Shown here one piece after another: positions 1 through 51,701 of a stretch of 51,701 nt of DNA. The stretch is from positions 1 through 51,701 of IMG/VR virus record IMGVR_UViG_3300037313_000136; one strand, given 5' to 3'. The notes under the pieces were generated by a model. It was not told the origin of the DNA. It saw only the letters and a program-made list of their open reading frames with translations, and did not search any database. A program made the translations under genes and the position numbers. This DNA is from a virus (taxonomy: Duplodnaviria; Caudoviricetes). How positions within the stretch are numbered: the stretch's first letter is position 1; the number at the start of each line of letters is the position of its first letter.

Positions 1-127
1 CTGCCTGACGATGCTGACTTGGTTGTGTTCACGGGGTCGTCACACGATATTGACCCTCAGTTGTATGGGCAGCCACCACACAAATCGGTTACTCTCAATC
101 CTGCGCTGGACAAGGCAAATCTATCAT
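1..127. repeat. 127-bp direct repeat of 51575-51701 (circular assembly overlap)
   Basis: Identical sequence at both ends; it falls inside one continuous ORF, and 127 is a common assembler k-mer. Confidence 0.95.
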
Positions 128-672
128 TGTTCAGCTTTTGTAAAAACCGTGGCATTCCAATGTTTGGTGTGTGCGGCGGAGCACAGTTGCTTCACGTAGC
201 AAATGGTGGAGCGTTGTATCAGGACGTGGACGGACATAACTCCGGTCATACGATGTGGGACATTCGAAACAAGGAATTTATCCAGAGCGTTTCTTCAATA
301 CACCATCAGATGTGTATTCCAAACGAGAATATGGAAATTCTTGGCACATCTCACGCAGCCAAGGAACGGTGGCTAAATCCTCTTGAATGTGTGAGAGGGA
401 GTCGTGCAGATGTAGAGGCGTTCTTCTACCGTGAAACCATGTGTCTTGGTGTTCAGGGGCATCCTGAGTATGCAGGATACAACAAATATACGGTGTGGTG
501 CCTCAGGGAAATTGACCGTATGTGTAATGAAAACCCTGATCTCAGTTACAGAGTAAACGATGCAGGTGTAAATCATCTTCGTATTAACGAGGATTTGTTA
601 CAGAAAAGACAGTCAGAGACTATCACTATTCCTTCGGAAGATGTGATTATCGTTGAGCCGATAAAGGAATAA
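1..672 (+). CDS. Class I glutamine amidotransferase / peptidase C26-like protein, 3' part (gene starts at 51218 and wraps)
   Basis: LVVFTGSSHDIDPQLYG, GVCGGAQLLHVANGG (nucleophile Cys), SIHHQ and GVQGHPE (His-x-Glu) motifs. Confidence 0.9.
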   Translation: MPDDADLVVFTGSSHDIDPQLYGQPPHKSVTLNPALDKANLSLFSFCKNRGIPMFGVCGGAQLLHVANGGALYQDVDGHNSGHTMWDIRNKEFIQSVSSIHHQMCIPNENMEILGTSHAAKERWLNPLECVRGSRADVEAFFYRETMCLGVQGHPEYAGYNKYTVWCLREIDRMCNENPDLSYRVNDAGVNHLRINEDLLQKRQSETITIPSEDVIIVEPIKE

Positions 673-677
673 CTAAC

Positions 678-686
678 ATGTGTGGT
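678..686 (+). other. Original start (Met-Cys-Gly) of the class II amidotransferase, separated from its body by the HNH insertion
   Basis: AAAGGA RBS (663-668), then ATG TGT GGT; TGTGGT recurs at 1198-1203, where CGIVGIAG continues. Confidence 0.8.
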
Positions 687-1109
687 TTATTGAGAAGCCT
701 CTATCCAATCTGCAATTCTTCGTAGTTCTTGCGGAGTAGAATTGCCTTTCTTTGAGTTGCAAAGCTTACATATAACTGCAATGTTACCTTTGAAATAGCC
801 CTCTACTGGGTTAATTCTGTCAAGAGTTGGGCTAAAAATCGAACCTCCTTTAGTTCCAATTGCTACTTTCATTTCCGTAAAACAGATGGGACAAATCTTA
901 GGAACAATAATATCTTCCGGGGTTATGTTGTAAGCAACTCTTCGTTGAAGCATTGATCGAAACAATTTTTCATTTACAGGCCTATTTCGTTCGTATTCTT
1001 TAGCATAACTTCTTCGCTTGTCCATATTACGGTGTTTCCAACGTAAGTGAGCAGCTCTTGCCTTTTGTTTTCTTTCTTCTGGCCAATCTCTATAAGAAAG
1101 CTTAGAAAT
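687..1109 (-). CDS. HNH-family homing endonuclease, probable ATT start at 1109
   Basis: CPIC...PTLDRINPVEGYFKGNIAVICKLCNSKK; frame open 28 codons upstream of ATG 1025 to an ATT 7 nt after AAGGAG. Confidence 0.85.
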   Translation of the reverse strand: MSKLSYRDWPEERKQKARAAHLRWKHRNMDKRRSYAKEYERNRPVNEKLFRSMLQRRVAYNITPEDIIVPKICPICFTEMKVAIGTKGGSIFSPTLDRINPVEGYFKGNIAVICKLCNSKKGNSTPQELRRIADWIEASQ

Positions 1110-2388
1110 GTTTGCACTCCTTTCTACTATCTATACACTATTATACCATATTTGTGCGGGATTGTCAAGTGCAAACACATCGCACTTCATTCTTGGCTGT
1201 GGTATTGTAGGAATTGCTGGTGACATCTTCTACAAAGAGGAGCGTACCATGCAGGCTTTGTTCTTGGCGGATTACCTTCGTGGTACCGACTCAACGGGTC
1301 TTGCGGCGGTAAGGAACAATGGTGATGTTAAGATAGCAAAACTAGCCAGCGACCCAATCACTTTGTTCCAAATGACCCAGTTTAAGAATGCTCTTAATGG
1401 CAACAACAGTAAGTTGTTCCTTGGCCATAACCGAGCAAGCACGTCAGGTAGTACAACCAACTACAACGCTCACCCTTATCAGTTTGGTCATATCGTAGGC
1501 GTTCAGAACGGAACGCTTGCGTATGGCGACCAGACAATGCTGGAAGAAATTCTTGATGAGAAGTACGAAGTTGATAGTCAGGCTTTGTTTGCTTGTATTG
1601 CCAAGATCGGTGTGAAAGACACCGTGAGTATGCTCAAGGAAGGTGCCACGTATGATCGTGGCGCTTGGGCATTGGTTTGGTATGACATGAAGGAAGATAC
1701 AATTAACTTCCTTCGTAACAAGCACCGTCCGATGTGGATGGCGTGGGATGAAGGCTTCAAGCGGCTGTTCTTCGCCTCACAGTGGAGGATGCTGGACTAC
1801 GCTAGTGACATGGCCTCTTCTCCGTATAAGTGGGAGATATACGAACGTAAGGAAGAACCCGGCAAGTTCTACAGGTTCTTCCAGCTTCCTGAGAACCAAC
1901 ACTGGAAGTTCAACCTAGATGAAATGAGAAAGGGCAGTAAGTCTAGGCCGAAGCCAATTGTTCGGGAAATCAAGGGAAGGGAGCCTGCACCGGCGGCAAA
2001 GAAGCCGGTGTACGACCCTTTTCCAGTTCGTGGCACTATCCAGACGACTCCTCAACCTTCCTCGACGACGACCTCCCACCTTGGTACTAACAGACGTGGT
2101 GAAAAGTTAATTCACTTCACAGCTACACCAGATGAGCCGTATGCCAATGTTATTGGTATGATGAGGTTCGCAGAACTCACCGGCATGTCTGGAAATGGAA
2201 CTCAAACGGGCTGTTCGTTCTGTTACGCAGATATTCCTTATGGTTCACCGGGGATTACTGTGTATGAGGAACAGGATACAATCTTGTGCAGACATTGTAG
2301 TGGTCACGGCCCCGGTGAGGAGCTACCTGCTGCCAAGGTGTATGTAAGTAGTAAAGACTTTGAAACTCTACAGAAGAAGGCTGCATAA
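1108..2388 (+). CDS. Class II (Ntn) glutamine amidotransferase; mature start Cys at 1198
   Basis: CGIVG, LRGTDSTG, LGHNRAST, NAHPY, GVQNGT and EVDSQ motifs; C-terminal CxxC/CxxC domain. Confidence 0.9.
   Translation: MFALLSTIYTLLYHICAGLSSANTSHFILGCGIVGIAGDIFYKEERTMQALFLADYLRGTDSTGLAAVRNNGDVKIAKLASDPITLFQMTQFKNALNGNNSKLFLGHNRASTSGSTTNYNAHPYQFGHIVGVQNGTLAYGDQTMLEEILDEKYEVDSQALFACIAKIGVKDTVSMLKEGATYDRGAWALVWYDMKEDTINFLRNKHRPMWMAWDEGFKRLFFASQWRMLDYASDMASSPYKWEIYERKEEPGKFYRFFQLPENQHWKFNLDEMRKGSKSRPKPIVREIKGREPAPAAKKPVYDPFPVRGTIQTTPQPSSTTTSHLGTNRRGEKLIHFTATPDEPYANVIGMMRFAELTGMSGNGTQTGCSFCYADIPYGSPGITVYEEQDTILCRHCSGHGPGEELPAAKVYVSSKDFETLQKKAA
1140..1168 (-). promoter_or_regulatory. Consensus sigma70 promoter for the HNH gene
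   Basis: TTGACA-atcccgcacaaatatgg(17)-TATAAT with extended -10 TG. Confidence 0.85.
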
Positions 2389-2390
2389 CA

Positions 2391-3488
2391 ATGCCAACGC
2401 TTTATAATCCTGAAGTCTCTGCTTTTGGGCAATACACACCCAATTTCATTGTTGGTAATCCTCAGCATATCGCTGAAATAATGCTGCATCCATACAATGA
2501 ATCTGCGCTTAATTCTTGGCGCGCTCTAGGGCTGTATCCTGATGTGATAGCCATTATAGATAACACCAACAAGGGTGAGGCGGCACAGGTGAAAATGGCT
2601 AAGAGAGCTAGGACTGTCAAAGAAAACAAACCCGGTAAAATCCTTGAAGGGTTTACGTTGGGAGCTGACCCGGAATTGTTCGTGGTTGATACCGATGGAG
2701 TACCGGTCTGCGCGGATATGATACCCGGCACCAAGGATGAACCTTACAAGGTAGAATTTGGTGCAGTTCAGCGTGACGGTTTCGCCGCTGAATACAATAT
2801 TGACCCCTGTTCCACATTTGAGGAGTGGAACCGCAACCACAAGGCGGTTCAGGGGCAGCTACAAGACATGTTGCCGAAGGGCTTTAAGCTGGTGGCAACC
2901 CCGGCAGTTCGCTTCTCCCCGGAAGTCTTTGATGCTGCCCCTGACATGGCAAAGGAGTTGGGTTGTCAGCCTGACTGGAATGCGTGGGAGGCTGCGCTCA
3001 ATCCTCCACCACGTTTGCCCGATGATCCTCGTCTTAGGTGTACTGGTGGCCACATTCACGCTGGATGGTTGCCGAAGGGCGAAGAGGGTTACGATGTACA
3101 CGACACTCAGCACATGATGAATTGTTTTGATCTGACCAAACAGTTTGATTGGTTCCTTGGTACTTGGTCACTCAAGCATGACAAGGACGTGGAGCGTCGT
3201 CGTCTCTACGGTAAGGCCGGTTCGTGCCGAATAAAACCTTATGGTGTTGAGTATAGGGTTCTATCCAGTTTTTGGGTACTCGAAAAAGAACTGAGACTTG
3301 AGGTGTGGAACCGAGCTTGTCTCGCCATTACCTGCATGTCGAAGTACTTCTTGCCCGAACAAATCTCACCGGGGTTTAGTGATATTCTCCGAAGCTCCAT
3401 CAACAATGGACATTTGGACAGTAGCATAACATCTAATGTTAAGTTCCCCGTTAGCACTCTAACCCCTCCATTTTCTATGGCCGCCTGA
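2391..3488 (+). CDS. phiEco32-like COOH-NH2 ligase type 2
   Basis: TLGADPELF, VQRDGFAAEYNIDP, LGCQPDWNAW, GGHIH, RRLYGKAG and YGVEYRVLS; an alternative start near 2594 is possible. Confidence 0.88.
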   Translation: MPTLYNPEVSAFGQYTPNFIVGNPQHIAEIMLHPYNESALNSWRALGLYPDVIAIIDNTNKGEAAQVKMAKRARTVKENKPGKILEGFTLGADPELFVVDTDGVPVCADMIPGTKDEPYKVEFGAVQRDGFAAEYNIDPCSTFEEWNRNHKAVQGQLQDMLPKGFKLVATPAVRFSPEVFDAAPDMAKELGCQPDWNAWEAALNPPPRLPDDPRLRCTGGHIHAGWLPKGEEGYDVHDTQHMMNCFDLTKQFDWFLGTWSLKHDKDVERRRLYGKAGSCRIKPYGVEYRVLSSFWVLEKELRLEVWNRACLAITCMSKYFLPEQISPGFSDILRSSINNGHLDSSITSNVKFPVSTLTPPFSMAA

Positions 3489-3495
3489 GGTTAAT

Positions 3496-4257
3496 ATGGA
3501 ATACAAGAATTTCTTCGAGAACCAGAAAGAAGCAGCGATGCGTCTTCAGCAAACTGTCGTCCTGTACGATGGTTCGCCTGTGGAGATTGTGTGTGTTGCC
3601 GATCATCCTGATGGGATACTCAGGGCTTACATCAGACCCACAGGATATACACCTGCCGAGTTTGATAGTATGCCGAAGCCTTCTTCGTCGCACATGGCGA
3701 ACGCCGCGTACACTTCTAGTTTGGCTACATACATGGACACGTTCATCCAAGATAATCCCGGTTGTGGTATTATTCGCAAACATCTGAACTCACCACTGTT
3801 CAACAAGTTCAGGCCGTTTGAACTTGGAATGTACTGGAACCCGCCACATGTATATTATGTGGAGAGACAGCCTAATCGCCGAGTGGAGCAGGGCCTAATC
3901 AAACCCATGATCGTAGCCACGAAGCTTACACCAATTCCTGAGAAGGGTGAGAACGTCAGTGGTGACGTTGACTTATTTGGTCCTGAGATGAAGCGGTGCA
4001 TCATTGGTGAGCATCCAAGTCCCAAGCGGTGTTTGGAAGCTATCCATGATGATAGGCTTGACTGTAAGGCCGCAGCATTTGATCGCCACTTCGCATTGGT
4101 TCGTGGTCCAATCGGAACTCTGTTCCTTGCATACAAGAACAATGTGATTGGTCAGTTACCCAATGGTGACTATGACAAGGTTAAGCTAGGAAAAGCCTAC
4201 ACCTATTGTAAAGAGGCAGTTGCCGATTTACATCTATTTAACAATATCATTAGCTAA
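3496..4257 (+). CDS. Hypothetical protein of the amidoligase cluster
   Basis: 253-aa ORF with GAGG RBS between the two ligase genes. Confidence 0.8.
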   Translation: MEYKNFFENQKEAAMRLQQTVVLYDGSPVEIVCVADHPDGILRAYIRPTGYTPAEFDSMPKPSSSHMANAAYTSSLATYMDTFIQDNPGCGIIRKHLNSPLFNKFRPFELGMYWNPPHVYYVERQPNRRVEQGLIKPMIVATKLTPIPEKGENVSGDVDLFGPEMKRCIIGEHPSPKRCLEAIHDDRLDCKAAAFDRHFALVRGPIGTLFLAYKNNVIGQLPNGDYDKVKLGKAYTYCKEAVADLHLFNNIIS

Positions 4258-4278
4258 GAAAGGACAAAGGTTGTTGAA

Positions 4279-5349
4279 ATGCGGGAACCATTCGTAGAAA
4301 AGGTTACAAGGCAGAAACCGGGTTTCAACGTTGGAGTTATTCTTGGTTCCAAGACGCCACAGAAGGGTAAAGTTGGAATTGAAATCGAGCTAGAGGGAAA
4401 GAATTTTCTCTATCACGAAAACGTTCCGGCTCCTTGGGTGTACAAGGAAGATGGGTCACTTCGCGGGGAAGAGAGTGCCGAGTACGTCTTGAAGAACCCC
4501 ATCGAGTTCAATGAGGTTGAGAAGGTTCTCAAAACCTTGTTTGACAAACTTGCCGAGAAGAAGGCAAAGTTTGACGACAGCAACAGGACAAGCATCCACG
4601 TACACCTGAACTGTCAGGAATTCTATCTCAACAGGCTCGCAGCTTTCATGGGTCTGTGGTTCTGCCTAGAGGAAATTCTGACCCAGTGGTGTGGTGAGCA
4701 TCGTGTTGGCAACCTGTTCTGCCTGAGGAGCCGCGATGCAACAGCAATCATCTCACAGTTACGGAAGTTTCTCAAGTCTGATGGCAAGTTCGAGCTATCA
4801 GACAATCTCCACTATGCTGGCCTTAACGCCAACGCACTACGCAAGTTTGGCTCGTTGGAAATCAGGACGATGCGGGGAGTATCCGATCCCGATGTAATCA
4901 AGGATTGGGTGGAAATACTTCAACGTCTGTATGAATATTCAGCTGAGTTCAATGATCCTCGCAATGTATGTAGCTTGTTCTCAGGCCACGGACCATTACA
5001 GTACTTCTATGAAGTTCTTGGTGACAAGGCTTCGTGTGTTCGGGCTGGTGTGAACTGGACCGATGAAGAAATCAGAGCAAGCATGTATCGTGGTATCCGT
5101 CTCGCTCAGGATATTTGCTATTGCCGAGATTGGGACTTGTATCGTCCTCAGAGTTTGAAGCCTGACCCATTCAAGCGAGATATGAAGAAGGTTGCCAAGA
5201 AGGTTATTGGGTTTGACTATGAAGATAACCCTAGTCCATTCTCTATGGAAGCATTTCAGCAATACATACAAGGAGCAACAGCAGGGACAGTATATGTTAG
5301 CGGGTCTGATCCTTGGAATAATAGTGTTTCTTTTGATTTACCAAACTAA
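4279..5349 (+). CDS. Putative amidoligase (COOH-NH2 ligase)
   Basis: GIEIELEG, EDGSLRG, EYVL, TSIHVHLN, YAGLN and GSLEIR. Confidence 0.88.
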   Translation: MREPFVEKVTRQKPGFNVGVILGSKTPQKGKVGIEIELEGKNFLYHENVPAPWVYKEDGSLRGEESAEYVLKNPIEFNEVEKVLKTLFDKLAEKKAKFDDSNRTSIHVHLNCQEFYLNRLAAFMGLWFCLEEILTQWCGEHRVGNLFCLRSRDATAIISQLRKFLKSDGKFELSDNLHYAGLNANALRKFGSLEIRTMRGVSDPDVIKDWVEILQRLYEYSAEFNDPRNVCSLFSGHGPLQYFYEVLGDKASCVRAGVNWTDEEIRASMYRGIRLAQDICYCRDWDLYRPQSLKPDPFKRDMKKVAKKVIGFDYEDNPSPFSMEAFQQYIQGATAGTVYVSGSDPWNNSVSFDLPN

Positions 5350-5364
5350 GAAGGAGAAGTAAAC

Positions 5365-6336
5365 GTGACCACAACTAAGTATTTTGTTTATCCGTACACC
5401 ACCATGTCTGCCAGTTCCATTGTTCTTGCTGAGGAACTGGATGCTAAACGCATCAAGCTGAACCACAGTAATTACCATCACAAGCCAGAGAATGTGATTG
5501 TGAACTGGGGTAACAGTGGGTGTCCGTATCCACAGGCACTTAATCCTGCTGATGCAATTTCGGATATTATCAACAAGGTGAAGTTCTTCCAGAAAACGGC
5601 AGGACTTGCTTGTGTTCCGAAGTTCGCCACGACCAAGGCACAGGCAGCCAATCTATCATTTCCGGTGGTGTGTCGTACGGATATTGTTGGAGCTGATGGG
5701 GAAGGCATTAAAATAGCTGAAACACTCGCTCAGTTGCCTTCTTGCAGCTTGTACACTGAGTATATGGACAAGACCAGTGAGTATCGTATTCACCTCGGGC
5801 GGCTGCCTAACGGTGAAGTGACGGTGATCGCTCGTCAGAAGAAGCACAAGTCTGCTGCATTCACTGGCGATCAGCGTATCTGGACGGGATCGGAAACGAA
5901 GCTTGAGTGGATTGACACGGCAGTTTCTCAGGTAGTGTACGCTGCCAAGGAAGTGTTCGCTAAGTTCCCCGGACTTACGTTCGGTGCTTTCGATATTGTT
6001 TACAACAACAGTACGGAGAAGGCCTATGTCCTTGAGATTAACTCGGCCCCGATGCTCACAGCAAAGACGGCTGAGGCGTATGCTACATTCTTCAAGAACT
6101 ACAAAGGAGCAGAAAGTCCGACTATGGAAACAATTGTTGCACCGCCGCAGAGTGAGACTGTTACTAGCAGTCCAACCCCGAACCCCGCTCCGGCAAGTTC
6201 GACGGGTCTGTATGGGTTTGTGAAGAACCAACTTGCTCAGGGCCACATCACCAAGGCTCAGCTTGAGCAGTACACTCCACCAATTACAGAGGAGATTTTG
6301 ATTGGCAACTACATCAACGCGATTACCGCAGCATAA
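5365..6336 (+). CDS. ATP-grasp peptide ligase (RimK/glutathione synthetase-like)
   Basis: IVNWG, FPVVCR, EYRIH, FGAFDIV and VLEINSAP. Confidence 0.88.
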   Translation: MTTTKYFVYPYTTMSASSIVLAEELDAKRIKLNHSNYHHKPENVIVNWGNSGCPYPQALNPADAISDIINKVKFFQKTAGLACVPKFATTKAQAANLSFPVVCRTDIVGADGEGIKIAETLAQLPSCSLYTEYMDKTSEYRIHLGRLPNGEVTVIARQKKHKSAAFTGDQRIWTGSETKLEWIDTAVSQVVYAAKEVFAKFPGLTFGAFDIVYNNSTEKAYVLEINSAPMLTAKTAEAYATFFKNYKGAESPTMETIVAPPQSETVTSSPTPNPAPASSTGLYGFVKNQLAQGHITKAQLEQYTPPITEEILIGNYINAITAA

Positions 6337-6547
6337 TAATCCCTATGTAATAGATATGCAAGTAGTTAAGGCGTTGAATATCCTAATTATGCACAGTGAC
6401 CGTCTTCGCAGTGTTCAACACGGTGATTTGGTCAATGACAAAGATTATATACTTCGCCTATATAATAATTAACTCGTCGTGAGACGATTACCGGAAGATC
6501 GGGTGCGTGCGACACCCACTTCCACTTTTCCCGTAGAAGGAACGTAA

Positions 6548-6751
6548 ATGCGTTGTAACATATGCGATAGCCTGCTGTCGCAACCCCGATATAATAGAGA
6601 ACTAGAAGCGTGGGAACCATGTGATACTTGCATGGAAGTTATCCAAGAATGTCTAAATGACCTTAAGGATAACGCGGTCTTTGTCGAAGACGACGAGTTT
6701 GCCGCCATTGATGAAGCAGGAATTCCCCTACCAATTGAAGAAAGTACTTGA
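6548..6751 (+). CDS. Small CxxC-CxxC protein with acidic tail
   Basis: AAGGA RBS; CNIC and CDTC. Confidence 0.7.
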   Translation: MRCNICDSLLSQPRYNRELEAWEPCDTCMEVIQECLNDLKDNAVFVEDDEFAAIDEAGIPLPIEEST

Positions 6752-6776
6752 CAAGCCATACTAGTTATGGTATAAT
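6748..6776 (+). promoter_or_regulatory. Consensus sigma70 promoter upstream of primase/polymerase
   Basis: TTGACA-agccatactagttatgg(17)-TATAAT. Confidence 0.88.
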
Positions 6777-6894
6777 GCAATATAAGGTCGATAGCCTCCC
6801 TACTACAGACTAAGGAACTGTAGAGTTTAAGGGGGGTTTGGGGGGATGACCTCCTTTATATCCTATAAGATAATAATAAACAAGGATATTATCC

Positions 6895-7068
6895 ATGCCT
6901 AATCCTAATGAACTAGCTCGTATTGAAGATGAACTTCGATACTGGAAGAATAACCTGAAACATCACATTGGTTCTAAGAGTACGAAGGAGTACATTCTTC
7001 GTCAGATCAGACAATGTGAAGCTACTCTCGGTATAGAAAGTAAACCGTACAATTCAAACGAATTCTAG
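6895..7068 (+). CDS. Hypothetical protein (57 aa)
   Basis: AAGGA RBS, ATG, MPNPNELARIEDELRYW...; first ORF after the promoter. Confidence 0.65.
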   Translation: MPNPNELARIEDELRYWKNNLKHHIGSKSTKEYILRQIRQCEATLGIESKPYNSNEF

Positions 7069-8713
7069 TCACCTTCCATGTCCCAGTCCAGACTGTACTA
7101 GTTCTGATGGATATTCCGTCGATCCTAAGACTGGGTGGGGTCGATGCTTCGTCTGTAATTATAAGGTACCACCAAATGGCCGATCAGCTAATACAACCCT
7201 TAGTGGTAATGTTCTTAATAGTAGTGATTTTCCTAGGAGCAGTGTGTCTAGTAATCAACTAACTCCACTAACTACAGTATTCCGAGACATTGACCACCGA
7301 AAGATCAGTAAGGCTGCTTGTCAGAAGTACGGTATTGATGTTGTACTAAATGATCCTGTGATTGAAGCACGATTTCCGTACTTCATTAAAGGCAAACATG
7401 TAGTTAATAAAGTTCGAACTAAGAATAAGAAATTCTGGCAAGAAGGTTCTGAAGAAGATAAAAAGAAGGTAGAGCTATATGGCCAGCAACTCTTTGCTGA
7501 AGGTAGTGCAAAGGCTATCACAGTCGTCGAGGGGGAGTATGATGCTCCTTGTGCTTGGACTATGCTCGGTAGTCGTTATCCAGTGGTTAGTGTTGCTAGC
7601 GCTGGCACTGCTGTTAGAGACATTCAAAATAATTATGAATACCTTGATAGTTTTGAGCGGATAAATCTCTGCTTCGATGCAGATGAGGCGGGACAAAAGA
7701 TTTCCAAGGAAGTAGCGGAGCTATTCAAACCCGGCAAGTGTCGGATTATGCAGCTTACCGAAGGTAAGGATGCTAATGCTTATCTGTACGCTGACAAGCA
7801 GAAGGAATTTATTGATGCGTGGCACAGAGCAGTTCCGTTCATGCCGGATGGACTCAAAATCGGCACGGACATGTGGGACGAAATCATCAACCGTCCCCAA
7901 CACTACCAAGTTAATTACCCCTTCTCGGGACTTAACCGCCTCACATACGGGATACGACTCAGCGAGATGGTCGTGGTTACTGCGGAAACTGGGATCGGTA
8001 AGACTTCAATTCTTAAAGAGATCGAATACTCTTTACTTGCCAATCCTGATCTAAAGGAAAAGAACTATGGCGTCGGTTTCATCCACCTTGAAGAACCGAA
8101 CTATGATACCGCTCTCGGTCTTATGTCTATTCACGCCAATAAGCCTTTCTATCTTCCTGACACCGAGCGAACTGAGGATGAGCTGCGACAAGCCTACGAT
8201 GGCTGTATTAACTCTAGTCGGGTGGTTATTTGGGACCATTTCGGCAGCAACTCTGTCGAGGCAGTCCTCAACAAGATTAGGCACATGCACGCTCTTGGTT
8301 GTAAGTACATTGTTCTGGATCACCTTAGCATCGTTGTCAGCGATCAATCTGGTGATGAACGTAAGCAGCTAGACGAGATTGCCACTAAAGCCAAAACACT
8401 TTGTATGAACCTCAATATCGCCCTTATCTGTGTAATTCACCAGAACAGGCAGGGGCAGATTAGAGGTACTGCTGGTGTTGAGCAGTTGGCCAACATTGTA
8501 ATCAAGCTTTATAGGGACAATACAGATGTTAACGAATGGCGTAGGAACGTTACCAAAGTCGTGGTTGAAAAGAACCGTTTTTGCGGTCGTACTGGCCCTG
8601 CTTGCTACCTCTTCTGGAACGGCATCACCGGTCGTCTCGAAGAACTGGACATGGAACAAATCCAGAAGTACGAGGATGGAGAAAGTATCTCTGACGATCA
8701 AGTGGCCTTCTAA
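7052..8713 (+). CDS. T7 gp4-like primase-helicase with N-terminal Zn-binding domain (probable ATT start)
   Basis: HLPCPSPDCTSSDG...CFVC in frame upstream of GTG 7244; TOPRIM VVEGEYD and CFDADEAG; Walker A AETGIGKT, LDHLSI and KNRFCGRTG. Confidence 0.92.
   Translation: MQTNSSHLPCPSPDCTSSDGYSVDPKTGWGRCFVCNYKVPPNGRSANTTLSGNVLNSSDFPRSSVSSNQLTPLTTVFRDIDHRKISKAACQKYGIDVVLNDPVIEARFPYFIKGKHVVNKVRTKNKKFWQEGSEEDKKKVELYGQQLFAEGSAKAITVVEGEYDAPCAWTMLGSRYPVVSVASAGTAVRDIQNNYEYLDSFERINLCFDADEAGQKISKEVAELFKPGKCRIMQLTEGKDANAYLYADKQKEFIDAWHRAVPFMPDGLKIGTDMWDEIINRPQHYQVNYPFSGLNRLTYGIRLSEMVVVTAETGIGKTSILKEIEYSLLANPDLKEKNYGVGFIHLEEPNYDTALGLMSIHANKPFYLPDTERTEDELRQAYDGCINSSRVVIWDHFGSNSVEAVLNKIRHMHALGCKYIVLDHLSIVVSDQSGDERKQLDEIATKAKTLCMNLNIALICVIHQNRQGQIRGTAGVEQLANIVIKLYRDNTDVNEWRRNVTKVVVEKNRFCGRTGPACYLFWNGITGRLEELDMEQIQKYEDGESISDDQVAF
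7176..7262 (+). CDS. Candidate 28-aa single-pass membrane peptide nested in the primase linker
   Basis: TAAGGT RBS; MADQLIQPLVVMFLIVVIFLGAVCLVIN. Confidence 0.4.
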   Translation: MADQLIQPLVVMFLIVVIFLGAVCLVIN

Positions 8714-8775
8714 ATATTATCATGATGCCATGACACCTGCTCAAAGGTTAGAACTTCTATTTGAATTGGTGACTT

Positions 8776-8934
8776 ATGCTTGAAGTCCTCACAGATGAAC
8801 AGATCAATCAACTAATATCAGACCATTGGAGGGAGATACGAGGATTACTGAGAGAGAAGAAAAGGAGGCAGATTGTACCTAACACCGACGAAGAACCATT
8901 GGATACTGGACACGGAGACGGATGGGCTGCGTGA
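8776..8934 (+). CDS. Hypothetical protein (52 aa)
   Basis: GGTGA RBS and ATG; fills the gap between helicase and polymerase. Confidence 0.5.
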   Translation: MLEVLTDEQINQLISDHWREIRGLLREKKRRQIVPNTDEEPLDTGHGDGWAA

Positions 8935-10687
8935 CGACTGCACTCAAATCTTCGTTGTTTGTGTTGAGAATGCTGTAACACCTGAGAAGCATTCATTTCG
9001 TACAAAGGAAGAATTCAATGCGTGGCTATCAAAAGATTTTATTTTGGTTGGTCATAACATTGTGGCTTTTGATACTCCCGTTCTTAACTCTTTGTGGCAG
9101 TGTAAAATTCCTATACGCTTACTTGTGGATACTTTTGTTCTTAGTATGCTTTACTCTCCTAGTCTCAGCGGAGGCCATTCTTTGGAGTCGTGGGGGCAAA
9201 GGCTAAAGTTTCCTAAATTAGAGCACAAGGACTTCACTCAATACAGCGAAGAAATGAGGAAATATTGTGAGAACGATACAGCAGTTACCAAACGGTTATT
9301 CAGTCGTCTCACACAACGGATGCGTGATGTTGGCTTCACCGAACGGGGGGCCATGCTGGAAACTTATAGCTGGCATATCATACAGAATAAACAGAGACGA
9401 CACGGCTTTCCGTTTGACGTGGAACGGGCCGAAAGATTGTACGTGGAACTACGAGCCAGAGAAGAGGAACTAAAACGTGAAATCTACAAACAATGGCCAC
9501 CGCAGTTTCTACCTGTTGCAGAATTTAAGCAGCATTCTAAGAAAGACGGAAGCCCAACTGCCAATTTTACGCGCCATGAACAACAATATCCTGAGTTACG
9601 GAAACGTAAGGATGGGGGATATACGGCGTATGATTGGGTTGAGTTTAACCTTGGAAGCCCAACTCAGAGAGTACAGAAACTTATTGAAACAGGATGGGAG
9701 CCTACTGCTAGAACAAAAGCAGGCAACCCGAAGGTAGATGAAGACTCACTAAACAAGTTCGCGGAAACGTCCGGCAACGAGGCGGGCAAACTCCTAGCCA
9801 AGTGGGTAGTAATTAACAGCCGAGCCAACATGGTTAATACTTGGCTCAATGCTTACAATGAAAAGACGGGGGCTATACATGGAAATCTCTGGTTGGCTAG
9901 TACCCTTCGGTATCGTCACGACAACCCTAATAGCGCCAATATCCCTGCTGTTCGTCTGGACAAAGAGACTGAGCAAGTTCTTCGGGGTGAGGCCGGTTTT
10001 TGGACGTACGAAACTCGTGATCTTTGGACTTGTGGTGATGCTAGTAAATACAGTCTCGTGGGTATTGATGCTAAGGGCATTCAGCTCCGTGTTTTAGCTC
10101 ACTACCTAAACGACGAAGAATTCACAAGAGCTATTTTAAGTAAAGACCCCCATGAAGCAAACAAACAACGACTCGGCCTCAGTTCTCGTCCACTTGCAAA
10201 GACAATTGTATACGCTACCCTTATGGGAGCGGGAGACGGTAGAATTGCTAGTGAAGCAAATGTGTCGCTACCAGAGGCTCGATCTGCTAAAGCAAAATTC
10301 TTCGACACCGTACCACAATTGCCGATGCTTGTTCGGAGACTTCAGAAGGAAGTTGAAAGAACTGGACGAATTACTCTCTGCGATGGAAGCCGAGTTCTAG
10401 TATCAAGTCCACATATGGTTATTCCTTATCTCCTTCAGGGCGATGAGGCTAAAATTATGAAGCAAGCAATCATTTTTATTGATGAGATTTGCCGAAGAGA
10501 AAAGATTGATACACATTTAGTTGGATGGATACATGATGAATTTCAATTCGTAGTAAAGAACGAAGATGTAGAAAGATTTACAAAATTAGCACTATCCGTC
10601 TTTCCAAGAGCAGGGGCATCATTTGACTACAATGTGCCGATTGAAGGCTCTGCTGCTGTAGGCAAGACATGGAGCCAAACGCATTAA
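8873..10687 (+). CDS. Family A DNA polymerase with 3'-5' exonuclease domain
   Basis: LDTETDG, GHNIVAFD and YCEND exonuclease motifs; motif A DAKGIQLR, motif B AKTIVYATLMGAG, motif C IHDE; AGGAGG RBS with TTG start. Confidence 0.95.
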   Translation: MYLTPTKNHWILDTETDGLRDDCTQIFVVCVENAVTPEKHSFRTKEEFNAWLSKDFILVGHNIVAFDTPVLNSLWQCKIPIRLLVDTFVLSMLYSPSLSGGHSLESWGQRLKFPKLEHKDFTQYSEEMRKYCENDTAVTKRLFSRLTQRMRDVGFTERGAMLETYSWHIIQNKQRRHGFPFDVERAERLYVELRAREEELKREIYKQWPPQFLPVAEFKQHSKKDGSPTANFTRHEQQYPELRKRKDGGYTAYDWVEFNLGSPTQRVQKLIETGWEPTARTKAGNPKVDEDSLNKFAETSGNEAGKLLAKWVVINSRANMVNTWLNAYNEKTGAIHGNLWLASTLRYRHDNPNSANIPAVRLDKETEQVLRGEAGFWTYETRDLWTCGDASKYSLVGIDAKGIQLRVLAHYLNDEEFTRAILSKDPHEANKQRLGLSSRPLAKTIVYATLMGAGDGRIASEANVSLPEARSAKAKFFDTVPQLPMLVRRLQKEVERTGRITLCDGSRVLVSSPHMVIPYLLQGDEAKIMKQAIIFIDEICRREKIDTHLVGWIHDEFQFVVKNEDVERFTKLALSVFPRAGASFDYNVPIEGSAAVGKTWSQTH

Positions 10688-10695
10688 AATAATGC

Positions 10696-10724
10696 TTGAC
10701 AAATGCTAACTAACATGGTATAAT
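10696..10724 (+). promoter_or_regulatory. Consensus sigma70 promoter upstream of SSB
   Basis: TTGACA-aatgctaactaacatgg(17)-TATAAT. Confidence 0.88.
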
Positions 10725-10754
10725 TAAGTATAAAGATTGAAGGAGATTACTGAA

Positions 10755-11321
10755 ATTACTAATAAAGCTGTTGAATTTACTATTCGTGGTTCTGTTGATT
10801 GGTGCAAGCTTCTCGGAGATGCACGTCCTTATACCGGCAATCCCAAGTTTGACAAGGGACCTAGCTGGTCAGTTGAAATCAATCCTGATGATGCTTCTCG
10901 TGGCAAGCTTCTTAAGCACGGCCTAGAAGAGAAGTTCAAGAAGGACAAGCCAACCAAGGCTGATGGTACCCCGACGAAGAACCCTCGTGACTATGATTTC
11001 ATTCGTCTGACTATTCTTGAGAACCGTGCAGATGGTAAGAAGAATGCTCCGCCTGAGGTTCAGGATGGATATGGACGACCTTGGGATCAGAACGTTGAGA
11101 TTGGTAATGGTAGTGTGTGCGACATTCTAGTTCGCTACGTTGACTACGGTACCACCAAAGGTCTGTATTTCAAGAAGATGCGTGTACTGAAGCTTGAAGA
11201 GTTTACAGGTGGTGGTTCAGACTTTGAGCCGCTGAGTGAAGATGATGAGTTCTTTGCACGTCTACCTGATGGCATGGAGCCTCAGATGGAAGAGGATTTG
11301 AACGATGACATTCCTAACTAA
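10755..11321 (+). CDS. Single-stranded DNA-binding protein (gp2.5-like), probable ATT start
   Basis: EIGNGS motif, acidic C-terminus DDIPN, position after the polymerase; AAGGAG lies downstream of TTG 10737 and 9 nt before ATT 10755. Confidence 0.75.
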   Translation: MTNKAVEFTIRGSVDWCKLLGDARPYTGNPKFDKGPSWSVEINPDDASRGKLLKHGLEEKFKKDKPTKADGTPTKNPRDYDFIRLTILENRADGKKNAPPEVQDGYGRPWDQNVEIGNGSVCDILVRYVDYGTTKGLYFKKMRVLKLEEFTGGGSDFEPLSEDDEFFARLPDGMEPQMEEDLNDDIPN

Positions 11322-11493
11322 GCTTGGTCGGGCACTCGGCCTGATTGAGTATACCGATTATTACACGGTTCAGAAGAACCCAAGAACTGGCAAGTATGAA
11401 ATCTATGACGGAGACGGCCATGCTGTTCGCGCGTATACACGACGTAGTGATGCCATCCGTGGTGCAGAGCGATCTGGCCTAACGCTTGTCTGA
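11305..11493 (+). CDS. Hypothetical protein
   Basis: GAGG RBS; coupled to both neighbours. Confidence 0.65.
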   Translation: MTFLTKLGRALGLIEYTDYYTVQKNPRTGKYEIYDGDGHAVRAYTRRSDAIRGAERSGLTLV

Positions 11494-12118
11494 ATTAGAA
11501 CAAAGAAGTCCCGAGTGGTACGCAGTTCGTTGTGGTAAAGTTACCGCCAGTCGTATCGGGGATATTCTAAAGACACTACGCAATGGTTCTTGGGCTGCCT
11601 CTAGGCGTAACTATGCAGCCCAACTTGTTACTGAACGTTTGACGGGTAAGGTAATTGAACACCCGTATACGAATGAGTACATGGAGTGGGGTAAGGAACA
11701 AGAGCCGCTCGCCCGCGATCTTTACCAAGAGCTTCATGGACCTGTCAGTGAGGTTGGCTTCGTTCCACACCCATCCATTCCTGCCTCGGGGGCTTCTCCT
11801 GATGGATTGGTTGGGGACGATGGGTTGCTTGAAATCAAGTGTCTCATTAAGGCCAACCACATTGACATTCTTCTGACCGAGAAGATTGACGATAAACACA
11901 TGTACCAGATGCTTTGGCAAATGGCATGTACAGGTCGTCAATGGTGTGATTTCGTTAGTTATAATCCAGAGTTACCAGAACACATGCGTTTGTTTGTAAA
12001 GCGTGTTCATCGGGACGAAGAAGAGATTAATCGCATTGAGTGGGAAGTAAAGACCTTCTTGGATGAAGTTGACACTACCACCAAGGCGTTAAGTGAAAAG
12101 TTCAGTAGTGTCGAATAA
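11486..12118 (+). CDS. YqaJ / lambda-exonuclease family nuclease
   Basis: QRSPEW, VTAS, MEWGKEQE, GASPDG, LEIKC and YQMLWQM. Confidence 0.92.
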   Translation: MSELEQRSPEWYAVRCGKVTASRIGDILKTLRNGSWAASRRNYAAQLVTERLTGKVIEHPYTNEYMEWGKEQEPLARDLYQELHGPVSEVGFVPHPSIPASGASPDGLVGDDGLLEIKCLIKANHIDILLTEKIDDKHMYQMLWQMACTGRQWCDFVSYNPELPEHMRLFVKRVHRDEEEINRIEWEVKTFLDEVDTTTKALSEKFSSVE

Positions 12119-12506
12119 GAAAATTCGAAACCCTAAGTTCAAATCCCGCTTTGAGGAATGGATTTGGGAAGTCTGTCAGAAGTACAACCACCCAATTGAA
12201 TATGAACCGGTACGACTTTCATACAGACTAGAAAAGACTTATACACCGGATTTCCGCCTAAAGAACGGTATTATCATTGAAGCCAAAGGTCGGTTCGATG
12301 CCGACATGCGGAGGAAGATGCTGGCTGTAAAGCGAGCGCATCCTAAACTGGATATTCGTTTTGTATTCCAGAACGCACAGAACAAGTTGAGCAAGAAGGC
12401 TAAGATGAAATACTGGGAATGGGCGGAACTCCATAATTTCAAATGGGCTGAGGGTACTATTCCTCAAGCTTGGTTTAAGGAAAAAAGACCATCAGCAAAA
12501 TCTTAG
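12093..12506 (+). CDS. T7 endonuclease I-like Holliday junction resolvase
   Basis: KSRFE, YTPDF, IIEAKGRF and DIRFVFQ. Confidence 0.9.
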   Translation: MKSSVVSNKKIRNPKFKSRFEEWIWEVCQKYNHPIEYEPVRLSYRLEKTYTPDFRLKNGIIIEAKGRFDADMRRKMLAVKRAHPKLDIRFVFQNAQNKLSKKAKMKYWEWAELHNFKWAEGTIPQAWFKEKRPSAKS

Positions 12507-13204
12507 TACTAGACATTGAAACAATGGCTGCGCTCCAATGGGGTTGGGGCATGTACAACCAGAACTTCGGTGTCAATCAGATTGAGCAGTTTCCAGAGAT
12601 TATCTGTATAGGGTACCAGTGGTTGGGTGAGGGGCCAGCCGAGTGTCTTACCCAGTGGGATATGACTCAGGAGGAAATGCTTCTGACTACGTTGGACCTA
12701 ATTCAACAGGCTGATGCAGTTGTGGGCAAGAACAGTGACAAGTTTGATCTAAAGTGGATTAGAACAGAACTGCTTAGATATAAGCTTCCGCCTCTTCCAC
12801 CAATTACAAGTATTGATCTAGAGAAGGCAGCTAAGAACTACTTCCGGTTTCACAGTAACAAGCTTGAGTATATTCTTCTTTATCTTGGTATGCAGGGTAA
12901 GTTGGAGCACGAGGGCTTCGGATTGTGGCACAAGGCTTATCATGGACATGAACCAAGTCGTCGCAAGATGATACGGTACTGTATTCGTGATGTAGCACAG
13001 ACCGGCAAGTTGTACAGGAGAATGCGTCCGTTCATTGAGAACCATCCTGCTTTGCGTTCTCTTGGTTCAGAAGCTTGTCCTAAGTGTCAGAGCAAGAATA
13101 CCAAGAAAGATGGTATCCGTAGGACAGCTTGTTTTCATATTCAGGTGCACCAGTGTAATAACTGTGGTGGTTACTTCTCAGGTAAAAGGACTAAAGTGGC
13201 TTAG
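12491..13204 (+). CDS. RNase H-fold / DnaQ-like 3'-5' exonuclease with C-terminal Zn ribbon (probable ATC start)
   Basis: KILVLDIET (ExoI) lies upstream of ATG 12524; GKNSDKFD, YCIRDV and CPKC...CNNC. Confidence 0.85.
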   Translation: MSKILVLDIETMAALQWGWGMYNQNFGVNQIEQFPEIICIGYQWLGEGPAECLTQWDMTQEEMLLTTLDLIQQADAVVGKNSDKFDLKWIRTELLRYKLPPLPPITSIDLEKAAKNYFRFHSNKLEYILLYLGMQGKLEHEGFGLWHKAYHGHEPSRRKMIRYCIRDVAQTGKLYRRMRPFIENHPALRSLGSEACPKCQSKNTKKDGIRRTACFHIQVHQCNNCGGYFSGKRTKVA

Positions 13205-13365
13205 TGGACGCAGAAACTAAAAAGCGTATTGAAGATTTCTTCGAGGGGTTCGAGTTGGTTGAATTCCTACAGTTACCTGTGTCCGAAATCATTGAACGAT
13301 TTGAAGATGAAATTGAAGAGGCTTTAGATGAAATTGAAGAACTCATGCAAGTGCGAGGAAATTAA
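13204..13365 (+). CDS. Small acidic hypothetical protein (53 aa)
   Basis: GTG overlapping the upstream stop; MDAETKKRIEDFFEGFELVEFL... Confidence 0.6.
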   Translation: MDAETKKRIEDFFEGFELVEFLQLPVSEIIERFEDEIEEALDEIEELMQVRGN

Positions 13366-13403
13366 AGATCGAAAAGGACGTAGAGTTAGCGAGGTATTCT
13401 ACT

Positions 13404-13787
13404 ATTTCTGGCTTGGCCGGGACGGTGAACGGGAGCAGCATCCCCTTGGCTAAGGAATTTACTACAGACGATCCCTCTCTTATTGGTACAGGGGCAATTA
13501 AGTACGATGGTGGAAAGCCCTGCTCTTTCAGGGGAGCTATTGAGTATTTTCCTAGGGCAATCACAGCTGTCGCTGAGATTAGCACTTTCGGTGCTCAGAA
13601 GTACGCTTGGAAAGGATGGGAGGGCGTAGATGATGGTATCAATCGGTACTCAGATGCTATGGTCCGCCACATGCTGAAGGAAGCGATGGGTGAAGAAGTT
13701 GATCCTGATAGTGGCCTTCTTCACGCTGCTCATTTAGCTTGGGGTGCTCTAGCTCGACTAGAGCTTATTCTACGTGAACGTAAGTGA
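13404..13787 (+). CDS. dATP/dGTP diphosphohydrolase-domain (DUF5664-like) protein, probable ATT start
   Basis: KYDGGK, FGAQKY, DAMVRH and DSGLLHAAH; GAGGT 8 nt before ATT. Confidence 0.8.
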   Translation: MSGLAGTVNGSSIPLAKEFTTDDPSLIGTGAIKYDGGKPCSFRGAIEYFPRAITAVAEISTFGAQKYAWKGWEGVDDGINRYSDAMVRHMLKEAMGEEVDPDSGLLHAAHLAWGALARLELILRERK

Positions 13788-14079
13788 TTTCGTAAACGGA
13801 CTATTCGAATTCACAGGAGCGTTAATGACACTGTTGAGTGTTAAAGCACTTCTGAGAGACAAAGAAATCAAAGGTATTCATTGGGGACCAATTGTATTCT
13901 TTACTAGTTGGTCCTCATTCAATCTTTGGTTTTATCCTTTCAACAAGCTTTGGTGGAGTTTCTTTGGTGGTGCAACCATCTTTGTTGTAAACTCTATTTG
14001 GCTTTATTTGGTATGGTACTACAGTGGAATTAAAAACAGGACTAGACGATCAGTGGATTTCTCTGCTCAGCGGAGCTAA
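13774..14079 (+). CDS. Small 3-TM membrane protein (SemiSWEET/PQ-loop-like)
   Basis: Three hydrophobic segments with a KEIKGI loop. Confidence 0.6.
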   Translation: MNVSDFVNGLFEFTGALMTLLSVKALLRDKEIKGIHWGPIVFFTSWSSFNLWFYPFNKLWWSFFGGATIFVVNSIWLYLVWYYSGIKNRTRRSVDFSAQRS

Positions 14080-14638
14080 GTTCAATTACAACAAACCAGA
14101 GGAAAGTGATGTTACACTTCACGACATTGCTTCTGCTCTATCAAACGTATGTCGGTTTAGTGGGCACCTTCCGCGCTTTTATAGTGTTGCTCAGCATCTC
14201 GTTAACGCAAGTTATATTGTTACCAGTGAGAATGCGTTCACGGCTCTGATGCACGATACGGCTGAAGCGTTTACTAACGATCTTCCCACTCCACTTAAGT
14301 GGGCGCTTCCTATCTTCAAGGAATTGGAAGTTAAGATCGAAGGTGCAATGGGTCAGAAGTTTGGATTTCAGTACCCATATCCGCCAGAAGTGAAGACTGC
14401 CGATACAATCATGCTTATGCTTGAGAAGTATCATGTCAAGCAGTGTGATGATTACTGGCCGGGATATTCAGATGAGTACCCACGCGAGAGTGTGGAACAG
14501 TATCTTAATCGTGTTGACTTGACTAGCTGGCGTCCAAGTATTGCACGTAATAAGTTTCTAGCACGTTATGAGGAATTGACTAATGCCCGGAATGCGGTCC
14601 TTCTCTCCGAAGCAGCGACGGGAGCAGAGGCGGCGTAA
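14024..14638 (+). CDS. HD-domain deoxynucleotide phosphohydrolase (YfbR/DatZ-like)
   Basis: CRFSGH, YSVAQH, ALMHDTAEA, DLPTPLK and VKTAD. Confidence 0.88.
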   Translation: MELKTGLDDQWISLLSGAKFNYNKPEESDVTLHDIASALSNVCRFSGHLPRFYSVAQHLVNASYIVTSENAFTALMHDTAEAFTNDLPTPLKWALPIFKELEVKIEGAMGQKFGFQYPYPPEVKTADTIMLMLEKYHVKQCDDYWPGYSDEYPRESVEQYLNRVDLTSWRPSIARNKFLARYEELTNARNAVLLSEAATGAEAA

Positions 14639-14738
14639 TCACATCGCTAAGGACTTGAATACACCTAAGTACAGACAGCGTAAAGTTGAGAACAAGAAGA
14701 GGAAGCCACGTATTGAAGAAGCGGAAGACAGCTATTGA
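14583..14738 (+). CDS. Small basic hypothetical protein
   Basis: GAGG RBS and ATG; RRNHIAKDLNTPKYRQR. Confidence 0.55.
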   Translation: MPGMRSFSPKQRREQRRRNHIAKDLNTPKYRQRKVENKKRKPRIEEAEDSY

Positions 14739-14853
14739 TTTGTGTATTGATTGGAACAGAAACAAGGCACGTCTAGCAAAGGACCCGAAGGATCGTGCCC
14801 GTTACGAAGATAACATTAAGAACCTAGAGGCTTTTCGAGATGCCAACCTGTGA
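14713..14853 (+). CDS. Small hypothetical protein
   Basis: GAGGA RBS and TTG; fills the gap. Confidence 0.45.
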   Translation: MKKRKTAIDLCIDWNRNKARLAKDPKDRARYEDNIKNLEAFRDANL

Positions 14854-15214
14854 TGAACCTGTAAGTCTTCCTGCATATAAGCTTTACTACAGTCGAGAAG
14901 ATCGTATTGCTGAACTACACGATCAAAAAGATCGCATTCAGTACGATGGTAATGATGGTCTTCGTATCACTGACGTAACGGACACTGCTGCTGAATTCTG
15001 TGAGAAAATGTGTGACGCACTGGATCGTTATGTTGATAGTGAAGACGATGAAGAACTTGAATACAACAGACGTAATGCCATTGAGTGTTGGGCGCTTGCA
15101 CAGGCATCTCTATCAAAGGTGGCATGGGTAATGCGGTTCGACGGTAATGCCGCTTATCAACGGATGATTAACGCTCTCCACACAGGAGCAGCAGCGGATA
15201 TGAGAGGTTTGTAA
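14840..15214 (+). CDS. Hypothetical helical protein, possibly a diverged MazG-like NTP pyrophosphohydrolase
   Basis: GAGG RBS; all-helical acidic pattern in a nucleotide-metabolism block; catalytic motif not clearly intact. Confidence 0.5.
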   Translation: MPTCDEPVSLPAYKLYYSREDRIAELHDQKDRIQYDGNDGLRITDVTDTAAEFCEKMCDALDRYVDSEDDEELEYNRRNAIECWALAQASLSKVAWVMRFDGNAAYQRMINALHTGAAADMRGL

Positions 15215-15609
15215 TGAGAGTTCTTGTCTGTGGTGGTCGAGACTTCCTTAACAAGAAGTTGATGTATAATACTCTGGACGCTCTTTGCGAAGAATTTAAT
15301 CTCAAGGGTGAACCAGATGAATATGGCAATTGGATGCCACAAGGCATAACAATCATTAATGGTAAAGCTGCGGGTGCGGATACTCTATCGAGCGATTGGG
15401 CTATAATCAATTGGACTCACTTCGAAGAGTATCCAGCTGATTGGGAAACTCATGGTAGAGCCGCTGGTCCTATTAGAAACAAACAGATGTTGGTTGAAAG
15501 TAAACCAGACCTTGTTCTAGCTTTTCCCACAAAGAGAAGCAAAGGAACTTGGAATATGGTTAAGATAGCCAAAGAAGCCGGAGTTCCGGTAAGAGTTATT
15601 GGAGAATAA
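15214..15609 (+). CDS. YspA/DUF2493 SLOG-family protein
   Basis: RVLVCGGRDF, GKAAGAD, AGPIRNKQM and GTWNMV. Confidence 0.88.
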   Translation: MRVLVCGGRDFLNKKLMYNTLDALCEEFNLKGEPDEYGNWMPQGITIINGKAAGADTLSSDWAIINWTHFEEYPADWETHGRAAGPIRNKQMLVESKPDLVLAFPTKRSKGTWNMVKIAKEAGVPVRVIGE

Positions 15610-17527
15610 GATAGACGATTATCAACGATTTATACATGCGTCACGCTATGCTCGGTGGCGTGATGATATAGGACGACGAGAGACGTGGGAAGAAACTGTA
15701 CAGCGTCTCATTGAATATTATCGTAATATTTGTGATGATATTTATCAAACTCCCAAGGGTTATATATCCGGTCAGTTTGAAAGAGAGTTTGCTGAATTAG
15801 AAGCTGCAATAGTTAACATGGAAGTCATGCCCAGTATGCGGGCAATGATGACAGCCGGACCCGCACTAGATAGGTGTAACGTGGGTGCGTACAACTGTGC
15901 GTACTTGCCTGTTGACTCCCCTAGAAGTTTCGACGAAGCCATGTACATCTTGATGTGCGGGACCGGTGTTGGTTTTAGTGTAGAGGAAAAATATGTCAGT
16001 CAACTTCCACGGATTTCCGAATACTTTGATTATACCGATACCACAATTGTCGTTGCAGATAGCAAGGAGGGATGGGCAAAGTCTCTACGGGAACTCATTA
16101 CCCTCCTTATTGCAGGCCAAGTACCCAAGTGGGATACAAGTAACGTACGCCCTGCCGGTTCACGATTGGTCACATTTGGGGGACGTGCTAGCGGACCCGA
16201 ACCGCTTGAACGGCTTTTTGAGTTCTGTGTTTCAGTTTTTAAGCGAGCAGCGGGTCGCAGACTAACTTCTCTTGAATGCCACGACCTGATGTGTATGGTT
16301 GCCGATGTAGTTGTAGTCGGTGGTGTTCGTAGAAGTGCAATGATTTCTCTATCCGATTTGGGTAGTGAAGCAATGGCCACAGCTAAGTCTGGAAGCTGGT
16401 GGGAAGGTCACGTTCACAGACAACTTGCTAACAACAGTGCGGTGTATAATGGTAAACCAGAAATCGGAGAATTCCTCAAAGAGTGGAAAGCCCTCTACGA
16501 CTCCAAATCAGGAGAGCGTGGAATCTTCAATCGAGACGCATCTAAACGCATCGTTGAAAAACTTGGAAAGCGCGATCCGAACTTTGACTTTGGCACTAAC
16601 CCTTGCTCAGAGATCATCCTTCGACCTTTCCAGTTCTGCAACCTTACGGAAGTCGTTGTACGGCCTGAGGATGATTTTGCCAGCCTTGCAAGGAAAGTTC
16701 GCCTCGCTACTATTCTCGGCACAATCCAATCAACCTTCACCGACTTCCGATACCTCAGGAAAATCTGGCAAAAGAACACGGAAGAAGAAAGACTCCTTGG
16801 AGTCAGTCTCACAGGAATAGCAGATAATGAGTGGGTCTTCAACAATAGAACCTATGCAGAACAAGAAGAACTTTTACAAAAACTCAAGAAAGTCGCTAAC
16901 GATACTAATGCGGAGTGGGCAGACCGTTTGGGCATTAATAAATCTGCTGCTATTACTTGTGTCAAACCTAGTGGCACTGTTAGCCAGCTTGTTAATAGTG
17001 CTTCTGGTATTCATCCAAGATGGTCAGCATACTATCTTCGTACGGTACGCAATGATGCCAAAGACCCGATTACTAGATTTCTCATGGAGGCTGGCGTACC
17101 GGCGGAGCCTGACCAGCGCAATCCTTCAGCGGTTGTATTCTCATTTCCCCAAAAGTCGCCTAGTGGGTCGATTGTACGGAGCGACCTTGACGCTCTGAGC
17201 TTTCTAGAAACGTGGAAGTGGTATCAAGAGAACTGGTGCGAGCATAAACCAAGTGTAACTATTTCGGTGAAAGAAGATGAATGGCTTGATGTGGCTTCTT
17301 GGTGCTATAGGAATTTTGATTTGCTTTCGGGTGTGTCTTTTCTTCCTTTTGACCCCACGGAGTATCCTCAGGCACCTTATCAAACACTAACCGAAGAACA
17401 ATATAATGAATGGGTACAGAAGATGCCCAAGTCTATAGATTGGAGCAAATTAGCTGAATACGAACGAGAAGATAACACAACCGGAAGTTTTGAACTCGCT
17501 TGCGTTGCAGGAGTCTGTGAGATTTAG
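15599..17527 (+). CDS. nrdJ: Class II (adenosylcobalamin-dependent) ribonucleotide reductase
   Basis: SRYARW, YNC, VVVGGVRRSA, TNPCSEI, CVKPSGT and C-terminal CVAGVC; no beta-subunit gene present. Confidence 0.92.
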   Translation: MENKIDDYQRFIHASRYARWRDDIGRRETWEETVQRLIEYYRNICDDIYQTPKGYISGQFEREFAELEAAIVNMEVMPSMRAMMTAGPALDRCNVGAYNCAYLPVDSPRSFDEAMYILMCGTGVGFSVEEKYVSQLPRISEYFDYTDTTIVVADSKEGWAKSLRELITLLIAGQVPKWDTSNVRPAGSRLVTFGGRASGPEPLERLFEFCVSVFKRAAGRRLTSLECHDLMCMVADVVVVGGVRRSAMISLSDLGSEAMATAKSGSWWEGHVHRQLANNSAVYNGKPEIGEFLKEWKALYDSKSGERGIFNRDASKRIVEKLGKRDPNFDFGTNPCSEIILRPFQFCNLTEVVVRPEDDFASLARKVRLATILGTIQSTFTDFRYLRKIWQKNTEEERLLGVSLTGIADNEWVFNNRTYAEQEELLQKLKKVANDTNAEWADRLGINKSAAITCVKPSGTVSQLVNSASGIHPRWSAYYLRTVRNDAKDPITRFLMEAGVPAEPDQRNPSAVVFSFPQKSPSGSIVRSDLDALSFLETWKWYQENWCEHKPSVTISVKEDEWLDVASWCYRNFDLLSGVSFLPFDPTEYPQAPYQTLTEEQYNEWVQKMPKSIDWSKLAEYEREDNTTGSFELACVAGVCEI

Positions 17528-17675
17528 GGAGATTGCTACTAACCTCCTGTTTGACTGCAAGCTAATGGATACTGGTGTAATTGTGCGTCAGTGTTATCCA
17601 TTTGATATGAATATCTCTTTTGTTGACTTTGATGAATTCGTGGAAAGGTTTGAGGTTTCCTATGCAGCTAGTTGA
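17490..17675 (+). CDS. Hypothetical protein (start uncertain)
   Basis: ORF fills the gap after RNR. Confidence 0.45.
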   Translation: MNSLALQESVRFREIATNLLFDCKLMDTGVIVRQCYPFDMNISFVDFDEFVERFEVSYAAS

Positions 17676-17874
17676 TGTTCATGGTAATGACCTTACCACA
17701 AAGAAACGTAGGCGTCAGATCAGCCAGATGAAAAAGGAAACCCGTCACGGCGATGTTCTATTTCGCCTGACGGTTGATATGCCTGAGGGAGTGGGTGTAG
17801 ATGAATTCAACCAGTTGATGGTTGAGTACTTTGGTATTGGTTATGAAGCCTTTAAACAGAAAGTGCGACTATGA
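17662..17874 (+). CDS. Hypothetical protein
   Basis: GAGG RBS and ATG 17662; ATGA coupling to the next gene. Confidence 0.65.
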   Translation: MQLVDVHGNDLTTKKRRRQISQMKKETRHGDVLFRLTVDMPEGVGVDEFNQLMVEYFGIGYEAFKQKVRL

Positions 17875-18197
17875 TGGGTCTTCCTAATCCTTACGTTCTT
17901 GCTGGCGGTGGCGTAGCTGTTTTGATGATTGGGGCTTCTATTTATATTCAGAGTACACTAATTCACAAGTGGCATGTTCAGTACGACAATGAAGTAATCG
18001 CCTTCAATCTGGAACACCAGAAAGTAGTGGATATGACTACTGAGCAAAACAACCAGACTGGTAAATCTGAACAGGCAGTTATTAAGGTTGTGCAGGGTCC
18101 ACGTGAAGTGCAATCTATCATCAAAGAAATAGAGGCTGCACCGGCAAAACCGTGTACAGCCCCAGTAGATTCTGACGAGGTGAAGAATGCGTTTTAA
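17871..18197 (+). CDS. Inner-membrane spanin (Rz-like)
   Basis: N-terminal TM, periplasmic helical region, C-terminal Cys; overlaps a lipoprotein gene. Confidence 0.7.
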   Translation: MMGLPNPYVLAGGGVAVLMIGASIYIQSTLIHKWHVQYDNEVIAFNLEHQKVVDMTTEQNNQTGKSEQAVIKVVQGPREVQSIIKEIEAAPAKPCTAPVDSDEVKNAF

Positions 18198-18453
18198 GTG
18201 GTTACTTCTTATCCCTTGCCTAGCAGCTTGCGGAGTAATGCCAAAGCCTGAGCCACGAATTCAGACTGTCCACTGTTTGACACCGGAGCAGTACTTGAAA
18301 CTGGTGCAGGCGGAGCCACAGAAGATTGGTCAACACTTGGACCCGGATTTGCAGAAGCAGAACCGTCAACTGAAGGAACAGAATGTTCTGGTACGTCAGT
18401 ATGCGGATGGTCTGCTACAGGTTCTTGGCGGGTGTACAGCTCCCGCTCCTTAG
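18187..18453 (+). CDS. Outer-membrane spanin lipoprotein (Rz1-like)
   Basis: GAGGTG RBS; MRFKWLLLIPCLAA-C lipobox followed by a Pro-rich segment. Confidence 0.75.
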   Translation: MRFKWLLLIPCLAACGVMPKPEPRIQTVHCLTPEQYLKLVQAEPQKIGQHLDPDLQKQNRQLKEQNVLVRQYADGLLQVLGGCTAPAP

Positions 18454-18847
18454 CTCGTCTAGTAACTAAACCCGATTCGACTTTGCCGTTGTCGTATTTC
18501 CACTTAGGGAATTCGTCAGCGGCTTTGTCGTATTGACCAGTCTTATGATAGGTGAACAAATGACTACTGAGGAATTGAGCGGGTCCGACATTGAACACGA
18601 AGTCTACGAGAGCATCGAACTGAGACTGTGTGCAGGGCAGACAATGAGTATTGACAATGTTGACAGCGTATTGAATGTCTGCATTAAGCAAGGACTCAGC
18701 GACCGATTGAGTTATAACTTGGTTGGGTTTTACCCCCTTAGTATGACCGTAACCGATAGTCCAGACACCTCCGGTATCTTGATATGCCTTAAGCGAACAG
18801 CCTTCCGATGATTCTGTAAGATGAAGGCCCTCATTACTTATTTGCAT
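18209..18847 (-). CDS. GH24 lysozyme endolysin with low-complexity C-terminal extension
   Basis: SEGCSLKAYQDTGGVWTIGYGHT (E-8x-D-5x-T), FDALVDFVFNVG and GLVTRR. Confidence 0.93.
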   Translation of the reverse strand: MQISNEGLHLTESSEGCSLKAYQDTGGVWTIGYGHTKGVKPNQVITQSVAESLLNADIQYAVNIVNTHCLPCTQSQFDALVDFVFNVGPAQFLSSHLFTYHKTGQYDKAADEFPKWKYDNGKVESGLVTRRAKERELYTRQEPVADHPHTDVPEHSVPSVDGSASANPGPSVDQSSVAPPAPVSSTAPVSNSGQSEFVAQALALLRKLLGKG

Positions 18848-19010
18848 TTGGAGTGTAATCCGGCATCATTACGGCAATAGCTCCGCAGATAACTGCACCA
18901 ATAATTAGTTCTTTGTAGAAAGCTGCACCAGCAGTAAAAGCTACACCGATACCCGCCCAAGTGCTAGCCTCAAGGAAACGGTTCTTCAGATAGTTAAAGG
19001 TTTTTAGCAA
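18834..19010 (-). CDS. Putative holin (58 aa, two TM)
   Basis: GAGAGG RBS and TTG; KNRFLEASTWAGIG plus two hydrophobic segments; directly upstream of the endolysin. Confidence 0.72.
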   Translation of the reverse strand: MLKTFNYLKNRFLEASTWAGIGVAFTAGAAFYKELIIGAVICGAIAVMMPDYTPNANK

Positions 19011-19149
19011 TTTGAACAGCCTCTCTTACTTTACTGTAGTGGACGCGATTGTTTATATAGACCTGACGGAATAGTTCATCAGGGTCGTAGATACCCTGCT
19101 TCATCAGTCTACGAACTTGAAGAATTAAGTTAGTACCGGACATATCCAT
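18994..19149 (-). CDS. Small hypothetical protein
   Basis: ATG ORF of 51 aa overlapping both neighbours. Confidence 0.5.
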   Translation of the reverse strand: MDMSGTNLILQVRRLMKQGIYDPDELFRQVYINNRVHYSKVREAVQIAKNL

Positions 19150-21649
19150 ATCTCTTGAGGTTATCAGGACTGATGGAACTCATGCCAACCACACCAGCGG
19201 TGTAGTCAGTGGTTGCAATGTTTCCGTCATTAAGCTTCAATCGGGCTGCATCAGCAAGTGTATGTCCTGAGTGGTACATACTTACTGCGTCTTCCCAGTT
19301 ACCGGTTCTGGCGTGGTTGTCTGCTAGGATACGCATAGCCAAGTCCACGTTTTCTTCTGGTGTAAGTTTGGTAACATCAGCTCCATACCTAGCAGCAGTT
19401 GTCGGCATAATCTGACCGGGGCCAACTGCACCTTTCTTACTTACTCCAACATTAGGATTGCCTCCACTTTCCTGATGTATTAGACGCAGGGCAATATCAG
19501 TTGGTACTCCGTGCTTCTCAGCAGCAGTCGTGACTGCACCAGCGAGTGGCATATTAGCAACCTCTGCAACAGGCTTAGGTGTTGGCATTTTGTTAACGAA
19601 GTCCAGCATGTGACTGATAGCATCGTCAACATTCTGTTCGGGTGTCTTGCCATTCTTCTGCGTGGCAGTGGGCTTCTGAAGTGACTGTGGAATTTGACCA
19701 GTAGCGAAGTACTTGCGAGCTTCCTGATAGTTAACACCTTTACCGAGAGTAGGATCATAACCCTTTGAACCCGCATCACTTAAGTTATTAAGCATGTGGT
19801 TAAGAGTTGAAACCTGCTCCAATACCTTTGTGGATGGTGAAGGCTTAGTCAACTCATTAGCGTATGTACCAGGGCTTGCAGCCTCAGCAAGACTAAAAGC
19901 ACCAGCAGCCATTCCACCTTTCTGAAGGGGGGCTTCAACCTTCTTACCATTCCACACGGCTTTCCACGTTAGAGTGTGAGGATCAAGCTGTGCTGAGTAA
20001 TACTGATCGCCACTCGGCATCTGCGAAAGAGTCATGTAAGTACGAGTTGTGGCCGGTATCCAAGCTCGGACTGCATCCATACGATCAGAGACGTTGGCAG
20101 AAGTATTAAAGAGTGCAGTGGTTACACCACGAGTATTCAGAGCTTTGCCCTGCATCAATACATTACCAAAACCCCACTGAGGAACAACGTCCACAGCCAA
20201 GCTGGCAGTCTGCTTAACAGAGTTAACCAATGCAAGGTGAGCTTGCTTGTCTGTACCATTAGTAGCCGGATCGTTGTGAGCCAACGCATTCATGGAGATA
20301 AGAGCGGCAGGAGCAGCGGCCTTGATTTTCTCCGGGTCCCATGAGGATGGGTCAATGGTTCCGTTCAAGGTCTGTACAAATTCAGTGAAACTCGGCATCT
20401 TCGAAGGGTCTTGAATAACACCTTTAAGTTCGTTGCCAAGCATATCCATCAATTGTTTGTTTCCCTGAATGGATGGACTGAGTAGAACACCAACAGCCTG
20501 AGGACCAATCAACTTCTGAAGGCGAAGGAGGGTTGGTGCAGCTTTAGCATAATCTATACCGTACGTATCAGTGATTGTCTGTAGTGCTCTTTGCTGAGCT
20601 GCCACAACTGACTGAGGACCAGAAATAAGATTGACAAGTGCCTCTCTCTGCTGATGATACATTGTATCCAGCCGAGTAGCATCATCCGAAGACAATAGTG
20701 AACCAAGCTGTCCTTTCTGGTTGATGTACTCAGCATCCAAGGCAGGAAGTGCTACACTAAGCCAGTGGGACTGAAGCTGCTCAAGCCTTCCCGGTTGATT
20801 AGCCAAAGAAGGATCAGCAAGTTGGTTGACAGCCATTTTCATAAGGTTGCTGAAGTTACTAGTCAGGTAAGTGTTAGCACTGTCAAACAACGTAGAGCTA
20901 TTTTGAGTTTGAAGCTGTTTACGCTGTTCATCTGTTAGTTGGACATTCTTTAGAGTAAGGTCTGCAAGAGTGCTCTTTGTTTTTAGATCAGCTTCCTGAG
21001 CCTTGAGATTACCCACCGTAGCAAGTATCTGCGCCTGTTCTGATGGACTTCTCTTGTAGTAATCTGAATATCCGTACTCATTAACAGCAGCATCTTCCAA
21101 CTTGTGCTGCGTGTCTAGTTGAGCAGACTGGTTATTCTCAATGGCTTTTTCAGCATTGTTGTACTGCTGCATAATCATGTTGTCTACGCCAGCTTCTTTG
21201 AATACCTGATACACAGCATATTCATGGCCGGGGTTGGCAGCAAGAGCCTGTCTCAGTACAGCAAGAGATTTAGCCTGAGCCATTGATGGATCAATCTTAC
21301 CCTGAGCAGCAGCCTGCTGAGAATTAGCAGCCTGAGCAGCAAGAGGCTTAACATTAGCAGCAGCTTGTTCACTACCGGGGGGAATGTTGGCCTTGGGTGC
21401 AACCGAGGAATCGGAAAAGATACCCGTAGTAATATCTAGAACTGCATTGTTCCTTGCTTGTTCATCAGCAGCAGCTCGTTTCTGAGCAGCATTTCGATTA
21501 AGCGAAGTCCATGCATCGCCAGCCACACCAGCAAGGTTGCCCGCGAAGTCAGCAATAGCTGTTAGCGGAGATGGAGTGGCAGGAGCCGCCTGAATAAATC
21601 TCTGCTGACTATCAATTTCAGTTGGCAGTGTTTTAGAAAGATCGGCCAT
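19130..21649 (-). CDS. Internal virion (ejectosome) protein with C-terminal lytic transglycosylase domain
   Basis: IHQESGG, GAVGPGQIMP and AVSMYHSG SLT motifs; helical Ala/Gln-rich body. Confidence 0.85.
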   Translation of the reverse strand: MADLSKTLPTEIDSQQRFIQAAPATPSPLTAIADFAGNLAGVAGDAWTSLNRNAAQKRAAADEQARNNAVLDITTGIFSDSSVAPKANIPPGSEQAAANVKPLAAQAANSQQAAAQGKIDPSMAQAKSLAVLRQALAANPGHEYAVYQVFKEAGVDNMIMQQYNNAEKAIENNQSAQLDTQHKLEDAAVNEYGYSDYYKRSPSEQAQILATVGNLKAQEADLKTKSTLADLTLKNVQLTDEQRKQLQTQNSSTLFDSANTYLTSNFSNLMKMAVNQLADPSLANQPGRLEQLQSHWLSVALPALDAEYINQKGQLGSLLSSDDATRLDTMYHQQREALVNLISGPQSVVAAQQRALQTITDTYGIDYAKAAPTLLRLQKLIGPQAVGVLLSPSIQGNKQLMDMLGNELKGVIQDPSKMPSFTEFVQTLNGTIDPSSWDPEKIKAAAPAALISMNALAHNDPATNGTDKQAHLALVNSVKQTASLAVDVVPQWGFGNVLMQGKALNTRGVTTALFNTSANVSDRMDAVRAWIPATTRTYMTLSQMPSGDQYYSAQLDPHTLTWKAVWNGKKVEAPLQKGGMAAGAFSLAEAASPGTYANELTKPSPSTKVLEQVSTLNHMLNNLSDAGSKGYDPTLGKGVNYQEARKYFATGQIPQSLQKPTATQKNGKTPEQNVDDAISHMLDFVNKMPTPKPVAEVANMPLAGAVTTAAEKHGVPTDIALRLIHQESGGNPNVGVSKKGAVGPGQIMPTTAARYGADVTKLTPEENVDLAMRILADNHARTGNWEDAVSMYHSGHTLADAARLKLNDGNIATTDYTAGVVGMSSISPDNLKRYGYVRY

Positions 21650-24600
21650 TACTGTTGTGGTTCCTCTGCGTTCATAGTTGCATCTTGATTGTTGAATTGT
21701 TCATTGATCTGGTTAATTGCTTCATCTTGGGTCTGTGTACTCTGACGTATACGTAGCAACCTGCTGTAGTCAGATGGGTCACGACCAAGGTGAGCTTTCT
21801 GTAGTACTTCCATCTTATCTTCGGGCGGAAGCATATTAACGAACTGACTTACAATACGAGAGTTTTGTTTGAACTTATCTGGTTCACGTACGCTTTCAGC
21901 CCAACGGGCGTTAACGAAGTCAGCAGCGTTCTGTACGAAGTCTTGACGGTTCTTCTTCCATTCCATGATAGCACTACGATCTCTTAGTTCTCCGGGAGCA
22001 AACCCAAGAGCAAGGAACGCAGCATCAGCCGGAGGAAGATTATCAATCAGTACTCGACCCTTCTGGCTGGTGTAGATACCGTACTTCTTAGCGAAGTAAG
22101 CCTTAAAGGCGATGTTGTTGACTGAGCTAATCTGTTTGAATAAAGTATCCCAATCATCCTGCGTCATATCGTAGGGGTCTTCACCACCAGTTTCCGCAGC
22201 AACCCAATGTTGGATTAAAGCATATGCAGAACCCATTGCCTCACCGAATACGCTGTAAGTCGCTCCGCCAAGCATATCTGCTGGCGTGGTTTTATCACCG
22301 TATTCGCTATAACCCATCAGCTTTTCCGCTGTCTGCTGAAAGAAGTCGCCGGTGGCCAAACGTTGACCTATCTGAACATCAGCACCAGTGGTTAGATGAA
22401 CTAGCTCGTCAACCATACCCCGCTGGACAGTGGCCCACGCCACTTCTCCGGGAGAACCGTTCAAGTTGGGCGCTGATCCTGTGCGAGAATTAATGTAGTC
22501 AGTAATAAGGCCAGCAGCTGGTACACCAGCAGCACCACCCATGAACAGCTGGGCCATAAGCAGGCGAGCCTTCTGAGCGTTGGTGAACTGGTGTCCAACC
22601 AAAGCTTCCATCATACGCCAGTTGTATGCCCAAAACTGAGTAGGAATAGAAAGGAGTCCCTTTTGCCAAGCAGCAGCACTAGTCTGAGACATGTTAAAAC
22701 TGTAGTTTTCCGTCCTAGCGCGGAAGAACTCATTGAACTCGAAGTTTTCAAAATCGGCAGAACCAAAACGTTTTACCGCTTCATCATAGGCAATACGAGC
22801 AGCAACCAAGCGGTTAGCGTCCTCTGCGCGGTTAAAGAAAAATCTTCCAGACGTACGAACTGCGTCTTGCTTGGAGAGGAAGCTGTAAGCCGCTGCTGGA
22901 TGAGAGCTGTTGACAAGGAGGTGACTGTCTCCAAATGCAAATATACCCGACTTGTCAAGGAACTTCATGTAGTTCTTAAATTCCTGCTCACTTCCGAAGC
23001 CAGCAAGTTTGGATATGCCTCTCTTCGCGAGAAGGTCGAGAACGTTGTCTCCAACTCCATTCTTAAGTGCTGTCCTGTACGCAATCATCGCAGGAATGGT
23101 AGCCATACCCTTGAGTCCAGCGCCGGGGGACATGGCAAGAGCGGAGAATGCAGTGCTGATCTGTACGAACAACTGACCGGGGTTCCACAGTCCAAGCTTC
23201 ATATCGAAGGTTAGGCCACGGAGAATGTTAACTGGATTGTGGTCAATCACCCACAACGGAGCTTTACTAATCCACTTGCGTAGTTCGTTATCACTATTAC
23301 CAACCATCCATTCGTGGAGACGACGCATAGCGTTGGTCTTCTCCATGTCGAACTCACCACGAAAGTTCAGCATACGCTTGATAGCTTCACGCTGTCCTTC
23401 GATCTGATGGACTAGCTCACGATTGGCTCCGCGACTTACAGTAGCCGAGTTGAAAATTTCGGCAGGACTTGCATTTTGGTTGTACTCAAGAAACTGACCG
23501 TAAGTGTTAACCCAACGCTGAACCGCTGAAGTCTTGAAGTCATCGAATGAACTTAGACGAGCAACGTTGAACAAAGCGTTGTTCTGCATCTTGAATGGAT
23601 CAATGGTCGGTGCAAGATCGCCATTGACATTCTTTAGGACATCGCCCTTGGCACTGTAGTACAGTTGCCCATTAGTACGGTAGAAGCCATTGGCTCCCGA
23701 CTCATCAGCAAACTTCCCTCCACCTTTGGCATACTCAACCGGAAGCTCTCTATCGAAGAGTGCCTCAAACGGATAGTCAGTATTCCACGTACCATCCTGA
23801 ATGCCTTTCATAAAGTCGTCACCGCTGGGCAGTCCACGCTGTCCCTTGAAGATGTTGTCATCGAGGTACGCAGCATCTTTACCATCACGGACAGCAAGAC
23901 GAGCTAGTTCCATCTGCTGTGCCCAGCGAGCTACGTCAGCCTTGGTAGCACCTGTTACGTACACCTGAGGCTTGTCTAGCCTTTTAACACCGTCAGCAGT
24001 CTGAATGTACTTGGCTTGCTTGACAAAGAACTTATCTGCGTACACACGATGCCCACCTTCTGAATACGGAAGTACGTAATCAGGAAGTTGGTTAGCCTCT
24101 AGTTCAGTTTTATTAACTAGGAATTTACGGTAGTAGTTACCGTCCTTAAGTTTCACTGGGTCTTCAGTAGTAACAATGAAGTGACCCTCACCCTCAAGCT
24201 CCTTCAGTCGAGCTTCAGTCATATCTCCCGGTTTGATAGTAACGCCGGTTGAGATATGGAGCATCGGTTCATCAGGAACCTTCAAATCATGCTCAACAAT
24301 TCCCAACTTATTTATATCAGTACCAAGCGCGTCAAAGCGGACCTTCTCTACTCCACGAGTAGCAAGATCAGCCAGAGAATTCGCATTACGCATCTCGAAG
24401 TCAATTTCGTCAGCGGTCCTGTAATTAAGATAAGCAGCTTTGACTTTACCACTTGGAAGACTACCGGTTGCCCTTTCCCACACAGTATCGAACTCTGTTG
24501 GGGATAGCCAACGAGCCTCATTTACACCTTTCTGCACAACCTCACGGAGATACGTCCTATCGGTTGGCGAAAGCTTAGTTACAGTTTTATTGAGGTCCTT

Positions 24601-26406
24601 AATTTCACGCATCCACTGCTGCTGAACTTGACCCGCCTGCGTTCCTTTAGCGAACAGTTTGGGATCAGAAGTAACAGTGTTGCTACCAAGCCACCTAGCA
24701 ACATAGTGCTGGTTAGGTGGATTAAGGTCATTAGTGTAGAAGCCAGTTTCACGCATGTACATCTTTACACGCGGGAAGAACAGACCAGATGTATCTTCAA
24801 CCACGTTAGTTACATCAGCACCATATCCCTGATTGTGTAGCCACAGTCTTGCTTCATCCTGAGAAGCGAAGGATTTGTTGAGAGTTACATCAAGTTGAGT
24901 AATCTGCTGTCCATTAGACAGACGAACATCTTCAGGAGTGTAATCAAGGACGTTAGAGTTAGTACGAGCCTTGATCGTGTCCAGTGTGTTCTGGATCGCT
25001 ACTCCCTTTTCCTCCGGGCTGAAGAACCTGTTCGGAGATTGAATCATCTGGAACTCTGGTGAGTTCAGAACCTCCCTCGCATAAGCAACCTGATCGGCCA
25101 CATCTCCCGCGCGGGACACAGGCTGGATATTTGGAACTGTGAAATCTGGATTGATCTTTGCAGTGCTTGATAGCAAGTCTCCCCTAGTAATAGGTTTGGA
25201 CTCTGGCATTAATAGTGGATTAACTGAACGAGGAAGACCTTGCTCGATAAGCTCGTCAGGAACCACCGCTGTCTGCTGCGTCATGGCAGGCAAACCATCT
25301 TTCGATGCAATCTCGAAAGCGTTAGCTACACGATTAGTAGCGGCAGAACGAGCACCCATACCGGTGATAATATCACTACCATGAGTTAATGCAGTACCAA
25401 CACCCTTGAACAACGGAGCAATCAGCACCATGTCAAGAGCATTGCCAGCATCCATCTCGCTACGCTGCCACGTATCAACACCGCCCTTAAAGGCAGCGAG
25501 AAGTTCATTAGCCTTACCGGGATCGCTCAGAATACCAGCGTACGAGCTGTTGCTCTGAATATTAGCCAGCAGCTTTGGAAGATACTTAGCCTGCTGCTCA
25601 ACAGGCATTGACTGCCAAGCTAAAACCTGCTTACCAAGTTCTCCACCGGGATCAAATAGTCCACGAAGTAGGCTTGAACTGTATCCACCAGTACCGCTCT
25701 GTACGTTACCCCAAAGGGAGCGAGCAGTCTTCAAGGTGAAAGACTCAGGCAAGCTAGCAATCGTAGTAAGTACTTTGTGGAGAGCCGATTCTGATTGAGC
25801 ATCAACACCAGCCTTCTCAATCGCATTGGCAATCACCAAGTTGCGAGTGTAGAAGTCTTTCATTACCCCAAACGAAGTAGCCTTGGCAGGATCGAGTCTA
25901 TTATACAAGGCTCGCGCTCCAACCTCATCGCCAGCAGCAAGCTTTTCCTGAATGGCATGAACTGCTGCTTCCTCAGTTGAAGAATATGACAAATCATCAA
26001 TACGGTTGGCACGATCAGCGGCGGTAGTCTGTTGGACATTCCGTACTAGGTCAGGTGTGAAGAGTTGACCTGTCTGTGGGTCCTGAGTACCAACAATACC
26101 CTGAAGACCCTTCATTCTATCTTGCGTACCGGCTATAACTGCCTGCATACGAGTAGTGGCTTCCTGACCACTCTGGATAATCTGAGTAGCCTGATCCATT
26201 GCTTTGCCAAGCGTGCTTGACAGGTCATCAATAGTTGCTTGATGGCTCTGCTGAATAAGAGCGAGCGCTGTCGTAGCAGTACGACTAGGAGTAGCTACAT
26301 TATCATTGGTTGTAGCTTCGCTCTCAGCCTGAACGTTATCACCGAACGGACTTTCAGGCTGCTGAATAAAAGGGGAGGCACTGGGGGTAGTGATGGGATC
26401 AGCCAT
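21649..26406 (-). CDS. Large internal virion protein (1585 aa)
   Basis: Size and position in the podovirus core-protein block; no RNA polymerase motifs recognised. Confidence 0.75.
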   Translation of the reverse strand: MADPITTPSASPFIQQPESPFGDNVQAESEATTNDNVATPSRTATTALALIQQSHQATIDDLSSTLGKAMDQATQIIQSGQEATTRMQAVIAGTQDRMKGLQGIVGTQDPQTGQLFTPDLVRNVQQTTAADRANRIDDLSYSSTEEAAVHAIQEKLAAGDEVGARALYNRLDPAKATSFGVMKDFYTRNLVIANAIEKAGVDAQSESALHKVLTTIASLPESFTLKTARSLWGNVQSGTGGYSSSLLRGLFDPGGELGKQVLAWQSMPVEQQAKYLPKLLANIQSNSSYAGILSDPGKANELLAAFKGGVDTWQRSEMDAGNALDMVLIAPLFKGVGTALTHGSDIITGMGARSAATNRVANAFEIASKDGLPAMTQQTAVVPDELIEQGLPRSVNPLLMPESKPITRGDLLSSTAKINPDFTVPNIQPVSRAGDVADQVAYAREVLNSPEFQMIQSPNRFFSPEEKGVAIQNTLDTIKARTNSNVLDYTPEDVRLSNGQQITQLDVTLNKSFASQDEARLWLHNQGYGADVTNVVEDTSGLFFPRVKMYMRETGFYTNDLNPPNQHYVARWLGSNTVTSDPKLFAKGTQAGQVQQQWMREIKDLNKTVTKLSPTDRTYLREVVQKGVNEARWLSPTEFDTVWERATGSLPSGKVKAAYLNYRTADEIDFEMRNANSLADLATRGVEKVRFDALGTDINKLGIVEHDLKVPDEPMLHISTGVTIKPGDMTEARLKELEGEGHFIVTTEDPVKLKDGNYYRKFLVNKTELEANQLPDYVLPYSEGGHRVYADKFFVKQAKYIQTADGVKRLDKPQVYVTGATKADVARWAQQMELARLAVRDGKDAAYLDDNIFKGQRGLPSGDDFMKGIQDGTWNTDYPFEALFDRELPVEYAKGGGKFADESGANGFYRTNGQLYYSAKGDVLKNVNGDLAPTIDPFKMQNNALFNVARLSSFDDFKTSAVQRWVNTYGQFLEYNQNASPAEIFNSATVSRGANRELVHQIEGQREAIKRMLNFRGEFDMEKTNAMRRLHEWMVGNSDNELRKWISKAPLWVIDHNPVNILRGLTFDMKLGLWNPGQLFVQISTAFSALAMSPGAGLKGMATIPAMIAYRTALKNGVGDNVLDLLAKRGISKLAGFGSEQEFKNYMKFLDKSGIFAFGDSHLLVNSSHPAAAYSFLSKQDAVRTSGRFFFNRAEDANRLVAARIAYDEAVKRFGSADFENFEFNEFFRARTENYSFNMSQTSAAAWQKGLLSIPTQFWAYNWRMMEALVGHQFTNAQKARLLMAQLFMGGAAGVPAAGLITDYINSRTGSAPNLNGSPGEVAWATVQRGMVDELVHLTTGADVQIGQRLATGDFFQQTAEKLMGYSEYGDKTTPADMLGGATYSVFGEAMGSAYALIQHWVAAETGGEDPYDMTQDDWDTLFKQISSVNNIAFKAYFAKKYGIYTSQKGRVLIDNLPPADAAFLALGFAPGELRDRSAIMEWKKNRQDFVQNAADFVNARWAESVREPDKFKQNSRIVSQFVNMLPPEDKMEVLQKAHLGRDPSDYSRLLRIRQSTQTQDEAINQINEQFNNQDATMNAEEPQQ

Positions 26407-26849
26407 TATAGATGACTTGCTCCCATATCTGCAACCTTAAATCCGAAGTTTGTAATAGTTCCCCACATATCTGCTTTCGCTTTGTACTTCTCAGCCGTAG
26501 CACCAAACTGCTCAGCAAGATCAGTCATGTGATTATATTCATCCAAGAAGGAAACATTGCTTATCATCTGGCTGACGATACTTGACTGACCACCTTGAGC
26601 ACTAGAGCTAGAAGCAACTCCCTGATTTTCAGCATTCTGTTCTGCTGAAGCAAGAGCTTGCCTACCGGCCCGAATGGCATCAGTACGTTGCCGCATTCCT
26701 TGTAGTTGCGTTTGCTGACGGAGGACTGCATTCTGATCTTGTAGAGCATTGGCAGCCTTTTTCTGAGCATGAGCACTTTCAACGGTGCCGACTGCTGCAA
26801 CACCAACTCCGACCGCTAAAGCGCCAATTGCAATCGCCACTGGGGGCAT
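26406..26849 (-). CDS. Small internal virion protein (gp14-like)
   Basis: Hydrophobic Gly/Ala N-terminus followed by a Gln-rich helix; synteny. Confidence 0.7.
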   Translation of the reverse strand: MPPVAIAIGALAVGVGVAAVGTVESAHAQKKAANALQDQNAVLRQQTQLQGMRQRTDAIRAGRQALASAEQNAENQGVASSSSAQGGQSSIVSQMISNVSFLDEYNHMTDLAEQFGATAEKYKAKADMWGTITNFGFKVADMGASHL

Positions 26850-26850
26850 A

Positions 26851-27261
26851 TTAGAACTTAATCCTCATTTCAGTTAGGTTCTGCTTGATACCATTCTCGT
26901 AATATAGGACCTTATCGAAACCAGTTTTCCTAAATCCAAAGGACTCAGCGAACTTAATCTCTGGTTCCATTTCAGGTGGTATCCATGTATCGAGATGATG
27001 CCAACCTTTTTCTGTAAGTGCAACTAGAAGACAATCAAACACTTCTCTCAGGTGCTTTAGCCGAGCTGCATCAATTTCAATCTCATTATCAATATGGAAT
27101 GACAATTGACCACATACATCAATCAGATATAGTCGCAATCCATCTTCTTCGTAAATCGTATTACGGAATGGGCGAGCCACTGGCTGCGATGGACCATCCA
27201 ACGAGGTCGAAGTTTTTTCCTGCTTCACTGCTGCTGTATCTGAATTGGATTGATTTTCCAT
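26851..27261 (-). CDS. GNAT-like virion assembly protein (gp13-like position)
   Basis: KFAESFGF motif; lies between tail tube B and internal proteins. Confidence 0.55.
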   Translation of the reverse strand: MENQSNSDTAAVKQEKTSTSLDGPSQPVARPFRNTIYEEDGLRLYLIDVCGQLSFHIDNEIEIDAARLKHLREVFDCLLVALTEKGWHHLDTWIPPEMEPEIKFAESFGFRKTGFDKVLYYENGIKQNLTEMRIKF

Positions 27262-28654
27262 TGCCTCTAACCTTATTCTTAGTCACAACCATACTGAAAC
27301 CGGTATCTGCTGTATCCATCAGCAATCTGCCCGGACGATAAACTTCAGTAGGAATTGTCCATTTGTTACTGCCTGAGGAACTTGACCACTCCCACTTAAC
27401 TTGCATGTTACAAGAACTCGGATAATCTGGTTGGCCGCTAACGATTGCTGAGTCCGTTCTAGTTAGATACGTGAAAAGATAAGTAATGTTCTTTTTACGC
27501 ATAGCATCTGAGAACAGCTCATATCCTGTTTCTATGTAAGAGTCATATGTAACGCCTACATTATCAGCAGAATACCAATCAACAAATTGACCGCTACGTG
27601 ACTGAGCAATGCGAACAGAAGTTCCGTGACTTACAATGTACTCAATCTGACTTGGCATTATATCAGTAGGTATCGTGTAGCTATTATTCCTATTAGCGAT
27701 ATAAATACCTTTAACAACACCGTTAGAACTGGCTGAAAACTTCCACGGGTAAAAGGCCCCTAGAGCTGCATCGAAAATCAGAACTTTATCATAGTTGGTA
27801 GAACTAGCATTTTCTCTATAGAGCCAGTAAATACAATTGCGCTTAGGATCAAATACACCTTTAACATCTTCACGAGCATCATCAGAGATTTTATTATAGT
27901 AGGATTGGATGGTCTGCTCAGTAATGTTTAGCTTATCAGTAGTGGCTTGACTGCCTGAAATAGGGCCATACAAACCAAGATTGCTTTGACTAGCTGCCAT
28001 GATCCCCACATCACTCCACCAGAAAATAGCTTTATCTGTTTCAACTACTGAGTTGGGAGATTGACAACCAATTGGTGAAATCTTATTAACTGAGTAATCA
28101 AGGGCGGAAAAACCATTCTGTCCACCTGTTACAGCCCATACTCCGTTATGAGCAAAAACAATGACCCCGCCGCCATAAGCCGCCAACTTAACAATGTGAC
28201 TTGCCTCAGGGATCGGAATGTAACCACCGTCGGTAGCAACTAGATCAGAAACTTCTTCACTAGTAGGATCAGCGTCCATATAGCAGTTAGCTGCTTGTGT
28301 GGGGTCGAGAAGAACCTGACTAAACAGAACATTGCTTCCTTGCCCATACCAAACTCGACCAGAGAAGAAAGTTATACTTTTGGGACGTTCATTAATTGTT
28401 TCAACTGGCAGGCTAGGGATACTACTAATCAAACTTCTATCTTTATTGAAGAAGTCAAGAATGTAGTGCCCACGAGGGGCATGCATATTACCCATGTACA
28501 ACTTCTGAAGGGTTTCTGGCATAAAATCACCAACCTTCAGATTACGAGTGCTGTCGTCAATCTGAGAACGAGCAAGCCACCACTGTTGGTTATTACCGGG
28601 GTAACGACCAATTATATTAAAGTATTGAATTACAGGATCAGGACTATTCGCCAT
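27161..28654 (-). CDS. Tail tubular protein B / nozzle, C-terminal part
   Basis: FFSGRVWY, DPTSEEVSDLVATDGG, NGVW and KNKVRGNGKSIQFRY; beta-rich. Confidence 0.8.
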   Translation of the reverse strand: MANSPDPVIQYFNIIGRYPGNNQQWWLARSQIDDSTRNLKVGDFMPETLQKLYMGNMHAPRGHYILDFFNKDRSLISSIPSLPVETINERPKSITFFSGRVWYGQGSNVLFSQVLLDPTQAANCYMDADPTSEEVSDLVATDGGYIPIPEASHIVKLAAYGGGVIVFAHNGVWAVTGGQNGFSALDYSVNKISPIGCQSPNSVVETDKAIFWWSDVGIMAASQSNLGLYGPISGSQATTDKLNITEQTIQSYYNKISDDAREDVKGVFDPKRNCIYWLYRENASSTNYDKVLIFDAALGAFYPWKFSASSNGVVKGIYIANRNNSYTIPTDIMPSQIEYIVSHGTSVRIAQSRSGQFVDWYSADNVGVTYDSYIETGYELFSDAMRKKNITYLFTYLTRTDSAIVSGQPDYPSSCNMQVKWEWSSSSGSNKWTIPTEVYRPGRLLMDTADTGFSMVVTKNKVRGNGKSIQFRYSSSEAGKNFDLVGWSIAASGSPIP

Positions 28655-29415
28655 TATGGAAAGTTATCCGCAGTTTCACCAGTGGGATCATAATATTTAC
28701 CACCGCCACCGGGACCTGTTCCTGAACCAGCAGGAGGGGTGCCAGTATAAGTGGTGGTTGGAGTTCCATCCACTACACCAAGAGGACCGGGTTGAACCCA
28801 CCCCTGATTTCGAAGATTGTAGTAATGCTCATTGCTCAAAGTATCTGGTTGAGCCTCGTTGTTGAGATTATCAATCACACCAACAAAATCCCGAATTTTT
28901 AGAATCAATCTAATTATGCTTACATTATCTGTATCAGCATCATACTGAATTAGAATAGGGTCAATCACAGGAGAAGCTACAAACAGATAACCCTTTCCTG
29001 ATGCCATTTGCACCGGGTTGTTATCTACATCTGTAGTTGTAGCAAAAGGAGCTACATATGTACTAAGATCAACAGTGAAAGATTTAGGGCTGCCCGTTAT
29101 AGGAACAGCGTCTAAATCAAAGAAGTGCAGTGTTCGTTTTACTTGCATTACTAGGAAATTCACATCGGCATCATTACCGACACTCTTCCAAGCAAATTCA
29201 GAAATAAACTTTGTATCATCAAGATCAGAAAGAGTTGCAGCAACACTAGAAGGTTCGTAATCTAATCCAAGACGACGACTGCGACTGCCTTTAACTTTAA
29301 TTACAGTATTAAGCTCATCAATCGAAGCATTCTCAGGGTAAGTGAGAGGGCCTGCCTCAGTTATGAGGCCCTTAATGAAGCTCTGATAAAGCTTATTCTG
29401 TACTGGTCTTGGCAC
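28654..29415 (-). CDS. Tail tubular protein B / nozzle, N-terminal part
   Basis: FIKGLITEA, PENASIDELN, RSRRLG, IRDF and YNLRNQGW. Confidence 0.78.
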   Translation of the reverse strand: MPRPVQNKLYQSFIKGLITEAGPLTYPENASIDELNTVIKVKGSRSRRLGLDYEPSSVAATLSDLDDTKFISEFAWKSVGNDADVNFLVMQVKRTLHFFDLDAVPITGSPKSFTVDLSTYVAPFATTTDVDNNPVQMASGKGYLFVASPVIDPILIQYDADTDNVSIIRLILKIRDFVGVIDNLNNEAQPDTLSNEHYYNLRNQGWVQPGPLGVVDGTPTTTYTGTPPAGSGTGPGGGGKYYDPTGETADNFP

Positions 29416-29689
29416 TCTTTCCCTTCCGAGGATATTCTCTCTCAGCGATTTCCATAATCATTTTCTTCTTTTCAATCGCAGCTCGGTTCTCATTCACGTA
29501 GGCACTTACTGCCCTCCGAGCTTCCTGAAGAGATGTGAAGATGTGATCGCATAGGGCAGGCTTGTCACCCGACCCATCAATATCAATCCTGTAATAACCC
29601 TGTTCATTAATCTTAATGCAGATGTTCCGACCGCTAACGGTCATTTCATCCGTCTTGTAGCTATCAGCGTTTCCGCGAGTAATCGACAT
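29393..29689 (-). CDS. Hypothetical protein
   Basis: ORF between tail tube A and B genes. Confidence 0.6.
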   Translation of the reverse strand: MSITRGNADSYKTDEMTVSGRNICIKINEQGYYRIDIDGSGDKPALCDHIFTSLQEARRAVSAYVNENRAAIEKKKMIMEIAEREYPRKGKSAKTSTE

Positions 29690-30434
29690 GCGTTAGTACG
29701 CCTTTCTTTTGACCAGATACAGAAACAGGACGACGCTGAGAACGAACTAGCTGTCGTCTTGCACGAGATGCTTCGTTAGAATTAGCAATCTCTTTGATGT
29801 TAATGAAGCAAGCATTCTTTGCTTCTGCTAGCAAGTGAGGAAATTCACTGGCTGGAATAGGAGGAATAAAACTATCCGTCATGCTGAATGTCTTGTACTG
29901 AATAGCCCAAGCCAAAGCATTACTTCCAGTTAGATAGCTTTCATTAGTAGCATCGAAAGCATCGAAAACGATAGACTGAGTATCTTCGAAGATAGTGTAA
30001 TACCTTGGAGCGCGATCATTAGCAATAGGATAAGTAATAGGAGAGGTCGAAAGTAGTTGGACATTTACATTTGACGCCGGATCGGCTTGCTCCACGATAT
30101 TCCTAATGAAGACTTCAGGATCGACATATACGCAGTCAATATAGGTAATGTCGGAAGAAGTATTGCGATAATCTCTGTACTTAATCCACTTAACGAACTG
30201 AACATTAGTTGGCAAAGTCAAAACGTTTGGGGTTGAAGTGCTTCCGGGACTTACAAGGTTAACTAGTCCTTCGAAAGTACCGAAGTCGTGGTTAGTGTAC
30301 AAGTCTCTAAAGGTATTCTGAATTTCATCGGCCACCTGCTGAGACTCCACAGTATCAGTGATGCTGTTCACCTCGTCGGAGTTCATTGCCGACAAGATGT
30401 TCTGAGTCATCTGAAGCAGGGTTAGTTTTTCCAT
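29664..30434 (-). CDS. Tail tubular protein A / adaptor
   Basis: TLLQMTQNILSAMNSDEVNSITDTVESQQVA; synteny after capsid. Confidence 0.8.
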   Translation of the reverse strand: MEKLTLLQMTQNILSAMNSDEVNSITDTVESQQVADEIQNTFRDLYTNHDFGTFEGLVNLVSPGSTSTPNVLTLPTNVQFVKWIKYRDYRNTSSDITYIDCVYVDPEVFIRNIVEQADPASNVNVQLLSTSPITYPIANDRAPRYYTIFEDTQSIVFDAFDATNESYLTGSNALAWAIQYKTFSMTDSFIPPIPASEFPHLLAEAKNACFINIKEIANSNEASRARRQLVRSQRRPVSVSGQKKGVLTHVDYSRKR

Positions 30435-30445
30435 CTATTCCTCGT

Positions 30446-30481
30446 AAAATAAGGTCCGAGAAGCTATTAACCTCTCGGACC
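30446..30481 (-). terminator. Intrinsic terminator after the capsid block
   Basis: GGTCCGAGAG-gttaatag-CTTCTCGGACC followed by TTATTTT. Confidence 0.75.
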
Positions 30482-30486
30482 AGATA

Positions 30487-30660
30487 TTAGTCAATTGGTT
30501 TCTTATACTTGAACCAATAATAGAAGCGAACGCCATACCAAGCCAAACCCGCAATTGCCGTAAGGAAAATTACAATAGGTTGGACGACCGGAATAACTTG
30601 ATTAAGAAAATAAGCGAGGGCTATTCCGGGGCCTGAGGCATCTGCAACATGTTTAAGCAT
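30487..30660 (-). CDS. Small membrane protein (holin-like, 57 aa)
   Basis: GGAGG RBS; hydrophobic segments and a basic C-terminus. Confidence 0.6.
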   Translation of the reverse strand: MLKHVADASGPGIALAYFLNQVIPVVQPIVIFLTAIAGLAWYGVRFYYWFKYKKPID

Positions 30661-30724
30661 CACTCGTCCTCCGTAAGAAGAGGGCAAGCGGTCCCCCACG
30701 AATAGAGAACCGCCTACCATATTG

Positions 30725-31231
30725 TTACGGCTTCAGAGCGATAGCCGGGTCAATGTAACTGATGATGAACTTCAGTTTACCGGCGGTATAAGTACCGACA
30801 GTAGAGGCCGTGATATACGAGTCCTGCGCCAGAGCGGAGAGCGGCACGGTAGCCACTGTACCCGCGTTAATCAGCGCAGTCGCCGAAATCGCTGTACCGT
30901 CAACCTGATACGTACCAAGCGAGTAGCTAGTACCACCAGCCGGAGCAACAATCGTCATCACTTCAATCGAAGTAACTACAGCACCACTCGGAATGAAAGA
31001 GTCAAGACCCTTCTCAAATCCATCCATAGTACCATCGTTGTTGCGGTCAGCGGTGTACATCGTACGCGCAGCACCAGCCAGTTCAACGTTAAGCTCGACT
31101 TGCTTACGCTCGCCAAGGGTGTTAACCGCACCGAGCTTGCCAGCACCGCTGACAGTGTTCTTGCGGCGACCCTGAGACAGACCGAAGCGAACCGGAAGAC
31201 CATCAGAGTTATGCCAAAGCTGTTCTGCCAT
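30725..31231 (-). CDS. Capsid-associated (decoration) protein
   Basis: AAGGAG RBS; directly after MCP; WHNSDGLPVRFG start. Confidence 0.65.
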   Translation of the reverse strand: MAEQLWHNSDGLPVRFGLSQGRRKNTVSGAGKLGAVNTLGERKQVELNVELAGAARTMYTADRNNDGTMDGFEKGLDSFIPSGAVVTSIEVMTIVAPAGGTSYSLGTYQVDGTAISATALINAGTVATVPLSALAQDSYITASTVGTYTAGKLKFIISYIDPAIALKP

Positions 31232-31244
31232 GTTATATTACTCC

Positions 31245-32222
31245 TTAGGCGATCACGTTGGGGGAACTGAGAACAGTAATGAAGTTCTCAGGGCGGAAAA
31301 GCTTCAGACCGTAACGGCAAGTCGTAACGTACTCTTCACGCTGGAAGTCCTTGTTGAACTCGCTGTCAACCTTCGGATGCTGAGCAAACGCGCCGACAAA
31401 CGGAACCACAGACTGGTCACACGAGAAGAAGAGGTTAGCAACTGCGTTGGTACCCGAGGCAACCGAGTTAATCGTCTCGCCAGCCGCAATAACGGGCAGG
31501 TAGTTCGAAACGTAAATATCGAAGCCATAGATATTACGCGAGAAGCGCATTCCCGAAGCAATACCCGTCTGGATAATACCGTCCCACATGGGGTTGTACG
31601 AAACAGAAAGAGTGTCACTCAGAGTGTTGAAGTGGTACTCGACCGAAGGATCAACAATGGCGCAGAGATTACGCTGGGGAACGTTTGCCCTCTTGAGAGA
31701 GAAAAGTGCCTGAGCGAAATCCTTGAAACCAAGGGTCTTGTTCGAGTTCGCCGTATCCGAACCAACCCAACGGTGGTTTGCACCATTGATCGGGTTAAGC
31801 GAAGAGGCCGTTTGGCCATTCGCCGTACCGGGCTGACCACAATTCAGAATGTCTCCTTCGAGACGAACTGAAATGGCACGAGCCTGCTTCGGAACAAAGG
31901 ACGCCTCAACACGGGCAGCATACATACTGTCCTGACGTTCCTTAACGGTGATATACGTGGCCGACGAGAGGTATTCCGTGATCGTGAACTGGAAGTTACC
32001 GGATGCCAGTGCAGTGTACTGGACCGGAGTATCCTCCGCGTAGTCGTTCACATCGAGATCACCAATCGACGGGATATTAAGCGTAGCGCCAGTATCCGGC
32101 ATCTGAATCCAGTCAACGTACTGCTGAGCATTAAGCTCGTCCAGTAGCACGTCCTTAAGCTGGTTAGACCAGACATTAGAACGGATCAGAAGCGGAGTAA
32201 CGCCAGTGGTAACACCAGCCAT
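31245..32222 (-). CDS. Major capsid protein
   Basis: 325 aa after the scaffold; LNIPSIG, IYGFDIYVSN and RYGLKLFRPE. Confidence 0.88.
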   Translation of the reverse strand: MAGVTTGVTPLLIRSNVWSNQLKDVLLDELNAQQYVDWIQMPDTGATLNIPSIGDLDVNDYAEDTPVQYTALASGNFQFTITEYLSSATYITVKERQDSMYAARVEASFVPKQARAISVRLEGDILNCGQPGTANGQTASSLNPINGANHRWVGSDTANSNKTLGFKDFAQALFSLKRANVPQRNLCAIVDPSVEYHFNTLSDTLSVSYNPMWDGIIQTGIASGMRFSRNIYGFDIYVSNYLPVIAAGETINSVASGTNAVANLFFSCDQSVVPFVGAFAQHPKVDSEFNKDFQREEYVTTCRYGLKLFRPENFITVLSSPNVIA

Positions 32223-32244
32223 TAGTAATTAACTCCTAGTAAAG

Positions 32245-32976
32245 TTAGTTGAAGAACGCTTCACCCATTTCCTGAGCCGCTTTGTGCATTGCAGCCTGCG
32301 TCTTAGGATTCCAATAAAGCTTAGCGTCAGATTTACGAATCTGCTCGAAATACGCATAAGTATTGGGCTTAGGGGCACCAGTATTCATATTATGCGGATT
32401 AACGTCAGAGCTAGGAGCGGGAGTCGAGTTGCTCGTCGGCTTACTATCAGCATCAATGCCCATCGTAGTTAGAAAAGCTTTAGGGGACTTTGCTGCCAGT
32501 TCCTTCATGTCCGAGGGCTGAAGCCCAAGTTCACGAGCCTTTGCAACAACGGCCTCCGCCGCCTTAGTAACATCGCCAAGTCGTTCGACTAGAACTTCCT
32601 GTACGAGATTGGCATTGCCCTGAAGTCGCTTAAGAGTATCTCTCTCTTCCAACGCCTTAGCAATTCGCGTGTCAAGGTCTTCAGCCGGATCACTAGCAGG
32701 AGCCACAGGAGCGAGGTTCTGATTGCCCCCTGTCTCGGTAACTGGTTTAGGCGGTTCTTGATTACGCTGTTCTGCAAGTTTCTTCAGCTCATCGCTGATA
32801 AACTCGCGGGTGCTCTGTAGGTCAGTACGAAGTTCATCAATGTGATTATTAGCATTGGCATAAGCCTTAGCTAGTTCATCAACAGACTTGAACTTCTTGC
32901 CCTCGCCTACGAGCTGTTCGAGAGCATTATCATCCGATGGGGTCACACCGTCATTATTAAAAATATCATCGGCCAT
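32245..32976 (-). CDS. Capsid scaffolding protein
   Basis: LVGEGKKFKSVDELAK; coiled and acidic; upstream of MCP. Confidence 0.8.
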   Translation of the reverse strand: MADDIFNNDGVTPSDDNALEQLVGEGKKFKSVDELAKAYANANNHIDELRTDLQSTREFISDELKKLAEQRNQEPPKPVTETGGNQNLAPVAPASDPAEDLDTRIAKALEERDTLKRLQGNANLVQEVLVERLGDVTKAAEAVVAKARELGLQPSDMKELAAKSPKAFLTTMGIDADSKPTSNSTPAPSSDVNPHNMNTGAPKPNTYAYFEQIRKSDAKLYWNPKTQAAMHKAAQEMGEAFFN

Positions 32977-32996
32977 TGGTCATGGTCCTTTTCTAG

Positions 32997-33260
32997 TTAG
33001 GGTTTGGATTGGTCATCCTTAGGAGTACAAAGCATTGCGATTTGTCGCATCGCCTTGCGGTACCCTAACCAGTGAGCTTGTTTCATAGCCCAGTTAGGGT
33101 TTTCGAAGTCAGTGTCACTTACTTCTGAACTCTTACACATATTATAACATATTTCTGCGAGTTTGTCAAGTAGTTTTTGATTTCCTTCCAACAAACCGAG
33201 AAATTGCATCTTCTCGGGATTGCTTAGCCCTGTGGTCCAGTGGGGGTCGTACTTGATGAT
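32997..33260 (-). CDS. Hypothetical protein between portal and scaffold, probable ATC start
   Basis: AAGGAG 7 nt before an in-frame ATC at 33260; ATG 33209 lacks an RBS. Confidence 0.65.
   Translation of the reverse strand: MIKYDPHWTTGLSNPEKMQFLGLLEGNQKLLDKLAEICYNMCKSSEVSDTDFENPNWAMKQAHWLGYRKAMRQIAMLCTPKDDQSKP
33141..33169 (-). promoter_or_regulatory. Consensus sigma70 promoter for scaffold/capsid genes
   Basis: TTGACA-aactcgcagaaatatgt(17)-TATAAT. Confidence 0.85.
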
Positions 33261-35092
33261 GACGGTGCTCCTTTACTCGCGTTACTCTGAGGATTAAGCG
33301 GGGATGGCATTCCCATTGGAGCATCTGGTGCCTCAGTAGGTTGTGTACCCGCAGCTTGGTTCTCAGCTCCAAGCATTTGCTGAATTGACTCCTTAAGTCG
33401 CTGTGTCTCAGCCATTTCAAGAAGACGGACATTATCACCGTAAATGCCCATACGTTCCCAACCAAGAAGTCTCTCCATAATCTCGGCAATCTTCTTGCCA
33501 GATAGGTGAACTTGAACTGCCGGGTCTTGTCCTATAGCGGAATTGTATAGTTGAGTGAGATTCTGAACGAGGGTCGCATATTGCGCGAAGTGCCGCGCTC
33601 CCACGGGTCTAATCTTCCCATTAGCGGATAGGTCTTCTTTACTGATTGACTGAAAGAGGACTGCACCACTGGCGTCATCAAGCACTCTGATGAGGTCGTT
33701 CTCATTGAGGTTACGTCGAGAAAGCTCAAGCATATCGTTAAGAAGAGGTTCAAGAAATACTTCCTCGAAATAAGATGTTTTGTTTAAGAAGATACGATTA
33801 GCCCCATTTTCAAGTATCTGTACCTCGTATGCCGTTTTCTCACCGGGAGTGCGGAAGCCCATAGCTTGTTTGGGAGCACCAGCCATTTCTTCCATCTTGG
33901 CTTCAATCTGAGCTACCTGCGTATCAGCAGACAACATGGTAACATCAGGAGCCATGAAGGCTGCATCACCTTCATCACCCACGATAATCTCAGCTCCGGG
34001 ACCATACTCAAATGGTTCACAGAAACCTTTAATCTTGATTACTGGATGGATGATGAGGTCGTAAGCGTCAGACTTTGCGTTTTCAAGGTGGTCAATACGG
34101 TACTGCATTCCAACAAGGTTTTCGAGTGGTCCCATCGCGTAGAGGTTATCGGGACGCTGACGCCAACCACAGTGACGGATCGGGGGCACACCCAACCAAG
34201 AGTCATCATTCTTATTCCTTACAATCCAGTGGCGATCCACCACAGTAATTAGATGGTCGCGGTACAGTTTACCAGTTTCGTGATCGTACAGGTCCCCATA
34301 AAAATCAAGAACCTCTACGTACGAACTGCCAAAGTAATTAACCCAACTAGTAAAACCGTCAACAGAAAAAGCCTCATTCTTGCTAAAGTCACCTTCAGCA
34401 TAGTTGCCCATCTTCTGACGGGCCTCCTGCATTTTATCAATACCTTCTTTTAGGTATGCGAGTTCCGGCCTTTCTTCAATTTCTGAAAGGAATGTCCCGA
34501 TGTTTTTGACCGTGCGGATGATTTTAGGACTCGCTTCAAAGGCTGCCGCCGTTGGGTCAAAAACGAGGTCAAACGGACTGATCCTTTGGAGTGAAGGACC
34601 GATGTAGGTCGGATATTTCTCTCCTGTATTTTTATCTGTTTTATAATCAGCAATAAACACTGGCATGGCAAACACATTGCCAAAGTCAATGAAATCATAC
34701 AGAAGGTCTGAAACAGTCGTGCGAAACTTAGATTGTCGCATCTTATTCTGCATGTAGTTCTCAATCGTTTCACGTTTAGCTTTCGATTGAGCATCTTCAT
34801 CATCACCTTCCCACACAATAGCATATTCCTGAGGAAACAGGGCTGCCATATAGTTGGCGTGAAGGTTATCTCTGATTTGACAGAGCTTTGGGATATGTAC
34901 GCTATTCTTCCAAGGAAGATTCGCATTGGTGGTTGTACGTGTGCTTGTAGCAAACACGTATTCCCTAATCTCTTTAACAGTAGCAAGCCAAGCATTTCGA
35001 TAGCTTTGCCACTCTTGATACTTATTAGCGATTTGACTGGCTAGCTTTTCTGGCTGACCAATTACATCGCAAAGTTCTAATGTTTGTGCCAA
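33224..35092 (-). CDS. Portal protein
   Basis: 622 aa after terminase; PKLCQIRDNLHANY and GFRTPGEKTAYEV. Confidence 0.88.
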   Translation of the reverse strand: MAQTLELCDVIGQPEKLASQIANKYQEWQSYRNAWLATVKEIREYVFATSTRTTTNANLPWKNSVHIPKLCQIRDNLHANYMAALFPQEYAIVWEGDDEDAQSKAKRETIENYMQNKMRQSKFRTTVSDLLYDFIDFGNVFAMPVFIADYKTDKNTGEKYPTYIGPSLQRISPFDLVFDPTAAAFEASPKIIRTVKNIGTFLSEIEERPELAYLKEGIDKMQEARQKMGNYAEGDFSKNEAFSVDGFTSWVNYFGSSYVEVLDFYGDLYDHETGKLYRDHLITVVDRHWIVRNKNDDSWLGVPPIRHCGWRQRPDNLYAMGPLENLVGMQYRIDHLENAKSDAYDLIIHPVIKIKGFCEPFEYGPGAEIIVGDEGDAAFMAPDVTMLSADTQVAQIEAKMEEMAGAPKQAMGFRTPGEKTAYEVQILENGANRIFLNKTSYFEEVFLEPLLNDMLELSRRNLNENDLIRVLDDASGAVLFQSISKEDLSANGKIRPVGARHFAQYATLVQNLTQLYNSAIGQDPAVQVHLSGKKIAEIMERLLGWERMGIYGDNVRLLEMAETQRLKESIQQMLGAENQAAGTQPTEAPDAPMGMPSPLNPQSNASKGAPSSSSTTPTGPQG

Positions 35093-35096
35093 TTGA

Positions 35097-35330
35097 TTAA
35101 TCCATGCTGTTCATAAGATAAGTTCGAGCACGTTCTAGTGCATAAGACCAGAACATCGCGTCTCCGTTACTTGCACGATAGGCGAAACCTGCATCGGTAA
35201 CTCCAATCAGAAATACTTCACGATAATGGCCAAGGTTGTTGGCAAGGACACTATCAGCAGTTAGAGTCAAATCTTCAAAGTAAATATTTTCATCTTCTAC
35301 TGAAGGCAGTGGGAGTTCCAGTTGTTCCAT
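35097..35330 (-). CDS. Hypothetical protein
   Basis: 77-aa ORF between terminase and portal. Confidence 0.6.
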   Translation of the reverse strand: MEQLELPLPSVEDENIYFEDLTLTADSVLANNLGHYREVFLIGVTDAGFAYRASNGDAMFWSYALERARTYLMNSMD

Positions 35331-35331
35331 A

Positions 35332-36900
35332 TTAAAAAGACATTCCCCCGAACTTAGGGTGATACAACACATTATCACGCGAGGTTGTCCTATCGCGGCC
35401 TACAATACCCATAGGCGGAATAGCAATGCTAACAGCGGCGGCTAAGGCGTCTTTGCAGTCATCGTGCGGAGGATGCTGCTGTACAAGCTCATCTTCCAAG
35501 GTCTGACAGTGACCGCCTTTGAAATGCCACATGGCCATCATATCGTAGCGAGGTTCCAAAATAGCGCCAATACGTTCTTCCTTGGAGCCTTGTTTACTTG
35601 TGTGTTTTAGTTCCTCAACGCTAATGTACAATCCGTTGGGCCTGAAGTAAGAATCTTTGAGATCATTGACAATAGCCTTTTGGAAAGCGGTGATCTCTGC
35701 ACCAAGCTTTCTAAATCCCCATTTGGTATGGAGGTCCAAGATATGTTTGTAGTAATCACTAATCTTATCCGTTCTAAACCTGTCAACGTCTAGGACGTAG
35801 ATGTTCCTATCTCTGTCAATGCCGATGACAACAATGGCCGTGTAATCGGAGCGATTCCCCGTGCTAGTAGCAAAGTCCACGCTAGCGTAAAGATTGAGTT
35901 TGTGTCCATTTAAGAACCAACTTCCGTTCTCATAGGAAAGGTGCTTTGGAGAATAATACTGAAATTTGTCCCGACTAATTCCAATTCCGTCACCACTGTT
36001 GGGATCATTGTAGTACTGTGCTCGAAATTGAGTACGATCAATGTATTTCGCACGCTTACGAGCCAAGATTTGAGCATCGAAGCCAAACCATTTACCATCG
36101 GAACGTTGCTGCCGTGGCCAAAGGAACATTCCTGTTCCATCTCCAATATCTTCGACTTGTCGTTCGAAGATGGAATAAACGTTCTCGAAGTCAAGTACTT
36201 CTCCTTGGTCGCCATAAACCTCATGCCTCATATCAAGCATCTGAGAATAGAGGTCCTTGGGGTGGTATCTAGTTCCTACAACCCACTCTTCCATATCGCT
36301 GCCTTCGATGGACGAAAGCAACGAATACTGGCGGTTTACAGTTTCTCGTCCTTCTTCGGTGTACGCGTTTTCGGGTACCACCACGTCATCGAGGACTGCA
36401 ACATCGCAGTGGAGTCCTGTGAGTCCAGTCGTGAGGCCTCCCGTAAATACTGTAGGGTCACGAATAGCCTCAGCTTTTCGCTTGGGGTGATCGACTGCAA
36501 TTTCTGATTTAGTCCAGAGTTCCCTATCGTTTTCATTTTGAAGAACCATTTCTGGCCAGTACCTACGGTAAATAGGACTGAGCAAGATTTGCTTGATAAA
36601 GTGAAGCTGCTTCTGTGCAAGATTGCTGGTAGCTGAGATGTACAGAATACGTACTTCGGGCTGTCTGGTAATTCGCCACGCAACCTTAAAGGCAATCATA
36701 CGAGACTTGCCGTGGTCACGAGGCAGAAGAGTTAGTTGGTGATTGCTAGTAGCCTGTGAGGTTGCCCAACGACACCACTCTTGATGAATAGACCCTAAGA
36801 CTTGGTAAGGGGCTACGAGACGAATAAACGTCTCTAGGTCAGCCTCAGCGGCCTCCCTTACGTCCTTTAGTCTTGGGTCCACTCTTCTTTCCTTTACCAT
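35332..36900 (-). CDS. terL: Terminase large subunit
   Basis: Walker A LPRDHGKS, Walker B VAVLDD, VGTRY, nuclease VDFA and HDDCKDALA. Confidence 0.93.
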   Translation of the reverse strand: MVKERRVDPRLKDVREAAEADLETFIRLVAPYQVLGSIHQEWCRWATSQATSNHQLTLLPRDHGKSRMIAFKVAWRITRQPEVRILYISATSNLAQKQLHFIKQILLSPIYRRYWPEMVLQNENDRELWTKSEIAVDHPKRKAEAIRDPTVFTGGLTTGLTGLHCDVAVLDDVVVPENAYTEEGRETVNRQYSLLSSIEGSDMEEWVVGTRYHPKDLYSQMLDMRHEVYGDQGEVLDFENVYSIFERQVEDIGDGTGMFLWPRQQRSDGKWFGFDAQILARKRAKYIDRTQFRAQYYNDPNSGDGIGISRDKFQYYSPKHLSYENGSWFLNGHKLNLYASVDFATSTGNRSDYTAIVVIGIDRDRNIYVLDVDRFRTDKISDYYKHILDLHTKWGFRKLGAEITAFQKAIVNDLKDSYFRPNGLYISVEELKHTSKQGSKEERIGAILEPRYDMMAMWHFKGGHCQTLEDELVQQHPPHDDCKDALAAAVSIAIPPMGIVGRDRTTSRDNVLYHPKFGGMSF

Positions 36901-37096
36901 AATTGAAGTTGAGAGCTATCTGAGCCTCTCGCCCTTCTTTTCCACCAGCTTGAGCAGCTTTACGCAAACGAGCAGCACCAATTTTCTGATTAGGCGGAAT
37001 TCCTAATCTTTTGTGTAGAGTTCCTTTCTTACCAAAAGCCTTCTTAATCTGGCTGTTGGTAAGATGCCTATTAGGGCCTTTAGTTGGATAAGCCAT
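36845..37096 (-). CDS. Small basic protein
   Basis: KKGTLHKRLGIP; Lys/Arg-rich. Confidence 0.7.
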   Translation of the reverse strand: MAYPTKGPNRHLTNSQIKKAFGKKGTLHKRLGIPPNQKIGAARLRKAAQAGGKEGREAQIALNFNYGKGKKSGPKTKGRKGGR

Positions 37097-37099
37097 TTA

Positions 37100-37384
37100 T
37101 TATTCCCACGGATGAAGTTTGTGAGCTTTCTTTGTACGCTTGTAAGAACGGTTCTGTCTCTTGGTGCCCATTTTGAAGTTACTCAACTTGTCATCAAGAG
37201 CATTACCGTTCTTGTGCATAACATCTTTACCGTCGCCCTTGCGCGCTTTCCCCGCCTTAATCATCATGCGGCGGGCTTTATTACGACTGGCTCGTTTCTT
37301 CTTCTGAAGAGGTTTCGAGTTGTATTTAGCCTGAGCACGTTGACGAGCAAGAGTGTTCTTTTCGCTATTAGGTCCTGTAGCCAT
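37100..37384 (-). CDS. Small basic HNH-like protein next to terminase
   Basis: KGDGKDVMHKNGN...SN...NRS. Confidence 0.65.
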   Translation of the reverse strand: MATGPNSEKNTLARQRAQAKYNSKPLQKKKRASRNKARRMMIKAGKARKGDGKDVMHKNGNALDDKLSNFKMGTKRQNRSYKRTKKAHKLHPWE

Positions 37385-39652
37385 TTAGATTTTCTGCTTG
37401 AGTGATACGTTGTCGATTGTGCCATTGAACAGCGCGGAATCCGCCTCAATCGAAATGTCCGAACCCGTTGCGGTGAAGTCGAACTGAAGGCTTCCGCTCG
37501 ATCCCAATGCCGCTGAAGTCACCAGGATCGCAGCGCCGTTGGTCGTGCTGTTGTTGACCCGGAGCTTCGATCCTGAAGTCATCGTATAGTCGAGCGTCAT
37601 CCGGTAGACGTTTCCCGCAGTCGTAAGCCCAGTTTCCCAACAGAGCTGTGCGCCGCCCGAACAGTTGAGTTTGCCGCCAGAAACCGTGCAGCCCGAGCCG
37701 GGGGTTGGCGGGGGTGCGGCAGATGCGAACGTGCCGTTGCTGAACAGCTCGGAACCGAACGTGAAGGCGTTAAAGGTCTTGGTCGTATCGAAGAAGCCGG
37801 TTGGGTCTGCGGGATTGGTTTCGCGGATCGTGAAGACCAGTGGCCCACTCCCGGTAATCAGCGAGGTATTTGTGAGCGTGACCACGCCGGTCGAGGTATT
37901 GAGCGAAAATGCTCCGGCGGGATAGCTCGAGATCATCGAAATGGTTGATGAGCTAAATGTCTTTGTGACCGTTCCGATAACGGTCCCGTTGGCCGCCCCA
38001 ACCTGAACGTCGGACATGGTACCCGACATGGCGAACAGCTTCCGAGTCCCGGCCTGATAGTCGATAATCGCTTGCCGCTCTGGCAGATGCGCCTTGTCGT
38101 ATGTTGCGCCGAGGACCGAAGGGAAGATGTGCCCGTAGATGCCGTCCGGCGTAGAAAGCGGCTCGCAGAACATGAACATCGTGATGCGCGACAGGCCCGC
38201 GCCCTGCATCTTCTGCAAATAATAGAGCGTGTAATCGTACATCAGCGGATCGGTCTTGATCGCCGTCAGCGTCGTCAGGTCGTTGAGGTCGTGTCCGAAG
38301 CTTGCCTCATAGGTGACGTATTCGAACCCGTAGAGGTCTGCGATTGTCTTGTGCTGAGCGGCGAGGGCGGCAATGGCGTCGATCCCAAGCTTTGCTGCCG
38401 CGAAGAAGGTTGCGGTGGTTCCAGTGAACGTCGCGTCAAGTCCCTGCGCGTTCCAATACGGGGCCGTGGCATAGGCCTTGATGTTCGCAAGCCAACCCTG
38501 CGTATTGGCATAAGCGAGCGCGAGCGAGAACGGCGTCGTCTGCGCGTGCTGAAAGCACAGCATCGGCTTGAGGCGCGAGGTCTGACCTGCGAAAACGCTC
38601 AGCCAAATATCGTGGACGCGTTTGCAGACGTGAATATAGCGAAGGTGCAGCGGAGTCGTGCCGTCGCCACCTTGGACCGGGTAGGTCGCTGAAACAGCGG
38701 GATCGGCGGCCTCCGCCGCCATCCTATGGTTGGCATCGTAGGTGCTGTTCCACACCTCGTTGTCGATCTCGATGTAGATGATTTTCGAAGTGTCGAGGTT
38801 GTCGCGGACGTAGGTGGCGAAGCGGGTGATGTAATCGTCATCGGCCATTGACGTGATCGGAATGTGGACCGCATCACCGGTGAAGGCGTTGGCGGCTGCG
38901 ACGATCATCTCGACCGGGACGCCGTCACCACCGTATGTGCCCTCCTGCCACGTGCTCGCGGTTGGCGTGTTGCGGTTGGCCCAGAAGATTTTGTAGGTCG
39001 GTGAGGCGGCGGTCCCGCCACCCCATGCAGCCGTCCATACTCCGCCCAGCTTTTCTACCGGCGGAAGCCATTTGGTGAAGCGGAGCGTGCCCGTGTACTT
39101 GTTAAGCTCGGTCACATATTGAGGGGTCAAAGCACCTTGCGTAGTGCTGTCCCCGTTCTTAATGAAGCGAATGTTGCGGACGTAATTGCCGCCGGTCGTG
39201 TCGAAGGTGTAGGTGAACTGGATTCCATCGGTCGAGATGGTCGCCGGAGTATCCCACTGAACGGTTCGATTCACGGAGTCATAGCTGGCGGCAACCTGGG
39301 TCGCTCCATTGAGATTCATCGAGCTGGTGGTAGCATCGACAAAATTGCCGTCCCAGTACATCGTGTACCGGGTACTCGGCTCCAAATAGCAGGTCCACAG
39401 TGCACACTCGCCCGCGCTCGGGAAGGTTTTCGGCCACTTCTCCTGAACCGAATCGAGATTGGCGGACGGGAATAGTCCCAAATCGCTGCCGAACATGCTG
39501 GCGCGGAGGTTCGGGCCAGTGTTGGGAGAACCGTGAAACCGCTCGACGAACGGCGTTGCGTACTGCCAACCCGCAATATCGCTCTGGTTGATCCCAACCT
39601 TCATGCTGGACAGAGCTGTGCGGCTGCGGAGGTGCAGTCTGACACGACCCAC
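37385..39652 (-). CDS. GC-rich glycoside hydrolase-like (clan A type) protein with cadherin/CBM-like C-terminus; probable receptor-binding depolymerase
   Basis: GVPVEMIV, DDYITRFATYVRDNL, IYIEIDNEVWN, APYW and VTYEAS. Confidence 0.65.
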   Translation of the reverse strand: MGRVRLHLRSRTALSSMKVGINQSDIAGWQYATPFVERFHGSPNTGPNLRASMFGSDLGLFPSANLDSVQEKWPKTFPSAGECALWTCYLEPSTRYTMYWDGNFVDATTSSMNLNGATQVAASYDSVNRTVQWDTPATISTDGIQFTYTFDTTGGNYVRNIRFIKNGDSTTQGALTPQYVTELNKYTGTLRFTKWLPPVEKLGGVWTAAWGGGTAASPTYKIFWANRNTPTASTWQEGTYGGDGVPVEMIVAAANAFTGDAVHIPITSMADDDYITRFATYVRDNLDTSKIIYIEIDNEVWNSTYDANHRMAAEAADPAVSATYPVQGGDGTTPLHLRYIHVCKRVHDIWLSVFAGQTSRLKPMLCFQHAQTTPFSLALAYANTQGWLANIKAYATAPYWNAQGLDATFTGTTATFFAAAKLGIDAIAALAAQHKTIADLYGFEYVTYEASFGHDLNDLTTLTAIKTDPLMYDYTLYYLQKMQGAGLSRITMFMFCEPLSTPDGIYGHIFPSVLGATYDKAHLPERQAIIDYQAGTRKLFAMSGTMSDVQVGAANGTVIGTVTKTFSSSTISMISSYPAGAFSLNTSTGVVTLTNTSLITGSGPLVFTIRETNPADPTGFFDTTKTFNAFTFGSELFSNGTFASAAPPPTPGSGCTVSGGKLNCSGGAQLCWETGLTTAGNVYRMTLDYTMTSGSKLRVNNSTTNGAAILVTSAALGSSGSLQFDFTATGSDISIEADSALFNGTIDNVSLKQKI

Positions 39653-39655
39653 TAT

Positions 39656-40609
39656 TTAGTACTCGTAACCGATTACAGTGATCTTAATACGGCCCGTAGC
39701 AGTTGAAGTAACCCAGTCAGGCGTTTCAAGAGTGAAACCGAAAGTAGCAACACCGTCTCCATTCATCTCAAGACTGTCAGGAACTTCGTAATCCATGCTG
39801 AAACCTGATTTGACTACTGCGGTCGAGTTGACGAAGCCCCACACTGCCTGAAGTGGGCTTGAGGCCGTAGTCGCACCGGCATTGTTCCTGCGAAGTCTCA
39901 GATACGCTCGCTGCGGAGCCGTGCCTGAACCCAAAGATTCAATCGTTGCGCTGATACCTTGAATACGAAACTTCTTACCGCTAGTAATTGCGCGAGAACT
40001 AAAAGTTGAAGTGGTTGCACCATCAACAGAAAGAGTCATAGTCAAAAGTGTTTCAGCTGTCTGTGCAAACGTGAATTCAGCAGTCATTGCCAAACAGGAT
40101 CGTCCAGCATCATGCAAGTCCTGAACACTGAACCCGTTGGCGCCCTGCGTTCCCTTGGTTAGAGTTGGAGCAGATACCGGACTTGCCGTGGTCGTATCGG
40201 TTGCAGCATCCTTGATAGCGCGAAGATATGCTTCCATTGAACCAGTAGCACCATTGGCTGCCGCAGCATCCGTAGGGGCACCAATAGCCGTTACAAGAGA
40301 GTCATCGCTTGCGTGAGTAATCGACAGACTGTTAGCAGCTGTCTTAACACCAAGAGAGGCAGGAAGCTGTGCAATCAGACTGGTAAGGCGCTGAGCAATT
40401 CGCTGAAGCCTACCATTCAGACCACTGGAAGCTGTATCACTAGCGGGAGCTGTTTCTGTAACAATACCAAGCTTAGCCTGAATATCATCATCTGATGCAA
40501 GAACGACACCGAGACTATTCGCCTTCGTTGCCTGTCCCGCATTTGGGAGAGTGTTGACAGTTACCGGTGTAGATGTACTGTCAAGAATAGTCGTAGTCGG
40601 AAATGCCAT
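39656..40609 (-). CDS. Tail fibre / virion structural protein
   Basis: Ala/Thr/Ser-rich with a beta-sandwich-like C-terminus; in the fibre block. Confidence 0.6.
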   Translation of the reverse strand: MAFPTTTILDSTSTPVTVNTLPNAGQATKANSLGVVLASDDDIQAKLGIVTETAPASDTASSGLNGRLQRIAQRLTSLIAQLPASLGVKTAANSLSITHASDDSLVTAIGAPTDAAAANGATGSMEAYLRAIKDAATDTTTASPVSAPTLTKGTQGANGFSVQDLHDAGRSCLAMTAEFTFAQTAETLLTMTLSVDGATTSTFSSRAITSGKKFRIQGISATIESLGSGTAPQRAYLRLRRNNAGATTASSPLQAVWGFVNSTAVVKSGFSMDYEVPDSLEMNGDGVATFGFTLETPDWVTSTATGRIKITVIGYEY

Positions 40610-40626
40610 TCGTTAGGTTGTCCTTG

Positions 40627-40992
40627 TTAGAAAGAGATTAAAGGAAGATACATATTGTTAGTGTTGACATTAAATATAAGGCCTGGTGTTCCACCACTAC
40701 CGCCGCCTAGAGGGGTACCAAGCGGGGTTGTAACTACCGTCCCATTTTCATCAACACGAACTACAGGGTGTCCGTTTGGTGACAGAGTTACAGCCCTGTA
40801 CACACCATAAATGTAGAGGCTATTTTCCGTTGCGCCTAGGTTAGTAACTGTTACCACAGGCTTAGCAACAGAATAGGTCGTTACTCCGTCATCCAGAGCA
40901 ACTCCATTAGCATCTACCTGACGAACAAGCCAACCACCGCTTCCAACAACAAATACGGGGAGAACCGTGCTAAACTTACTGGTTAGGGCCAC
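40627..40992 (-). CDS. Putative virion structural protein
   Basis: Val/Gly/Thr-rich; FNVNTNNMYLPLI C-terminus. Confidence 0.55.
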   Translation of the reverse strand: MALTSKFSTVLPVFVVGSGGWLVRQVDANGVALDDGVTTYSVAKPVVTVTNLGATENSLYIYGVYRAVTLSPNGHPVVRVDENGTVVTTPLGTPLGGGSGGTPGLIFNVNTNNMYLPLISF

Positions 40993-41520
40993 TTAGTTGA
41001 TTCCCCTAATTCTTTTCAAATCTTCTTCAAAGTCTTTTTCAGAATCCGCCAAATCCCTCGCAGCCTTGTCTATGTCTTCGCGTTTTGGCCTTCCTTTTTG
41101 AGTGGATTTGTCTTTACGGTATTCCTTGTTGGCTAGGAACTTGGCAGCAGCTAAACGCTGTGCAGGCATTCCTTCTTTGGCCAAGGTTCGAATCTCATCC
41201 ATACCTTCGGAATACAGTTTAGCATCAAGTTCTCGATCCCAAACTTCCTTGGCTGCAATAAACCAACGGCAGCCCATGAGGACTGTCCAAAGGGTGTAAT
41301 CACCATCAAGGATACGTTGGGCAACCTTGTACCCACTAGGATCACCTTCCTCTACGTACACCTTACCGAAGTTAATCATCCCCGGCTTATCCATGTGCAA
41401 GGTGAACAAGGCTTCACGATCACGACACTCAAGAGGAAGCAGACGCATCTGTTCCCAAAAGAGTTGCTTAGTGAAGTACTTTCCTGTTGTACCTTTGAAC
41501 CTGCTCAACCAATCCTCCAA
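40993..41520 (-). CDS. Putative terminase small subunit
   Basis: 175 aa, helical, AAAKFLA...KGRP; family recollection only. Confidence 0.5.
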   Translation of the reverse strand: MEDWLSRFKGTTGKYFTKQLFWEQMRLLPLECRDREALFTLHMDKPGMINFGKVYVEEGDPSGYKVAQRILDGDYTLWTVLMGCRWFIAAKEVWDRELDAKLYSEGMDEIRTLAKEGMPAQRLAAAKFLANKEYRKDKSTQKGRPKREDIDKAARDLADSEKDFEEDLKRIRGIN

Positions 41521-43160
41521 GTTGTACCGTCACGATAAACTGGAACGATGTTGGAGCCACCACCAACAACGGCTGCACCAAAGTTGCCTGCGGCAACAAC
41601 GGTTGAGTCACTGACCATAGCCTTTCCGAAACCAGTCGAAGGAAGGGTAGCTACGGTGTAAGTTGTAGTGAATCCGATTGATTTCAGGTTATTTAGATTA
41701 CCGTATACAATTGAGTTAATTCCATCCCCACCGAACTGAAGGTCTTGCGGATCGCCGATACGAATAATCGTTGGAGCGCTGTTGTTCTGATCCTTCTTAT
41801 TACTGAAAATCCAGAGGTCAGTTGTATCGCTTGTTATGTTGGCCGGATCAGAATACCAGAAGTTATTGGTCAAGGTAACAGCTCTGCAAGTCTTGCTACA
41901 GAAGTCTACGAATGACAAACTGTTGCCTGAAATAAGCAGACCACTTGTACTACCACCAGAAATTCTAATACTTGGATACGTGACAACATTAGAGAACAGA
42001 TTTCCCATAATCACACCAGTCATAGGTGCTAAGTTGGGATCAATCCATGCCACGCTGACATTGGTTGCGTCTCCAAGCCAGTTACCAGTAAACATACCCA
42101 CGTTAATTGCGGCACCCAAAGCAACACTGGCGCTTGAGAAGTCGCAATAGATGGCCTTAGGCATACCGCCTGTGAAGCCATCGTTAGTCCCTTCGAACCA
42201 ATTCCCAGCAATGTGCCAACCCTGACTGGGGTTGATAATAGCTCCAATGGTAACGTTCTGGAAGGTGTTGCGTGTAACGACAATACCGTTAGAGTAAAGA
42301 ATGTTTCCTACTCCACGTTCCTTCTGACCTCGTATACAAGCTTGTGCCCATCCAAGGTTATTGTCCACTACCGAGGAAAGAATTGCTCCTTCCAAACTAA
42401 TGCAGCTACGAGCTGAGTGGATTCCACCAAGACCCCCAACCAGACACCGCTCCACTAGCGCGTAAGCAGGATCAGGCGTTGAAGGAGCGGCTAGGTTAGT
42501 AAAGGCGATCAGATCACCAGTAAAGGAGGACGAAGAATTCCGAACACCAAGGTTGGAAACTGTAACTGCGTAAGAACTGGCACCGTTGATAAAAGGACTC
42601 GAACCACCACCAGTGTAAATCAACTGAGACGGTGGCGGAATGTGATAACCAATACCACTACCGGCAGCGCCTACCAAACGAATGTTGTACTTGTTGTTTA
42701 GATTGATTTGACCCGAACAAAGAGTGTGGGCCGGAATGTACACTATGCCCCCACCAACTGCTTCAGCGGCTGCAATAGCCGCGTTAACAGCGGTGACATC
42801 ATCTGTGCCAGTAATGGTGGCTACGTTAGTCCAGTCGGTGGCAGCACCATCACACTTAGCTCCATAGTCCCTAATATCAAAAACTGGCAAGCCGGAAAGC
42901 TCACCAGACTGTACAGGATTAAGAGCTGTGATAAGTGCGTTGACCTGACCAAGATTCACTGCATCTGAGTTACTCACGCCATCCGCTAGGTTACGAACAG
43001 CGAAGTGGTTCATATCCAGATCGACCTGCATACTATTAGTGCCGTCACCGGTTCGGGACAGCATCTCATCCAGTAGGCTGGCAATCTCAGTGAAGTTATC
43101 GTTCAGGGCTGCAATGGCATCGTAGGCCGAGAGGATATTGGTGGGTGTAAAACGGGACAA
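41505..43160 (-). CDS. Tailspike with pectin-lyase-like beta-helix
   Basis: N-terminal anchor LNDNF..LSRTG..NSMQVDLDMN; IRDYGAKCDG, DDVTAVNAAI and GGIVYIP; Asn ladder. Confidence 0.82.
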   Translation of the reverse strand: MSRFTPTNILSAYDAIAALNDNFTEIASLLDEMLSRTGDGTNSMQVDLDMNHFAVRNLADGVSNSDAVNLGQVNALITALNPVQSGELSGLPVFDIRDYGAKCDGAATDWTNVATITGTDDVTAVNAAIAAAEAVGGGIVYIPAHTLCSGQINLNNKYNIRLVGAAGSGIGYHIPPPSQLIYTGGGSSPFINGASSYAVTVSNLGVRNSSSSFTGDLIAFTNLAAPSTPDPAYALVERCLVGGLGGIHSARSCISLEGAILSSVVDNNLGWAQACIRGQKERGVGNILYSNGIVVTRNTFQNVTIGAIINPSQGWHIAGNWFEGTNDGFTGGMPKAIYCDFSSASVALGAAINVGMFTGNWLGDATNVSVAWIDPNLAPMTGVIMGNLFSNVVTYPSIRISGGSTSGLLISGNSLSFVDFCSKTCRAVTLTNNFWYSDPANITSDTTDLWIFSNKKDQNNSAPTIIRIGDPQDLQFGGDGINSIVYGNLNNLKSIGFTTTYTVATLPSTGFGKAMVSDSTVVAAGNFGAAVVGGGSNIVPVYRDGTTWRIG

Positions 43161-43245
43161 GAAGCTTCTGTTCCTTAGATATCGCAGATATTCTGCTCAT
43201 TAGAATCTCAACCGGAGGTCGATAGACCGACGCTCCTATACACAT

Positions 43246-43274
43246 ATTATAACATATTTAAATCTAAATGTCAA
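43246..43274 (-). promoter_or_regulatory. Consensus sigma70 promoter heading the structural arm
   Basis: TTGACA-tttagatttaaatatgt(17)-TATAAT. Confidence 0.88.
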
Positions 43275-43363
43275 GCTTTATTTTCGGGGCTCAGAACGCT
43301 GCGAAGCTGCGCTTCACTTCGCTGCGCTCATCCTAAAGAAATCAAGTACTTACAAAAAAAGAC

Positions 43364-43392
43364 TTGACAAACCCTTCAGTATATGTTATAAT
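43364..43392 (+). promoter_or_regulatory. Consensus sigma70 promoter, divergent from 43246-43274
   Basis: TTGACA-aacccttcagtatatgt(17)-TATAAT. Confidence 0.85.
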
Positions 43393-43619
43393 ACTCTTAG
43401 TTGGCACGCCGGTAAATATATCTATTACTAATTATAGAAGAAACTATTAGCATATGGGCGATCCATATATAAGTCAATAGTCAAATCATAAAATATCTGT
43501 AGTCCTTCCGAGAATTCTCCATTTTCTTGGTGGGACTTTTTTGGTGTGTGGTGCAGCAGACAGGCCACCCCCACTCCCCCGGCTCCCCCGCAGCATGATA
43601 TAACGTCCCCGGCATTGCT

Positions 43620-43683
43620 ATTGCGAGTCATTCTCAGCACTCCTGAGCGGCACGTGTCCCTGCTAATGCGAATCATTCTCAAC
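43620..43683. promoter_or_regulatory. Two Fur-box-like sites 45 bp apart
   Basis: ATTGCGAGTCATTCTCAGC (43620-43638) and AATGCGAATCATTCTCAAC (43665-43683). Confidence 0.55.
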
Positions 43684-43696
43684 TGTCTGTAATCCA

Positions 43697-43713
43697 TGCA
43701 ATATCCGTGCCAA
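43697..43713 (-). promoter_or_regulatory. sigma54 (-24/-12) consensus site
   Basis: TTGGCACG-GATA-TTGCA. Confidence 0.6.
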
Positions 43714-43821
43714 TCCTCGCGCGTAAGTCTATCTCTCCGCGTACACCTGAATGATACAACATATCATCTCATCAACCAGTAACTATTTGATACTAACTTT
43801 CGATATGGGTATTCTTACAGC

Positions 43822-43849
43822 TTGCAACCATCCGGCGTTCTGCTAGTTT
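43822..43849 (+). promoter_or_regulatory. Candidate early promoter
   Basis: TTGCAA-16-TAGTTT (GCTAG -10 context) directly before the structured leader. Confidence 0.4.
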
Positions 43850-43852
43850 TGT

Positions 43853-44000
43853 TGCTGTCGCCGATGCAGACGCTCCCGACACGCTCTCGTGAGAGCAACA
43901 GGGACGCAAACCCGGACGCGACAAACATAGTCATGGGTTGTCCTAGTGACTGCCCACCAATCAGGCCCCTCTAGGGCGTACGAATACGTACACTATGGGC
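43853..44000 (+). ncRNA. Structured leader RNA (two multibranch domains)
   Basis: TGTCG/CGACA closing a domain with GCTCTC/GAGAGC; CATAGT/ACTATG closing a domain with GCCC/GGGC and GTACG/CGTAC. Confidence 0.45.
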
Positions 44001-44022
44001 CGTTAAAATGGGATGACGTTTA

Positions 44023-44301
44023 ATGACTAGGCATCAGCGGCGCAAGGCTGCGCGTGCCAGAAAGGATGCTAAAGGCGAGTTGCTGAACAGTCGTGCACTG
44101 CACGTTCTACAGCAAGCGAAGCTGAAGGCGAACTTGATGGAACGCAAAGCCAAGCGAAGTCCGAAAGGGCTAGGCAACCGTGGCATTTACTCGGGTATGG
44201 GTTTGTATCCTGCGCCGGGATATGGTACGGGAGCGTTCAAAGAGAAGCCATTGAGTGAGCGGCAATGCCGTGAGCACAGGGCACTTGACAAACAACGCTA
44301 G
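44023..44301 (+). CDS. First early protein, basic, with N-terminal arginine-rich motif
   Basis: MTRHQRRKAARARK. Confidence 0.7.
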   Translation: MTRHQRRKAARARKDAKGELLNSRALHVLQQAKLKANLMERKAKRSPKGLGNRGIYSGMGLYPAPGYGTGAFKEKPLSERQCREHRALDKQR

Positions 44302-44304
44302 GTG

Positions 44305-44855
44305 CATTACCTAGTCACACATAACTATCGCAAACGGTACGCCGCAAACGATAGTGCGGATTAAGGCAAGCCAGTCTCTTGTCTAGGTAGCTGGAACGGC
44401 GGCCCTCACCTTGAATGTCACAAGGTAGAGAAAGCATCCTCTGTCCCGTAGGGATATGATGGTAAGCTATGCGCTCTAGGCGCGGGCTGTTAGTCACGCT
44501 AAAGCGGTGACGCACAATCTATCATCGTGCGTTGCTGTGGCGGCTAGGCTGGTTGTAGGCGACACGCAAGTGTTGTCCCGGATTATTCCGAACCGGCGAC
44601 AAGATTAACGGTGACTGTGCAAATAACCTAGGGTTAGTGTATTGAGTTACACGTATGGTCGCGGTACGCCCGTTCATTGCGTTGTAAGTGATGGACGCGA
44701 GCTAGAAAGCTCCTCGGTAATGGCAATCCTTTGTGGTTGCGGCAACAACCTAACAAGGTTGTGATGGCAAGCGCCGAAGTTGTGTATGAGGCACAAGCCT
44801 AGGCCAACAGGTATTAATGAGCTAGCGGACGCGCTACGGGAGTTGCCCGCTTGCT
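44305..44855 (+). ncRNA. Candidate large structured ncRNA (about 550 nt)
   Basis: No + strand ORF in the track; more than a dozen consecutive helices with G-U pairs on the + strand. Confidence 0.65.
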
Positions 44856-44879
44856 TTCACAGCTTTGGAGGGAAAGACA

Positions 44880-45134
44880 ATGCTGGTACTTATCGGACAA
44901 ACTGAAGAATTGAATTGTTGGGCCGATCAGCCACACGCCTATAACGTGTACTATCGGAACGAACAAAGCGGGAGATTGTGCCGCTATTGCATAACTCCAA
45001 TGTCTCGTGAACTTGCTGAGGAATATGCTCGCAAGTTTAATGAGCGATACTTGGATATACACGGACGCGGGAAAGCTTTTCCCAATGGCCGTGGCTATTA
45101 TCCGTACAGTAAAGCGTGGGTTGATTTCCACTAA
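44880..45134 (+). CDS. Hypothetical early protein
   Basis: GGAGG RBS and ATG 44880. Confidence 0.7.
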   Translation: MLVLIGQTEELNCWADQPHAYNVYYRNEQSGRLCRYCITPMSRELAEEYARKFNERYLDIHGRGKAFPNGRGYYPYSKAWVDFH

Positions 45135-45147
45135 GAGGATTAAGAAA

Positions 45148-45360
45148 ATGGTTATGCTCCGTAGTCCTAGCACGGCAGGCGAACGTAAGTTCGATGTGTA
45201 CGTGCGGGAAGTCGGCGGATACGTCCACAAGGTTGGAACAGTGTTCGCCAACAACAAGATACAAGCAGATACTAAGGTCCGCATGATGTACGGGCGAACG
45301 CTAACTGATGGGCGCGTCGCTTATGCGGTGGACCCGATGCCAATGGGAGCGAACGCATGA
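45148..45360 (+). CDS. Hypothetical early protein
   Basis: GAGGA RBS and ATG 45148. Confidence 0.65.
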   Translation: MVMLRSPSTAGERKFDVYVREVGGYVHKVGTVFANNKIQADTKVRMMYGRTLTDGRVAYAVDPMPMGANA

Positions 45361-45467
45361 GGAAACATGATGCACTTCAATCGCGCTTGTGGCGCGAGCA
45401 GATACAGCGAGACTTGCAAGGTTATCGGCATCCGCTGAAAAATAATCGAAGCCAAGAACAAAACTAA
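45357..45467 (+). CDS. Small early peptide (36 aa)
   Basis: GGAG RBS and ATGA coupling. Confidence 0.5.
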   Translation: MRKHDALQSRLWREQIQRDLQGYRHPLKNNRSQEQN

Positions 45468-45618
45468 TCTATCATCGTCGTTGCACACACGTTTGCAATA
45501 GGCACACAGAGAAGCTGGTGCATGATATGACTTTGCATTGACGCCTCTGTGTGTCTTCTCCAAGCGTGTGCTTGGCCGTGGACAACCTACGGGATTACCA
45601 CAAAAGGAGAAGTGAATT

Positions 45619-46404
45619 ATGGCACGTAGAGCAGCAGGATTACTTGTCGGTTTGACTGCTATTTCAGCAGGCATCCGCGAATTGAAGGGCGTCATTAACA
45701 ACGTGTACGACCGTGCACAGCTTGTTGGTGTGTCCATCATCAACCATGACCTGAATGGCGGCAATGACGGCTCACCTACTGGTGACTGTTCAAAGGCCAA
45801 GGATTTGGTCAATGTGCTCAAGACGCAGGAAGATAAGCGTAACATGGTCGCTTGGCTTGCGTATTTCGGCAACATCGGCGTGAAGATGGAAAACGGTACT
45901 GCTACCGAGGTCCGTCACTTTCAGGCCGACAACAAGCGTTACCGTCAGCCTGACTTGGACGGCGCGAAGGCTAACAAATGGTATGAACCCTATCTGCCCA
46001 ACGGCGAGAAGGCTCATTGGTTTGAAGGCCCGGCCAAGCCGCTCTATACGCCGGGAACCCTTGGCGACATTGGCGACAATGTTATCACGTTTGCTGAGCG
46101 GTTCCTTGGAACTGATCGACGCATCGGCCAGCTTTATGACAAGGTTGATGCAGGCAACGGTGACAAGGTTAATCGGTACAATCTCAGTGATGAGGAAATC
46201 CAGCAGGCTGAGGCGCTGTTCAATGGCGTCCGCAAGTTTGGCTTGATGCTCATGGCTCGGGAACGTGCCGAGGAATACACGGCTGAAGTCGTGAAGCTCA
46301 ATGAGTTTCTCGATCAGGCAACCAAGGTTATCAACGATGTGAATAACATCGGAGAGAACCCAACGGAAACCACGACTGAAGATGTTCAGGAAATGGTTGC
46401 CTGA
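45619..46404 (+). CDS. Hypothetical early protein (261 aa)
   Basis: AAGGAG RBS; long ORF. Confidence 0.8.
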   Translation: MARRAAGLLVGLTAISAGIRELKGVINNVYDRAQLVGVSIINHDLNGGNDGSPTGDCSKAKDLVNVLKTQEDKRNMVAWLAYFGNIGVKMENGTATEVRHFQADNKRYRQPDLDGAKANKWYEPYLPNGEKAHWFEGPAKPLYTPGTLGDIGDNVITFAERFLGTDRRIGQLYDKVDAGNGDKVNRYNLSDEEIQQAEALFNGVRKFGLMLMARERAEEYTAEVVKLNEFLDQATKVINDVNNIGENPTETTTEDVQEMVA

Positions 46405-46485
46405 ATAATCCCCTGTATCTAGCTTTCATCCCTCCGTTGGCTAGATGCTCGGCGCTGCTCCGACGCTAGAAAATATCGGGCACTT

Positions 46486-46665
46486 AATTTATATAGACTG
46501 TCGCAATCGGGTTGATTGGGATAACGACATACAACTTATAATGACCATTGATGGCCTAGCCTAGAGTATGGTCGGAGTTGGACAGACGCAATCTAATTTG
46601 TTGGTTGCTACCAGCTGTCTAGTTATCTAATCCTTTCAATGGGATATGGGCAGTCTTTATAAGTT
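46486..46665 (+). ncRNA. Candidate structured RNA (about 180 nt, closed multibranch)
   Basis: AATTTATA-T-AGACTGTC / GGCAGTCT-T-TATAAGTT closing stem; nested GATTGGGATAAC/GTTATCTAATC. Confidence 0.5.
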
Positions 46666-46678
46666 GGTGAGAATTATT

Positions 46679-46765
46679 ATGGTTGTATATGCCATATACG
46701 CCTATGTAATAATTGTTGTTGTAGTCGCTCTTGTATGGAGTAAACACAATGGCAAAGACAAGTGA
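46679..46765 (+). CDS. Small single-pass membrane peptide (28 aa)
   Basis: GGTGAG RBS; MVVYAIYAYVIIVVVVALVWSKHNGKDK. Confidence 0.55.
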   Translation: MVVYAIYAYVIIVVVVALVWSKHNGKDK

Positions 46766-46994
46766 CAAACCAATCTATCATCGGCGCATGTCAGCGGCGC
46801 AGTTAAGGCGTCGTTGGCGTAATAAGCGAACACATCAGCAGCTGTATGACGCCAGCGATTGGCTCCGGTCTGTTGAAGTTGACGCCACTGGATTTGCGAG
46901 AGTTTGGATTGGCGTCGGTCTGCAAATAGCGGCGTCACACTTGGAAGAACTAGCCAATGAGATATTGGTGGAGGATATAATCAATGACCAATAA
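46749..46994 (+). CDS. Hypothetical early protein
   Basis: GGAG RBS and ATG 46749. Confidence 0.65.
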   Translation: MAKTSDKPIYHRRMSAAQLRRRWRNKRTHQQLYDASDWLRSVEVDATGFARVWIGVGLQIAASHLEELANEILVEDIINDQ

Positions 46995-47160
46995 ACCACT
47001 TCACATCATATTTGATGGTCCGCCCGGACCTGAGGCTGGTCGTTTTGTAGAGTGTGAAACTCCCGATGGTCAGAGCATAAACGCAGGAGAATGGCGTGAG
47101 AGGGATGATGGTTATTGGGAATTAATCATTCCTGACCGCATTTCGATGGACGATAATTAA
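46984..47160 (+). CDS. Hypothetical early protein (58 aa)
   Basis: GGAGG RBS; FDGPPGPEAGRFVECE. Confidence 0.7.
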   Translation: MTNKPLHIIFDGPPGPEAGRFVECETPDGQSINAGEWRERDDGYWELIIPDRISMDDN

Positions 47161-47190
47161 GTTACTCAACGGCATAGTAGGAGAACGAAC

Positions 47191-47790
47191 ATGCCAAACA
47201 GTAAGCGCGAAACCAAGCCCAAGCTTGGTATTAAAGCCGATAAGCCTGCAAAGACGCGGGTTGAGGAAATGTTCGGAGGCGTTGGCTACGTCAGTCAAGA
47301 CGGGCCAGTGATGAAGGTGGATGCGGAAATCCCACTGCCTGAACACGCTGACCCTGAACCTGACCAACCATCTGTACGAGATATTAAGGATCGGGTGGAA
47401 GGATTGTTTCGCTCTATCGGTACGGCGGCCTTGCCCGATACAGTCTTTCCATCCGGTACTCGCAACAATGGTCCGCAAGCTGCTGAGTTTGTTGTGGCCG
47501 AACAGCTTAAGAAGCTGGCTGAGAAGCGGTACGAAGAAGCCAAGAAAAATGGCAAGGACGCTGGTTGTTTTGGTGATGAAACCAAATACGTTGCTGGCGA
47601 GACTGTTGAGGTTTATCGTACGCCCAACTTCACATTCAGTGTTCAGCGCAATCAGGACAGCAACATGATTGACCGTAAGGCAGTTGAAGACTTGCTGCGT
47701 GATATTGCGCCAACCAAATGGCAGGAATTGCTGAAGCGTTGTGAGAAGCCGAAGGCAGGAGCCACACGGTTTATTGTTGCGCTTCGGTAA
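47191..47790 (+). CDS. Hypothetical early protein
   Basis: AGGAG RBS; 199 aa. Confidence 0.8.
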   Translation: MPNSKRETKPKLGIKADKPAKTRVEEMFGGVGYVSQDGPVMKVDAEIPLPEHADPEPDQPSVRDIKDRVEGLFRSIGTAALPDTVFPSGTRNNGPQAAEFVVAEQLKKLAEKRYEEAKKNGKDAGCFGDETKYVAGETVEVYRTPNFTFSVQRNQDSNMIDRKAVEDLLRDIAPTKWQELLKRCEKPKAGATRFIVALR

Positions 47791-47829
47791 ACGAGGTCAC
47801 TCACTAACGGGTGACACAAAGGAGAGAGT

Positions 47830-48015
47830 ATGAAGCAGACCATTTGGTACGGCTCGACACCGCAGGGTGTTACCTTCGCCAAGTCGAAGAACCAGCTTGA
47901 GCAGTCAAGCCAGCTCTCCGGCAACATTGGAAGCTTCACTGTGGACGGTGAAATCACTGGGTTGAACTACGTGGACAACACGCAGTCATCTCAGTCATCG
48001 ACACAGCACGCTTAA
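47830..48015 (+). CDS. Hypothetical early protein
   Basis: AAGGAG RBS. Confidence 0.65.
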   Translation: MKQTIWYGSTPQGVTFAKSKNQLEQSSQLSGNIGSFTVDGEITGLNYVDNTQSSQSSTQHA

Positions 48016-48155
48016 TCCAACGAGACTTGACAGTTTTGTTTAAACTGTCCGTTGAGCCAACTGGAAACGGGGCGCTCTCACATACGGTACGTCAAGCCGT
48101 ATTCATTCCCCAGCGGGGGCTGGGTTAGCTTACTTTGAGCGGGAGTAGTGGCATC

Positions 48156-48314
48156 ATGGAACAGGCACAACTGTTTGTAGCAGCCAAGAAGAATGGCAAC
48201 ATCTTGTTGAACGTCGGTGGTTGTGGTTTTCCACAGAGTATTAGTCCCAAGGATTTAATTAATATCTGCGTACGCCGAGTTGATACTCGGAATAGAAGTC
48301 GAGACACGGCCTAA
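48156..48314 (+). CDS. Small hypothetical protein (52 aa)
   Basis: GGGAG upstream of ATG. Confidence 0.4.
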   Translation: MEQAQLFVAAKKNGNILLNVGGCGFPQSISPKDLINICVRRVDTRNRSRDTA

Positions 48315-48587
48315 GAAGCCGGTCTAACCAATCGAGAACAAAGCATAAATGAGATTGGGTAAACTCCGCATCGTTCTGATGCGTTGAGTATTTTCCCAAA
48401 CAAGAATGAATTTAGTTTCGAGCCGGTTTTCGGAACCGGCCTGTCGGCAACCAACAGAGTGGTTGCAAACTCAGACCTGAGCTAGCGGGTTGCTGAGAGG
48501 CCAGTGGAAATCTGGCCAACCAATCTATCATCGTCGGCGGCGCATACGTGCGTCCAGCAATTCTAACAGCAGTAGTGAGAAGCAACA

Positions 48588-48938
48588 ATGCACGTCCATG
48601 ACAAGATATTTGTGTACGGAACTCTTAAGCAAGGGTTCGGTGCCAACAGCATTCTACAAGGTAGAGCGGAGTTTATAACTGATGATCGGATTGAAGGATC
48701 GTTGTATAATTTGGGAGCCTTTCCGGGGTATAAAACCTCGGGTTCCGGCATGGTCGCTGGTGAAGTCTATGAGATCACCGACGAGAACCTTCCTGCCATG
48801 CTTGACAACTATGAGAACTACCCAAGTTTGTACACAAGAGTAAAGATGCACACCGAAAAGGGATACAACGCTTGGGTGTATGTAATCAATGAGAACATGT
48901 ACGAGAAGAACCTAATTCAAGAGGGAGTTTGGGCATAA
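48588..48938 (+). CDS. Gamma-glutamylcyclotransferase (AIG2-like)
   Basis: IFVYGTLKQG, GAFPG, GEVYEI, LDNYE, YTR and AWVY. Confidence 0.9.
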   Translation: MHVHDKIFVYGTLKQGFGANSILQGRAEFITDDRIEGSLYNLGAFPGYKTSGSGMVAGEVYEITDENLPAMLDNYENYPSLYTRVKMHTEKGYNAWVYVINENMYEKNLIQEGVWA

Positions 48939-49165
48939 TGTCTGCATCAAAAAGCAGGTATCCAGAAAGACCACAGCGACCGCCGCCTAAGAAACCAAAC
49001 AAGGGTCGTGGTCGTCCTTCTTCGGAGAAGAACCACAAGAAGTCAAAAGTTTGGCTATCTTCCAACAACATCTTCAATGAGAAGATTGATGTGTCACCTC
49101 CCACCAGCGATCCTTGGTGGAAGTGCCCGATGATGAAAGCAGAAAGGCTGTTGAAATGGCGCTGA
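48938..49165 (+). CDS. Basic hypothetical protein
   Basis: TAATG coupling to GGCT. Confidence 0.5.
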   Translation: MSASKSRYPERPQRPPPKKPNKGRGRPSSEKNHKKSKVWLSSNNIFNEKIDVSPPTSDPWWKCPMMKAERLLKWR

Positions 49166-49569
49166 GACTTGTCTTTCATGGTGGGAAATGCTGCGGGATT
49201 AAGACTATTCACGGCCTTGAATATAATCCTACCGATAATGTTCCGGCTGTGGAAAAGAAAAAATTCATGGAGAACGATGAGTATGGTCAAGAAGTTAAAT
49301 CGGATTTAGACTTCTTCACAGATGCAGCTCCGAAGGAAACGTATCTACAACGTGTAGATAGGATGATTGCTTTCTGTGAGAGACATCGTCCTCAAGGTAT
49401 TATTGAAATTGTATTGGCTGATACAACTTATGAGCCGGGGGGTTATTACGATCAAACAAGAAACTGGGCACCGTTGCTCAGACGACGAAAGTTCAGATGT
49501 GTTAACAAGTGTAAGAACAGTAACAGCGGTAACACTGTGCATGTGTTCCACCGCAACAGTGGAGAATAG
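49156..49569 (+). CDS. Hypothetical protein with Cys-Cys motif
   Basis: AAGG RBS and ATG 49156 (frame open from 49114). Confidence 0.7.
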   Translation: MALRLVFHGGKCCGIKTIHGLEYNPTDNVPAVEKKKFMENDEYGQEVKSDLDFFTDAAPKETYLQRVDRMIAFCERHRPQGIIEIVLADTTYEPGGYYDQTRNWAPLLRRRKFRCVNKCKNSNSGNTVHVFHRNSGE

Positions 49570-49571
49570 CA

Positions 49572-49952
49572 ATGAAATGGGAACCCAGTGTTGCCCCGTT
49601 AATTGGAAAAACATTCACAAAAGTCCATTCATACGGCGAATTTGATTGTAACCCCTGTATAACTTTTGAAGTTAATGATGAAATCGAATACATTCTTGGC
49701 AAGCGGCAAGATTGTTGTGAGAGTTTTTATTTGGATGAAGTGCATGGAGATTTATCTGATTTAGAAAACACTCCAATTATTCAGGCAGAAGAAAGCACAG
49801 GGTCAATACCAACGGCATCTGAAAGTGGTACATGGACTTTCTATAAATTAGCTACAATTAAAGGACACGTGACTATTCGCTTCGGCGGTGAGAGTAATGG
49901 TTATTATTCTGAAGCCGCCAGTTTATATTCCAAGGAGAAGCAAAATGCCTGA
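49572..49952 (+). CDS. Conserved-type phage hypothetical protein
   Basis: GGAG RBS; QDCCE, SGTWTFYKLATIKG and SNGYYSE. Confidence 0.8.
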   Translation: MKWEPSVAPLIGKTFTKVHSYGEFDCNPCITFEVNDEIEYILGKRQDCCESFYLDEVHGDLSDLENTPIIQAEESTGSIPTASESGTWTFYKLATIKGHVTIRFGGESNGYYSEAASLYSKEKQNA

Positions 49953-50733
49953 TGCAACTAAGATTGAATTCCTCCGGTTTGGAAGTAGCATTCCCGGTGC
50001 TTATTGGGGTTGCTGTTGTGCTGATATTATTCAGTGTTTCAGTGGCGATCCTGACGCCAAGGCATCTATCCAGATGGTGGACGGTGATGGTTGTTCACCA
50101 ATGTTCATTCAACGTGATGGAAGACAGAAGCAGGCTTTCGCTGGTCCAACCAACCGTGACATTTTCATGCAGCGAATTAGGGTTGGTACGTTTGGTATCA
50201 GCGACATGCCCAATCATGCGTTCTTCGCTATCCTGACTGACGAGCAGTGCAACAGTTCGAATGGCAAGAAGTGGTTGCAAATCCTCAAGGAGACTGGGTT
50301 TGAATTCCTGAGACGAGTGAATAACTCTGTGTGGAATGTCAACAACAATATCTTTGTGTTGATTAGAAACTGCGGCGCGAACTCAGTAAAGGATCAGTTC
50401 GAACCGCCTAAGTACTGGACTGAACTACCATCGGTCGTTCCCGAGCCGTGGGAAGATTATGGTCATACAGATTTTCCTGCCGTTGACTACTGTGAGGGTA
50501 AAGACTTCGACACTGTAGAATATACCAAGCGGATCAAGACTGCTCAGAAGGAGATTTGGGACAAGATAGGTCCAGCCAAGTTCCTGACTGAAGCGGAGAT
50601 TGAAGCTGCTGGTGCTCCGGTTATCCTTGCTGCCAAGCGAGACTATACACCGCAGCAAGATAAGAAATTGCGAGAAGCGAGAGAGAAAGCTAAAACAGCA
50701 ACAACAACACCATCACTTAAGAATTACGCATAA
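49945..50733 (+). CDS. Hypothetical protein with Cys-Cys-Cys motif
   Basis: AAGGAG RBS and ATG 49945. Confidence 0.8.
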   Translation: MPDATKIEFLRFGSSIPGAYWGCCCADIIQCFSGDPDAKASIQMVDGDGCSPMFIQRDGRQKQAFAGPTNRDIFMQRIRVGTFGISDMPNHAFFAILTDEQCNSSNGKKWLQILKETGFEFLRRVNNSVWNVNNNIFVLIRNCGANSVKDQFEPPKYWTELPSVVPEPWEDYGHTDFPAVDYCEGKDFDTVEYTKRIKTAQKEIWDKIGPAKFLTEAEIEAAGAPVILAAKRDYTPQQDKKLREAREKAKTATTTPSLKNYA

Positions 50734-51031
50734 CTACACATGACGACTGACCAAGAAGCTGCCTCTAAGTGAGATGGGTGCAAGTCCCATCCGCCTCTTA
50801 GACCATTATCAAATGGTATTCAACTGTGAGTGTCGTCCCTGCATCTGGTGCAAAGGTAAGAGCTTAATAGCTAATGACCGGTTAGCTGCCTTTGAGTAAG
50901 ACATACGGCCCACACGTCCCGCGCCCAAATTATGTAGCTGTGAAAGGTGAGTTGAGGCCCGACCACAGGTGTCGGTGGCCGAGACAATTTGGGAAGGATC
51001 AGCGTAGGAGGTGCAAGTCAGTGTGTGTAGT
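50733..51031 (+). ncRNA. Candidate structured ncRNA (about 300 nt) with T-loop hairpin
   Basis: Ends pair over 15 bp; GATGGG-TGCAAGT-CCCATC; several nested helices. Confidence 0.65.
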
Positions 51032-51032
51032 C

Positions 51033-51080
51033 GGGGGCAGGGAGCAGGTATCCAACACCGGCTTCCTGCCTTCACAATTT
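51033..51080 (+). terminator. Strong hairpin after the ncRNA (terminator-like, weak U tract)
   Basis: GGCAGGGAGC / GCTTCCTGCC followed by TTCACAATTT. Confidence 0.4.
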
Positions 51081-51093
51081 AGGGATTAGCGCC

Positions 51094-51315
51094 GTGCTAA
51101 ACTTATATCTAATCCAATTGAAATGGGAGTTGCACGACGCAGCTTGGGCTAATCTCATGGGAGACACCCAGTATGCGGAGGAAAAACTCCGAGACATAAC
51201 GAGAAGGTACATAGAATATGTCTACGAAGGGAAAAAGAAAAATAAGAACCGCAAACAAGAGAGCGAAGAAAACAACAACGAAGGGTCTGAGCGGTCTGAT
51301 CCCGCTTTCAAGTGA
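51094..51315 (+). CDS. Hypothetical protein
   Basis: AGGGA upstream of GTG; overlaps the next gene. Confidence 0.5.
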   Translation: MLNLYLIQLKWELHDAAWANLMGDTQYAEEKLRDITRRYIEYVYEGKKKNKNRKQESEENNNEGSERSDPAFK

Positions 51316-51701
51316 AGAGATAAACAAGAAGATTGAAGATAACAGGCAGATGCAACTCCCAACACAGCTACCAGCCATTTCTCACAATGATACTGCGCCA
51401 CTAGACCTCCTTGGTCGTAAGAAAAGTGACTACGCACAAACCCGAAGGGTGACAGTTTTGGAAGATAGTTCAATACCATATCCAGAGCTTTGGTTGACTG
51501 TGTACATTCACGGACCTGAGGCTGGTTTCAACTTCAACAAGATGTTTGCTAGGGCCAAGTGCTACAAGGCCAATCTGCCTGACGATGCTGACTTGGTTGT
51601 GTTCACGGGGTCGTCACACGATATTGACCCTCAGTTGTATGGGCAGCCACCACACAAATCGGTTACTCTCAATCCTGCGCTGGACAAGGCAAATCTATCA
51701 T
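51218..51701 (+). CDS. Class I glutamine amidotransferase / peptidase C26-like protein, 5' part (continues at position 128)
   Basis: Open frame from ATG 51218 into the terminal overlap, in frame with 1-672; ATG 51350 is an alternative start. Confidence 0.8.
   Translation, partial: MSTKGKRKIRTANKRAKKTTTKGLSGLIPLSSEEINKKIEDNRQMQLPTQLPAISHNDTAPLDLLGRKKSDYAQTRRVTVLEDSSIPYPELWLTVYIHGPEAGFNFNKMFARAKCYKANLPDDADLVVFTGSSHDIDPQLYGQPPHKSVTLNPALDKANLS

Follow-up and report, generated by a model that had tools for sequence, protein, structure and literature searches.

A one-stranded word in the early arm

The window, the whole stretch of 51,701 nt that we analysed, is a circular assembly of a soil-phage genome: its first 127 nt are identical to its last 127 nt, an assembly overlap, and the unique genome measures 51,574 bp. 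A perfect sigma-70 promoter (43364-43392) forms the head of the + strand arm and is the single strong consensus promoter of the 26-kb early/replication arm. Along this arm the word AATCTATCAT recurs. Exact matching placed it at 118, 5650, 18112, 44516, 45466, 46772, 48522 and 51692 of the window, eight times on the + strand and never on the - strand. Since the window ends share the same 127 nt, positions 118 and 51692 are one site, and the genome therefore holds seven unique copies. Four of them extend to an exact 12-mer, AATCTATCATCG. These sites, and a gene discussed further below, are as follows.

44516..44527, + strand: copy 1, AATCTATCATCG; noncoding, with the + strand sigma-70 promoter lying 1.1 kb (2.2% of the genome) upstream
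45466..45477, + strand: copy 2, AATCTATCATCG; noncoding, 143 nt upstream of a 261-aa gene at 45619
46772..46783, + strand: copy 3, AATCTATCATCG; codons 8-12 of a small Arg-rich ORF (46749-46994)
48522..48533, + strand: copy 4, AATCTATCATCG; 56 nt upstream of a gamma-glutamyl cyclotransferase-like gene at 48588
118..127 (= 51692..51701, the last 10 bases of the window), + strand: copy 5; inside a gene running from 51218 to 672
5650..5659, + strand: copy 6; inside a RimK-like ATP-grasp gene (5365-6336), at relative position 0.29
18112..18121, + strand: copy 7; in the last + strand gene (17871-18197)
37100..37384, - strand: predicted 94-aa HNH endonuclease, the candidate nickase; directly upstream, in transcription order, of the terminase genes

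Copy 5 exactly closes the assembly overlap, and some 90 nt separate copy 7 from the point where the lysis/structural arm converges on this one. Small Arg-rich early proteins are encoded by the ORF that holds copy 3 and by another at 44023-44301.

Shuffling the genome gave an expectation of 0.11 copies of AATCTATCAT (sd 0.35, maximum 2), and none of 100 shuffles reached eight. The k-mer count on both strands ranked the word first among all 10-mers of the genome (7 on +, 0 on -), which bears out the sequence-only reading of a + strand repeat expected about 0.1 times by chance. No halo of degenerate copies surrounds it, whether for the 10-mer at up to two mismatches (40 matches against 51.1 expected) or for the 12-mer at up to three (40 against 43.2). 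The coding copies are read in three frames, as N-L-S (118 and 5650), Q-S-I-I (18112) and P-I-Y-H-R (46772). As that reading had argued from these frames, ATCTATCA[T/C] is a nucleic-acid signal and not a protein signal.

The copies crowd at the start of the early/replication arm and become sparser farther along. The gaps between consecutive copies widen as had been described (950, 1306, 1750, 3170, 5532 and 12462 nt), and, with distance from the early promoter expressed as a share of the genome, the seven copies lie at 2.2, 4.0, 6.6, 9.9, 16.1, 26.8 and 51.0%. The gradient had been taken to run from the genome start; the gradient itself stands, whereas its origin is the promoter at 43364-43392, the first base of the window being arbitrary because the assembly is circular.

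Conservation and placement in related phages

Relatives retain the word and its polarity. In 79 related loci (1.02 Mb) we counted 63 forward and 0 reverse copies, and the last T proved replaceable by C (10 forward, 0 reverse); across 12 whole relatives, ATCTATCA[T/C] occurs 97 times forward and 3 times in reverse, with about 4.6 expected per strand. In the late arm the motif is enriched on neither strand, and the three T-type copies found there occupy the opposite DNA strand. All seven sites are syntenic in one relative, G001, though the flanks of the four early copies do not align; copy 2, for example, corresponds to G001 12580 and G002 1069, and copy 7 to G001 36316 and G002 23839. At one ATP-grasp site the motif is present in 11 of 23 orthologs: all 11 that encode Ser-Ile there do so with A-TCT-ATC-A(T/C), and the remaining 12 carry other residues. 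Selection on the motif thus acts at the nucleotide level. The structural module of the phage is Zobellviridae-like, and its portal shares 48-51% identity with the portals of the phages SIO1, P12053L and PA11; a portal protein search of the genome contigs found no relative.

Copies favour gene starts, 27.7% of them lying within 30 nt of a predicted start codon against 8.9% of random positions, an enrichment of about threefold. Many stand 16-60 nt upstream of the start codon, ahead of the Shine-Dalgarno sequence, and at least 12, placed past the Shine-Dalgarno sequence, either overlap the ATG or come to within 3 nt of it; further copies that are conserved among relatives sit deep in mid-gene. 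A logo of 95 sites contains neither a -35 nor any other upstream element.

Display of the repeat in RNA loops, also proposed from the sequence, did not hold in general. The motif is mostly unpaired in predicted folds; folding downstream of 52 early-region sites from 10 genomes gave no common RNA structure (mean z -0.29 against shuffles), and the three-way junction predicted at copy 4 is no better than chance (z -0.46). Copy 1 does form the 11-nt loop of a 12-bp stem (44504-44515/44527-44538), which G001 and G002 retain through compensatory changes in 4 of 10 pairs, and is the only site with a conserved surrounding stem; against shuffles this hairpin has a modest advantage (z -1.74, 11 of 200 folding equally well). 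RNA-library contigs (assembled contigs of public runs) pass uninterrupted through this copy, which falls in the stretch where their coverage is deepest. A nut-like boxA/boxB arrangement was considered and rejected, there being no conserved hairpin at a fixed distance across the 52 sites: only site 1 has a conserved stem and folding is not general.

Some assembly features coincide with the motif. Strain variants among the contigs split exactly at its borders, after 44525 and 5 nt before 45466. Of five circular assemblies that carry the motif, four close at a k-mer that includes a copy or has one no more than 7 nt away (p ~2e-6), a pattern compatible with either a physical discontinuity or a junction made by recombination there. 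The ends of linear contigs show no clear enrichment near the motif.

A small HNH protein accompanies the motif

The 94-aa protein encoded beside the terminase genes matches Pfam HNH_3 with an E value of 3.3e-4 and 20.7 bits, under the 24.8-bit cut-off. HNH_3 is nevertheless matched by 10 of the 11 members of its family (best E 6.4e-6); the protein also matches PHROG HNH families and has the HNH_3 family set in common with 27 of its 30 nearest Atlas clusters. Among 11 homologs H57, N69 and N78 never vary and N61 hardly does, and D54-V55-x-H57 is likewise invariant or nearly so. Profile match and conserved His...Asn...Asn catalytic core together identify it as a predicted HNH_3 endonuclease. Members measure 84-107 aa and have a basic, conserved N-terminal half; we found no known DNA-binding module in the family and, by sequence search, no solved structural relative of the 94-aa protein.

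Of 12 motif-bearing genomes 11 encode this family, against none of six motif-free ones (HMM search, 0/6), a co-occurrence that amounts to only about two independent contrasts on the primase tree, where the motif label needs at least two changes. Among ORFs of at least 50 aa from five query genomes it is the only family that separates motif-bearing from motif-free genomes, when a family must also not be missing from the motif-bearing G003 and G019. Additional records with the HNH gene (G018, G019, G026) all carry the motif; those lacking both are G016 and G022 (0 copies), and G025 lacks the gene and has one copy, on the strand opposite the primase gene. Five motif-bearing records show no HNH gene (G017, G020, G021, G011, G023), all of them incomplete (47-89%). 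The family is larger than the group that carries the motif: IMG/VR holds at least 543 relatives, and the motif is nearly absent from the 80 HNH loci kept (821 kb; 2 copies on the HNH strand, 12 opposite), many of which are short, and whose protein matches share 48-75% identity with the query. Small HNH genes next to a terminase commonly serve as helpers in packaging.

HNH nicking endonucleases include homing enzymes of the I-HmuI type and terminase-associated HNH proteins such as HK97 gp74. The family resembles them in its HNH_3-type beta-beta-alpha-metal motif and in the position of its gene next to the terminase. It differs in measuring only 84-107 aa, and its nicking activity and specificity are putative.

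Resemblance to phages with localized nicks

Judged by analogy, the closest match to the motif is the nick-associated motif of the Pseudomonas phages tf and LUZ24 (TACT/RTGMC). Localized single-strand interruptions were shown experimentally in the Pseudomonas phages tf and Rembedalsseter, in phiKMV-like phages and in T5. For tf, PMC3517423 gives 14 copies of TACT/RTGMC, all of them on one strand and 11 in the early half (counts that we recomputed), with similar positions in LUZ24, PaP3 and MR299-2. In 61 relatives of Rembedalsseter the motif is described as one-stranded and denser toward one end; it is frequently found at CDS starts and for the most part sits on the coding strand (PMC11780129).

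The likeness extends to detail. Like the tf/Rembedalsseter/LUZ24/PaP3 motif (WACTRTGAC), ours is an exact 9-nt one-strand word with roughly 7-14 copies per 45-52 kb and no degenerate or off-strand copies, packed most closely in the early (left) half, with gaps that widen and positions common to relatives, and its copies overlap start and stop codons and lie in genes, mostly on the coding strand. Among the tf nicks, sci1, sci4 and sci11 fall across start codons, as do many copies here; sci8 lies in an ATP-grasp gene at relative position 0.31, compared with 0.29 for copy 6, and sci12 is near the end of the left arm, where copy 7 lies as well. Both phages are podoviruses with two convergent arms headed by consensus sigma-70 promoters; they have in common the left-arm genes for COOH-NH2 ligase, amidoligase, GATase, ATP-grasp and AIG2-like proteins and T7-like replication genes including primase/helicase and PolA. 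The words differ, with five of nine letters common in register between TACTATGAC (LUZ24) and ATCTATCAT. The present phage also departs from the tf group in its Zobellviridae-like structural module and its lack of a late-arm excess, and its nicks are putative, those of tf demonstrated.

T5 and phiKMV-like phages offer a looser parallel: their nicks are likewise site-specific, on one strand and uneven toward one end, but the phages are unrelated and so are the consensus sequences (R/GCGCRGG; CGACxxxxxCCTA/CTCCGG), and the T5 word, unlike this motif, is also present on the un-nicked strand. As for the enzymes, the nicking genes of T5 map to the late region and the tf nickase is termed only 'putative' (PMC3517423, in the parts cited). 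An HMM search of tf returned no homolog of the 94-aa protein, so the two nicking systems may be analogous only.

Weighing the interpretations

We favour, with a probability of about 0.55, the view that ATCTATCA(T/C) marks recognition sites for phage-encoded, strand-specific nicking, with the HNH protein as the candidate nickase. Several observations pull the other way. The HNH match of the window protein is below the Pfam curated cut-off, small HNH genes near terminases are common, and the HNH loci from IMG/VR mostly lack the motif; tf is without an HNH homolog, five incomplete motif-bearing records show none, and motif-bearing and motif-free genomes differ by only about two independent events. 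In addition, the late arm is unenriched on either strand, unlike tf, linear contig ends are not clearly enriched near the motif, and the start-codon enrichment would also fit a function in the expression of genes.

A transcription or RNA signal is the main rival to the nick reading. The motif could be, though we think it unlikely, a phage-specific transcription signal: a middle promoter that the host RNA polymerase reads with the help of an unrecognised phage factor, or a non-template ops-like or sigma-pause-like element loading an antiterminator onto polymerases that come from the promoter at 43364-43392. With one strong consensus promoter in a 26-kb arm, internal promoters or antitermination are plausible, and a polar, sense-strand word that includes TAnnnT, is confined to the early/replication arm, is densest among small genes and often precedes a Shine-Dalgarno sequence and start codon by 16-60 nt would suit either. 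T7 promoters show the same kind of statistics: T7-type promoters are the most over-represented polar word, co-oriented with genes and denser in the early and middle regions, as this motif is in its podovirus genome. Unlike them, it spans only 9-10 bp, lies inside ribosome-binding sites and deep in genes, and comes without a phage RNA polymerase or sigma factor that we could find: none is encoded among the 48 ORFs scanned, the PA11 sigma factor has no homolog in this genome, and the 1585-aa virion protein has no DxDxD motif and no Pfam or PDB match. The missing upstream element in the logo and the exchange of the last T, the would-be -7 position, for C (10 forward, 0 reverse) also speak against a promoter. 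At the 12 or more copies at the ATG or in the SD-ATG spacer, a start 6-8 nt downstream would decapitate the gene, leaving no room for a leader and ribosome-binding site. Conserved copies occur in mid-gene and at the arm end (18112), RNA-library contigs cross the copy at 44516, and there is no reason why a promoter should come and go with an HNH nuclease.

Still less probable is an element read in early and middle mRNAs, such as the operator of a RegA-like repressor or a site of cleavage or protection by an RNA-binding protein or nuclease. Exact recognition of 9-10 nt of single-stranded RNA is unusual in phages, the early proteins yielded no RNA-binding domain, no common structure surrounds the 52 sites, and selection also acts on mid-gene copies and on copies 150-450 nt from any start. 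What speaks for such an element is the restriction to the sense strand, a mostly unpaired motif, the conserved stem and deep RNA-library contig coverage at site 1, the small Arg-rich early proteins (44023-44301, 46749-46994), and the threefold enrichment within 30 nt of start codons, often in the SD-ATG spacer or the first 10 codons. Noncoding space in genomes as compact as these occurs almost only at gene starts, however, so this enrichment may simply reflect where a 10-mer is tolerated, and proven DNA nick motifs carry the same start bias (PMC11780129).

It seems very improbable that a host machine reads the motif as a polar DNA signal, whether as a Chi-like site recognised by RecBCD/AddAB or as a word that orients a translocase. 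Strict polarity, a density that peaks at the end that probably enters the cell ahead of the rest, and the hint of recombination in variants and closure points at the motif would agree with such a signal; known Chi sites, however, measure 5-8 nt, shorter than this 9-10-nt motif, the late arm is enriched on neither strand, and the motif is gained or lost with a phage HNH gene among phages with common replication genes. As a short polar signal with one working orientation it does resemble both lambda nut (boxA-boxB) and Chi; it differs from nut in having no conserved hairpin after it and many copies per transcription unit, and from Chi in being too long and restricted to one arm. The sequence-only reading, which had offered a nut-like site or a polar, Chi-like DNA signal, is partly supported: the evidence favours the direction of a polar DNA signal, the absence of a conserved hairpin beside the motif speaks against nut, and a Chi-like role is unlikely for a site of 9-10 nt that keeps to one arm.

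Under the nick reading, the 94-aa HNH endonuclease, alone or together with terminase, would nick the + strand at each motif copy late in infection. Packaged DNA would then carry seven nicks, every one of them in the early/replication arm and on its coding (non-template) strand; these nicks would be sealed after injection. We infer here nicking itself, the HNH protein as the nicking enzyme and the cut position in the motif. Deliberate, site-specific single-strand nicks are an old puzzle in phage biology; if this reading is true, the polar word would be the address for the nicks and the small HNH gene the candidate maker.

Distribution of the motif in the genome

The first 127 nt of the window are identical to its last 127 nt, which marks the assembly as circular; this complete phage record therefore represents a unique genome of 51,574 bp in which coordinate 1 is arbitrary. 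Its genes form two convergent arms, headed by two divergent, outward-facing promoters with about 90 nt between them.

Layout of the two arms
43246-43274, - strand: sigma-70 promoter, perfect 12-of-12, TG-extended, heading the late arm
43364-43392, + strand: sigma-70 promoter, perfect 12-of-12, TG-extended, heading the early arm, with an A-rich tract upstream
~44.0 kb, over the junction, to 18.2 kb, + strand: small early genes; a glutamine-amidotransferase / COOH-NH2-ligase / amidoligase / ATP-grasp / gamma-glutamyl-cyclotransferase cluster; T7-like replication genes (primase/helicase, PolA, gp2.5-like SSB, exonuclease, endonuclease I); ribonucleotide reductase
43.2 kb down to 18.2 kb, - strand: tail fibres, small HNH gene, terminase, portal, scaffold, capsid, tail, internal virion proteins, endolysin

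The most frequent 10-mer in this genome is AATCTATCAT, with seven unique copies (44516, 45466, 46772, 48522, 118 (=51692), 5650 and 18112), all on the + strand, where 0.11 are expected; the sequence-only reading had located every one of them correctly. No halo of near-copies was found. The distances of the seven copies from the + strand promoter are 2.2, 4.0, 6.6, 9.9, 16.1, 26.8 and 51.0% of the genome, and the convergent junction of the arms is ~90 nt from the last copy. The other 10-mers that exceed expectation in the window have scattered positions.

Among cultured phages, portal and primase place the window closest to Zobellviridae and relatives (SIO1, P12053L, PA11 and ICP2), at a protein identity of only 40-51%; the cultured phage collection gave no DNA match to the window, and PA11, whose portal puts it in the same family, lacks both the motif and any obvious equivalent. 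The phage DNA is present in soil and rhizosphere runs, at full length in the DNA runs X1-X6. A search of genome contigs with the portal protein, aimed at the host, gave nothing, and a tRNA scan and Rfam on the window gave no relevant result. Two adjacent - strand ORFs (27161-28654 and 28654-29415) match positions 1-212 and 221-551 of a single 769-position PHROG 'tail appendage' profile, and represent either one gene split in two or a form of this tail protein encoded by two genes.

Conservation of the motif in relatives

In G001, a related genome of ~70% nucleotide identity, a copy is found at 7/7 syntenic places, one of them as GATCTATCAT, and blastn fails to align window and G001 on either side of the four early copies. 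We surveyed 79 loci around primase homologs (1.02 Mb, primase-oriented, one duplicate locus dropped). AATCTATCAT occurs there 63 times forward and never in reverse, in 38 of the 79 loci, and ATCTATCAT 89 times forward and never in reverse; the first letter may be A, G or C, and the last T or C. Across 12 whole or near-whole genomes, ATCTATCA[T/C] was counted 97 times forward and 3 times in reverse. The head of the early arm is the densest part in all genomes, with one copy per 0.4-1.5 kb, and copies become sparser further on. The motif is real, conserved and statistically striking.

Copies occupy three reading frames as well as noncoding DNA. In a loop of the ATP-grasp protein, the motif is present in 11 of the 23 orthologs found, and all 11 encode Ser-Ile with identical codons, A-TCT-ATC-A(T/C), whereas the 12 orthologs that do not carry it have different residues at that loop. 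This argues that the DNA word dictates the protein and not the reverse; selection on the motif, as read from these alignments, is at the nucleotide level.

Resemblance to the tf/LUZ24 nick motif

Packaged phage DNA with site-specific nicks has been known since T5, and the 'nicked phage genome' is a puzzle 50 years old. In their passages on nicking, two papers on Pseudomonas phages give the purpose of the nicks as unknown and call the tf-type nickase merely 'putative' (PMC3517423, PMC11780129). The passages on tf describe 14 experimentally mapped nicks, every one inside TACT/RTGMC, with 14 copies of the motif on the top strand, none on the bottom strand and 11 of the 14 in the early left half, at positions resembling those in LUZ24, PaP3 and MR299-2 (PMC3517423); our recount also gave 14 top and 0 bottom. 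For Rembedalsseter and 60 relatives, the corresponding passages report a one-strand excess of the tf-type motif, with copies crowded toward one end (PMC11780129).

Like the window, tf is a podovirus genome of two convergent arms, with sigma-70 promoters at the arm heads and the same left-arm genes. Its nick sites sci1, sci4 and sci11 overlap start codons, sci8 has a relative position of 0.31 in the ATP-grasp gene (0.29 for the window copy in that gene), and sci12 lies near the left-arm end, as does the copy at 18112. The LUZ24 word TACTATGAC agrees with ATCTATCAT at 5/9 positions, which is weak evidence alone, and the structural module of this soil/rhizosphere phage group is unlike that of tf. 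From these parallels with tf and Rembedalsseter, AATCTATCAT appears to behave, at the sequence level, like a proven nick motif. The best-supported reading, at a probability of about 0.55, is that the word marks putative sites of strand-specific nicking, of the type seen in tf and LUZ24, and that the candidate nickase is a small HNH endonuclease. On that reading both the motif sequence and the phage group, which is large and uncultured, are new.

The gene set common to the window (1-6336 and 48588-48938), tf, LUZ24 and PA11 comprises peptidase C26/GATase, class-II GATase, COOH-NH2 ligase, amidoligase, RimK-like ATP-grasp and gamma-glutamyl cyclotransferase, and suggests that a gamma-glutamyl peptide or modification pathway is conserved.

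Breakpoints at the motif

In RNA-run contigs, a co-occurring strain variant keeps the motif and switches sequence directly after its last base (44525/44592), and another diverges up to 5 nt before the copy at 45466 (45342/45461). The closure k-mer of circular motif-bearing assemblies holds a copy, or sits within 7 nt of one, in 4/5 cases (chance p ~2e-6), and the final base of the window (51701) is the last base of the motif. Assemblers break loops at graph junctions; the closure points would be an indirect physical hint, for which a pile-up of read ends at nicks or strain mosaics switching at the motif would each suffice. Linear fragments were not convincing, with 4 of 50 ends within 150 nt of a motif against 2.4 expected. 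Because the strain variants switch at or within 5 nt of the motif borders and assemblies close on the motif, its sites may be recombination junctions.

Alternative readings

According to the sequence-only reading, the motif is displayed in RNA loops. This is true of the copy at 44516, an 11-nt loop on a 12-bp stem (z -1.74) that is retained in two relatives with compensatory changes at 4/10 pairs, as counted from only three sequences. It does not extend to the other three early sites, which have no significant structure, and a downstream hairpin or nut-like arrangement was rejected, the 50 nt 3' of 52 early sites from 10 genomes folding no better than shuffles (mean z -0.29). We regard an element acting at the RNA level as improbable. 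A transcription signal is a doubtful reading, although somewhat less so. Copies are found between the Shine-Dalgarno sequence and the ATG (the AT of which is included in the motif), 1-60 nt upstream of the Shine-Dalgarno sequence, within the first ten codons, mid-gene, and 150-450 nt away from any gene; by our own crude gene calls, 27.7% of 83 sites are at most 30 nt from a predicted start codon, against 8.9% of random positions. A sigma-70 reading of TATCAT was rejected, the -35 element being absent and the final T variable, and none of the 48 ORFs scanned encodes an RNA polymerase or sigma factor. A Chi-like signal of the host is highly unlikely; in the late arms the word is at chance-level copy numbers on both strands.

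A virion RNA polymerase in the 1585-aa internal protein is unsupported: the protein has no DxDxD motif, no Pfam match and no PDB match by sequence or profile, and in the Atlas it has LPD38/39 or unnamed virion proteins as neighbours. Among the matches listed, judged by title and abstract, full-text searches for the 9-mer with 'phage' and for Zobellviridae promoter motifs gave no paper naming the motif; the papers of the first search are unrelated, and those of the second appear so.

The RNA data are contigs from four rhizosphere metatranscriptome runs, in which starts, ends and strand are not readable and uncovered parts are uninformative. They cover the early region patchily and are deepest over noncoding 44344-44765, passing through the motif at 44516. 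The surrounding 570 nt (44302-44870) have no convincing ORF, are partly conserved in two related genomes (G001, G002), hold the first copy in its conserved stem-loop and match nothing in Rfam; they may be a stable noncoding RNA. Two small early proteins (44023-44301 and 46749-46994), with no family match, have N-terminal stretches rich in arginine that resemble the arginine-rich motifs of RNA-binding proteins, and in relatives similar small basic ORFs directly follow motif copies.

A candidate nickase

Six relatives with the same replication genes (G006, G012-G016) contain zero motif copies. We took ORFs of at least 50 aa in five query genomes and screened them against 12 genomes with the motif and 6 without it, and one family scored 11/12 and 0/6.

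37100-37384, - strand: gene of the 94-aa family member in the window

Zobellviridae-like structural genes scored 9/12 and 0/6, being absent from motif-bearing G003, G019 and G017. The 94-aa protein matches Pfam HNH_3 at E 3.3e-4, under the curated cut-off, and 10/11 of its homologs match it too (best E 6.4e-6); PHROG matches are to HNH families, Atlas neighbours are HNH, the His and Asn core is invariant, and the N-terminal half is basic and strongly conserved. By these several lines, it is a predicted HNH endonuclease.

At maximum sensitivity, an HMM found no HNH homolog in the six motif-free genomes, tf or PA11, nor in motif-bearing G017 (89% complete). Among further records, G018, G019 and G026 have the gene and several forward copies each, and G024 has the gene cut off at a contig end and a single forward copy. 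The gene is absent from G016 and G022, both motif-free, and from G025, whose single copy lies on the opposite strand to its primase gene, and was not found in four motif-bearing records, all incomplete (47-66%). On the primase tree the motif label requires at least two changes, with G016 nested beside motif-bearing G009.

Two other determinants were rejected. A link to the structural module at first fitted 9 motif-bearing and 7 other genomes, but G019 (99% complete; motif 7 forward, 0 reverse) and G017 have no window-type portal, while the positive control worked; endonuclease I was found in 3/5 motif-free genomes. Compared with the window, G003, G019, G006 and G012-G016 are strongly mosaic: they have the replication and amidoligase arm in common (primase 55-76% identical), their structural module is unrelated and the portal homolog is absent.

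With at least 543 relatives in IMG/VR, the HNH family is a broad one, and this motif is missing from most of the 80 HNH loci kept. Small HNH genes adjoining terminases are known packaging helpers. Other HNH-bearing phage contigs have their own dispersed one-strand 9-12-mers, in 5-7 copies 0.2-5 kb apart, which could be promoters or the motif's equivalents in these lineages:

L176, 2611-6073: one-strand word
L189, 414-13255: one-strand word
L212, 313-5048: one-strand word

Tentatively, the HNH protein could be a site-specific nickase whose family marks many nicked genomes that have gone unrecognised, with a different polar word in each lineage. Nicks would occur in the non-template strand only, within the arm that is first to enter and to be transcribed, and, as the divergence of variants exactly at motif borders suggests, might double as recombination junctions, shuffling early genes among strains.

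Significance

These results add a new motif in a large uncultured group of soil and rhizosphere phages, and evidence of nucleotide-level selection on a word, strong enough to mould protein sequence. Were the motif a transcription signal instead, it would reveal an unrecognised promoter class in RNA-polymerase-less podoviruses. For the nick-site reading, natural gain and loss among mosaic relatives singles out one small enzyme as a testable candidate. Should the HNH protein nick AATCTATCAT, it would combine compact size with a nicking site of 9-10 bp and would give a handle on the purpose of the nicks, knock-outs and in-vitro nicking being feasible; as a nickase, it would be the missing enzyme of the nicked phage genome.
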